DNA of 64,000 nucleotides. It comes from Takakia lepidozioides (lineage: Eukaryota; Plantae; Bryophyta). The first letter of the stretch is position 1. Every line of letters starts with the position of its first letter. Under the pieces are notes generated by a model that had not been told where the DNA came from, made no database searches, and was given only the letters and a program-made list of their open reading frames with translations. The DNA is taken from contig CM060734.1 of the NCBI GenBank assembly GCA_030704615.1, positions 4,650,001 to 4,714,000 on the forward strand, written 5' to 3'. The translations under genes and the position numbers were made by a program. Of the stretch, positions 1-64,000 are shown in pieces.

Positions 1-472
1 ATCAACTGTTAATATAACACATGACTCATCTATTCTTGACAAACATTGCCAACATATAGAAGTCTTACTCAACAAACAATATGGTATCAAATCTACACAC
101 CAAGTTTGAACAAAAATTTTAAAATCACATACTTGACCATAACACATAAATATCCATGCAGAACGTATTCACAAAGTTCCAAACAAAACAAATATATTTA
201 GATGACGAACAATCTATTCAACTTTTGAACAATTTTTGTTATGTGTCATACTTCGTCATAACATGTAAGTGAGTATGTAGAACATACCAACAAAGTTGAA
301 CAACCAATAAAATATAAATAGACTTGAATCTAATGTCAAAAATATTTTTTTGACGAAGTTATGAATCATACTATCCAAACCAAATTTTCAATGAGATGAC
401 GTTGACGCAATGTCATTGTTAATATGACATCTTACATCACATTGGTCAATGTCTTAAGATTGATTGATATAA

Positions 473-2700
473 TTATCCCAAAGAACTTGCATCCACATTG
501 GATTGGAGATTCGCTTCATCGATATTAGCTTTCGTCTTCTCCGCCTCATTAACACTTATTCGCTTTGTACTTGATCTTGTGGTATTCTTTCTCACGGGCA
601 TGGTCCAAGCAATGGTATTGACATGAATCCACTGCGGAGTATCATTGGGGTTGAATTCCCATGTCTTTGTCCAACAATCCTTGTACCTTTCCAAATCAGA
701 TGGATTTCCTCCCTTCCTCGGTCTCCACCACTCAACAAGGACTTTTTTGTAATTGATATTTTTTCTATCTCGAATTACATCGTATGAGGCCATTCCCAAC
801 CAAACCGGATATGTATGAGGATCCTCAGGACGAACAAGGACGAAAATCCTTTTTCAACGTCTTTGTACGGATTTAAGCCTTCTTTTGGACGATCACATCT
901 TGACCCACAATAAGGAACAACCTCCTCAGCCTCACTGTCACTTGATTCGTCAGACCTTGAAGCATTAAATCCATCTCTCATGTGATTTTCCCGCCATTTT
1001 GTTGAGGGCCAAAATCCTTCCAGAAGATTATCTGTAGTATTCTCGAGCTCCAGATCTAGCTCTTCCAAAATATTGCTCCAGTATTCATCGTATTTTTTCA
1101 TGATAGTTCCATAATGCACATCAATATTCATTCCCTTTCTCCAAAAATCCATATACTTTTTAATTCCAGTTTTGATGACAAATTGCTTCTGCACAGCGTC
1201 TTCTTTGTCTCCCCAAATTTGTGTCATGGGAACACGCTTAGGTTCACCCACCGGAAGTGAAGGGGATCCATCATCAAGAGTCTTCCACATTCTAACTGAA
1301 CCTTGTTTTGGAAGTCAGTCACAATCGGTCGCAGATTTCTTGTATTACATGACAGGCCAATTTGAGGAATGATCCACGTAGAATCGGAAAACATGCATAT
1401 CTGTCGCTCCGATGAGAGCCTCTTTTCCATCAATAATATGTCCAGCTACAAACTCCTTGAAGTCTGGAACTTCTTGAATGATTTGTGGGATGAACTGTAA
1501 CTCTTGAGAAACCATGAAATGTTTCATTAGATCTGAGAGCACATAGGTGCTGTTCTCCTTCAATTTCTTTGAAAGATAGCTGAAAAATCCATCAATATCT
1601 TCGTGCGTATGACCAACCATCAAAAATCCCAACTGAATCTCTTCAAACACACCTCTTGCTGTGAGCAAAGAAAGAAATGCCAACATCCACCTATTCTTGT
1701 TGTCTTTCACACAATTATCCATCTGCAAATATAATCTTCGAGGTAATGGTCGCGGTCCCTTTTGAGCTTCTGGATGTAATGGCTTCAACGCATCCACACA
1801 CCTAGACTTCCCCCACATTAGCTGCTCAAAACAATCATTCTGGAATGGATGATAAAAAATAATCCTTGATTCTTTGCAAGTAGGTTTCTCAAGTTGACGG
1901 AGACAGTTTGCTAAAGAACCAATAGTGAAATTTGGATCTCCCGGCCACAAATCGATTGAGTACTGAGCATATGCTCCATCTCCATGTCCATGAGTTACCA
2001 TTCCAGTCAAAGAAATTGGAAGCTGACCTAATCCTGAAATCATTTTGTTTGTCGTTTGTAGACGTGGAAGAGCCGTCTTCCGGTGATCCATCTTATCATG
2101 GATGATACAGAGGAATTCATTTCCCATCATAGCGGATTCATTTCTCCAACTGTGATAAAGTCTTCGACAAGATTCTTGATGCTTCAAATGCTTGTCTAAA
2201 GTCTTTTTATGGGTGAGTTGATCTTGACTTCCCTTCACAAACTTTTTAATAAGATCCTTCAACATCTCACACTCAGTGCATTTTGCAAAAGTACTTCCAG
2301 ACTTACGTACTTCAACATTTGAAAAAACTCGTTTCCGAATCCGGCTTATGGCTGAGCTGGAAATAGGTTCTAGACCGAGGATACTATTGGCCTGCATCCA
2401 AAATGAGAGCGAATCAATTGATGGAGTGGGATACACAACTTCGAACCTGGGTCCAATGTGACTATAAATACCGAGCCAACACAATAATTAATTAATGCAT
2501 GGTAGTCAAGTGACTCAAACAAATAGAAAATGGGTCACAGTAGTTAAGAAAGAGGAGAACTGTACAAATTACCTCATTGCACTCAACACGAACTTTCTTC
2601 CAATTCAACTCAGCGGGTAGTAGCCTCAGAGTATCTCGCCTCCCATCGCCAATGTTCCTCAATTTGTGGGGCATACAATCACTATTCCCGTTGACAATTG
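473..2700 (-). pseudogene. DUF7869-type DDE transposase (Sola-like), spliced and frameshifted
   Basis: ORF 1345-2484 has FAKCTEC, IIHDKMD, LYLQMDNCVKDNKN and FLMVGHTHEDIDGFFS motifs typical of DUF7869/Sola-like transposases. Upstream exon DCMPHKLR (2492-2690) and downstream pieces 775-1290 and 473-799 continue it across a stop and a frameshift. Confidence 0.75.
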
Positions 2701-2709
2701 AAATGATGT

Positions 2710-3047
2710 TAAATGCATCGCATCTTTCACCAGTTCATCTATGGCTGCTCCATTGAACATACTGCAACTCCCAACCATCAAACCCCAAACATTCCAGTCC
2801 TAGACCCCGTCATGACAGTCATTACCCAACTCAATTCCTATTGAGCAAGAAAGCTGAAGCCTAAGTCATGCCCGGCACCCTAGAGATTCTTACCATCTTC
2901 AATAGAAGTTCAATTACAAGTGTTTAATGCCTATCACAGCTAATCTGTGCTAGGTAAGGGTTAAAGACTCATACCTGCCAAAAGGTACCACTGGACACAA
3001 AGCATAAATGGAGCCATTGCTGAACAGAAAGAAGAACTGAAAACCAC
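2710..3047 (-). pseudogene. NUP88: Nucleoporin NUP88/MOS7-like gene fragment (two partial exons plus intron)
   Basis: Minus strand 2975-3047 reads FFLFSNGSIYALCPVVPFG, matching my recollection of plant NUP88 (FILFSDGSIYILCPVVPFG). It is followed by a GTATGA...TTGCAG intron (2762-2974) and a short next exon MFNGAAIDELVKDAM. Confidence 0.6.
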
Positions 3048-5437
3048 TAGAACAACACCAGAATTTCAAACCTCAATGCATGGAATCTTAATATGCCTTC
3101 GCCTCTTCCATCATGTAGCTATAACATCCTCCAACAGATAACGGCCAAAAAAGACTGTGGACAGAAAGAAACTTATAGCATCCACAGACACCAGGAACTA
3201 GATTGATCATGTCCATGAGACACACGAGACGACTGCTTTAGAGCTCCTTATAGCCAACTTTCCTCAAATTTACATGTCTTTACAAATGTAACCCATAGAT
3301 CCTCAAATGATATCCCCTCTCAGAGCGAAAAAAAACTTGGTAGCCTGCTCAGGCTCTTTGGAACTCTTCTAAAATGTTGTAAACTTCCAACTGTTGTTTG
3401 AAATAAGAATGAACAACAAATTGTAGAGTTTTCCTTCATGAATTAGTGTCAGTCTTTTACATGTATGGAGATGCAATCCAACACATCATTTTGTCTCTTC
3501 ACATGTTTTGATACGTTGTTGATACGTTGAAAGCGACGTCGTCTCAAGGACAAGAATGTGAGACAAGAATGTTCACAGAGTATGCACAACATGGACTTGT
3601 CAAGGACTTTGACCAGACGCAAAGGGAAGTGGTGAAGCTGCTAGACCATGCTACATTTACGAGTGCTGAGATGAAGCGCCCGCTCATCAATTCATTCCAT
3701 GACGCTCAACATCAACGGAGAAAATCCCCAGAAAAGCACTACAGTTGCAACTGCAAGCCTGGTTGGCCTTTGTTGGCGGTGTTGAGGAGGAATAAATTTC
3801 ATCAACAAAATTACTGCCGAACCAGGTTTCGGTGAACCCTACTTGATGGCCTTGTGAATTCATGGCAGTGCAGAGCTAACCGAACTCTTTGCACCAAAGA
3901 ATGTCTGTTCTCGCAGGAAGCACGATATCAAGGAGAGTCTCATAATGGATGATTTTTTCTCTCATTCACGAGCCAAGGTTAAGATGGATGAGATATGTCC
4001 AAGAATAATGAATGGATGGAGAACGGATTCCGGTCGATGGATGAAGGGCAGTGGCACGCATGCTAGCAGCTCTGACACGCCCGTCTCTCTCTCACTGTCT
4101 CTCGTCGTACCTGCCTGCCTGCCTGCTGCCTGCCTGCTTGCCGATCATTCTTCTGCAACTTCCTCGCAATCTTAGACGAGTCAAAGATTTTGAATTTGTG
4201 GCTGGTTTTAGATTTTTCAAGGAAACGTTGCATCTCACCAGTGACATGTTTTCTTGGGGGGAGATATGGCAACCCTTGCTTGTCTACCGCTTTCCCTTTA
4301 TCTGAAGTCCTTAATATGCGCGCAACGCTGAATTTTTGGACATGATGTCTTGGGGTCGATTTAGTACGGGGCGGGGGAAGGCGTTTTAGGACTTTGTTTG
4401 ATTGTTTCTACGCCATCCTTACATTATTGAGACATTGTGTACAGAACTCGTGGCTCTTGTTATGTGTGTCTTTCATGTGTCTGGGAGCTTTCCGCTGCTC
4501 TTAGGACGTACTTCCTGATATTGATGTCCAGTGATTGTAAGAGCTGCACCGGGTACTTCAATCGTATTCGAAGACTTCGCAGGAAAGAGTGATGCTTCGG
4601 AGAGAGATGACTCACTCAAGGTTTCAGCGGGTATCTGATGTAAGAAGTGCAATATACGAGGGCTGTGGAGTCGGTACTATGAGATCAAGACCAAATCTTG
4701 GCCTATATTTTCTTGTTGCATGAAGCCCAAGGACTTTCGGATATGGAGGCTTTGGAACTTTTAGACATTGATTTGGAGGATGATAACTTGTTGTGTACCC
4801 CAAGTCCGGAGAATAAGGATGCAGAGTCTGTCCTAGGCGTGTCTCCACCATCACCTTCTCTCATTAGTGGCAAGAAGAAAGGGTTACCGTCTGGAGAGGG
4901 AAACAGTTTAGGTGTGATATCCAAGGGAGAGTGAATAATTTGAAGTGCATCGTTCATTGCTCGCACTATTCCGGTGTGGTATCTATGGTGTTTCTCTATC
5001 TGCGTGCCTAAACATTCATAGAGGTTGTTTCGAGAAACATTTTGTATGATGACTTTGAGAGCATGTTGTGACAACTTCTATCCAAATGACTTTTGTTTAC
5101 TCCCAAATTTTGCACGCACATTGCATATGCTATCATTCAGCATATGGCTTCAGAATGGAAAATTAAAAAAAATCATGTGCAGGCGAAATGCAGTTTTCCG
5201 TCTCTACGACACGTGCTCCGTTCAACACTTGAATGACCCATTGAATGAACTTGGTTCAAGCTAATATTTGGTCCACATGTGCATAAGTATGTTCAGATCA
5301 CATATGCAAAGTTGCAACCCACACGAGCAACAAGAAAAGATATTTACATCAATCGATTAATTTGATGTATACAAAGTACATCATGAGAATATCTACAATG
5401 CCCCTCTACGCGATCCCTGTCTCAAATGAACCCTATT

Positions 5438-6592
5438 TCAATCATACATATCCCACTCATGCTGTAACCGGAGGTCCCAATCATCCCGGGAGAACTCGTA
5501 TGATGCAAATAGCTCGCTGCCAGCCCTAATAGTCCTACTAGAACATGTCATCACAAACATGTGCATCCCCTGACAGTATACCGCCGTATGACCACAAAAG
5601 CTCTCATGTCCATCGCTTCACTGGTCCCATACTACAGTGGTTCTCCTAGGATGACCAAAAGAACTGTTGACCAGCCCAGCAACATTGCCAAAGATATCGG
5701 GGTCACCATCATAAAATCTGATCTCAATGGGAGACAGCCCCCGTCTACGTACATCCTGTCCGTTGACACACAAAATGTAGGGTAGGATATATGGGGCTTC
5801 GAGGCGTAATGTACGGAACTCCCCGGAGGTGTAGTATGGATCGTAGTAGGGAAACAAGTCCACCATGCTGTTGCTCCCACGAGGAACCACAATATCATTG
5901 ACCATGAATAAACCCCGACCCATAGCAGGGTCAGTAGCGGCTCTCACAACATACCGTCTATCCCAATACTCAAACTCCACATTCTCTCGGATGGGAGTAG
6001 GAGGGTCGAGATGATTCCCCAAACAATGAGGCTGAACGGTCCTCAGTAACATAGTCCTATGCGCTTCCCATCGGGGGCGAGGATCCGGCTCAGGCCGCCC
6101 AAGCCGAAGGGGAGGAAACCCCTCCAAATGTACTATGACTGAATGTTAATGAGAAGGGGTGGAAAAAGACTCACCTTTGCCGCATCCGCAATCAAGTTCT
6201 TCGCGTAATGTTTTTTGACAATATGCGGTCGCTGCCTCGGTGGTCTGGTGCCACCCGGCGGTATCCGTGCCCAACAACTTAGTGCACCAACACTCAATCA
6301 TGTCGGGGGGGTCAAAGATGGACGTGCATGGGTGTTGTGCCTTTGCACTAGCAGGGCTCTCACCACGGGGTGATCCGCGAGGGGGCAACCCGCGGCGCGC
6401 CCGACTCGATCCCGGAGTGGCAACATCCTCCGCGTCACCTGAAATTTGGCCCCAGTCCCTTCTACGATTGTGTCCGCCAGCCTATATTGGATCAGGTGCA
6501 ATGGATCGTTCCTCACCATGAAAAATGGTCGCTCCTCGGCCATAATCGATATGTGGTACTACCTCCCCATCTTGCCGATGTTTCCTCACCAT
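5438..6592 (-). pseudogene. Minimal SET-domain (lysine methyltransferase-like) protein with in-frame stops
   Basis: ORF 5618-6127 has MGRGLF and DGDPDIFGNVAGLVNSS. Reading through the TGA at 5618-5620 gives FVMTCSSRTIRAGSELFASYEF, i.e. SET motifs GxGL, NH(S)-like and RxIxxGEELxxxY. Putative first exon 6175-6592 ends in a Cys-containing segment and a GTGAGT donor. Confidence 0.7.
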
Positions 6593-7687
6593 CACATCCT
6601 AATTAACACACACCATCAGCACTTTCATTTCTCAAAAACCGTTGGCGAAAAAACCCTATGTCTCTTTTCCACCTTACGACAGCAAGGGGTCGCTATAGCC
6701 TCCCGGCGCTACGCCCCAACACCGGGAGGCCGTAGCGACCCTGCAAAATTCAAACTCCAAAACCCAGTATCAAAAAAATCCTATAAAGAAAAAAGCAAAT
6801 CCCAAAAAGACCAGTCCCACATTGCCTAAGGGCCTGGGCCTTTGCCTCAGCCTCCGGACTTTTAAAATTGGTAAACAAAGGCGGAGCATCCCTCTGGTGC
6901 TAGAGAGCCCAAGATAATAAATCCCTCCTCACGTTCTATCTTCAGGTTGCCCACACCATGGAAAAATTTACTGAGACCCAGCGCTTTGTGCTTATCAGAT
7001 TGAACCACTTTTTTGGATATGTAAATCCTAATTACACCGTTTATCCTTTCAACCCCACGACCCACAACCAAAATCGCCAATCCAAAACCCAGCACCATAA
7101 AGAAAAACAAACACCCTACCCCAGTACCATATGAAAAAAAAAAAAAAAAAAAAAAAAAAACACTAAGAACCCCAAAAGGCCCTAAACCCTAAACCTAAAA
7201 AGCCCGAACGTCACCAACTGCGACGCATTTTTATTTATTTGTGAGGCTGGTGGTCGCACGCCGTCGCACGCTGTGACGTGTTTTTTTTCATTTTTGAGGC
7301 CGGGGGTCGCAAGCCGCGATGGACCTCCGTCGCAAATTCCCACTTTGAATTTTTTTTTAAAAGGCGGCGCAGGCGTGCGATGGCCGGGCGCCGCGCCCTT
7401 TTTTTCCTAAGTGCTTGAAGCACCTCCTTCCCCCCTGTTTTCATTTGCTATTTGGGAGAGAGGGAGTTGAGAGAGTAGGGTTTAGGGTGGAGGAGAAACC
7501 AACCTGGTGCTGAGCCGAAGGAGGTCGCAAGGTGGAGCGGAGTTCGCCCAACGCCGTGCTCCAACGCCCAAGGTAGGCACCGCCTCGTCCCTCACTTTCT
7601 CTCTTGCTCTCTTGCCCTAAACACGGGCTCACCTCTCTCTCCCCTGTGTGCTAGAGACGTCGCGGAGAGGCGGGAGAAAAACCCGCT

Positions 7688-7690
<3 letters not shown>

Positions 7691-7753
<63 letters not shown>
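7691..7753. repeat. (GA)n microsatellite
   Basis: Uninterrupted GA dinucleotide run of about 31 units. Confidence 0.98.
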
Positions 7754-7756
<3 letters not shown>

Positions 7757-8049
7757 TGGGTGAGCGGGGGAGAGTGACCCTGCAGTGGCAGGGACCCGCG
7801 CCGTTGGCAGCCACGACAGCTGCGGCAGGGGCGCCGGCTCCACTACCAACAACAGCAGCAGCAGAGGTAGGTTAGGGTGAAGATATGGTCTATGGCTTTG
7901 TCTCTGTCATGTGGGATCAAGGGAAAGATGTCGAGAGTTGTCCATAACTTGTATGTCACACCCAAAGTGAGAGAGAGGGAGAGAGGGAGAGAGAGGAAGA
8001 GATGACGAAACCAAAATAAAAAAATAAAAAATAAAATGGGGGGGGGGGG

Positions 8050-9673
8050 GGGTGACTGAGCAGCTGTCTCTGTTTTGATTTTTTTTGTGAGTAGCACAAA
8101 AGAGAGGGAACATATATTTGTCATGTCAAGACAAAGACAAAGACAAGACCACTAGGTTCTTTGTCAATAAAAGAAGAGACATGTCAGCCACTTTACAGTG
8201 GCACTATCCATCAATCACCAAACTGGAACATCCAGAATTTCCTTCATACACCACATGGTGTGTATGTCAGTATTTTACAGAAACCAAAGAGTAGGTTACC
8301 ATAATGATTCAGCATCTGCAAGAATCAAAATTAAAAACATAGGCAAGGGTGGGATGGTGGGCTCTCATCCACACCATGCATTCATACCTGCAGCTGCAAA
8401 TCATAGTACATGATATAGCAAAAACACCACATTTACACCAGATCTGACCATGTTCTGACACCACGCCAGGGGAGAGGTCTCTTTTAAACTCCCTGGCTGC
8501 TTCAAAAAACCAGTTACCATTAATGACAAAGCAAAGAGCTGGAGACAAAGCAAAACAAGGCCTACAAACTGATGTGTATGTCCCACACGAACCATCATAA
8601 TCTTTGCCGTCATTGCCATGTTTTATTATCAAGCTGAAAACCAAGTAGACCAGGGCCAAAAAACTGATGTGTGTGTCCCACAAACCATCATAATTTCTGC
8701 CATCATTGTAAGGTTAACCAGGGCCTAAAAACTGATGTGTGTGTCCCACACAAGCCATATTCAGCACCTGTATGTTTAACCTAACAGGTTGGAGACAAAG
8801 CAAAACAAGGCCTACAAATTGATGTGTGTGTCCCACACAGACCATCATAATCTTTGCCATTATTGCCAAGTGTATTAACAAGCTGAAAGCCAAGTAATCC
8901 AGGGTCTAAAAATTGATGTGTGTGTCCCACACAAGCCACCATAATCTTTGCCATCATTGCCATGTTTATTAACAAGCTGAAAGCCAAGTAGACCAGGGCC
9001 TAAAAACTAAGGTGTGTGTCCCACACAAGTCACCATATTCTCAGCCATCATTGAAAGGTTTAACCAAGGCCTAAGAACTGATGTGCGTGTCCCACACAAG
9101 CCACCATATTCAGCACCTGTATGCTTAACCTAACAGGCTGGAGACAAAGCAAAACAAGGCCTACAAACTGATGTGTGTGTCCCACACGAACCACCATAGT
9201 CTTTGCCATCATTGCCAGGTTTATTAACAAGCTGAAGCCAAGTAAACCAGGGCCTAAAAACTGATGTGTGTATCCCACACAAGTCACCATATTCTCAGCC
9301 ATCATTGCAGGGTTAAACAATGTCCGGGAAGGTACCCAAAGGGCTGCAGCAAACTATAACATGTAGCACCTATATGTTTACCCTAACAGACCGGAGGCAA
9401 AGCAAATCAGGGCCTAACAACTGATGTGTGTGTCCCACACAAACCACCATAACTCAACCACCATTGCAGGGTTTAAATAATGCACGGGAAGGTACCCAAA
9501 GGGCTACAGCCTCCTCTACAATCCTCATGGTACCCTGCAGCACTTAGCAATCAGCATATTAAGTGGAAGCCCTCACATGTGCCCGTCCCAAAAACAACCA
9601 CAAAGCGTTGTGAGTTAGTGAGGATGCACGAGGTGAATGGCAGGCTTCCACACTTGCTATCGAGGTCAAATAC
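8050..9673. repeat. Non-coding interspersed repeat, copy 1, with internal tandem array (about 8540-9470)
   Basis: 8050-8290 aligns by eye with 21935-22170, and 9558-9673 with 23197-23306. The internal array repeats CTGATGTGTGTGTCCCACACAAGCCACCAT about ten times in irregular 75-100 bp units. Confidence 0.8.
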
Positions 9674-10503
9674 GAGGTTAGCTATTTCATGAGCATGAGC
9701 GACATGAGCGGAGTAGTAAGACAATCGGTTTTCATGAGCAGAAGTACAAATTTTGGAAATAAAAAATACTAAACAATATTATTTTAATGGAATATGTCAG
9801 AACAATAATAATATAATATTCATTGTTTGAAGCTGAAATTGAAGTTTTGGGAGCTGTGCTCATGATATTTCGTCTTGCGCTCATGGAAATTCCGAGTGAC
9901 ATCTGTAAAAATGGCGCCAAATTTCACGGTAATAGGTTCCGCAACCGAAGAAAATTGCGACGTATTTCGCGGCAATAGGTGCCTCTGGCGAAAAATGGTG
10001 CCGAATTTCGCGGTTACAGGTCCCAACATGTCAAGTGTGTTAGCCAGAAAATTTGGAAATGTTGTGCCGAATTTCGGGAGATGGTGCCGAGGATTGCATA
10101 GATGTTGGGCAGTTCAGGGCCATGTCACTGGAAATTCGGCGCCATTTTTCCAGACATCATTCCCATTCATGTTGGGACTTAGCCAGTTTTTGACCCAAAA
10201 TAGGGAAATTCAGCGCCATATTTCCAGAAATGGCCCCCACAACTGCTACTATTGGAACTCAGTTTTCTGGAAGATCTGCAAATTTATCCTACCGCCATCT
10301 TATTATGGATTTTGTTTCGACATTGAACTGCCACTGGACGTCAACGGATATCCAGAAGTCCATAATGTGTTTGAAAGAGATTACTTTAATATTGCCTATC
10401 TCATTCCTGGAGTTTTGGGGTGCATTTCATTACACTACAAAACAATGTCTAATGCATAAAAATGCAATTGCAAATATTCATATGGTGGATTCCCTTTGCC
10501 CCA

Positions 10504-13500
10504 TCAATGATTTCTGGAATCCCTGCCGAGGAGTTTGTGCAGCTCGTTCATGCTCAACGCTGGTGCATGAACAAAGTCATCAATACTCAAGTTTATCCTC
10601 AACCTCTTCAGGTAAATGTAATACAGATGCTTGTATGGATAATACTTTGTCCCCTTCTTTGCTTCCATCAACGAGAAGTCCGTACAATTGCAGGTCGGCT
10701 CCACTCCGATTGTAATTGTGTATACGTGGTCGCGTACAGCTGAACCGGCCGTTGCCATCCGATAAACACGCCCAAGGCCGGGTGCGGGTACGTTCCGGGA
10801 GCTCTGAATAGTGCAAGCCATCCCAAGAGCATTGGCAATCCGAGTCTCATTCAACTTGTTGGGAGGGTGTCGTCTCTTCATTCTTCTGAATCGCATTGTG
10901 GGATGTGCAAAATTGTCCAATCCGTCTCTACTGGACCTCGCAGTTTGCAATGGTTGGGTCTAAGGAACTAAAAATGGGTGGGCCGGGACCTCTGTCCGTT
11001 GCACCATTCGAAATCATGCTGCAGAAAGAGCATCCGCCTCATTCTGAGAGAGGTTGCAACCCGGTGCAACAGGCCAAACGCCCGGAGGCTCCGGCATTCC
11101 CTGAATCTCGTACTTGGGCTTGCCAAATACACAAATCATTATGTCGTGCCTACCAAACCAAAACGTCTGCGTTGTGGCATGAGAAAATCTGGGAGTCAAA
11201 AATCTGCCGCTGAAACAAGGTGCAGGTACAGCACCGTGTGGGTTCCTTCGAATCATCTCACCACAACGTGCTCTCGTATCCACCCGGATGGCGCAGCACT
11301 TCCCTCGAAATGCCGGCAATGTCCTTGCAATTCTCCACTGTGACTCCGACACTCTTGTCTCCACAATGGGTATGTTGTACTGCGTACTACAGATGGCTTG
11401 TTATGTTCCTCGGGCACGTGCCCTGTGCTCAAAGGAGATGGCGATCTTGAATGTGCAGGGCTTGCGGTGCTCGACGATACATCCTCGGGCAACATTACGG
11501 GACCACGACGGAGCGTGCGACTATTCTTGTCAATTCGCCATGAATCCTCTTCTCCGCCAGGTGCCTCGTCAAGTCTTCATCTCATTGGACGGGTGTGAAC
11601 ATCTTCTTCCAAGTGTTGGCCTCTTCGAAGCAATGGCGTGTCTCGAAGGCCCTCTCGCAAGGCTGCCGCCCACTTCCGAGGATTCTTCGATCTGGAGGCA
11701 GTCCGCATCAGCATTTCCTGCCTGTCCGGCCCCAAGCCCCACTGTTTCCCTTTCAAGAACTCGTTGTACCTGCATTGCTACATAATTGACCTCACAATGT
11801 CCTTCGTTGTGGTAGTGAGGATGTCCACCAAATGCGTCGCAGAGGAGGCACGCTAGGAAGAATGTACTGATTCGGCCATGTTTGTTGTCGGCATGTCGAT
11901 GTCGGAGTCCAGACATATTTGCTGCACATGCACATTCTCAGGTTACAAGGAAGTTACAAATAATGCATAATATTGAACAGGACGTGAATTTGTCCAACTC
12001 ACCTCTCGCATATAGTCGCCGAATCGGAGGAAACGATAATGCCACCATGCTAGCCAACTGACCATTGTTCCCTCGTCTGATTTCTTTACAACACCTGACG
12101 TTGTCTACCAAGCCCGTATACATGCAAATTGTGTTTCTGCATCATCCAAGGTGGGAGCACGCTTCCACGCAAGACACATGGAACGGTGCTCCTCTCTGAA
12201 TTCTAGCGCCACGAGCCTGGTTGTGTACTGTGACAAGCTCTGCAAAAAATGGAACCCACAAGATCTCTCCTTGCCTTCCATTGGAACATTGGGGTCTTCC
12301 CCGTACACCCTTCGGATGGCAACCCAATTTGCTTGTGCGTTGTCCGCCATGAAACCACGGAAATTGGGCGGGGGCAATCCCGCCCTGCCCATCTGTTTGT
12401 TTATTCCCTGCCAAAGAAGCATCTCCGATTGTGTGTCCTCCCATTTCATCTCACAAATAACAACTGTCATTAGCATCCTGCAGTGGGGGTCGTAGACATG
12501 TGCACCCATTGTCACCCACTGGTGATTTGTAATTCGCTTGATATGGTGGAAGACCCAGCTGTTTGACAAGTCCCCACTCGTCATCGAGTGGACCAGTTCC
12601 ACGCCGCTGCCAGGCCTACACGTTGACATTTTGAATACAAAACAACAATCTGCCTCAGTCCCTTGTCTTGGAAACCTACTTCCATGAATGTAGTCATATC
12701 CACATTGTCACTTTACCTCCAGAATGGAGTGCATATCCGAGCCTCGCCCAATTCTCTGTTTGTAGGAGACAATGTGGTTTCGGACATTCGGTGAACAGAC
12801 GTGGGTCACTGACTCCAGCAAGGCCTCCATTTCCTTCTCATCGAGAGGGACTCTGTCGGAGCCATCTTCCGACATAATTCTGGCCAATGCCATCTTATGG
12901 GCGGCCTGCAGCTGTATCTATTTGGGTTTGGCACCAGGTCTCAACTTAACCTCCTCCTGAATGAGCTGCTCTGCCTCCTGGGCAGCCTCTCGTGAGTTCC
13001 CCCTCGCCAATTTGTGACAATGCACACCAACGTGTATGCAAGGTCGTGTGAGGTCAGGGAAATGGTGCAACACATAGAACTGCTTGGCATTACAAACAGA
13101 CAGGCAATGTGGTGGTTCTTTGCAATGCGCAAACTTAAATGTGGAGTTTGGAACCTTTTCCTGAGCTTGAAATGGTTGATGAGCTGTGGCTGTCCAATCC
13201 GTCTCGTTCCTGTGACCTCTGGATTTAAAGTGGAAGCAAGTTGAGGAGAAACACCGCAGCGCGCCCACACACACAACGTAGCGCACCCGTACACCATCGA
13301 GCATCTTCATGCTGGTGGTTTTGGTGACGCATCAAGGATGACTGTCATGTTTCCTATCCATATCTGTCAACATTCCCGACGCCCTCGAATAGTCCGTTCG
13401 AGGAGGGAACTCAAAGAAGATATTGACCTCGACGTCTGCAGGAAGGCATGTCACGGATTTAATTGTGAACTTGCTGTAGTCCAGCCCAGCCAGCTCGGAG

Positions 13501-15393
13501 CGGTCTCCCTCCGTCTGAAGCCCTCGCAATATATCAAGAATGGATCGAGTTCCTGAGCTCGTGCTGGGAATATGACTCCCTCGTCCGCTGATGTCCATTG
13601 AGGACTTGCCTGATCTCCAGGATGATCTTGGAACTTCCATGACCTCGTCGGAGTCGGACACGTTGTGAACAACCCGGTTCTCGCTCATCTTCATTGATGG
13701 GATCGGCTGTGGATTAACTTCGTTGCGGATTTCTCTCTTTTGAGGTACCAACTCTCTGATTCGCGGATTGTTTTGTGGAAGGCGGCAGGATAGAAGGCGC
13801 ATTTGGCGGGCAAATGAAGTCCCCAACAGCCCTGTATATGACGCTCTCCGATGGTGGAACTCGCCATTCCCTGCCGTCACCAAAATCATCGTGGAGCACA
13901 ACAATACTTTCGAATACAACTCCATTTGAATCCTTCATTTCCTCCTCCAGGAATACTGACTCCGGTTTTCAGGTGGTATCGAACGCAGAGATATTTCTCC
14001 ATCACCCGACAGATCTCCCCTCTGCACGGAAATGTAGCTCTATGCTCGTGAGGTGGGCAAGTTTTTTTGCCATGGGAGATGTGCACACAAGACTGCCAGG
14101 ATGACGTTCGGGCAAGCGCCCTGGGAGAAGGGGGGATACAGCGAGGTAAAGCAATGCAGGGCCGATCTTTCCGAGCGACGAAGCATATTCACGAATCCGG
14201 CGAGCCCACTCTCCCAAAAATCCACTGTCAGAGTGTTGATGAACCTTGTCTCCGGAATGCGGCCCTTGACCTTTGCGCAATAACTGCCAATGGTATGCAG
14301 TCAAAAGGCTGGAGACCTGTGCAGGTGCGCTGCGCAAACCAATAATTGTGGCGTCTGACGAGAAGCGTGGGGGGCGAGCGTGCAAGCACCTTCCCCATGG
14401 ATAGAGGGTATTCACAGGGGTGGCATTCCAGTGGGTCTGATTGCAAGCTTGAGTGCTAGACCCTCGCAGCCAAAAATCAACATTCAAAATGCAACATTGC
14501 ACAAAAAGTGGAACTTTGGTTCAAAGGAAAAAAATTATTAATAATGAACTGTGAGAAGTATGCATGCCCCCACAAGCTGAGGTTAGCCAAAAGTATGCAT
14601 GCAATCCATGCTCAGCTAAGTTGGAAATTTGCTCCCATGTTGCACTGTTCTCACCAAGAATCTGGAACCTCGATTGGCCTCTCAACAAGCTCATGACTGA
14701 CAAGGTGTCGTCGGTAGGTGAAGACAATGGATGCAGCCCGCTCCCCTTTGGTGTAGTGGACAACGGTGTCATGTCCTCCGATATATGCACCATCGTAAAT
14801 GGAGATCTTTGATGTGGAGATTCTATGTCCATAGGACTCATCCTCGTAGCTTATGAGAATGTCCACATAGACTACCTCTCAGGCATGTACGTACACCCGA
14901 TGCAATCCTCGTAGGCCCACTGGCAGCACCTCCAATGATACAGGAAGGCCGTGCGGCTTTTGGGGATGTTCCATGCAGGCGGATACTGCATATCAACGAT
15001 TCGCAGGCAGGAAAGCCGCGCAAGCCCGTCCCCGCGAGGCTGATCATGGAAGCTAGGAAGGTACTCAAGAGCGGACAGGTGGACCCTCCTCTGCTGAGAG
15101 TGGTCTATCCAATCCTGTAGGAATATGAAAATGTCCCCTGACTTGGGCGAGAAGTCCCACGGGGTGAGATGCTTGTTAGGGCAATTGTTGGGATCCCGGC
15201 ACGCCATTGCCGAGTATTCAAAGGGCTGCCAGGAAGCATAGAGGGTGCGCAGGGAAGTGGGAGTGTGGGAGGAGAGGAAGTGAGAGGAGCTCGGAGCGAG
15301 GAACTCGGAGCGAGGAACTGGTGTTGATGTCTCGGTTCGAAACGCAGCGGGTGACGTGGGAATTTGGACAAGTGGCAAATAAAAGCGCAGCAT
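10504..15393 (-). pseudogene. MULE-like transposase: GCM/WRKY-like Zn domain + MULE DDE domain + SWIM finger, multi-exon, degraded
   Basis: CVGALRC...C...HC...C...C...CIHVGVHCH (12918-13310); FMADNAQANW and ERSCGFHFLQSL (12105-12629); TTNMAES at about 11865-11895; SWIM CNCTDF...KHLYYIY (10504-10950). Confidence 0.8.
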
Positions 15394-15489
15394 TTAATAT
15401 GCCCGTACCCGAGAATGAGGCGCAACATTTACTTCATGGTCGGCTCCATAAAACCGCTCATCCTGCGAAAAACCTCCAGGGTAGGAGAT

Positions 15490-16770
15490 GGCGCCAACAT
15501 GTTCATCCAAGTCCATCCCAAGATAGAAAAACGGCGCCAAATTTCCATGCGTGTGGGCTCTCATGGAGTCGAGTTGGGGGGAGAGGGCTCCACGTGGATG
15601 CCAGAGTTCATCCCCCGGATGGAAAAATGGCGCCGAATTTCCATCCGAGGGGGCTGGGATGAAGTCGTCTCGGGGGGAGAGGCCGACACGTGGCTGCCAC
15701 AGATCATCCCACGGATGGAAAAATGGCGCCAAATTTCCATCCGAGGGGGCTGGGATGAAGTCGTCTCGGGGGGAGAGGCCGACACGGGGCTGCCAGAGTT
15801 CATCCCACGGATGGAAAAATGGCGCCGAAGTTCCATCCGAGGGGGCTGGGATGAAGTCGTCTCGGGGGGAGAGGCCGAAAGGGGGTTGCCAAAGTTCATC
15901 CCCCGGATGGAAAAATGGCGCCGAAGTTCCATCCGAGGGGGCTGGGATGAAGTCGTCTCGGGGGGAGAGGCCGACAGGGGGTTGCCAGAGTTCATCCCCT
16001 GGATGGGAAAATGGCGCCGAATTTCCATCCAAGGGGGCTGGGATGAAGTCGTCTCGGGGGGAGAGGCCGACACGGGGCTGCCAGAGTTCATCCCCGGATG
16101 GAAAAATGGCGCCGAATTTCCATCCAAGGGGGCTGGGATGAAGTCGTCTTGGGGGGAGAGGCCTCCACGTGGATGCCAGAGTTCATCCCCCGGATGGAAA
16201 AATGGCGTTGAATTTCCATCCGAGGGGGCTGGGATGAAGTCGTCTCGGGGGGAGAGGCCGACATGGGGCTGCCAGAGTTCATCGCTAATGATCCAGGTAA
16301 GCAATTGAGATCCATTGCTTGCCCCAACACCTGACGATGGGATGATGGAAAAATGGCGCCGAATTTCCATCTGAGGGGGCTGGGATGAAGTCGTCTCGGG
16401 GGGAGAGGCCTCCACGTGGATGCCAGAGTTCATCCCCCGGATGGAAAAATGGCGTCGAATTTCCATCCGAGGGGGCTGGGATGAAGTCGTCTTGGGGGGG
16501 GAGGCCTCCATGTGGATGCCAGAGTTCATCCCCCGGATGGAAAAATGGCGCCGAATTTCCATCCGAGGGGGCTGGGATGAAGTGGTCTCGGGGGGAGAGG
16601 CCGACACGTGGCTGCCAGAGTCCATCCCCCGGATGGAAAAACGGCGCCGAATTTCCATCCGAGTGGTCTAGGATGAAGTCGTCTCGGTGGGGGAGGCCGA
16701 CACGTGGCTGCCACAGATCATCCCACGGATGGAAAAATGGCACCGAATTTCCATCCGAGTGGGCTCAGAT
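15490..16770. repeat. 96-bp tandem array of nested hairpin units inside the MULE
   Basis: Unit GGATGGAAAAATGGCGCCGAATTTCCATCC...GGATGAAG...TTCATCC recurs with a 96-bp period (e.g. 15617 and 15713), about 12-13 copies. Confidence 0.95.
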
Positions 16771-16894
16771 GGAGCCGTCTTCAACCATTTTCAGTTGTTA
16801 CTTCACTTTTTTCGAGTTTTTTTGTATAATACGACCCTGAACATACGGTTTTCTCCCTTCGGACCACTTTTTGTGTACATTATCCCTACAAATT

Positions 16895-17480
16895 TCATCC
16901 GTTGGATAGAAATTCGGCGCTGTTTTTCCATCCAAGGGCGCTCCAACTTATCCTGAGGATGGAAATTCGGCGCCGGTTTTCCATCAAAGCGCCTGTGCTT
17001 GACTACGTCTCGGTCGGAGGGAGGGCCACGTGGCGCTCCTACTTCATCCGCCGGATGGAAATTCGGCGCCATTTTTCCATCCAGGGGATTGTGGATGAGG
17101 ACGTCTCGGGGGGAGGGAGTGCCAGCTGGCACTCGGTCTTCATCCACTGGATGGAATTCGGCGCCGTTTTTCCATCCAAGGGATTCTGGATGAGGACGTC
17201 TCGGGGGGAGGGAGTGCCACTTGGCGCTCTTCTTCATCCACCGGATGGAAATTCAGTGCCGCTTTTCCATCCAATGACTTGTGGATGATGCCGTCAGGGG
17301 CGGAGCGAGCTCGACGTGGCGCTCCGACTTCATCCGCCGGATGCAAATTCGGTGCCGTTTTTCCATCCAAGGGATTCTGAATGAGGACGTCTCGGGGGGA
17401 GGGAGTGCCAGTTGGCGCTCCGACTTCATCCGTTGGATGGAAATTCGGCGTTGTTTTTCCATCCAGCGGGCTGTCGATGA
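16895..17480. repeat. Diverged array with the same core motif in inverted orientation
   Basis: Repeated GGATGGAAATTCGGCGCCATTTTTCCATCC, the reverse complement of the core in the preceding array; about 6-7 copies. Confidence 0.9.
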
Positions 17481-18366
17481 AGTCTCGGGTGGAAGTTGGG
17501 ACAGGTGGTGGCGGGGGGCCGAGCTCCATACCTATGACATTGAAGGGCGCTAGCCAGCATTCATTGTCCGCAGCCGTTGGTTTTGAACAGGACGTTCCGC
17601 ACGGATTCCGCGTTGCCTTCTCGGATACGCATGGAACCCCTGACGTGACAGGTGGATGAAGTTCCACTCGAGGCCTGTACGCACGCATTCTGCAGGAGAT
17701 TTTTCTGTTACTCGGACTTATGCCACGTGGAGTAGGTCCTGGCTCTCCTGAGAGAAACCCCACATCCAGACCGCGGCGCAAACTCAAACCTTTGTACTAC
17801 GGGCCGCGTCCAACGTCTTGCATGGCCAAACTGAAGCTCCAGCATGAGATCCCCTTGTCTTGCTCACAGCCCGCGCCAACTGAAGCCGAGCACTCTCAGG
17901 CGAGCCCCTGCTTCCTCCTCTCTATGTAGCATGTGCGGTCGTCTGATTGGCTTTGTTTTGTTTGTTTTGGCATCCTTCTGCGTGTGCTTCTGCATGTGTT
18001 TTTAAGCCTTCACTTGGTTTTGCTTTCATGGTTGTTCCATGCCACTCCCTACTCTGCCTCTCACGACTGTGGCTCGTTTGGCGATTGTGGCGCTCTTGTT
18101 GGGGATGATAGAGTGAAGACAAGCTCGACACGGTGGTGGTATCGTCGACAGCTCCAACTCCTCGAGCACTCACTCCAAAAGCAACTACTCATCGACCGCA
18201 GTCCGATAGTCATCGGAACCAGTCTGCAGACCACGTGCTTCGTATTTTCGGGTCGCCAAAGCGGGGGCGTGAGGGCACACAGGAACTAGGTCCTTTTGCT
18301 GGTGGACGGGAGGCCCTAGAGCGGGAGTACGCCCGAATAGGCATTCGGGAGGTTGGTGCAGCCAGC

Positions 18367-20568
18367 ATGGCAGGTGCAGGGCGTCGCATGAGGACAGCAG
18401 ATCCGCCAATCCAGGAAGCTGATGCACGTGCACGAGGGCTCGCCCATGCAAAGAAGAAGAAGAAAGCCAAGCACATGCAATCCCCGGCGAGAGAGCCATC
18501 ATAGGCTGCAGAGGGGGTCTGAACAGAACACCCACCAAGGCGCATGAGAGTGTGAGTTCCCCGCAATCAAAGGTGGTCGTCCTGGAGGCCTCCCCTGCCG
18601 CTACGCCTAGTAAGAAACAGAAGGCCCATGAGAGGGCAAAAGAGAGGGCAAGAGGAACTTCCGGCGGTGAATGAGGGAGTTGAGGACGACGAGAGGGACC
18701 TTTCTGACCAGGATGACATCCTCTCGGAGATCCCCAAACCCCAAACCTGGAGCATACAGGCTGGATTTGGTGGTCCTGGTGGGCTGCCGGAGAACCCCCC
18801 TGCAGCAAACGTCATGTCGAAGGCCAATATGAAGTTGGCCGCTGCCAAGATGTTGGAGGCAACCCATAGCAACATTGGCAGGGTCCGAGGCATGGTCTAC
18901 CCGACAAAGCTTCGGATTCCTCTCTGCCGCTTGGTATCATTGCAGGTGGTCAGACCTGCCCTCCCAGGCGATATCAACAAGCTGAAATCCTCTTTCCGGG
19001 ACGGATATCGAATGGGGTCTGCCGCGTTTTATGTCTCGATTGAAGAACGACCACGGAGCTTCTCGTGCCCACACTTTTGAGGAAGTGGACAAATAGGGTC
19101 CCCATTGGCAAAGGCGAAATGAGGAGTTTGAGAGATTGATTGCTACTGATCCTATTTTCCAGCACTTGTCCGGGAAGATGTTTCATGTGTGGGACGGCAA
19201 CCATCGCCTCCTGGCATGGATGGAGCACATAGCCCAAGCCCACCCCAATGACCTAGATTGGCATTACGCCGTGGAGTGTGTTGTGCTAAAGGTTGCGGGG
19301 CCAAAGGATCGCAGTCTTCTCAAAGCTACTATGGCAGACATCAACTCGTAAGTTGCAATGCCTCTTGCACTGGAACTTTGAATTTGAAACACTCATTTCA
19401 TTGCCAATCGTCATATTTGTTGCAAATTCTCATTTCAGTATCATTTAATGGAAATGTGGCATTGCAGGGTGAATGAGAATGCCTTCATTGCCACCAACTT
19501 GTCCCTCATGCTCTTCCAAGTGAAGGATGTCGGGAAGCAGGGGGTGCAAGAGTTTGCCAATTCGCTCAGTATCGACCTCCTGCGCAAGTCGGAGGCAAAG
19601 GAGGACAGAACCTGGTATGAGCATGGACGCCATGGTGGACTACATATTTCAGGTACTGCGATATGCTCTCTTCTTTTGTTGACGTAATCAGTCTTTGCTC
19701 CCCCAATCGAAGAAAAAGTGTGGACCAAGATTTCTAATCTTATGTGCGCATTGTTGACAGACAAAAATTGAGCAGGATTTGGCACATGCGAGGAGGTTCT
19801 ACATGGAGTCAGAGGAGAAGAAACTAACCCTCCTGGCACTGGAATTGTATCTCAAAGCTGCGGAGGCGAAGGCTCGCATCAAGTACAAGTCGCGGATGGT
19901 GAAGTATGTGGCCATTGCTGATCCCGCCCTTGGTGCCGACTTTCTGGTGGAGGTGGGGAAGCACTACTCCTGCGTTCTTAAGCCCACGATGACACTGGAG
20001 AAGCTGCATTGTCTAGCCACAACCTGTGTGGATGCAACAGAGAATGTGATACATTCTTAACCAAATTCTCTTGTGGCAACAATCCGTTTTCATGGTGTCT
20101 TGCGCTTACTAATATGCACGCTGGTTGGACAGACCCGGTGGCTCCAAATCTAGAATGGGTCCCAGAGTACACGGGACATGTGGGGCTTCCCAAAACCCGA
20201 CAAATTGTCCAACCCCACATTCGACATGTGGATGAGCCGCATGACATGGTGGTTTCAGGTACTTTCCCACGCTTCATTTGGCGCTTCTACTCTTGTATCG
20301 GGTGGATTTCCTATATTTCTTGAGGAATGTTGTCTGATGGAGAATCTCCGCAGGTGACAACGAATGCGTAAGAGCAGCTTGACACCCACGCACATCAGTT
20401 GAAGCTGGAGATTGCAGGAGAAGCAGAGAGCCTCCGCGACTATGTGACGAGGTACTTTCTGCTGTACAAAACCGACTTGTTCTTTCGAGAGATACCGCAT
20501 GCCTGGAGGAGCCACGAGTTCACCGACCAGCCGAACGCAGATAAAGCGGCAATGCGCCTTCTGTACAG
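18367..20568 (+). pseudogene. ParB/Sulfiredoxin-like domain protein, multi-exon, divergent from the MULE transposase
   Basis: RIPLCRLVSLQVVRP...DINKLKSSFRDGY and FHVWDGNHRLLAW (DGNHR is the ParB/Srx signature). Frameshift near 19060; canonical GT-AG introns at about 19349-19468 and 19653-19775. Confidence 0.65.
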
Positions 20569-21619
20569 GTAAATATGTTGTGCTCCTCTTTGATCCGTGG
20601 CCATTGTAGTCCCTAGAGTTCCTGGATGTAAAACGCCTAATGTGGGGCAGACAATTCGTTGTGAAGAAATGGCTAAGTCCCTGGGGTGGCTGCCCCCGAG
20701 ACTGGGAAAATGGCGCCAAATTTCCAGTCTCGGTGGAAGCCACCCCAGGGACTAGCCATTTCGAAGCCCCGAATCTGGAAATTCGACGCCATTTTCCCAG
20801 CTTGGGGCCCAAAATGGCTAAGTCCAATGAGGGGCTCGCCCCGATACGGGAAAAATGGCGCCGAATTTTTGGGGCAATCTGGAAATAATTAACAGAGATG
20901 TCCCTACCCCCTTTGTTATCCTTGTTGTGGTGATGTATGTATTGCTTGGCTGAATCATAAAAAGTGATTTACAGCCCGCAACAATTATTAAGGATGTTGG
21001 GGCAACACTTTACCAGTGTTACTCCCTCCCTTATGAGGGTTGTCAGAGTTATTCCTTGCCAAACCATGGCCTTCTGCTACAGTTTATAGGCATTGTTGAA
21101 TTGGGATGATAAGGCATCAATACCTGATCCCTTTGTACAAGCTGTATTATATACCAGTTTAAATGAATACTGACATGAAGGGTTATATAAATCTGAGGTA
21201 CCCCAAACATGAACTCTAACCAGCATGATACCCATGGGGTTTTATTAAGTTCAATGGGATCCTGCCTATGGACACTAGCCTTGAAGGTATTAGGGAAAAC
21301 TAGAATGATTATGCCAGTGATGTTTCCTTCCCTTCTGAGGGCTGTCTACGTGGTTTTGATTCAGGAGCCTAAAAACAAGCATAATACCATGTGAAGTTAC
21401 TATGAACACTTGAATTCCAGCCCTGGAAATGACTTGTAATGGCTCTTTCCTTGTTTAGGGCTTTCAGCTTGGCTCTGTTTTTTAAGGCTTAGAAACCAGA
21501 ATAACACCTTTGTGGTGATTTTTGGGAACACCTGAATTACAGCTCATTGTCACCAGACAAGGTTTGACATGTTACACAGTATGGTACCAGCTGTTTATAT
21601 AATAAAATCTTGCAATTAT

Positions 21620-23306
21620 ATGGATGCATGATATGGATGAGAGCCCACCATCCCACCCTTACCTGGTGTTGCTTTGATTCTTGTAAATGTTGAATCATTA
21701 TGGTAACATGCCCTATGGTTTTCTATAAAACAATGTCATACAATCCATGTGATGTATGAAAGAAATCCTGGATTTTTCAGTTTGATGGTTGATGGATGGT
21801 GCCACTGTAAAGTGGCTGACATGTCTCTTCTTTTATTGACAAAGACCGTAGGGGTCTTGTCCTTGTTTTGTCTTGACATGACAAATTTATCTTCCTTCTC
21901 TCTTTTTAACTTTTTCTGCCCCCTCTCTGAGCTCTCCCTCTCTGTTTTGATTTTTTTTGTGAGCAGTACAAAAGAGAGGGAAGATACTTTTTGTCATGTC
22001 AAGACAAAGACAGGACCCCTAGGGTTGTTGTCATGAAGAAAAAGAATAATCAGACATATCAGCCACTTAACAGTGGCACCATCCATTAGTCAGCAAGCTA
22101 GAAAATCCAGAATTACCTCCATGCACGGTAATGTGTTCATGTCAGTATTATTCATAACCCAAAGAGTACTTCACCAATGCTGATCGACCACCAGTCATGA
22201 TCAGGATACACATTCAGAGGTCTGGGTGGGATGGCGGATACTTGGCCATACTTTGGCCTTGATGTGTTGCACGTCAAATGGTCATACAGATTTACAATCC
22301 AGATTGATTGATGTCCGCAAGCTGGAATCCAAGCATACTTACTCAAACCCCATGGGTGTCATGGAGGGTTTCTAAAAAAAAAAACAAAAAAAAAACTTGG
22401 GTACCATAGATTTAAATATCTTGCCCTGCCAGTATTTATTTAAACTGGTCTGCAGCACAGCTTGCCCCCACAGGGGAGGGGGATATGTCCAGTTAATTTT
22501 CCAGATCACCCCTATACCATTATTTCTTGCTACAGCTGAAAATCAAAGTTCATGACACAACAAGGCAAGTATAAAGCACTGCATACACACCCTATGACAG
22601 TATATGACACTGCTAGCACACCCTATTCACACCATACCACATTTGACCATGTCATTACACCATGTCCAGGGGGTATTTCCACTTAACCACCCTGGCTGCC
22701 TCAAAAACCAATCACCAAATATATTGCTGCCATTTTTCATTGTCAGCCGATTGGCCACAAGCAGAATCTTCACCATACCCTGGCCTAAGCATCTAGCTAA
22801 CAAAGCCATCTGGGTTGGAACATAACAGGGGTATTTTACCATCATGGGTACCCGAGTAGCTGCAGCAAACAGCTCATTGCAGCCCCTCCTTTTGTTTCCA
22901 ACTACCATAAGGCAAACAAAGCAAACTAGGGCCCGAAAAACAGATGTGTGTCCCACACAAGCCATGATAAACTCGGCTATCATAACAAAGCAAAGGCCTT
23001 CCATTGGCTGGGCCGGAATAGCCCACCCTAAACAACACTAAACTTGTTCCTCATAGATAAAAGAAAGAGGTAGGATCAAGAAAAACCATAGGGTAGTTTA
23101 GTTTTTCAACATTTTAAGATGAATTCATGGCCAGCAACCCATTCCACAGCTCTGCAACCCACTTGGCATCCAGCAGCACCTAGACATCAGTACATATTAA
23201 GTGGAAGCCCTCACATGTGCCCGTCCCAAAAACAACCACAAAGCATTGTGAGTTGGATGCACGAGGTGATGGCAGGCTTCCACACTTGCTATCGAGGTCA
23301 AATACG
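21620..23306. repeat. Non-coding interspersed repeat, copy 2, with an inverted duplication at 21620-22170
   Basis: 21620-21900 is the reverse complement of about 8100-8390. 21935-22170 is a direct match to 8050-8290. Also shares the GTGTGTCCCACACAAGCC motif and the terminal structured block. Confidence 0.8.
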
Positions 23307-23879
23307 CTGAATCTAAGTACAGAGAATGCTAAAGAAAGCAGGGAAGCAAAACAAACAGAAAAAAAAAGAACATTTTTTATTGTTTGGGGGATGGTCGCCA
23401 TCTCTCCACAAACCCAGCGGTGCAGGGAGGTCTCCGCCAACACCACAATAGTGCTACCTTAACCAAAGCAAAGCCTTGCCAAGCACAAGAGCAAAAAGAG
23501 CTTTGTCTCATAAGGTAGGGTTTATAAAGGGGGGGAGAGAGACTTCCTTGTTCTACCAGGACGCCGCCATTCATCAAAGATCCAAAGGGAGGGCTCCTAG
23601 GGAAATTCCACAACCAGGCAGGCCGGTACCTCCGCCAGCACTGCCTATGTTCCCTTGTGCAACCAAAAAACAAACAGACGAGGTAGCGAATCTTCCCTCA
23701 TCTCTAAGCCACCGCCATCGCCTTAAAGAGCCCGCAGAGGCGGCACTCACAAGAGCCTTAAACACTCCAGGGATCGGCAGCTCACGGGATCTGCAGCACG
23801 AGTACCATCACCACCTCCAAGCTGCCATCGCGCGCATTTTCACAGCGCAAAAGAAATAAACTAGGGTTGCGCAGGGCTT

Positions 23880-24330
23880 TACCCTGTCCAGCTCGTCATT
23901 CATCCCTTTCTAGGATGAAAAACATCCACCAGACTATATACCGATGGACGTTGTCCGTTTCACATTCAGGGAAGATGAAAAAACATCGGGCGTTCATCCT
24001 CTGCCTTGAACCCGACGGATGTGGTCCGTTTTTCATCCAGGTTAGAAAAAAAACTCGGGACTTTTTCATTCATTTATACCTGTCTTGAACTCGACGGACG
24101 TCCACCGTTTCCCATCCAGTGTGGATGAAAAAAATAGGTACTTCATAATCATCCATAGGTATTTAGGTCCGGTTAGATAAAGTCTTTTTTCATCCAGGTT
24201 GGATGAAAAATGACGGGTACTTTACAATCACAGTATATTCCGGACGATATCCGGGTAGGTTAGGATGAAATACTTCCCTGCAGGTAATATGTTCGGGTTT
24301 TCAGCCCAATTCTTAACTATGGGGGAGACC
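23880..24330. repeat. Probable subterminal-repeat region of another DNA transposon
   Basis: Cluster of alternating GGATGAAAAA / TTTTCATCCAG motifs in both orientations, non-coding. Confidence 0.45.
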
Positions 24331-25147
24331 ATCCTGCAGGTAATTCCTTTGGACAGAATGTTGTTGGGGCCTATATGTACCTCTATTTGCTCCATTTTTT
24401 AACCTTCAGTGAATGGCGTGGTTTCCTGAGGTGGTTCCATTCTGAGGAATGGCTGGTCGACGTAAGGAGGCACTGGCGGACCCTGTGGAGGCTTGCATGG
24501 GGCCTTGGAGGCCAAGTTTCATGAGCTCGTGGAGGGCGGTTTGAGGAGTGTCTACAAGATGCTCTCATGGTCATGCAAGTGAGAGAAGTGAGGAAAAAGA
24601 GGGTGTTGGGATGAGAGCGTGTTGGGGATATGCATTGCTTTAGCTTCCCTTCCTCGTAGCTTTCCACCTTCTTTGTAGGCCGGGACCTTCCCGTAGGTGA
24701 AGGCAAGAGTCAGTCCAGGTTTGGGCTGGGTTGCAGGAGCGACACTATGGAGTTGTTTTTGGTGTGGGGGAGTTGTTGTTTTCATTCTTGTGTTTGGATC
24801 CCCTCCACACCTGCATGCTTGATTGTGCGCCATGCTAGCTTTGTGTGGGCGCTTGATTTTTATAGGTGGTTGACTCGGGCTTGATCGCCGATTCAACCCT
24901 AGAGCATGCTGTCGATGGTGAGGCTGGGTTGATGATCAGTCAGACCATCTTTGTTTCTCCTGTGGTGAGGTTGGAGGTGATGACCAGCCAACCATGGGAG
25001 TGCCTGCGGTGGATGCAGGTGTAGGTGCAGGCTATGTTAGGAACCTAGTATTCCAAACCATAAGCCGCATCAGGTTCTCTACCTGGATACCTTGTGGAGA
25101 GGGGGTTAGAGACAGGTTCATGACCGGTTGAGTGTCAGTTTGTCAAC

Positions 25148-27832
25148 ATGGAGGTGCCACTAGTTGCTGGGGAAATTGCCGGTACGAGCACTAGCAATAC
25201 TAGCGGGTATACGAGACGGGGTGTGCGGTTTAGGCCACCTTCACCTCCTGTGTCTTGTACAGAAGGTTCTGATTCGGATTGTGAATCAGGAGGACTCACA
25301 CCGGCGGTGCAAGTTGTTTCCTTGCCATTGTTGTGGGACATAATGGAGGAGATGTATGGAGCCACCAAGGGGCCACGTAGGTACTCTGGGGCGGTGGGCA
25401 CCATTGAATTGGATGATTTTATCCAAGAGTTTGATAGTTGGTGTGACTTGCAGCAAATGCGCAATCCACAACTGTTTACGCCTTTGATGGCATGGAAGGG
25501 GCTGTTTCAGCATCTTGAGGGGCCGCCCATGGATGATTACCATGAGTTTAGGCGGGGGCACGATGTTGAGATCGAGGAGTGGAGGATGTACTGGTCACCC
25601 AACTATGTCTCCATCACTAGAGGCACTAGAGGCACAAGGGCAGCAGCCACACCGGCAACTACACTAGCAGTTGCAGTTGCAACAGCAGCTTCCACAAGCA
25701 GTAATGGGACTAGTGGTACAGCAACTATGACGTCCACCCAAGCTACTGCTGCACCAGCACCAGTGGCCGTGTATGCCTTCAACCGTGTTGTAGAGTTCTT
25801 CGAAGAGTTGAGAAGGAACTACCAAGGGGTGAGGACAGAGAAGTTGAGGAGCTTGCAAGAGTTCCAGAGGAAGCCTACTAAGAGCTTGAGGGAGGCTTTC
25901 ACTCGCATGAGGCGCTTGATTAATGTAACCTAAGGGGTTACGGAAGCTCAAGGTCCAATTCTGGTACGGGATATTGGACAAAGAGCTGAGGAGAAGGGTG
26001 CGGAATACAACTCTCCTACAAGCGGCCCAACCCACCTTAGCAAATACGTTTTTGCTGGCAGAGCGGATAGAGCTCAACATGGTGGAGGAATGAGTGGTCA
26101 TGGTGGGATTTGGTAAGAAGGCACCACGAGATAGTGGTGCTCCTAGCCAGCCATTACCTCAACGTGCTCAAGGCAAAAATGAGGTTAAGATGAAGCGCAG
26201 GGAAGGCAGAGAGGACCTCAGATGCAGGGGTCTCTCCCTTCATTTGCAGGCCAACAATGGGCGGATGTGGTGTGCTGGACATGTGGAGGACCCCATCTCA
26301 AAAAGGATTGCCTAGAAAGAGGCAATGGTTTGGCACCGGCACAGCATGCACTGTTGCAGTATGGGCATTGTGGCAAGTACGGGCAAGGAGAAGCCCAGTG
26401 CTATGGTTTGCATCCTGAGTTGCACCCAGACCAGTTCCAAGGGAACAATGGTGGCCGGGGTCGAGGTGGAGCAGCCCAGAGAGGACGAGGTGGCCAGACA
26501 TGAGGTACAAGCCAAGGGCAAGCTCAACATGGCCAAGGACACGGAGGTCAGGGTGTTGACCAAGGCATGGTCAACCGGCTTCAGCAGCTAGAGCAGAGGC
26601 TCGATGCCATGGCCACAGCTCAGGTGGTACCGGCTCCAAGGCCGGATGGTCCACCTCCTGCTCCTGAGGGAGGAGATATGGGAGGCATGGGATTCATGTG
26701 CGGGGCAGCACTACCACTAGTGAGGGGTGCCACTACCACTACCACTATGGGTGGGGCACCACTACCATTAGTGATGGGTGCCACTACCACTACCACTGTG
26801 GGTGGGGCACCACTACCACTAGTGTCGGGCAGCACTACCACTACCACAATGTGCGGGGCAGGACTACCACCAGTGCAAGTGGAGTCAGCTGCGGCAGTGA
26901 CTCGAGGAGCAGCTGTGGCAGTTCCTAAGCCACGGGGTGCAGAGGTGGAGTTGGATCCACAGGGTGGGGAGGCAAGCCGTCAGGCCAGGCTTCCTCAGTC
27001 ATTCACATTGGCAGAGAAAGTGTCGACGCCGTCCATGGCACCTAGTTCTTGCTCGCCTGTTACCAAGGCGGAGGTTACTATGCCATTGGGGAGAGCTACA
27101 CGGGCAGCACCACTACCTAGTGTTGCCAAGGCTACGGCAGCTAGTGTGCTGCCGGGGGCGGCCACATCTGTGTGCCAGACACCATTATTCTCGGATACCA
27201 TGATTGTGACGCCGGGGGTAAGACCGGCTGAGGTGTTCAGGCTGGCAGCTACACTCTGTGAGAGTAGGGAGGTTACTTCATCTTCTGCGGATATAGTGAG
27301 AGGTGTAGTGCCGGAGGGATCCTCGGATTTGAGGATCAAGACTGCCACGGCGGCGCCATGGCAAGCTGCAACTGCCAGGTTGATGGAGCTGCCAGCTAGG
27401 CCAGCCATTGAGCGCGCCATGGTGACATCTGGAGTTGTCATGTTAGACAACCAGGATGACATTTTCTGTTTGAGTGGACCGGCAGACAAGATGTACAGGC
27501 CGCTGCGAGTCTTGTTGGACTCGGGAGCTCAGCCATTGATGCTGGGCAGCGCTACTATTGCAGGCTTGGGCCTCACGGAGGTGGATATGGAGCCGTGCCT
27601 TTTCAAGATACAGACATCTGTGGGAGGATCGGAGCAGGCTCGGGGCATCACACGGCGTGAGTTGGCTATCAGACTACAACTGGATCATCCTATAGATAGC
27701 TCAGTAATGAGAGCCAAGGCCATTGTGACAGACGCGGTCTCGTACGATGTCATTGTTGGTGGAGCAGTGTTGTACCCCATGGGCTTCACCCTGGATTTTT
27801 GGGAGGAGTCAGCTTCCTATAGGCCTGGATGA
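25148..27832 (+). pseudogene. Gag + aspartic protease of the DNMT retrotransposon (copy 1)
   Basis: ORFs 25148-25933, 26222-26503 and 26567-27832: retrotransposon gag helix region, CCHC knuckle, RG-rich tail, LLDSGA protease and DVIVG motif. A 48-bp tandem repeat (GGAPLPLVxGATTTTT) lies at about 26700-26880. Confidence 0.85.
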
Positions 27833-28228
27833 CAGTCAGGGGAGGGCCAGCGTGTGTAGCTCCCTGTGACGTTCATAGGAGGAGTTGCGGTTGCCCAGCG
27901 AGGTAAGATGCCGACACTAGCAGCATTCACAGCTGTAGTGAGTTGGCCTGGAGAGTTGCTTGAGGGCAACGCTCATTCAGAGGATGTGTCACCTCCGGAA
28001 GAGCAGGATGACATGTATGGTATGGTGGAGTTGTCTGACATGGTTGCTCACACTCCATTGTGGGGCTCGAGCAAGGATTTGCAGCGGGTTGCTGATTGTC
28101 GTGTGCAACAAGCCTGGGTAGAGGTTTTTGTACCATCAAGAGAGGAGGACAGTGCGGGGATTGCACCAGGACCACCTCAGTTGTCACCATTGGACACCAC
28201 ACTGATCGTGTGGCAGTGTCCGAATGAA

Positions 28229-29190
28229 GGCATTTGCCTTCTGGATTTGTTTGGCGGGATCAGTACCGGATTGGCTGCTGTTCTATAGGCAGGTGTACGA
28301 GTTCGGCGTTACTTGTATGTGGAGATGGATGAGACTGCACAACGCGTCTCCCTACGCCATGTTGCTCAGTTTGTGCAGCAGTACTCTGAGTTGTTGCCGG
28401 TGTCTGCAGTTCGTGGATATCAGCAGGCCTTGCCAGCAGACATTTCGTTCCTGGGGGCGCAGGATTTGGAGCGGATTGGCTCCATTGATCTGGTAGTGGC
28501 AGGTTGGCCCTGCCAAGGGCATTCATCAGCCGGGCATGACAATGGATTGCGAGACTCGAGGTCGGGTCTGTTTTGGGAGATGGTGCGGGTTTTGCGCCAC
28601 TTACAGCTTCATCAAGCTGTATCTCCAGCATACATCTTGGAGAATGTGCCACTGATGGGCGATTCTTAGGCCAGGGTGATGACCAGTGTGCATTAAGTCC
28701 GGTCGTGGCTTGGGTCAGCAGTGTTGCTGGATGCAGCTGCAGCGGAGTCACGGGCTCATCGTCCACGGCTATGGTGGACTAATTTGATGTCACCCGCACT
28801 GCTCAAGCATGCATTTGATGGGGTGCAGCGGCCAGCACACCTCACAGTGGATAGCATTTTGGACATAGGGAGGCAGTCTCAGCGTGTGAGACACGATGAC
28901 CATTTGCCTTTGGCAATGGTCAACAAGGTGGGTCAACCACGAGCAGCACTACCTACACTGCTCAGCTTCCCAGGATCGCATGCTTTCCGGGATAGTGGAC
29001 CTGGCCTCCTGTGGGATGTTCAGTTGCAGCAATTAGTGGAGCCTAATGCCGACGAGCAAGAGCGGGCTATGGGTTTTTCCACTGGGACCACAGCGGTGTC
29101 GTCTCTTTCTGAGGCATCACGTCGTCAGGTATTGGGGCAAGCGATGGATCTCAATTGCTTGACCTGGATTATCAACTTGGCTATGGCTGA
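28229..29190 (+). pseudogene. C5 cytosine DNA methyltransferase domain (copy 1)
   Basis: Motifs in canonical order in one reading frame with three stops: I LLDLFGGI, II YLYVEMD, IV AGWPCQGHS, V RSGLF, VI ILENV, VIII AHRPRLWW, IX-X ERAMGF...LGQAMD. Confidence 0.92.
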
Positions 29191-30344
29191 GCAACGTAGA
29201 GTGCGGAGTGCATTTCCCTTGACGGTCTCTCTGCCTACCGAGACGATACAGGCAGTGAGTGGGGGCGAGCCGGTGAGGACCACGGGGTGTAGACATCCAT
29301 GGCACACGTGGGAGGTGCTCGAGGTTCAGAGGGAATTGACAGCCAAGGCGGCTGTGATGGATGAGGTTGGCGATTCTGCTTGGGTTGAGGAGGTCCTCAA
29401 GGATGAGATAATGGGGCAAGATGAGGCCTTGTCATTGACTGAGCAGTCAGGGAGTACTACTCAAGAGGTTGAAGCATAGCAACCACGGGACGCGTCCTCT
29501 ACCTCTAAGTCTGCTGGACTTAAGGTTGCAGTTACGGAGGACAATTGGGAGCCTGACATTGGACCCAGTTATGCGGCTTCCAGCATCCCACGGCTACTCC
29601 CCCGCCAAAATTTGGACCAATCAAAAATGCCCCCCCCCCAACTTTTTTCTTTTTTCTTTGTTGCCCCCTTTCTCCCTCTCTTTCCCTCTGCTGTACTAAC
29701 AGCCTGCACAATGTTCACTCTGTCCTGACCGAAGGAGGGGAGCATAGCTTCTGGCATGTTGTAGAGTAGGTCACTTTGGAGAGCTGAAAGTTAAGAATTA
29801 CGAGGCTGAATGAGGTGTTGAATACTATGATCTTCAATGCCTTTGTGTTCTGCCAGGTGGGCTACTCTAACTGTTCTGCCAGTTTGTTTTGTATTTTATA
29901 CAAATAGAGAGGGTAAGGAGGTAATAGTAGTGGAAGGAAAGCCTTGGGAAGTTTTCTTTGCCTATAGGGCAAGCCATGGCCTTTCGGGTAAGCATGATGG
30001 ACTGGATGACTGTGGAGAGTAGGTGCTTAGAGTGTAAGGATAGTGCTTAGACGGGGAAGAGGCGCTAATTTATGCCAACTGGAGTTGGCATCCGCTTTCT
30101 TCATGTTCTGTTGAGGGGCTAGGTGTTTGATGTGTTGGTCATTATGATGCACAATTTAACTCTGGGAGTTTTTCTTCAGCTGTAAATTGTATTTTTGGAA
30201 AGAATTGAGCTCTGTTGCTTGTTGACAAGTAGTTTAGGCTTGGTTATTCAGCAAATTGTGCACTTCAGAAAGAGTCGAGCTCCACTTGTATTCATTCATA
30301 CTTAAGGTAACAAAATTTCTTACTGTCTCTTTCCTTGGTTCCAG

Positions 30345-30447
30345 ATCTCTACCACTTTTGCTTCCTGCGGTAGAGGAGGGAATCTTCAATGATAACTGGT
30401 GCATCCATCAAAGCTCTGTGGAACTTTTGGGTGATATGCTGTTCAAG
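30345..30447 (+). pseudogene. GCN1: Isolated exon of GCN1/ILITHYIA
   Basis: After a TTCCAG acceptor: [34 protein letters not shown], matching plant GCN1 [34 protein letters not shown]. The donor appears mutated (ATATGT). Confidence 0.85.
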
Positions 30448-30889
30448 ATATGTAATTGTTGCATTTCACAATGTGAATGCAGTTTTCAGGCCTGCACTGC
30501 TGAGCTGAAGCAGATAAAAGAAAATAACTTTGTAATGTCCACAGGGTGCCACAAGGGCCCATGAAAAAAGAAATGATCATTTCAGTTAGAGAGTGGAAAT
30601 TGTAGCTATTTTCCATCTTTTCAACTGAGTGGTACTGTCTTTGGCTGCCCGAGAAAAATACTTGCTAATCTGGCACACAATCTCACAAGGCTTGATGACC
30701 TTGGACTATGTAAGGTGGCAGGAACTGAGCAAATCTGCAATCTGCAATCAAATGAGCAATCTGGTGGTTGAGAAGGAGCCTAGGCTACAACAAAGGGTGC
30801 TCATGGAGGGTGTTTCTCTCCTGACAACCGTACGTGTTGTCTTGCTGTCAGTCTCAACAAGTACTGCATATGATTGGAAGTTGTCTTAC

Positions 30890-31069
30890 CATGTTGAACT
30901 GGAATAGAAAGAACATGAAGAACCCCGAAGTTGTTGTTAAGAAAGAAGTAAAATTGGAAGAGCATGCCAAAGCAGACAAGCAGAGGGATGACACCAAGAC
31001 CAACAGAACGTCCCATAGGAGCCATGTCAGCGAATACGCAGAATCAACCAGTCTCATGGTTGTCATCAT
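30890..31069 (-). pseudogene. ABCA-family transporter exon fragment (frameshifted)
   Basis: MTTMRLVDSAYSLTWLLWD / LLVCFGMLFQFYFFLNNNFGV / FFLFQFNM followed by a GTAAGA donor; resembles plant ABCA2-like transmembrane region. A short preceding piece QMSNLVVEKEPRLQQ lies on the + strand at 30749-30793. Confidence 0.7.
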
Positions 31070-33067
31070 CTGCCATAGCCATTCCTCACATGTCAGATCA
31101 GACTTTCAGCCACCTTTCATTGCAACCAAAGCAGAGTTTTGACCCTTAAGCTAGGGTGATTGCAGATTGGGTTTGGGTTCATGCTGTCCACTTTTGTGAG
31201 CAAAGCTTCATCTGCTACAACCATTGGGTTCTTTGTCTTTATCATTGGCTTACTCACACAGGTCTGTTGAACACATCAAAATCAATTTTTTGGCAAGTTC
31301 AGATCATCAATGTCTATTGCTAGGATGCTGCAAGTGGAAGTTATACATGTTTAAATTGTGACAAACCTACGGATTTTTGGTGTCTGTGAACTTGCATACT
31401 TTGCTCTTGCACCACAGTGAGGATTTAATATGAAATTTTTGTCTGACAGACAATCTAAACATCAGTGTAGAAGCTAAGCATAGTGGGTTACCTGGCAGCT
31501 GGTCACTACATTTGGGTTTCCTTATTCCAAGTCCTTCTCCGTTGGCATTCACTCTGTGTGGTCTATATTCCCACCCAATCTACTTGTGCTAGGCCTTCCG
31601 TATTTTGGGGATGCCACAACCACTAAACAAGACTGAGGCATCAGCTGGTCCGGTCAAAATATATGTTCAACGTACGACAGTGATTGTGTTTTGACTATGG
31701 TGAGTTTCTCTCCTCTTGTGTGGTGCGAATTCAATCAGAATGGGTGGATTTACTTGGTGTGCTTCAATTGAGTAAACTTGTGATTCTTTCAAGCCTACTA
31801 TCACCATGCTGAATGTCTGTTGTAGGACTTTATGCAGATTCTGTTTTAATACTAAATGAACATTAGGGTGAAAAAATTCTTGATGTCATAAAGAAGATGA
31901 CACAAATTTCACACATCTTCAATTGGAGTGATTATGCAATGTGAGGAGTGTCAAAATGATGTCGAGGTGATGTACACTAATATGACATGTAATTTGTCAT
32001 TTATTCATGTAGATTGAGTTACAAATTCCACACGACATTTGCATTTAACCTTCGTACAAGTATCGTATGAGGCCAATGTACACGGATTTCGCACGTTACC
32101 GATGTTGAAATCGGACACAACACCCTCGTGCATTAAGCACACGGAAATAGGGTTTGTCAATAAGTTGCGGAATCCGTGCGATTAAGGAACAAACCCTTGA
32201 AAATCCGGATTTCGCACAGCAAAGATAAAAAATCCGTGGCTCGGCTTTGAGATGCTCTCCATCTCTCTCCCTCTCTTTTGTGCTGCTCATATAAAAAAAC
32301 AAACCTGAGAGGGAGAGAGGGGGCAAAAAAAAAAAAAAAATAGAGGGAGAGGGAGAGGGAGAGAGTGGGAGAGAGTGGGAGAGGGATCCATAACCATATT
32401 TTGTTCTCTTTTTTGCACTCCAAAGTTGAGTTATCTTCAACTTCATGCACTCTTCATAAAGAGTTCTTCAAAAGTGACCCTAGAAACGCATGTTTTTTTT
32501 TTTTCCATTTTTTTTTGTCCAATGTTTTGCATGGATGTAGTGGTGCAAACCCCGATGTCACATAAACAAAATAGAGCCAAAAATAAAATCATTACGCTCC
32601 TCAAAACCGCAATCTTATATATTCTAAATGCAAATATTCATTTTAAATTCATTTAAATTCGATTTAATTCAAAATTGGTTCAAGGGTGAGTGCGTCGTTA
32701 GGGAGGCAAATGTTTTTTTTGTTTTTTTTTGTTGAATCTTTGCACTGGTGTTGCACACATATTCAAACACATGTGGGCAAAAGTTAAGCTTGAGCCACAT
32801 CCGTTTAATGGGTGCAATGGCATGAGAGGATTTTCTTTCACAATAAACAAAATTGGTTGACATGGTGAACGCGTCCTTGGGGGGCAAATGATTTTGATTA
32901 GGTTTGAAATTTTGCATGCGTGACATTGCGCACATACATGTAATTATTGAATGACATATTTGATGCATGCACACATTGAAGGTTGTTGTTTGCATTTCGC
33001 TTAAACAAGTTGTATTGCTGCAAGGACACATTATAATATATGCCCGTATGTTCATTTGTTCATATCA

Positions 33068-35315
33068 GGATTTTGTTGTTCCCTTCCCGGTCCTTCCTCT
33101 TGGCACCCCATCCAAAAACAACCCAAGTACATCAAGTGGGAGCCGTGGGCAAGAAGCCGCGCCCACCGTTGATGAAGTACCGAACGATGATGATAATGAC
33201 AGTGACAGTGACAGTGACAGTGACAGTGACGACAACAATGAGGATGGAATTAACCAGGAGGATGTGCAAGCCATGGAGGATCTCTTAATGCATCATGTGG
33301 GTGCTGATGCCTCCCATGGAGAGGGAACCCGGCCAATCGATGATCCTGAAATGGCCCCCTCAAATGACATGGAGAGGGAGGCGAGAGTTCCCTTGTACGA
33401 AGGGGCGAAAGTGAGTCGAATTTCAACAATCTTACTTTTACTCAATCTTCAAATTCGACTTGGCATAAGTAATGTTGGGATGTCTGCCATAATGCGAACT
33501 ATTGCGGACTATATCCTTGCTCCACACTTGAAACCCAAGATGTTACGGTCGCGGAAAGAGGCGCGCGAAGTCTTGGACTCTGTGGGGATGGGCTATAAGA
33601 TTTTTCATGCATGTCCATGTGATAAAACCCTATACTACGGAGATGGTTTGCGTCTCACCAAGTGCCCAAAGTGCAAGAAAGATCGATATCGGGATGATGT
33701 CCAAGGGAAAAAAGTACCACGCAAGATATAAGTGTCATTCCCCCTCGCATGGAAATTATTTTCTTTAATCTTCTCAATGCATGTAGAGTGTATTCCACAA
33801 AGTTTAGGGTTTAGAGAGTAGTACTCATGCAAGATCTGATTGTGGCTTTGGAAGGAGTGAGTAATATTAGCGACGTTCGATTTTGACCATTCTTTTCCTA
33901 ATGAGGGAGAGGGTGCATAAAGGGAAAGACATAAGGGTGTTGTATTATGTGTGCTAATGGGAGACTACATGTGGGGGACGTGGGGTATTTCATCCTAGAA
34001 AATGCATTACTTTCCGATGATCCCACGATTGAAGGCACACTACCAAAGCCCCTCATTGGCAACACTGAAGAGATGCCACGCCTCGCATCGGAGCCCCCCT
34101 CGGGAAAGGTGTGCGGGCCACAAGATTCACAAGCATGGAGACATACTAAAGAGATGTGGCCTTTTTCTCTTGAAGGACCCACGACATGTCCACCTCGGCT
34201 TCTCCTCGGATGGGGTCAACCCATACTCTGTCCAGTCATGTACATAGTCATTCCACTTGGCCGGTGACCATGGTGAATTACAACATCCCTCCGTATCTTT
34301 CAATAAAAAAAAGACCATATCATGTTGGCTGCCATTGTACCAGGTGAGTGTTCCCATTTCATTCATATTATTCCCTTGGACTTTACATTAATCTTTTGAT
34401 CTCTGGCGCAATTCGGATGCAAGATTGATGAGTGACATAATCATGGAGTAAGACGTGTAATTCATTATGTAGTATAATTTGCTTATTGGTGGAGCATTGA
34501 AACAATGATGTGAATGTCTCACAGGAAACAAGTGGCAAACATGGACACGTACTTGCGACCTCTAGTTGATGAACTTAAGGAGCTATGGAGGGGGGGTCCC
34601 GGCATTGGATGCTTCACTTGACCCTATGGCCGGACAATCTTTTCAGATCAGAGGCATCTTGCTTTGCACAATGCATGATTATCCAGGTATATTATGTTTT
34701 CTATGAAGAACCCTCGTACATTCACTTGTTAAGGCCGGATAATATTGATGAGGATTGGGATTGATAGAAGTAACGGCGACAGTCTTGTGCACCGTAGTGG
34801 GGTAGATGGCATTATGGGCCATGCACATGACAACTTTTTGTCTTTGCTAATGTGGTGGGATGTGTATATGACTAACTGTTTGCTCGGGGCTAAGCACCAA
34901 AGGGTACCATGCATGATTGCATTGTGGCGATGATCTTGATGCACATAGCTCCCGCCATCTTCAGAAGATGGTGTATCCCAACTACCGCAAGTTTCTTCCT
35001 ATGAGCCATCGATGGAGAAGAAGAGAGAAACACTTGTTTGATGGCAAAGATGAAGTACGTCCCCCCCCTGTGACACCATCCGGGCAGTTTTGGGAGGACC
35101 GATGGAAGGAGGCCCATGCGGACACGGTCGGTGAAGTGGACGTGCCCGACATGAAGCGACTTTCAATCTTCTACGAGTTGGCATAATGGACGGTACATAT
35201 TCCACAAAAACACCATCAATATCCTTATGCATGCATGTGATATTGCACATTTTGTATGAGTTACATTCACGTCCAAATATTTGTGTAAGTATTTATGGAT
35301 GGGGGTATATGTAGG
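33068..35315 (+). pseudogene. CACTA/En-Spm TnpD-like transposase, 5' part
   Basis: PLYEGA...HACPCDKTLY...CPKCKKDRY, YFPMIPRLK, LGFSSDGVNPY, TWPV..NYNIPP, YLRPLVDELKELW, TMHDYPG, RKFLP..HRWR and SIFYEL: Transposase_21-type motifs over several exons. Confidence 0.9.
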
Positions 35316-35986
35316 TGTCGTGCGCATACATATCGCTACACAACTATATCGCTGTCCAAACCACACAACACATGTGCATGCCACACACTAGTATACCACT
35401 AGTCCAACCACTAGGCTACAACTAGTCAGTCACTAGGCTGCCCACTATGGCAGTCACTAGTCCACACAATGATAAAGAAGAAGAATACAAGCACAAACTC
35501 ATGCGAGCTCACAAAGCTGAAGCTTAAACTCATGCATATATAAACTCATCACTCAAATACAAGTCAAGCCAAGTGCACCCCACGCCATGGGGAATCCACA
35601 CTACGGCGCCATAGCTAGGCGCGGTGAGGCTCAACTCGAGAAAGATGAGTCTCCCGCGTTTGCCGTGAAGATAACCACTCCAGGGCCTAAATCTGCCTTG
35701 ACCCCTGGATTGACACTTGGGCCAATCCCAAATGTCAATATGTAAAAGCTAGCTATTTCCTAGCTAGTTTCACACTAGTGGTAAAATAACTTGACAGCTG
35801 TCGTGCGCATACATATCGCTACACAACTACATCGTTGTTCAAAACCACACAACACATGTGCACGCCACACACTAGTATACCACTAGTCCGCCACTAGTCC
35901 AGCCACTAGTCCAACCACTAGGCTACAACTAGTCAGTCACTAGGCTGCCACTATGCTGCCCACTATGGCAGTCACTAGTCCACACA
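35316..35986 (-). repeat. 3' terminal repeat block Y-X-Y (35799-35986 Y, 35470-35796 X, 35316-35468 Y)
   Basis: 35316-35468 and 35799-35986 are direct repeats. 35470-35796 matches 45937-46263. A polypurine tract (TAGGGGGGCGAT on minus, 35987-35998) abuts the inner Y. Confidence 0.92.
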
Positions 35987-36242
35987 ATCGCCCCCCTAGT
36001 TGGTGCTTAGGTCCCTCTAAGTCTAGGTAGCCACAAGATGTGATAGTGACCATAGCCTCACTAAGTCCTCCACCATTGTCCCTACTACACTCAAACTCGA
36101 TAGATCAAGAGGCCGGGTACAAGAGTTGCCCCATCGTTAGTCGCCGTCTTGCAACCTGTGAACTTGAGCCTGAGATCTCGTTTATTGACTCCTATGAGCT
36201 CGGCCTCCTATGTCTTGTTAGCTGCCTCTAGTCATGTCCACT

Positions 36243-37560
36243 GCCACTATCCCAAGCAGTGTGGACATAATCAATCTCCATCAGGAACCCTCTCAAGAGG
36301 TGGTGTCAAGCATCCCATATGCCAACCTCTTGAGCATCGATCACACACCAGCATGGTGGCTGCCCCTTTGGCAGACCCACAGAGCATGCACCTCAAACCT
36401 GCAGGTACCATTGCCAAGTTTGGGTCAACTCTGCCATCGACATTGAGAAGGTGACATGGCGCACAATTACGCATATGGTCTTTCCAAGTCATGCCATCCC
36501 GACCCTCCAAGATCAGGACTCCTGAGGGCAACACCTCTCGAACCCTCAGAATAACACACCCTGCAGTAATATCCAGGGTTGTAGGAGCAGTCTGCTGCAA
36601 ATAAACATAGTCACCCGGGCTAAACCTCCGAACCCCAGGACGATATCCTCCACCACGTATAGTGGCATACCTCAACGTATCACGGTGCTGTGCAATGGCA
36701 AGGTTCTCAAAAGCCATGGGCATGACTTTCTTGAACAACTCTGCACGCTGATCACATACACGTACCCACACGTCCGGATCGTCAAGGTTAAGGACTTGAG
36801 CAGTGCCCCTACGAATGGCTGCAGGCAAATCCGGCTCTCGGCCAAAGAGAAAGAAATATGGTGAGAATGAGGCAAGTGATGCTTGTTTGTTGAACCTGTA
36901 GCCTATGGCTAACCAAGGCACCTGAAGATCCCAATCTCCTAGATGTCCCTTCTGCAAGCCATACTTGCGCAAACCCCTCTTCACCGTCTGAACAACTCGC
37001 TCTGCCAAGCCATCGGCCTCAGGATAATCCCGAGAAGTGGTGCGGTGGTCTATCAAGGCTTTATCACACAAAGCCTAAAACTCCCCCAAGAACTCTCTCC
37101 CTTGGTCCGTGAGTACCTCAGCTGGAGCACCGAATTGGCTAAGCACACGATCCAAGAATGCATACGCAGCCCCCTCACTAGCCTTGTCAGGCAATAGAAC
37201 CAACTCAATCCACTTGGAGAAGTGCTCCACCATCACCAACACATATCTGTGGTGGCGCATAGTCAATGGCAACGGTCCTGCAAAGTCAAGACTCCACCTG
37301 TAGCCCAATCCCATGATTGGTAAAGGATGCAACTGTGGTATAGAGGCGTTGAATGAAGCATGCACCCTATCACACACCATGCACCTAGCCACAAACTGTT
37401 GCACCTCTGTATGCATACCACGCCACCAATACTGCCCCTGCAGTAACTGTGAGTGCGTCGCACTCCAAAATGCCCAACTCCTCATGGGCATGCCGCACTA
37501 ACCATGCACGCTGTGTGTGGGGTGAGGCACAATCCTCACCCGACCATCATCCCATACTCG
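36243..37560 (-). pseudogene. Integrase (HHCC + DDE core) with C-terminal PHD finger
   Basis: YWWRGM..VQQFVARCMVC, WSLDFAGP, LTDQGREF, DGLAER; then CMLC...LVCDRCSRGWHMGCLTPPLERVPDGD*LCPHC (C4HC3 PHD, about 36256-36390). Confidence 0.92.
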
Positions 37561-37879
37561 GAGCAGGTGTATCCCCTCCTACTTGAACCTCTTGGCTCGT
37601 TGTAGGATCCGATCCCTCTCCTTGGCAGTCACAGTGGCTACCGTGTCTCTAGTACGGAGGTAGTCCAACACAACCGAATCCTCATGTATATCTCCACCTG
37701 GCTCATCACTAGCCTCAGGGTCCTCAGACACTCCGTCTATAGTCATCCCTGTTGTAGGTCCAACCTGACCTCCCGATGTCAAGATACACAAAAAGGCAGA
37801 TGCATGCCATTCCGGCACCATCTCCTCATCCGTCTCACCATGCCACCGAGCTCCAGTGTTATCCTGCTGGCTCGTGCAT

Positions 37880-39240
37880 GGATTGCGACTCAATCCATCC
37901 GCATCTCGATTGACCAAACCCGGTCAATGCACAACCTGAAAGTCATACTCCTGGAGTATGAGTGCCCACCGTGCAAGCTTCCCCGTAAGCTTGTCTGACT
38001 CCATCAACCACTTGAGTGGCTGGTGATCCGTGACAAGGGTGAAGAGATTGTCGTATAGATAGCACCTGAAGTGTGCCACGGCCCACACTGCAGCTAAGCA
38101 CTCTCGCTCATATGAGCTGTACTTAGCCTCTACAGCGTTGTTCGAGCGGCTAGCATAAGCCACTACGAACTCTCTTCCCTCATCATCCACCTGTGTGAGC
38201 ACCGCTCCAAGCCCCAGCATGCTCCAATCCGTATGCAGCTGAAAGGGACGCCCCCTGATAGGTCGTCTCAGGATGGCTCTTGAAAAGCTCGTTCCTGCTC
38301 ATCTTCCCACTGCCACTCCTGGTCCACCTTGGTCAGCTCGGTTAGAGCCTTTGCAATGGCACTAAATCCCTTGACAAACCATCTATAATAGTTTGCCAAC
38401 CCCATGAAAGCTCGAACTCGGCTCACATCCGTGGGGCATGGAATTTGTGCAATGGCCTCTATCTTAGTCTGCTATACCTCCAATCCTCCAGGATATATCT
38501 TGTGACCCAGATACTCAATCTGGTTGTGGAAAAACTTGCACTTCCCCGGATGCAACTTCAATCCGCGCGCTCTCAAGCGCTCCAATACCACCTGAAGGTG
38601 TCTGTCATGCTCCTCCATCGTAGCACTAAAGATGATGATGTCATTTATGTAGCACCGAGCAAAGTCCACCCCTGCTAGAATCCTATCCATGACTCTCTGA
38701 AACTCTACAGGAGCATTCTTAAGCCCAAATGGTAAGAACCGCCACTGATATAGGCAATCCTTCCGTGCTCATTGATCCCCCAGAATGTCGTCTTCTGCTT
38801 ATCCGCCTCCTTGATCGGCAACTGGTGATATCTGGATTGTAAATCCAAAGTGCTAAAGACCTTAGCATGCCCGATGGCATCAAAGATCTCCTCTGGTGTT
38901 GGCATGGCATACTTATCGGACTTGGTCTGACGATTTACAGGCCGGTAATCACCGCACATACGTCTCTCCGTCCAATTGCCATAGACATCCTTCTTGGCTG
39001 GCATCACTATGGCTGAAGCATACTCTTCACCAGAGTGCTCCACCAAACCAGCCTCCTAGAGATCTTGAGTCCTCATCTGAATCAAAGACCTCTCCATGTC
39101 ACTATATCTATAGGGTCTTCGAAAGATTGGCGTGTCAGTGGCCAACTCAATACGAGTCTCTTGACCCTTTAGTGCTCCCAAGTCCTTCAAACTGAAGGCA
39201 AAGCAATTCTTGTAAGCCCTCAGGAACCGCCGTATACGTC
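37880..39240 (-). pseudogene. Reverse transcriptase + RNase H (gypsy type)
   Basis: RRMCGDYRPVN, FSTLDL...YHQ, YINDIIIFS (YxDD degenerate), LHTDWS..GLGAVL, YASRS, ECLAAVWAV, TDHQPL, LARWALILQEYDF. Confidence 0.93.
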
Positions 39241-39639
39241 GTCTCTCTCCTCCGGTGACAATGGGTCCAATGTCAAGCTCCCAATTGTCCTCCGTAACTT
39301 AAGTCCAGTGGGCTTAGAAGTAGAGGACGCGTCCAGTGGTTGCTATGTTGCAACCTCTTGAGCAGTACTCCCTGCCTGCTCAGTCAATGACAAAGCCTCA
39401 TCCTGCCTCATCATCTCATCCACAAGGGCTTCCTCAACCCGAGAAAAATCCCCAACCTCATCCATCACCGCCGCCCTGGCTGCCAACTCCCTCTGAACCT
39501 CGAGCACCTCCCACGTGTGCCATGGATGCCTACACCCCATGGTCCTCTCATGCTCGCCCCCACTCACTGCCTGTACCATCTCGGTAGGCAGAGAGACCAT
39601 CGAGGGAAGTGTACTCCGCACTCTGCGTTGCTCAGCCAT

Positions 39640-40600
39640 AGCCAAACTGATAATCCAGGTCGAGCAATTGAGATCCATTGCTTGCCCCAACACCTGACGA
39701 CATGATGCCTCAGAAAGAGACGACACCGTCGTGGTACCAGTGGTAAGACCCATTGCCCACTCACGCTTGTCAGCATTAAGCTCCACTAACTGCTGCAACT
39801 GAGCATCCCACAGAAGGCCAGGTCCACTATCCCGGAAAGCATGCAATCTTGGGAAGCTGAGCAGTGTAGGTAATGCTGCTCGTGGTTGACCCACCTTGTT
39901 GACCACTACCGAAGGCGAATGGTCATCGTGTCTCACACGCTGAGACTGCCTCCCTATGTCCAAAATGCTATCCACTGTGAGGTGTGCTAGGCGCTGCACC
40001 CCATCAAATGCACGCTTGAGCAGGGCAGGTGGCATCAAGTTAGTCCACCATAGCGTGGGGACGATGAGCCCGTGACCCCACTGTAGCTGCATCTAGCAAC
40101 AATGTTGACCCAAGCCACGACCAGACTTGATGCACACTGGCCATCACCCTGGCCTGAGAATCGCCCATCAGTGGCACATTCTCCCAGATGTATGCTGGAG
40201 ATACAGCTTGATGAAGCTGCAAGTGGCACAAAACCCGCACCATCTCCCAAAACAGACCCGACCTTGAGTCTCGCAATCCATTGCCATGCCGCTGATGAAT
40301 GCCCTTGGCAGGGCCAACCTGCCACTACTAGATCAATGGAGCCAACCCGCTCCAAATCCTGCGCCCCCAGCAACGAAATGTCTGCTGGCGGCAAGGCCTG
40401 CTGATATCCACGAACTGCAGACACCGACAACAACTCAGGGTACTGCTGCACCAACTGAGCAACATTGCGAAGTGAAACGTGTCGGGCAATCTCATCCCTC
40501 TCCACATATAGGTAACGCCGAACTCGTACACCTACCAGTAACACAGCAGCCAATCCAGTGCTGATCCCGCCAAACAAGTCCAGAAGACAAATGCCTTCAT
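39640..40600 (-). pseudogene. C5 cytosine DNA methyltransferase domain (copy 2), between protease and RT
   Basis: GICLLDLFGGISTG, YLYVERD, AGWPCQGHS, RSGLFWE, IWENV, AHRP and LGQAMDLN across ORFs 40035-40763, 40040-40276 and 39343-40092. Confidence 0.92.
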
Positions 40601-40999
40601 CCGGATACTGCCACACGATCGGTGTGGTGTCCAATGGTGACAACTGAGGTGGTCTTCGTGCAATCCCCGCACTGTCCTCCTCTCCTGACGGTACAAAAGC
40701 CTCTACACAGGCTTGTGGAACCGTAATCAGCAACCCGCTGAAATCCTTGCTCGAGCCCCACAATGGAGTTGAGCAACCATGGCAGGCAACTCCGCCATAC
40801 CATGCATGTCATCTTGCTCTCCCGGAGGTGACACATCCTCTGAATGAGTGTTGTCATCCAACAACTCTCCAGGCCAAGTCACTGCAGCTGTGAATGCTGC
40901 GAGTGTCGGCATCTTGCGTCTAGCCCGCTGGGCAAACGGCAATACTCCTATGAACATCACAGGGAGCTCACACACAGCTGGCATGGCCCTCCCCGACTG

Positions 41000-43490
41000 C
41001 ATCCAGGCATATAGTGAAGCTGAGTCCTCCCAAAAAATCCAGGGTGAAGCCCAGGGGTAAAGCATTGCCCCACCAACCAGGACATCGTCGAGACCGCGTC
41101 TGTCACAATGGCCTTGGCTCGCATCACTGAGCCATCTGTAGTGTGATCTCGGCAGTAGTATGAAGCCAACTCATGCCGTGTCATGCCCTGAGCCTGCTCC
41201 AATCCTCCCAGAGACGTCTGATCGGAAAGGACAGGCTCCATATCCGCCTTCGTGAGGCCCAAGCCTGCAATAGCAGCTCTGCCAAACTCAATGGCTGAGC
41301 TCCTGAGTCCAACAAGACCCGCAGTGGCCGGTACCTCTTGCCTGCCGGTCCATTTAAACAGAAAATGTCATCCGGGTTGTCTAACATGACAACTCCAGGT
41401 GTCACATGGCGCGCTCAATGGCTGGCCTAGCTGGCAGCTCCATCAACCTAGGAGCTTGCAGCGGCCATGGCGCTTGTCGTGGCAGTCTTGATCTCAAATC
41501 CAAGGACCTACGGCACTACACCTCCCACTTCTCCGCAGAAGATGAAGTAACCTCCCCACTCTCACAGAGTGTAGCTGCCAGCCTGAATCCTCAGCCGGTC
41601 TACCCTCGGCGTCGCAATCATGGTAGCCGAGAATAATGGAGCCTGACACACAGATGTGGCCGCTCCCAGCAGACACACTAGCTGCCGTAGCCTTGAAAAC
41701 ACTAGGTAGGGTGCTGCCCATGTAGCTTCCCCAATGGCATAGTAAACCTCCGCCTCGGTAACAGTTCGGGCGAAGAATTAGGTGCCATGGATGGCGTCGA
41801 CACTGTCTCCACCAATGTGAATGACTGAGGAAGCCTAGCTGACGGCTTGCCTCCCCACGTTGTGGATCCAACTCCACCTTTGCACCTCGTGGCTCAGGAA
41901 CTCGGGCTGCTCCTCGAGTCACGGCTGCAGCAGACTCCACCTGCACTAGTGGTAGTGACTGCTGCCAGATGAATCCAGCCTCCCATATCTCCTCCCTCAT
42001 GAGCAGGAGGAAGTGTTTGTGGGTGTGAGGGGGGAGTTGCTAATAATGAGTGTTGGGTGGTTGAGGGAGGGCCCGTGCGTGTGGCTGGTGTGGAGGATGG
42101 GATTGTTGTGTGGACCATAAGGAATTGGAGACGGTACCACCTGAGCTGTAGCCATGGCAGCAAGCCTCTGCTCTGTTGCTGAGCCGGTTGACCATGCCTT
42201 GGTCAACACGGACCTCCGTCTTGGCCATGTTGAGCTTGTCCTTGCCTGACACCCCGTGCCTGGCACCTCACTATGGGCTGCTCCCACCTCACCCCCGGCC
42301 ACCATTGTTCCCTTGGAACTGGCCTGGGCCAACTCAGGAGGCAAACCATAACACTGGGCCTCTCCATGCGTGCTTGCCACAATGCCCACACATGCAACTG
42401 TGCAGGCTGTGCCATATGCCAGCCCTTTGCCTCCCTCTGGGCAATCCTTCTTGACATGGGGTCCTCCACATGTCCAACACACCACCTCCGCCCGTTGTGG
42501 CCTGCAAATGAAGGGAGAGACCCCTGCATCTGAGGTCCTCTCTGTCCTTCCCTTACTTCACTTGGACCCTCTTGTTGACTTGAGCACGTTGAGGTAGTGG
42601 TTGGCTAGGAGCACCACTACCCCGTGGTGTCTCCTTAGCAAAATCCCACCATGACCACTCATTCCCATTCCTTGTCCAATATCCCATACCAGAATTGGAC
42701 TGCCTGAGCTTCCGTAACCCCTTGGGTTACATTTATCAAGCGCCTCATGCGAGTGAAAGCCTCCCTCAAGCTCTCAGTAGGCTTCCGTTGGAACTCTTGC
42801 AAGCTCCGCAACTTCTCTGTCCTCACCCCTTGGTAGTTCCCTCTCAACTCTTCGAAGAACTCCACAACAGGGTTGAAGGCAGGCACGGGTACTAGTGCTG
42901 GTGCGGTAGTGGCTTGGGTGGACGTCGTAGCTACTGTACCACCAGTCCCACTGCTGCTTGCTGAAGCTGCCGGTGCAGCGGCAGGTGTAGCCAATGCCCT
43001 CGTGGCTCTAGTGCCCCTAGTGATGGAGACATAGTCGGGTGACCAGTACATCCTCCACTCCTCGATCTCAACCTCATGCCCCCGCCTGAACTCATGGTAA
43101 TCATCCATAGGCGGCCCCTCAAGGTGCTGAAACAGCCCCTTCCATGCCATGAAGGCGTAAATAGTTGTGGATTGCGCATTTGCTGCAAATCACACCAACT
43201 ATCAAACTCTTGGATAAAATCATCCAACTCGATGGTGCCCACCGCCCCAGAGTACCTTCGTGGCCCCTTGGTAGCTCCATACATCTCCTCCATTGTGTCC
43301 CACAACAATGGCAAGAAACAACTTGCACCGCCGGTGTGAGTCCTCCTGATTCACAATCCGAATCAGAACCTTCCGTAGAAGACACAGGAGGTGAAGGTGG
43401 CCTAAACCGCACACCTCGTCTCGTGTACCCACTAGTATCGCTAGTGCTCAACCGGCACTGTCCCCAGCAACTAGTGGCACCTCCGTGTTG
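41000..43490 (-). pseudogene. Gag + protease (copy 2), heavily frameshifted
   Basis: Pieces homologous to copy 1: FIQEFDSWCD, CWTCGGPHVKKDC, VLLDSGAQ. Confidence 0.88.
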
Positions 43491-44189
43491 ACAACTGTCA
43501 CTCAACCGGTCATGAACATGTCCCTAACCCCCTCTCCACAAGGTAACCGGGTAGAGAACCTGTTGCGGCTTATGGTTTGGAATACTAGGTTCCTAACATA
43601 GCCTACACCTGCACCTGCATCCACCGCAAGCACTCCTATGGTTGGCTGGTCATCACCTCCAACCTCACCCAAGGAGAAACAATGATGGTCTGACTGGTCA
43701 TCACCCCAGCCTCACCATCGACAGCATGCTCTAGGACTGGCCGGTGATCAAATCCGGACCAATCACCTATAAAAACAAGCGCCCACACAAACTAACATGG
43801 CGCACAGTCAAGCATGCAGGTATGGAGGGGATCCAAACACAAGAAATCAGAACGACAACTCCCCCACACCAAAAACAACTCCACGGTGTTGCTCCTGCAA
43901 GGACACCCCAGCCCAAACCCGGACTGACTCTTGCCTCCACCTACGGAAAGGTCTTGGCCTAATGAGAGGGTGGAAACTACGAGGAAGAGAAGCTAAAGCA
44001 ATGCCTAACCCCAACATGCCCTCATCCCAACACTCTTCCTCTCCTCTCTTCCCTCACTTGCATGACCATGGGAATATCATGAAGATACTCCTCAAACCGC
44101 CCTCCACGAGCGTCAAAATTGGCCTTCAAGACCACATGCCAGTCCTTAGGCAGTCCACCAGTGCCTCCACGAGTCAGCACAGGCCGTCC

Positions 44190-44470
44190 ACAGGTCAACA
44201 CGGGCCACCACAGACCAGCACAGGCCCACACAGATCACTGTCACAGCCGTCACAGCCCACAGCCGTCACAACCCCAAAGCCACAGTCACAGCCTGTCAAA
44301 GCCCTACACAGGTCACAGGATCACAGCCCCACAGGCCACAGGGCACAGCCCATCACAGCCTATCACAGCCCGCCACAGCCCCACAGGCCACAGGGCACAG
44401 CCTGTCACAGCCCCCACAGCCGTTCAAAGCCCCTCACAGCCCATCACAGCCTGTCACAGCCCATCCATGG
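44190..44470. repeat. CACAGCC-type simple repeat in the 5' leader of the DNMT element
   Basis: Dense recurrence of CACAGCC/CACAGG heptamers. Confidence 0.8.
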
Positions 44471-45936
44471 CCACTCATGGCAGTTTAGCCACCGAGCTAT
44501 GGCGGCTGTGAGGAAATCAAACAAGGTATTCTTGCTCTTTATGCCCCACACCACCACCAATAGTAGCTCTAATTCCAAATGAAGATGTTTGCAACCGAAC
44601 TAAGTGCACAAGCTCCTTTAACTCACAAAACAGCACCATTGATCCCTATGGCGACTACCAACATGGCTGACTTCCAGCCCTTGTAGCACTCATTCACGTG
44701 CTTTTCTTGACCATAGCATGCCCTTCGCACCTAACCAGCCCCTGCACCTACTGCCTTCAAGAGTTGTGCTCCCTTCAAGCTTGAAGTTGAAACCCCAACT
44801 CACATAGGCCCTACAAGTGCTTTTATTTCACCCCAAGTGGAAACCAGCCCTAGCCCTTCCGTTCTAGCTCTCTAAAGCTTGAAACAAGAGCCTCAATGGG
44901 CTGAAGGCATGCTCCCATATGCCCCACTCTCACCATAAGAGAATCAGCTCCTTTGCTTCATTTCTTGCACCCACAAACCTGAAAATACAAGCTGCAGCGG
45001 GCTGAAAGCATGCTCCACACATGCCCTACAGGGGAACCAGCCCCTTCTTTCCTTTCTTGCACTCCAAACCTGACAGTACAAGCCTTCAACAGGCTGAAAG
45101 CATGCTCCACACATGCATTGCCCTCACATAATGGAAGTCAGCCCTTCCCTCTCCTTGCTTGCCCTCCAAGCTTGAAGATGGAAGCTTCAATGAGCTATTC
45201 ACATGCTCCACACATGCAACCTCTTCACACAAGAGGTATCAGCCCCCTATCTTGGCTCCTTGGCTCCTTGATGCTCTCTAAGACAAGACTAAGCACACTC
45301 CACAGCCTTTGCCAAGCTCCTGAAACCCTAAGGCTTACATTTCCAGCGACAAGACACTCCTCTTGTGGTGCAAGAGCTCTTTTTCCAAGCTCTGAAACCC
45401 TAGGTGCACATTTCATGGCCTCGCCGCACCTCTTAGCTCATGTTCCATCCAGCCCTGCTCTGCCATGACAAGAGCCCTCTCAATGCTGAAGCTCGAGATT
45501 GAAACCCAATCTCAACATACTCCACAAAGTGCACTGATTCGCCCCAAGCCGAATCAGCCCTTTCGCTTGGTCTTGCAATCCTTCACACAATGAAAGCTCG
45601 CATTCCCCAGTCCAGTTCTCAGCTTTGCCACAAAGCCACTCTAATTTGCTCTTGACTGGTCCTCTTCCTCCAATCGTGCTTACTCATGCATGTACACAAT
45701 CTGAAACCATCAAGGTGCTCTGGAATTACCTGCAGCATGGTGCTTTCATCTCTGAAGCTGAAGATCGAATGCCAAGGTCTACTACCTCGTAACCCACATC
45801 GCCTCCGCTTCTAACAACCAAGAGCTCCACGGTGCTCCTTGCATAACAACCTGGTTTCCTCTCATTCTCAGCAAAACCACAAGTGCTACAATAACTCGTA
45901 TCTGGCACTTACAGATACGAGCTCATCTTTCTCGAG

Positions 45937-46263
45937 TGATAAAGAAGAAGAATACAAGCACAAGCTCATGCGAGCTCACAAAGCTGAAGCTTAAACTCAT
46001 GCATATATAAACTCATCACTCAAATACAAGTCAAGCCAAGTGCACCCCACGCCATGGGGAATCCACACACGACGGCGCCATAGCTAGGCGCGGTGAGGCT
46101 CACTCGAGAAAGATGAGCCTCCCGCGCTTGCCGTGAAGATAACCACCCAGGGCCTAAATCTGCCTTGACCCCTGGATTGACACTTGGGCCAATCCCAAAT
46201 GTCAATATGTAAAAGCTAGCTATTTCCTAGCTAGTTTCACACTAGTGGTAAAATAACTTGACA
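45937..46263 (-). repeat. 5' terminal repeat X (327 bp)
   Basis: Near-identical to 35470-35796 (about 7 differences by eye). Reads TGTCAAG...TTATCA on the minus strand. Confidence 0.95.
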
Positions 46264-46267
46264 TAGG

Positions 46268-47129
46268 ACCTGAAGATTTGCCATCTTCTAGATCCCATGC
46301 ATATGAGAAGAATGTCTGCTCGTCCTTTTTTTGGGTTCTTCATGGCACGCCGACAAAGAAGGGAGTGGCTGCAAAAGGAGATTCTCTCGGTGAGGAGCAG
46401 GGTCGCATGTGCCATCTATGGGCCGAACAAAATGGTGTGGACCCAAAGGGTGTTGTACGGTGGAAGTATAGGCGCGCACCTTGGCAATGGACAAAGGAGG
46501 AATACAAGAAAGTAATTGCCACCATAGGTGCTATCCGAACACCAACCGGGTATGGATCATCCCTCCGTACAAAATTCAGCGAAGACACTATCCATGGTTT
46601 GAAGTCTCACGACTACCATAATAGTCTCGCAAATCTCGGGAGTCAATGTCCCACGTACTGCAATGGGCAAGATGTCTTGCATCAGATTGGGAGGCTCGTT
46701 CCAGTGGATTTGCTCCAAAGAGTTGGAGGAAGCGGATTTTCCACGTATAAAGAAGGAGGCAGCGGAGGTAATGTGTATGTTGGAGATGAACCTTCCTCCC
46801 TCCTTCTTTGACATCCAAGTGCACTTGGTAGTGCACTTAGTGGAAGAGGCTTCGATTGCCAGCCCCGTTCATTCTCGGTGGATGTACTTCCTTGAGCGTT
46901 ATATGAAGACTTTGAAAGGATTTGTAAGACAAATGGCGCACCCGGAGGATAGCATGGCGGAGGGGTATACGTTGCAAGAAGCTATATTCTATTGCACATA
47001 GTACATGGCAAGGGTAGATGAGGAAGCCCCTCGGATGTGGAAGGAAGAGAAGGATGCACGAACCAAGGACATCGTTTTGCCCAAAAAATCGAAGAGGGTA
47101 AAATTGCCGACCTTGGTGATTGAGCAAAC
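46268..47129 (+). pseudogene. CACTA transposase, 3' part (DUF4218-like region)
   Basis: LDPMH..EKNVC, GLKSHDYH, LEMNLPPSFFDIQVHLVVHLVEE...RWMYFLERYMKTLKGFVR...PEDSMAEGY. Confidence 0.92.
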
Positions 47130-48690
47130 TGTCAAGTTATTTTACCACTAGTGTGAAGTTAGCTAGGAAATAGCTAGCTTTTATATATTGACAGTTGGGA
47201 TTGACGCAAGTGTCAATCCAGGGGCCAACACATGTTTGGGCACCTGACGTTGTTATCTTCACGGCAGATCGCGGTGGGCTCATCTTTCTCGAGTTGAGCC
47301 TCACTGCGTCTAGCTATGGCGTCGTAGTGTGGATTCCCCATGGCGTGGGGTGCACTTGGCTCGACCTAATATATGAGTAATGTTTTCATGTGCAAGTGTG
47401 TGAGTTTGAGAGAGCTTGTGTGCTTGTATCTTCCTTTCTTTATTACTCGAGAAAGATCAGCTCGAGTCTGTGAGTGTCAGGTTCGAGTTAATTGTAGCAC
47501 TTATGTTTTCAGATCATGAGAAACGGTTTAGCCTAGAGTGCAGGGATCCGTGCATGAGCCTATCCAAAGCGGATAGAGTGCAAAGGCGAACAGGTTGCAG
47601 GTTTGCAATGAATAGAAAGGCGGGTAGCCTATGTTGAAGGGCGGCGTTGCATAGCTCAACGCTATGGCAACCAAGTTTGGGCTTCTAGTGTGAAGCGGAG
47701 GAGATGTTGGCCACGAGTGGGCGAACTAGTGGTCGTCTTCTTCAGCTGCAGGCCGAGTTAAGGAGCTGCAGGAATGTGGGCTGCGCATAGAAGCTAACGT
47801 GTTGCAGGTTGGAGATTATATGATCAGCTCCAGGTATTTCTGCCCGAAACTAGTTATTGCGGGTATATAAGGAGCAGCCGAATAGTGGAGCTGCGAGGGG
47901 ATGCATCGCAGCTTGTTAGGAGCTTCAGCTCCAAGCTCATGAAGAGGTATGAGTGAAGAGAGGGGGCTGGTCCCTCTTGTGTGCAAATCAGTGCACTTGT
48001 GAAGCATGTGCTGAGTTGGAGTTTCAATCTGAAACTCAGCAGTGTAAGGGCTATTGGAGTGGCAAGAGAGGGGCTGGGAGGGCAACAACAAGGCGTCCTA
48101 GAGCCAGGGAATTTGCAGTGGAACTGCAGGTACACCAAGGTTGTAAAGGTGTGTATTTTCAGATTTGTTTTTGTAAGCTTCATGGAGAAAATGGAGCTTG
48201 TTGGGCAGCATATGGCTTGCTTGTTGAGTTGGGGGCGCTTCTAGTGGGCCGTGAGAGCTCAGGAGTGCAGGGCGATAGGGCTGATGGCTCCGCAAAAGCC
48301 ATAGCTCGTCGGCAGCAGGTGCAGGAGCAAACCCCAACTCGGGGAGAGCTCGGGAACGCTTGGGAATGCCTCGGGAACGCATGGGAACTCATTGGGAGTT
48401 CCAGGGAACGTAGGGAATAGTGGCCGTGATGGGCCGTTGGGGCGGTATCACGAGATACCACGAGCCCAGGCAGTGACTGTTGACCGTGACCGTTGACCGT
48501 GACCGTTGGAAGCCGTGGTGCGGACACAACGGGTGGGCATGGTGATCAGATCGTGGGGATGGCGGGCCGTGAAGGGTTGTGGGAGTGGTACCACGGGGTA
48601 TCACGGGGCAGCCCGTGGCCAACGAGCGCCTAGGGCGGGCCGTGAGGAGTCGTGGCGGTTGGAGCCACGGAAGGCCGCGAACAGGCAGAG
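47130..48690 (+). mobile_element. 5' fragment of a third, diverged member of the DNMT retrotransposon family
   Basis: Begins TGTCAAGTTATTTTACCACTAG (start of repeat X) directly against CACTA coding sequence. X (47130-47445) is followed by the same CTCGAGAAAGAT leader and by 5' UTR similarity to the reverse complement of 45480-45936. Confidence 0.85.
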
Positions 48691-49863
48691 TGAAAAAAAT
48701 AAAAAATAAAAATAAAAATAAAAAATCACTCGTTTCGTCACCACGGGAGATCTCCCCTACCTGACTATGTGCATGTTTGGGTTTTGTCATCACACCCGTC
48801 AGACTCTTGTAGACTAGAGAGCGTGAGTAAGGACGGGAGACCTCCCGTCCTCTGTTCCGTTCTATGTGTGCTTGTTCATGTCAGACCCCTCATTCTCTTA
48901 TGGCTTTGGGGGGTTGTTGTAACTTGTGCATGTTTCCCCCTCAATTTAATTTGACTACTGCTGATGTGTATGGCTTGGGAGGGGAGACCTCCTGTCTGTC
49001 CTAGTCCGCATGTGTTTTGTGCGTGGAGATATGACTTGCATGAGACATAATCGGAACGGCCATGCCACCTAGGAATCCGCAAGGTGGTTCTTATTTTATG
49101 GATGACGCTGTTGAGGAACTGGTCTGAGACTCGAGGATGATGATAGATAGAGATAGACAGTTCTATCGAAGGGCTGATGCAGTGGAGCCGAACTGTTCGA
49201 ATGAATTGGCTTCTATAGAGACGTTCACGATTGGTTTGCATCGAAGACTGTGGTTTTGGGTCCTATAGGATGGTGATGGTTGATTAGTGCCAATAGCCAG
49301 GGACCTCAATGGTTGTATAAATTTGGTTTGGTGATGCTCTAATAAATTACTTTGGACATTTTGGGACGTATCTCGACGGGATGTCTTTCTATCTTACTAT
49401 GTTATAATCATAGATCGGGAGATCTGCCTTGCCTCAGTGGAGATGTCGAACTTGGGACAACAATCATAATTCTCCTGTACTTCTGGAGTGACAATGTTTG
49501 GCATTTTTTTGTAGGCTAATAGTAAAAAACTGCAGCAACTGTGATGGACAGGAGGTCTCCCGTGCTGCCCGTGAAACTGTCCAAAACTATGATTTCAACT
49601 CAGATTAGGGATGTGATCAGGGTATGGATTCTCTGGGAACAACAATATTTAATAAACCTCTACAATAAACTTAATAAAATCATTTAAATTTGTTTTCATA
49701 GTGAATTTTTATTCAATCTAAATAAATAAATAAATGGACTTTGGAAAGTCTAGATTTACTTAAAATCCAGTTAAATGTACTAATTTGGTTGTGCCCAACT
49801 GAACATTACGAATCCTTACAAAATCTCTGGTCTACGAGCGTCAAGCTTAATCTCGATTTGGAT

Positions 49864-50235
49864 TCAGCGAGGAATGTTGTCCGAATCAGAACAGTCTTCC
49901 CCTTCACTGCCCCCATCTGCAATTTGCCTTACGCTAGTTCTCAACGGCACAATGTCTTCCTCATTAAACTCAACTGCTCCTTCCAAAGAAACTGGTTCGG
50001 CCATATCAGGTCGATTTCGTGGTTCCCTCAAACCCTCAAAGTCCGCATTCTCCCCAAGGTCCAACTCGTTCACGTCGGCCACGACTCGTTTGGCCCGGGG
50101 GTCTTTGTGAAGAAGCACCTTCCATCCAGGCTCATCGGTGTCATCTGAAAAGAATACTTGCTCTACTTGCCATGGGAAAATGAATGGCTCTTCATCTACT
50201 GGTAGCAACCTTCTGAAATCAACAAGAAGGAAGTT
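49864..50235 (-). pseudogene. C-terminal (DUF4216-like) end of a second CACTA transposase
   Basis: VDFRRL...EEPFIFPWQVEQVFFSDD..EPGWKVLLHKDPR resembles the EPF...QV.QVF...W.V tail of En-Spm transposases. Confidence 0.7.
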
Positions 50236-51259
50236 TGGCATCAATTGAAATTGACCAAGAGCAGCCAGTCTTAAGATGAACTTAAGCTCGTATGAAAGGA
50301 AATAAGTGTTATACCATAAAGGTGAACACGAGAACCCCATGGGGATACCTGAAATCTGACGCCAAACATGGTCACCCAATGCTACGAAACAATGACACAT
50401 CAGCCATTTGTGGAGCTGAAGTAGCCTGGCTTCATGAAGCTCGATCCAGGTACCTGTTTTGGGGGAAGAAGTACTCCACTTGCACTTCCCGAAGGTCCCA
50501 TTCTTTGTTTGGACCCAAAGGGTATGGCGTGACCGGGGGTGATCCATATGATGTTGCTGGAAGGCCAGTTTAATCACATGCTCAATGGCATCACCCAAGT
50601 TATCTTCACCTGTCAAGGGAATATTTTCATAGCACTGTGTGATGTCAGCCACAAAAACATCATAGATTTTTGTAGGAAGATTTAAAGTGAAATCTGTAAT
50701 GTTGTCTATAATCCAGTACATGGCAATAGACACTTTGAAGAATTGTTTGTAAGTGTTTAAACGTGCTCTGGCCCATTCCTTGATTAACAGGAACATGGTG
50801 GCACATGTAAGGAGGCTGGCGATTTCACTGAACACGCAATTGTGGGCATTGGTAATCCAATTTTTTGTGTAGTTTGTATATTCCCATCATGTAGGGAAGA
50901 CTACAAAAAGTAACAGGGATCTCAGGTATCATATCCTGCACTTCACCAAAGAGGCTTTCCAAAACAGAGTCTGGTGATGACCATACCTCATCTTGAAGAC
51001 ATGGTCTAAAATCCTTACCCATTAAGCGGTGATAGGCTTGGGTTCTGATGTGCTTCACACATAGAAAACAAACATTGTTGTTAGCCTTATCAAGACCAGA
51101 CATATACAGGTGTTTAAGAAGCCATGTCCGTCCAAACATTATTTCCTCAATCATCAGAGCCATATCAGCCTGTCCAAAAATCAGAAATGCTTCTCTTATC
51201 AAACCCTTAGGGTTTATCCACTCCATACTAATAACGGCTATGCTATGAGGGCCAGACAA
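50236..51259 (-). pseudogene. Penelope-like retroelement RT fragment
   Basis: LDKANNNVCF (DK motif), LPYMMGIYKLHKK, VADITQCYENIP and WRQISGIPMGFSCSPLW..YF..YE are PLE RT motifs. Truncated before YxDD; frameshift near 50840. Confidence 0.8.
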
Positions 51260-54200
51260 TGAGGGTCACAACGGGACATCCCGGGTGGTGATTGGTGTAC
51301 ACTACCTGGTCACGGGCAGAAAAGGCTAAGTACGCGGTACTTAGCAAATGGCGGAACAAGGGTACATTACCACAGGAGCCGTAGTGGGTAGTGTAGTAAT
51401 CGTGGGCCGTGAACCACGATATCACACGGCCACGTTAGCATTGGCTTTAACCAATAGAGGGAGTAGTGGACCGTTTACCCCTATGGCTCACGACCACTAC
51501 AACGAGCCATTTTTTTGCAAACCTTTTAGGTTGCGTAGGCAAACGGTCATTAACGACCACAGGCCGTAACGGCTCTCGAGCATAGTGTAAAAAGGCTGCA
51601 CACAACTTAGAGGGAGAGCAGTATGAGTATCAGTGATCAGTGTGTATCCAGTGGACTCAGAGTGATTCAATGTGTACTTCTGTGATGATGTGACGAACTC
51701 TGAAGTAAAGCCATGCTATTCGAAGTATCTCTGTGTAGAGTGAACGTGAGATGGAGAGAATGTGCATTATGAGAGAACGTGAGATGGTGAGAATGTGTAT
51801 CATCTCAGAATAGTTCTTGTTTTGTCTTGACTACCATCTGCTTGTATGGACAAAGCGACTTCCGTCTTTTCGACTAAGATTTGTCATGCCAAAGAGAGTG
51901 AAGGTTGGGCTTAATCAATAGGATTAAGCAGCCTGTAGGGATATGGATTCATACGACGTTCATGGTTTAGCTATCCTTAAAACGATTACTTCGTAATCGT
52001 TTCTGAAGCATACCGTCGGACAACCTCTGTTGCATGTCTTAGGAAATGGGCAGTAGTGCTGATAGCCTGTTTTGTCTAAGTCATAAACCAGCGGTTAACA
52101 TTTGGTGACCATACTTGGGACTAACGGTATGTTGAGTTCAAGTGAACCCAAGGAAGGATGGTTACTCAGTGATTTCTTGAAATCACAAAAGAACGAGTCA
52201 ACGGAAGCAGAGGAATGGAAAGCATTCCTGAAAAAATTTCATGGCTTACCAATAGCAATACAACAGAAGATCTTTCTTTCAATTGCGAAAGAAGATAACA
52301 AATGGAGCTTAAAGGGAGGAGTGATCAGTATTACACGAGCACCTTCGGAATGTAGAATCAGAAGTGAAGAATGGTTGTCCCGACTAGCTTTATTGATTAC
52401 TCTAATCCCAATCAGAAAAGTTTGCTACACTAGTTATATTTTCAGGGAAGGATGTTCAAATTATGAATATTGTCATATGATCATAGAAGCAGTGGAGTAC
52501 TGGATACCCAAAGACTTGTTACAAGTCAGATACACTGGGAAAGACAAATGGTATTATTGTGCCCATTAAAAGATTGGTGATCAATCAGTAAAGGGAAAAT
52601 TAAGTCGTAATACGGATTCTGGCAAGATAGGGTAAATCTTAGAGAAAGGGTAGAGACCACTATAATGTTTCTTTACTGACATACCAAGACTAATTAAATG
52701 GTGCTGAAAAGGAATTATGTATATGATGTGGGAATGAATGAGGAAATTAAAGACAAAGCTAAGCAAGATAGAGCTGAAAGAATAGAGAAATATGCTGCAG
52801 AAATGGAAGCTCGGTTGAGAAAAGAGTTCCCATAATTACAAAACTTGAATATTATTCAAGGTGAGACATCAAGACAAATTGACGGTGATAAACCAGAAGA
52901 TCAGGAAATCGGATCGTTGGAAAGTGAGAACACTACTCCAGAAAGAGTTGCCAGTAATGCACTTGATGAGTGGTTACCACAAGAAAGTTCTGAAGGACCT
53001 TCTACAGTAACAAGTCCAAATCGAGGCTTTGCTGAAATATTGGAAGAAAGATTTGAGAATATTCTGAGTGAAGAAGGTGAAAGAAGTGAAACTACTTCTC
53101 CAGAAAGGATAACCAGGACTACACTCAAAGCTTTTAAAGATTCATTAAGCTTAGTAGGGACAGCAGCTGGAAGACGACTATCATTGGGACAAGGACCCCC
53201 TAGCTTTGAATCATTGTTTGGAAGATAAACACCAACACCACCACAGCCAGCAGCAGCGGGACCATCCCAGTTTGCACAACCAGTTGCACCAGCAGCACTA
53301 GTTGCACCAATGGCTTTAGCAACAAGCAAAACCAGACTGCCCTTTTCTTTATATTATGGGAAATCTGATCCGGATATCCATCTTAATCAATTTGAGAACA
53401 TGTGCACCATTTACAATGAAGCAACAGACCAGGAAAAGATCCGATTATTTCCTTGTTCAATGGCCAGGAAAGGCATTGAATGGTTGGCAACCTTTCTAGC
53501 CAATCACTTTGCAAATTGGGCGGATATGAGAGCCGCATTTCAAGAACGATATAGATCCAACAAATCCACGTCTGAAATCTTCACAGGATTACAGAACCTG
53601 AGACAGAAAAAGAAAGAATTGGTAGTCGACTACCTGGAGAGAATGAAGACTCTGATTAGGAAGCTACCTCAAGCACCAGGTGATGACTTACAAAAATCAT
53701 GGTTCATCAACAGACTTCGTCCTGAATATGTAACCATGGTTACAGTCATGCCTAACAACACTTCGGCTGAAGCAGTAGGAATTGCAAAGAAATTGGAATT
53801 GGGATTTCATCAGAGCAGAAGTAAAGATTCCAAGGATCCCTTGGAAGAAGAGGACTCTGATGATGAAGAAAAGCCCAAGCAAAAGAAGAAAGAAGTGATT
53901 GACAAAACCACTTTGGATCAGAAGATAGCAGAGGCTATCAAGAATTTTAAAGATGAAGGGCCACGGAAGGCAACATGGTGTTACAAATGCGAGACTGCAG
54001 GACACTTGGCAACGGAATGCCACATGAAAGACAAATACTGTGATATTTGTCATATGAACAATCATAATTCCAGCCATTGTATTTACAATCAACGGGTCAA
54101 GAAGAGTGGGTACACACGAGAGGTGGGGGTATACCAAGTCCAAATCTGACGGGGAGGATCGGATGGACCAAGACGATACAATATGGGTAATCGTTATCAA

Positions 54201-56115
54201 AGGCCATGAGATGACTTTCCACCATGGGATAGAGAACATCAACTCAGAAACCAAGAAATCACAAGATGCCACTACTGCAAGAAAGAGGGACACTGTAAAC
54301 ATGAATGTCAGTTACGAATCAAGAGTGAGGCAAAAGTGGGAAATATGGAAGCCGGACCGAGTGTAGCCGTGAGTGTGGTAACCCCTGTATTGGATACCCT
54401 TGCGGTAACCCGAACTCGGGCCAAGAAACAGAGACCTCCAGATAAGGAGATTGAAGAAGAAATGGAAACAATATCTAGAAAGTGCAGCATGGCAGGAAGA
54501 AAAGAGCTTACACCGGGAGGTAAGTAAAGCCATAGCTCAAATGCAAGAGGGAACCCATATACCTTCTGGAGAGCCAACTCCAGATAATCAAATTAGACCA
54601 ACGATGAAGACCACGAATGCAACCACGGAAACAGAATTGGCTGAAGTAATCTGCCAGACCAAGACCCAAATTACCATTGGACAATTTTTAAAAATTGCTC
54701 CACACTGCAAGAAAACTTTATTTCGGGCAATCGAGGCATTGACCCCCACACCAAAACAAAAACCAACACTAGAGGTTTACATGATTAAACCACAACTATA
54801 CGACAAACTCCAGACTACGACGAAGCAATACCCGTAATACAAGTACGTATTGGACGGAAGCTGGTAACAGATGTACTCATCGATGGAGGATCCGGAGTGA
54901 ATATCATGACAGAGAAGATGAAGAAATCACTAGGATTGGGGCACATGGAACCTGCTTCATTCACGGTACGAATGGCCGATCGACGAAAAGTGTAGCCATT
55001 GGGTATCATCAGACGACTTGCAATGGAAGTAATAGGACTGGTATACGAAGTATCAGTAACCATTCTCAGAATGGAGGATGTGGCAGAAGGATATAATTCA
55101 CTACTACTTGACCGACCATGGTTAACACAAGCCCAATCACACCACGATTGGGGAAGTCAGACTCTCACGATCAAAAAGGTATCAGAACAAGTCACCATCA
55201 CTACGAAGCAATGAGGTACCATTCCACGAGAGAAACGACCTTGCATAGTGGAAGAGTATGATTGGTCCAGTGGACTGTCAGATGAAGAAGCCGCCACAGT
55301 ATATGCAGCACATCCACAGTTGGAACCTATTGGGCAATTAGTGGTCAAGCATGCCACAACAGTAGGATGTCACATGGTAAACACCCAAGGAGAACCGAAT
55401 ACTTCGAGAACGGAAGATCCGGAGGAAGAAGCTATGGACACACCTCAACACCCTGTCCGTTTCTATCAAGAAATGGAAGATCACATTAAAATCAGTGAAG
55501 TACCTGCCACGGTTGCAACCATCGGACAAGAGATTGCAGGATGGACAGTAATGGAAGAAACTCAATTGATTCAAGTGAATCTGGGAACAGTGGAAGAACC
55601 AAAGATAATACGAGTAAGTGCAGGTCTTGAAGAATCATTTCTACAAGAAGCCACTGTATTATTCACTGAATACAATGATGTATTTGCCTGGAACTACAAA
55701 GATTTGAAGGGTATACCTTCCAACATCTGTCAACACCAAATTGAATTGGAAGTTGACACAAAACCAATTCGTCAGAACCGTTACAGAATGAACCCCAACT
55801 ATGCAGCTAAAGTTTGGGAAGAAATCAAGAAATTACTGGATGCATGATTCATATACCCAGTAAAGACACCACAATGGTTATCGCCCATTGTGATAGTACC
55901 CAAGAAAAATGGAAAATTACGAGTATGTGTGGACTACCGCAAGTTAAACGCAGGAACCAAGAAAGACCCATTTCCACTACCTTTCACCAAAATAGTGTTG
56001 GACATAATGGCCGGACATGAGATGTACTCATTCATGGATGGGTTTAGTGGGTACAACCAGGTGCAGATGGCAAAAGAAGACCGAGAAAAGACCGCATTCA
56101 TCACTGAATGGGGAG
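51260..56115 (+). mobile_element. Non-chromovirus-type Ty3/gypsy element (5' LTR, gag, PR, start of RT), interrupted
   Basis: LTR-like region ends ...TTAACA at 52100 (5' boundary uncertain), followed by PBS-like TGGTGACC. Gag with CYKCETAGHLATEC and CDICHMNNHNSSHC, protease LIDGGSGVN, RT KLRVCVDYRKLN..KKDPFPLP and FMDGFSGYNQ, cut at 56115. Confidence 0.88.
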
Positions 56116-56841
56116 TGTCGCGGCCCTTCGCCTTGAGAGCAGAGGGTTGGGACACGAGAGGGGCTGCCCTTGTGGTGGAGGTAGTGGCAACAATAGATGC
56201 GGGGGCTGAAGCACCCTTGAGTGCCCAAGGCACTCAAGGAGGCGGAGGCGCTCACTAGGTAGAGCCCCGCACACCGGGTTGCGGTGGGGGTGGTTCCACG
56301 AGGGGTGGTGGTAGCTTAGTGGGACTTAGTGGGGGTGGCATAGGACTCACCATGGGGGGGGAGACCTTGTGGTGGGAGTCGTGGGGAGTCTTGGGACTCA
56401 TCATGGTCCAATGGGACCGTGGTGGGTGGGCCAAGACTCACCGCGACTCATCACCGGGAGTCGAGGGTTTTCGTGGTGGTTCGCCATAAAATGGCATGGT
56501 TGTTTGTGAAACCCCCGCGGACAGTCACAGAAGTATATATAGGGAGTAGTAACCCCGAGAACGGTGCAAGCCCGTTGGTGACCAAAAACTAGTGAGTAAG
56601 CGAGCGAGCCGGAAAGCGACCAAGGAGTGGGGAGCTAGTCCGGACTGCCATCTACCAAAGGGAATTTCCACTAGGCCCAAATTGATGGAGGGTCTTTTGG
56701 TAGAGTAAAGGGGGACCATTATGTCCCGGTGAGTAGCCGAAGCTCCGAGTTGGCCCGGCGGCTAGGTTGGGAGTTAGGCGCGCGCATCAAAGCGAGTAAC
56801 TATGACTTGAAGGGGAGCTTACCGAAGTGAGGTGCGCGACA
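56116..56841 (+). repeat. 5' LTR (726 bp)
   Basis: TGTCGCG...CGCGACA inverted ends, starting exactly where the host RT breaks. Confidence 0.9.
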
Positions 56842-56843
56842 CT

Positions 56844-56855
56844 TGGTATCAGAGC
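56844..56855 (+). promoter_or_regulatory. tRNA-iMet primer binding site
   Basis: TGGTATCAGAGC 2 nt after the LTR end. Confidence 0.93.
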
Positions 56856-59800
56856 TTAGAGTTCAATACGCGATCGTCCTTGGGATCGGCCTCATCATGG
56901 GGTCGGGCAAGCCAAAGCAAAAGCGGAACGGCCCGAAAGATGATGATCCTGGTGAGCCCGATGGGGGCGATGTGTCACCAAAGCGGCCATTTGAGGAAGC
57001 GATGCATGCTTTTGAAAACGAGGCCGCTAAAAAACGGGAGGAATCTGAGGAGTCGGAGCCCGAGGAATTCCTGAGAGCTCCGACAGACCAACAGATGCCT
57101 CCGATGCCAACAGCCTTTTGGGAAGGGTTGTTGGCGCAGTTTGGCGGGACGTTGAAAGACGTGTTGGAGGCGGCTAATGCTACTTCCACTAAGGCAAAGT
57201 TTAAGGTGAAGCCTAAGGAACCCGGCACCTTCGAGGGCGTCCAAAATCGGAAGGCACTCAACACCTGGCTCTTGGAGCAGTTTGTGCCCCTCAACGTGTC
57301 CTGGCTCGCCCGGGACAACATGAGGAATTTGAAGCAAACGGATGATATTCGGGGATATGTTCAGGCTTTCAATGTGCTGTTGCTTGAAGTCACGGACATG
57401 GCAAAACCAGAAATGGTCTTCAACTTTGTAGCGGGACTGGCCCCATGGGCCAGGCGGAAGTTGGAGGAGAAGCCACCTAAGACTTTGAACGAGGCAATTG
57501 AGAGGGCTGAATGTTTCTCGGATGTCCCTAGGGGCGAAAGACAAGGCCGTACGGAGCTGAACCACAAGAAGACCCGGCGGGAGGGTGACTCCTTTCGACC
57601 GGAAAAGAAGTGGGATAGGCCACGCGGCGACAATGGCACATGGAAATCAAAGGGAGGGCCTTCACACGCCAAAACGACACCCAGTGCTCCGGAAGGAAAA
57701 TCAGGTGCGACGCCTTATGACAGACAAAAGGCGACCTTCGATGGAGTGTGCTTTAATTGCGGGGAGCCCGGGCACATGGCTAAGAAGTGTGCAAAACCCC
57801 GACAAATGAACATGACTCAGGCGACCACAGAGCTGTCGGAAGATTCCATCAGCCGCTTGGTGGAAGCGGTGGTCGCCAAGACTTGCAAGGTAGGCAACTA
57901 CTCTTGTGAGTTGTATCAGGAAACTGGCGCCCTGCGTAAAGGGAGTTAGTTATTGTTCGTGGATGGGATAATTTCCGGAACTAATGTGTTGTTGTTGGTG
58001 GACACAGGAGCGTCGCACTCCTTCATGACAACGGCAACGGCATGAAAGCTGGGGCTCCCGACAAGTGACGTGGGGGCCTCTATTGAGGTGCGTTCTGCCA
58101 AAGGAGAACCAGAATTGGCGACGAGGTTGACGTTCGATGTTCCTCTTCAACTGGGGAGTTGGGAGGGATGTGAGAACTTCACCATTTGTGAGATCGATGG
58201 AGTGGATCTCATTTTGGGGATGATCTTTTTGAGCAAATCCGGAGCGGTCATAGATGGCCGCAAGAGAGTAGTCACGCTGCTGTGTGGGAATGGTGACGAA
58301 ATTTTACGAGTGTCGAAAATGCTCAAACCCGTGGGAGGGCGAATAAACCTTCTGTTAGCAAGGGAGTGGGTCGTGGAGGAGCCACACGAGCCCTAGTTTT
58401 TGCTTTACGTAAGAGAAGTGAAAGGAGAAGGCGATGGGGAGCCGAGCCCAGATTGGATCAAGGGGATCTTGGAGAAATACCAGGATGTGATGCTGGAGGA
58501 TTTACCAAGCGGCTTGCCACCGCGAAGGGGAGTTGATCACAAGATTGAGGTGATACCGGGATCGGAGCCGCCTGCCAAGGCGAAAGCCACGAAGGCAGAA
58601 TAACGAGGTTCCACTTTCTTTTTTCTCTTCTCTTAAATAAATAGATAAATTCCAATGTAAATTTTGTTTTACAGGCTTGCCCTACCGGTTGAGCCACAAA
58701 GAGTTGGTCGAGCTGAAGACTCAGCTCAAGGATCTAATGTCAAAGGGGTACATTCGGCCGAGTAAGTCACCTTACGGAGCCCCGGTGCTATTCGCAGACA
58801 AGAAGGATGGGACGCTGCGGATGTGTGTTGATTACAGGGCTCTGAATAAGGTGACTATCAAAAACCGGTACCCTTTGCCAAGGATCGACGACCTTTTTGA
58901 TCGGTTGGCAGGAGCGAAGTATTTCAGCCGGATCGATTTGCGCTCCGGCTATCATCAAATTTGAGTGGCGGAAGGAGATGAGGAGAAGACCGCGTGCAGG
59001 ACAAGATATGGTTCGTACAAGTTCTTGATGATGCCTTTTGGGCTCACCAACGCACCCGCGACCTTTAGCACGCTAATGAACAGCATTTTTCAGGAGTGGT
59101 TGGATGACTTTGTGATCGTGTACATCGACGACATCTTGGTGTACTCGAAAACAAAGGAAGAGCACCTGGAGCACCTAAAAAGGGTGTTCCAGAAATTGCG
59201 GGAAGGGAAGCTGTATGCCAAAGCTTCAAAGTAAAAGTGGAGTTCCTGGGGCATGTGATTACACAGGATGGGATCAAAATGGATGACAGAAAGATGAGGG
59301 CGATCTTGGACTGGGAGCCTCCGACTTCGGTCTCGGGAGTGCGATCCTTCCTAGGACTCGACTCCTATTACCGGAAGTATGTGAGAAATTTCGCCAAGAT
59401 CGCGGGGCCGCTGTCAGACCTTCTGTGTAAATCCAAAGTCTGGGTATGGAACACCTTTTGTGGCCAAGCTTTTGCCGAGTTGAAGCAGCGGATGGCAGAA
59501 GCTCCAGTCCCCAAAATTCCGGAGTTCGACCATCCATTTGAGATCCATACAGATGCGTCGGACTTCGCAATTGGGGGTGTACTCATGCAGGATGGACGTC
59601 CAGTGGCTTACGAAAGTAAGAAACTGAATGAAGTGGAGCGATGGTGGCCTACGCACGAGAAAGAAATGAAGGCGGTGGTGCATTGCCTTGAGCTTTGGCG
59701 CCACTATATTGGTTCCAACCCGGTGAAGGTGTTCATGGACAATGTCACGGTGAAGTATTTTGCCACGCAACCTAAGTTGTCCCCAAAACAAATTAGGTGG

Positions 59801-61018
59801 CAAGACACTTTGGCACTGTTCGACGTGGATATCCAATACAAACGGGGATGGGACAATGTGGTGGCCGATGCTTTAAGTAGAAAGCAGCAGCTCATGTTGG
59901 TGTACAAGGGCGAGACGACGCTCCAAAAGAAGATCCGGAAGGCTTACCGGAAGGGTGAGATGGCGAAATCCGTGATACGGGACTTGAGGATGGGGGTTAA
60001 ATCGCAGTCTCACTTGCAAAATGGACTGCTCCGGTATAAGCAAAAGCGTCTCTACGTACTGAAGGGAGGGATCAGAGATAGTCTCTTGAGAGAATGCCAT
60101 GATGGCCCGTTTGCGGGCCACGGCGGAGCCAAGCACACCGCGACACTCTTGAAGAAAGAGTATTTCTGGCCCAAACTGAGGGAGGAGGCCGAGGAGTATG
60201 TCAAGACATGCACCACATGCCAATAAAACCGGAGCGAGTACAAAAAGCAAACGGGGCTGTTACAACCCTTGCCGATTCCAGAGGGGTCTTGGGAAAGTGT
60301 CTCGATGGATTTCATGACTGCTATGCCGCTGTCAAAATGATTTGATGTGATCATGGTGGTGGTGGATAGGTTCAGTAAAATGGGCCATTTCATTCCCACC
60401 AAGGAGACAGCAACGGCGCAGGAGACGGGGCGACTTTACTTCGCCCACGTCTTCAAGCATTATGGACTTCCGAAGGATATTGTCTCGGACCGCGATCCAA
60501 AGTTTACGAGTAAATTTTGGAGGGCACTTTGGAAGAAAATGGGGACGAGGCTCAAGATGAGCACCGCTTTCCGACCTACGACGGATGGCCAAACGGAAAG
60601 GGTGAATTCCGTAGTGAAGCAGATCTTGCGGAATTACGTGTCGGCAGACCAATCGGACTGGGTGGAGCACTTGGATGCGGCAGAGTTCTGTTATAATAAC
60701 ACAAAACACTCCGCAACGGGAGTTTCCCCTTTCGTATTGGTCTATGGAAAAGCACCTCTGGTGCCGACAAGTTGGGCCGCCCAAGACGTTGAGGAACCGG
60801 CAGCAACAGCGGTGCTGGAGGAACGCGAGCGTTTATTGAAGCTTGCAAAGTATAACATTGCCAAAGCCAGGAAACGGTATGAACGGCAGGCGAATCGGAA
60901 GCGGAGGGAAGTTAAGTTTGAGGCAGGCACGGAGGTCTGGTTGAACATCAAGAATTTTCGACTACCTCCGGAAGTGAGTCCGAAGTTCGTACCTCCGTAT
61001 GCAGGGCCCTTTCGCATC

Positions 61019-64000
61019 GAGGTTAGCTATTTCATGAGCATGAGTGGCATGAGCGGCATGAGCGGAGTAGCAAGTCAATCGGTTTTCATGAGCAGAAGTA
61101 CAAATTTTGGAAATTAAAAAAAACATTAAAAACATTATTTTAATGGAATGTGTCAGGAAAAAAAACCAATATAATATTCATTGTTTGAAGTAAAAATTGT
61201 AGTTTTGAGAGCCGTGCTCATGATATTTCGTCTTCCGCTTATGCGAATTCCGAGCGACATCTGCAAAAATGGCGCTGAATTTCGCGGTAATAGGTGTCTC
61301 CGGCAAAAAATGGTGCCGAATTTCGCGGCTATAGGTCCCAACATGGCAGGTGTGTAAGCCCAAAATTTGGAAATGTGGCGCCGAATTTTGGTACATGGTG
61401 CCGGGGATTGCACAAATGTTAGGCAGTTCTTGGGCCATGTAACTAGAGATTCGGCGCCATTTTTTCAGATATCGGACTTGCGGTGCTCGACGACACCTCC
61501 TCGGGCAACATCACGGGACCACGAGGGAGCGTGCGAATATTCTTGTCAGCTCGCCATGAATCCTCTTCTCCGCCAGGTGCCTCGTCAAGTCTTCGTCTCA
61601 CTGGACAGGTGTGAACATCTCCTTCCAAGTGTTGGCCACTTCGAAGCAATGACGTGTCCCGAAGGCCCTCTCGCAAGGCTGCCACCCACTTGCGAGGATT
61701 CTTTGATCTGGAGGTAGTCCGCATCAGCATTTCCTGCCTGTCCGGCCCCAAGCCCCACTGTTTCCCTTTCAAGAACTCGTTGTACCTGCATTGCTGCATA
61801 ATTGACCTCACAATGTCCTCCGTTGTGGCAATGAGGATGTCCACCAGATGCGCCGCAAATGAAGCACGCCATGAAGAATGTACTGATTCGGCCATGTTTG
61901 TTGTTGGCATGTCGGTGTCGGAGTCGAGACACATTTCTGCACATGCACATGTTGAGGTTACAAGCAAATTACAAATAATGAGTAGCTAGCATAATATTCA
62001 ACGGGACGCAAATTCGTCCAACTCACCTCCCGCATATAGTCGCCAAACTGGAGGAAACGATAATGCCACCATGCTAGCCAACTGACAAACTGTGTCTCTG
62101 CATCATCCAAGGTGGGAGCACGCTTCCACGCAAGACACATGGAACGGTGCTCCTCTCTGAAAGCTGGCGCCACGAGCCTGGTTGTGTACTGCGACAAGCT
62201 CTGCAGAATATGGAACCCACAAGATCTCTCCTTGCTTTTCATCGGAACATTGGGGTCTTCCCCGTACACCCTTCAGATGGCAGCCCAATTTGCTTGTGCG
62301 TTGTCCGCCATGAAACCACGGAAATTGGGAGGGGGCAATCCTGCCCTAGCCATCTGTTTGTTTATTCCCTGCCAAAGAAGCATCTCCGATTGTGTGTCCT
62401 CTCTTTTCATCTCACAAATAACAATTGTCATTAGCATCCTGCAGTGGGTGTCATAGACATGTGCACCCATTGTCACCCACTCGTGATTTGTAATTCGCTT
62501 GATATGGTCGAACATGACCCAATTGTTTGACAAGTCCCCACTCGTCATCCGGTGGACCAGTTCGACGCCGCTGCCAGGCTCACACGTTGATATTTTGAAT
62601 ACGAAACGGCGATCTGCCTCAGTCCCTTGTCCTAGAAACCTACTTCCATGAATGTAGTCATATCCAAATCGTCGCTTCACCTCCAGAATGGAGTGCATAT
62701 CCGAGCCACGCCCAATTCTCTGTTTGCAGGAGACAATGTGGTTTTGGACATTCGGTGAACAGACGTGGAACATTGACTCCAGCAATGCCTCCATTTCCTT
62801 CTCATCGAGAGGAACTCTGTTGGAGCCGTCTTCCGACATAATTCTGGCCAATGCCATCTTATGGGCGGCCTGCAGCTGTATCTATTTGGGTTTGGCACTA
62901 GGTCTCAACTTAACCTCCTCCTACACGAGCTGCTCTGCCTCGTGGGCAGCCTCCCGCGAGTTCCCCCTCGCCAATTTGTGACAATGGGAACCAACGTGTA
63001 TGCAAGCTCGTGTGAGGTCAGGGAAATGGTGCAACACATAGAACTACTTGGCATTACAAATAGACATGCAATGTGGTGGTTCTTTGCAATGCGCACACTT
63101 AATTGTGGATTTTGGAACCTTCTCCTGAGCTCAAAATGGTTGATGAGCTGTGCCTGTCCAATCCGTCTCGTTCCTGTGACCTCTGGATTTAAAGTGGAAG
63201 CAAGTTGGAGAGAAAAACCACAACGCGCCCGCACAAACAACGTAGCGCACCCGCACACCATCGAGCATCTTCATGCTGGTGGTTTTGGTGATGCACCAAG
63301 GATGACCGTCATGTTTCCTATCCATATCTGTCAACATTCCGGACGCCCTCGAATAGTCCGTTCGAGGAGGGAACTCAAAGAAGATATTACCGTCGACGTC
63401 TGCGGGAAGGCATGTAACGGATTTAATTGCAAACTTGCTGTAGTTCAGGAATGCGGCCCCTAGCCTTTGCGCAATAACTGCCAACGGTATGCAGTCAGAA
63501 GGTATATGACCAGTGCAAATGCGCTGCACAAACCAATAATTGTGGCGTCTGACAAGAAGCGTGGGGGGGCGAGCGTGCAAGCACCTTCCCCATGGACAGA
63601 GGGAACTAACAGAGGTGGCATTACAGTGGGTCTGATTGCAAGATTGAGTGCGAGACCCTCGCTGCCAAAAGTCAACATTCAACAAAATGCAACATTGCAC
63701 AAAAAGTGGAAGTTTGGTTCAAAGGAGACATTTTTATTAATAATGAACTGTGACAAGTATGGATGCCCTCACAAACCAAGGGAAGCCAAAAGTATGCATG
63801 CAATCCATGCTCCGGTAAGTTGGGAATTTGCTCCCGTGTTGCACTGTTCTCACCAAGAAGCTGGAACCTCGATTGGCCTCTCAATAAGTTCATGACTGAT
63901 AGGGTGTCGGTAGGTGAAGACAATGGATGCAACCCATTCGCCTTTGGTGTAGTGGACAACGGTGTCATGTCCTCCGATATATGCACCATCGTAAATCGAG
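61019..64000 (-). mobile_element. MULE-like element, copy 2, internally deleted, runs off the window
   Basis: Same terminus as 9674 and colinear with 9674-10150, 11460-13480 and 14255-14800. Lacks the SWIM region. Retains TTNMAES, FMADNAQAN and VMFDHIKR. Confidence 0.92.

Follow-up and report, generated by a model that had tools for sequence, protein, structure and literature searches.

Split direct repeats on a Ty3/Gypsy element of Takakia lepidozioides with integrated ends at a palindrome inside the LTR

In the available text of two reviews, split direct repeats are linked to recombinase-encoding elements that lack target site duplications (TSDs) (PMC4157794, PMC8969392). Repeats of the DIRS type are defined as A-coding-B-A-B in PMC5890265, and the legend of Fig. 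4c of the same paper (de Mendoza, 2018) assigns DIRS-type repeats together with Gypsy domains to KnitGypsy-Dnmt3 from Klebsormidium nitens. Retroviral circles with two LTRs have been considered a possible reserve for integration (PMC1905944, PMC4372172, PMC1180852). The palindromic 2-LTR junction of HIV-1 is cut by its integrase after CA on both strands, and 52–58% of the host-ligated junctions are exact according to the same account (PMC1905944). Among bacteria, a DDE transposase is described that can integrate both ends from a single junction substrate (PMC7780238).

The analyzed window, that is, the whole stretch of 64 kb from Takakia lepidozioides, contains a decayed Ty3/Gypsy element, hereafter copy A, in which all coding domains are broken. 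Copy A occupies positions 35316–46263 on the minus strand, and its parts are arranged in the order X-internal-Y-GC-X-Y within a 4-bp duplication. The repeats, ends, and priming sites are listed below.

46264–46267, plus strand: TSD at the 5' (X) end, TAGG (CCTA on the coding strand, 46267–46264)
46263–45938, minus strand: X1, the 5' repeat, 326 nt; begins with TGTCAAG, the integrated 5' end
46102–46114, minus strand: predicted self-primer, 13-nt core in X1; 19-bp duplex in copy A
45925–45937, minus strand: primer-binding position directly after X1; not of the tRNA-type TGG, complementary to a stretch within X
35998–35989, minus strand: polypurine tract (PPT) TAGGGGGGCG; at the same place and nearly the same in sequence in the relatives L013 and L014
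35988–35799, minus strand: Y1, the first Y copy, directly 3' of the PPT, 190 nt; ends with CACGACA
35798–35797, minus strand: GC spacer between Y1 and X2
35793–35802, no strand: palindrome GACA-GC-TGTC at the join of Y1 and X2, the putative integrase attachment site
35796–35471, minus strand: X2, the second X copy, 326 nt; abuts Y2
35470–35316, minus strand: Y2, the terminal Y copy, 155 nt; ends with CACGACA, the integrated 3' end
35312–35315, plus strand: TSD at the 3' (Y) end, TAGG (CCTA on the coding strand, 35315–35312)

This split-repeat layout had been proposed in a preliminary description of the locus, and all its parts were confirmed in place, with boundaries refined by 1–2 nt. The single nucleotide previously placed between X and Y turned out to be absent: Y1 and Y2 both begin with ATTG, the Y1 copy immediately follows the PPT, and, with the 13-bp primer core and the PPT taken as boundaries, X2 and Y2 abut at 35471/35470 with no base gained or lost. 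We infer that this abutment represents the end-to-end junction of the cDNA. Copy A does not carry two complete LTRs; its 5' end consists of X alone, and its 3' end of Y-GC-X-Y. Comparison of X1 with X2 gave 321 matches, 4 substitutions, and 3 indels, while that of Y1 with Y2 gave 150 matches, 4 substitutions, and 4 indels; the two pairs did not differ in their rate of substitution (Fisher p 0.28). Relative to Y2, Y1 contains extra tandem units of 11 and 23 nt. The palindrome GACAGCTGTC occurred only once in the window. In this one copy, the termini TGTC...GACA are of the TG...CA type and are accompanied by the TSD TAGG, so that the predicted 4-bp duplication was indeed found; its length lies within the 4–6 bp of Ty3/Gypsy elements.

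The 19 nt following X1 pair perfectly with a stretch located 146 nt into X, with shuffled sequences reaching at most 11 (n = 60); the fold z value was −5.2. The 13-bp core of this duplex is kept in copies A and C (see below) and in L013, where two pairs are compensatory. A tRNA primer was rejected, as the site lacks the initial TGG, whereas TGG is present at the primer sites of two ordinary control elements (L016 and L017). The sequence thus predicts self-priming similar to that of Tf1. Since the PPT abuts Y and the predicted self-priming duplex abuts X, the LTR defined by reverse transcription (RT) is Y-GC-X. The alternative of an LTR composed of X and Y with ordinary replication was rejected because the primer site lies behind X, and the PPT ahead of Y. 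No conserved CA is found at the RT-defined right end, where X terminates in TC, TT, TC, and TC in four elements; the GACA and TGTC of the internal palindrome show no variation. The earlier claim that the integrated ends lie inside the RT-defined LTR, at its internal palindrome, was borne out, and the layout is common to the family and to a distant relative. A hairpin resembling the U5-leader structures of self-priming elements is located directly after the primer site, at 45924–45899 (minus strand) in copy A and at 47461–47487 (plus strand) in copy C; the letters of the stem differ between the two.

The insertion site of copy A and the other copies in the window are described by the following features.

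32964–47129, plus strand: host CACTA transposase gene carrying copies A and C; Pfam Transposase_21 on the left and DUF4218 on the right
47130–47509, plus strand: copy C, an independent 5' end, about 82–86% identical; comprises CACTA flank, X, primer-binding position, and leader
24466–29567, plus strand: copy B, an internal fragment from gag-protease-DNMT to the start of RT, about 88% identical, without ends

The TAGG duplication is located at the AG of an intron, and the next exon, DLKICHLLDPMH, continues the left exon FYELA*WT. Removal of copy A produces an empty site in which the end of the CACTA intron and the following exon are restored. With the left and right flanks derived from a single CACTA transposase gene that has a restorable intron-exon boundary, the TSD is backed by more than a 1-in-256 match; copy A is the only example of a TSD with both ends. 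The third copy had been said to start at X as well, and this held true: at 47130, TGTCAAG stands directly after CACTA sequence and is followed by X and then by the leader. The 3' end of copy C was not found within the 64-kb window.

Several further features of the surroundings were observed. Copies A and C stand head to head, 866 bp apart (46264–47129), in one CACTA transposase gene, and the insertion of copy A is situated exactly at an intron-exon boundary of that gene. A 54-bp piece of the DNMT region of the element, 93% identical to 39700–39647, is embedded at 16285–16337 in a 96-bp tandem array extending over about 15.4–17.5 kb; an array of a 94-bp repeat lies at 8.5–9.5 kb. A repeat at least 3 kb long occurs at both 9.7–14.8 kb and 61–64 kb, the two copies being about 90% identical; its scanned frames gave no Pfam match. 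Fragments of gag, RT, RNase H, and integrase from unrelated Ty3/Gypsy elements of the ordinary kind occupy 53229–61114.

The coding content of copy A is as follows.

41167–43350, minus strand: gag and aspartic protease, broken; gag under the Pfam cut-off
39616–40640, minus strand: C5-cytosine methyltransferase (DNMT3-like), frameshifted; PF00145 in copy B with E 2.7e-13
39337–39345, minus strand: TAG CAA CCA between the DNMT frame and RT, likely a read-through stop
37927–39289, minus strand: reverse transcriptase and RNase H in frameshifted pieces; Pfam RVT_1 and RT_RNaseH, tblastn with the L013 pol
36256–37497, minus strand: integrase (H2C2 zinc finger, rve core, D-34-E) followed by a PHD finger, broken by stops; Pfam rve, Integrase_H2C2, and PHD

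The order of the domains is gag-protease-DNMT followed by RT-RNaseH-integrase-PHD, with the DDE (rve) integrase by which a Ty3/Gypsy element is recognized. The best PDB matches of the integrase, with the intact L013 protein as the query, were those of Ty3 and foamy virus. The assignment to DDE-integrase elements made in the preliminary description was upheld by the Pfam rve match and by the scanned frames, in which no match to a tyrosine recombinase was obtained with Pfam; in addition, the intact L013 has no further frame longer than 163 aa on either strand that could hold a recombinase. No Pfam match to a chromodomain was detected after the integrase, and a PHD finger is present there instead. 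The PF00145 domain was identified in copy B and L013, with 49% and 36% identity, respectively, to the K. nitens protein P0078, which, judging by its domains and species, corresponds to the published KnitGypsy-Dnmt3.

The gag-protease-DNMT frame stops at TAG followed by CAA CCA or CAA TCA in copy A (39345–39337, minus strand), copy B (29477–29485, plus strand), and L013 (3489–3497), and RT resumes in the same frame past the TAG in copy B and L013. UAG-CAR-YYA is a read-through signal. The TAG after the DNMT frame is therefore likely, from its sequence context, to be a read-through stop, which would explain why many of the relatives in the databases start at RT and lack the DNMT.

A set of 90 protein relatives was obtained, the named ones belonging to Marchantia, Calypogeia, Riccia, Klebsormidium, and Haematococcus. 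The proteins closest to copy A were those of liverworts (78–88%), and the identity with K. nitens was 49–55% in the integrase region. On the integrase tree, for which 91 of 100 sequences were kept and 9 short ones were excluded, copy A grouped with the liverwort proteins (SH 0.989), and this clade joined Klebsormidium and L013/L014 (SH 0.998); L015 was external to the clade formed by copy A, Klebsormidium, and L013/L014, and was located inside the PHD-integrase group. The spacing between the second D and the E of the integrase core (37110–36990 in the window) was 34 residues in 74 of the 77 matched sequences, with 23 of the 100 sequences, L015 included, remaining unmatched; the usual spacing of 35 was found in 3 of the 77, all three being ordinary Gypsy controls. 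This D-34-E spacing is a mark of the clade and may bear on the cutting of the palindrome. In L015 (3061–9516), the DNMT-like match lies between RNase H and the integrase, not ahead of RT, and a weak Tudor-like match follows the PHD finger. Copy A falls into the KnitGypsy-Dnmt3 (PHD-integrase) group; by its enzymes it belongs to Ty3/Gypsy and not to PAT/Ngaro.

The genome scan yielded five loci, comprising three relatives (L013, L014, and L015) and the two ordinary two-LTR controls. The relatives originate from eukaryotic contaminant contigs in bacterial genome bins (GTDB), L014 and L015 being single contigs. L014, from another organism, has 67–81% protein identity to copy A. Its end is composed of the PPT at 2300–2310, Y1 at 2311–2416, GC, X at 2419–2778, and Y2 at 2779–2884, followed by 21 nt of other DNA; Y2 is 100% identical to Y1, and, on the face of it, X and Y2 abut exactly here too. 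The palindrome of L014 is identical to that of copy A, and the same palindrome was found at the same place in L013 (7051–7060). In L015, whose identity is 40–49%, a G-run is followed some 110 nt later by CACGACAGCTG, with which the contig ends before any X is reached; the chance of such an end in 300 nt is about 7e-5. Outside the Y end and the primer motif, neither repeat of L014 could be aligned with its counterpart in the window (best E 0.12–0.74), so the palindrome has been selectively kept. Both controls possess two full LTRs and TGG primer sites and are devoid of the palindrome. In bin G001, two of the four palindrome sites belong to elements and two are unrelated, while the seven one-mismatch sites in bin G002 correspond to the control level. 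Taken together, we consider it highly probable that the ends are placed at the internal palindrome across the family.

Further searches were also carried out. In the 401 genomes searched, only the already known bins were recovered. All 12 matches to a 19-nt Y-end pattern in the metagenome scan belonged to one unrelated gene family without similarity to the element, and three protein scans and one motif scan of viral contigs provided no usable locus. The loop assembly of L013 (127-nt overlap in gag) was taken as a collapse of the X repeats and not as evidence of a circle. GTDB bacterial bins were found to contain eukaryotic retrotransposon contigs (L013–L017 and L024–L034), with 13 pol-profile matches in bin G001.

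The element was present in six public sequencing runs from three studies, with high depth along its length. The Y2-X2 stretch was compared with the contigs of runs X1, X4, X5, and X6 (three studies), of which X1 and X4 possibly represent the sample of the window itself. The X/Y junction was crossed by 12 of the 32 listed pieces, in all four runs. Two of these pieces, both from run X1, extend over at least 31 letters on both sides and have 9 and 4 differences to copy A, which indicates that they are other copies. Indels at a level of 10% or more near the junction were absent among those listed. In run X5, the depth of the junction piece was 113 against 150–342 for the internal pieces, depth here not being a copy number. 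As a rough sign, the X/Y junction is common.

The loose ends of the contigs, of which 23 of 87 entries were listed, gave a similar account of both sides. Before Y, the listed loose ends match the PPT (10 contigs in X1 with an agreement of 0.94, one in X5, and one in X6), and after X, the listed entry matches the primer site and leader (6 contigs in X4, agreement 1.0). After Y, they are a mixture of GC-X and other sequence (47 contigs in X1, agreement 0.46; two contigs in X6 that are unlike X), and the loose ends at 35316, the terminus of Y2, are diverse. Varied sequence before Y or after X, as expected of ordinary two-LTR copies, was not seen among the 23 listed entries. The short contigs fit X-internal-Y-GC-X-Y, X-Y-GC-X-internal-Y, or solo X-Y alike, because these share their junctions. 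None of the contigs on the Y2-X2 stretch covered the 26 nt of flank beyond the Y2 end of copy A, and the insertion site of copy A itself was consequently not confirmed by the runs. On the whole element, the contigs were mostly internal variants, with no end entry among those listed. Two outcomes had been named in advance as speaking against the proposed layout, namely a predominance of copies with two complete LTRs and an artefact or one-off event; neither was encountered in the available contigs and relatives.

Circular permutation of [Y-GC-X]-internal-[Y-GC-X] gives the inserted form, with the ends joined and the molecule opened at the palindrome before the primer site. Integration via a 2-LTR circle that is opened by the element's own DDE integrase at the LTR-internal palindrome is, in our judgment, somewhat better than an even proposition. 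Transcription would start about 145–150 nt into X1, as is suggested by priming of the Tf1 type, and the RNA would prime itself. Standard LTR replication would then produce a blunt linear cDNA, [Y-GC-X]-internal-[Y-GC-X], whose ends would contain no integrase sites. Joining of these ends by host ligase or by an end-to-end jump of RT would generate the 2-LTR circle, and the integrase would nick after CA on each strand of one GACA-GC-TGTC. Given the 2-base spacer, a single staggered cut would produce a pair of CA-3'OH ends, each with a 5' overhang of 2 nt, which is the ordinary 3'-processed geometry, and concerted strand transfer would create the 4-bp TSD. If the palindrome ahead of the primer site is the one opened, the outcome would be the observed layout, which can replicate again because the 3' copy of R is retained. 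A 1-LTR circle was rejected, since it would yield X-internal-Y without a second X.

Both the circle and its cleavage are deduced from the inserted form, and a linear over-run product cut at two palindromes would result in the same insertion. A closed circle has two identical palindromes, and about half of the insertions would be expected to be X-Y-GC-X-internal-Y; all three informative ends (copy A, the 5' end of copy C, and the 3' end of L014) fit the other layout, for which the chance is 1 in 8 if the choice is random. This hints at an asymmetric, perhaps linear, intermediate. In addition, plain host end-joining fits less well because the junction looks uniform, compared with the 52–58% exact junctions of HIV-1 (PMC1905944). 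Both the exact X/Y junction and the three ends of one layout would be accounted for if RT jumped again from the right end of the cDNA to the left end and recopied Y-GC, after which the integrase would cut a linear or nicked molecule at its first and its third palindrome without any closed circle. The primer site and Y of L013 both start with CTTGA, which is possible microhomology for such a jump; however, the two ends in the family of the window share at most 1 nt, and the integrase would have to skip a middle palindrome identical to the outer two. We regard this course of events as unlikely. Copying in the manner of PAT/Ngaro, in which the RNA runs through Y2, the X/Y junction is copied from RNA, the internal Y-GC-X templates the attachment site on a circle, and the DDE integrase acts only at the last step, would make the junction uniform, and it agrees with the A1-B1-A2-B2 layout described for PAT and Ngaro (PMC4157794, PMC8969392) and with the two tandem-unit indels by which Y1 differs from Y2. 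However, the conserved PPT exactly before Y1 and the primer duplex exactly after X1 are those of ordinary LTR priming, and the divergence of Y1 and Y2 is no greater than that of X1 and X2 (p 0.28), with identical Y copies in L014, as if both pairs were remade in each cycle; such copying appears decidedly unlikely.

A one-off rearrangement or an assembly artefact of an ordinary LTR element (a tandem LTR piece, autointegration, or unequal recombination) might be suspected in view of the age and broken state of copy A, which is the single complete copy that can be read. This reading is largely refuted and very improbable: the junction occurs in diverged contigs from three studies, L014 has the same 3' layout, the relative from Klebsormidium is described likewise in the figure legend of PMC5890265, and the TSD is clean in a restorable host gene. 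Integration through a 2-LTR circle opened at the internal palindrome remains the reading that we prefer.

If this is true, a retroviral-type integrase acts like a bacterial circle-integrating transposase. In retroviral replication, 2-LTR circles count as dead ends or as a reserve of minor importance (PMC1905944, PMC4372172); if every insertion of a high-copy element marks an end-joined intermediate, the question of the circle as a normal substrate can be tested naturally, at a defined 10-bp site. The route also offers a simple origin of split direct repeats. The chances are about equal for and against a broader proposition, according to which the attachment site has moved from the cDNA ends to an LTR-internal palindrome in a whole green-plant Ty3/Gypsy clade (chlorophyte-like relatives, Klebsormidium, and liverworts), so that integration proceeds only via the end-joined circle and split direct repeats exist without a tyrosine recombinase. 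A conserved internal attachment palindrome in distant relatives is surprising, and circle-based integration is directly testable. Programs for finding LTR elements require two full LTRs; the clade, which has its own DNA methyltransferase and PHD finger, is for this reason probably under-annotated in bryophyte and algal genomes.

Among the known systems compared, the closest is KnitGypsy-Dnmt3, in which, as in copy A, a DNMT3-like domain precedes RT within a Gypsy pol and the repeats are A-coding-B-A-B; a PHD finger such as that of copy A is not mentioned in the available text of PMC5890265. The preliminary statement that the split layout is atypical of rve-integrase elements was thus overstated, as the legend on KnitGypsy-Dnmt3 already reports it. 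The ends, TSD, palindrome, priming sites, and mechanism of KnitGypsy-Dnmt3 were not found in the available text of PMC5890265, in the preprint 10.64898/2026.05.21.726589 from the same laboratory, or in the open literature, with Repbase, theses, subscription journals, and the main supplement of PMC5890265 lying outside the scope of the search. The layout itself has therefore appeared in print once, and the ends, TSD, palindrome, priming sites, and mechanism are new as far as could be found in these sources.

PAT, Ngaro, and TOC1 have the same A1-internal-B1-A2-B2 layout as copy A (PMC4157794, PMC8969392). However, they are described as using a tyrosine recombinase and as having no TSD (PMC8969392), whereas copy A combines an rve integrase and TG...CA ends with a 4-bp TSD, a PPT, and a primer duplex. 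In Tf1/Sushi, Tj1, and Tcn1, as in copy A, the primer site is complementary to a stretch in the element's own 5' repeat and not to a tRNA (PMC6317226, PMC4600332); Tf1/Sushi and Tcn1 differ in possessing two full LTRs and a chromodomain, in place of the PHD finger, DNMT, and split repeats of copy A. The palindrome of HIV-1 is formed where the two ends meet; its CA and TG are four bases apart, the overhangs are 4 bases long, and it is reported to serve a minor route (PMC1905944), whereas that of copy A is internal to the LTR, with a spacer of 2 bases, and would provide the sole route. The copy-out/paste-in elements ISCth4 and IS911 share with the proposed route a DDE enzyme that takes both ends from one junction of abutted ends on a circle; their circle arises from a figure-eight made by the transposase and from DNA replication (PMC7780238), whereas that of the proposed element would arise from reverse transcription. 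In its mode of action, the element probably resembles a circle-integrating transposon of bacteria that is supplied by reverse transcription.
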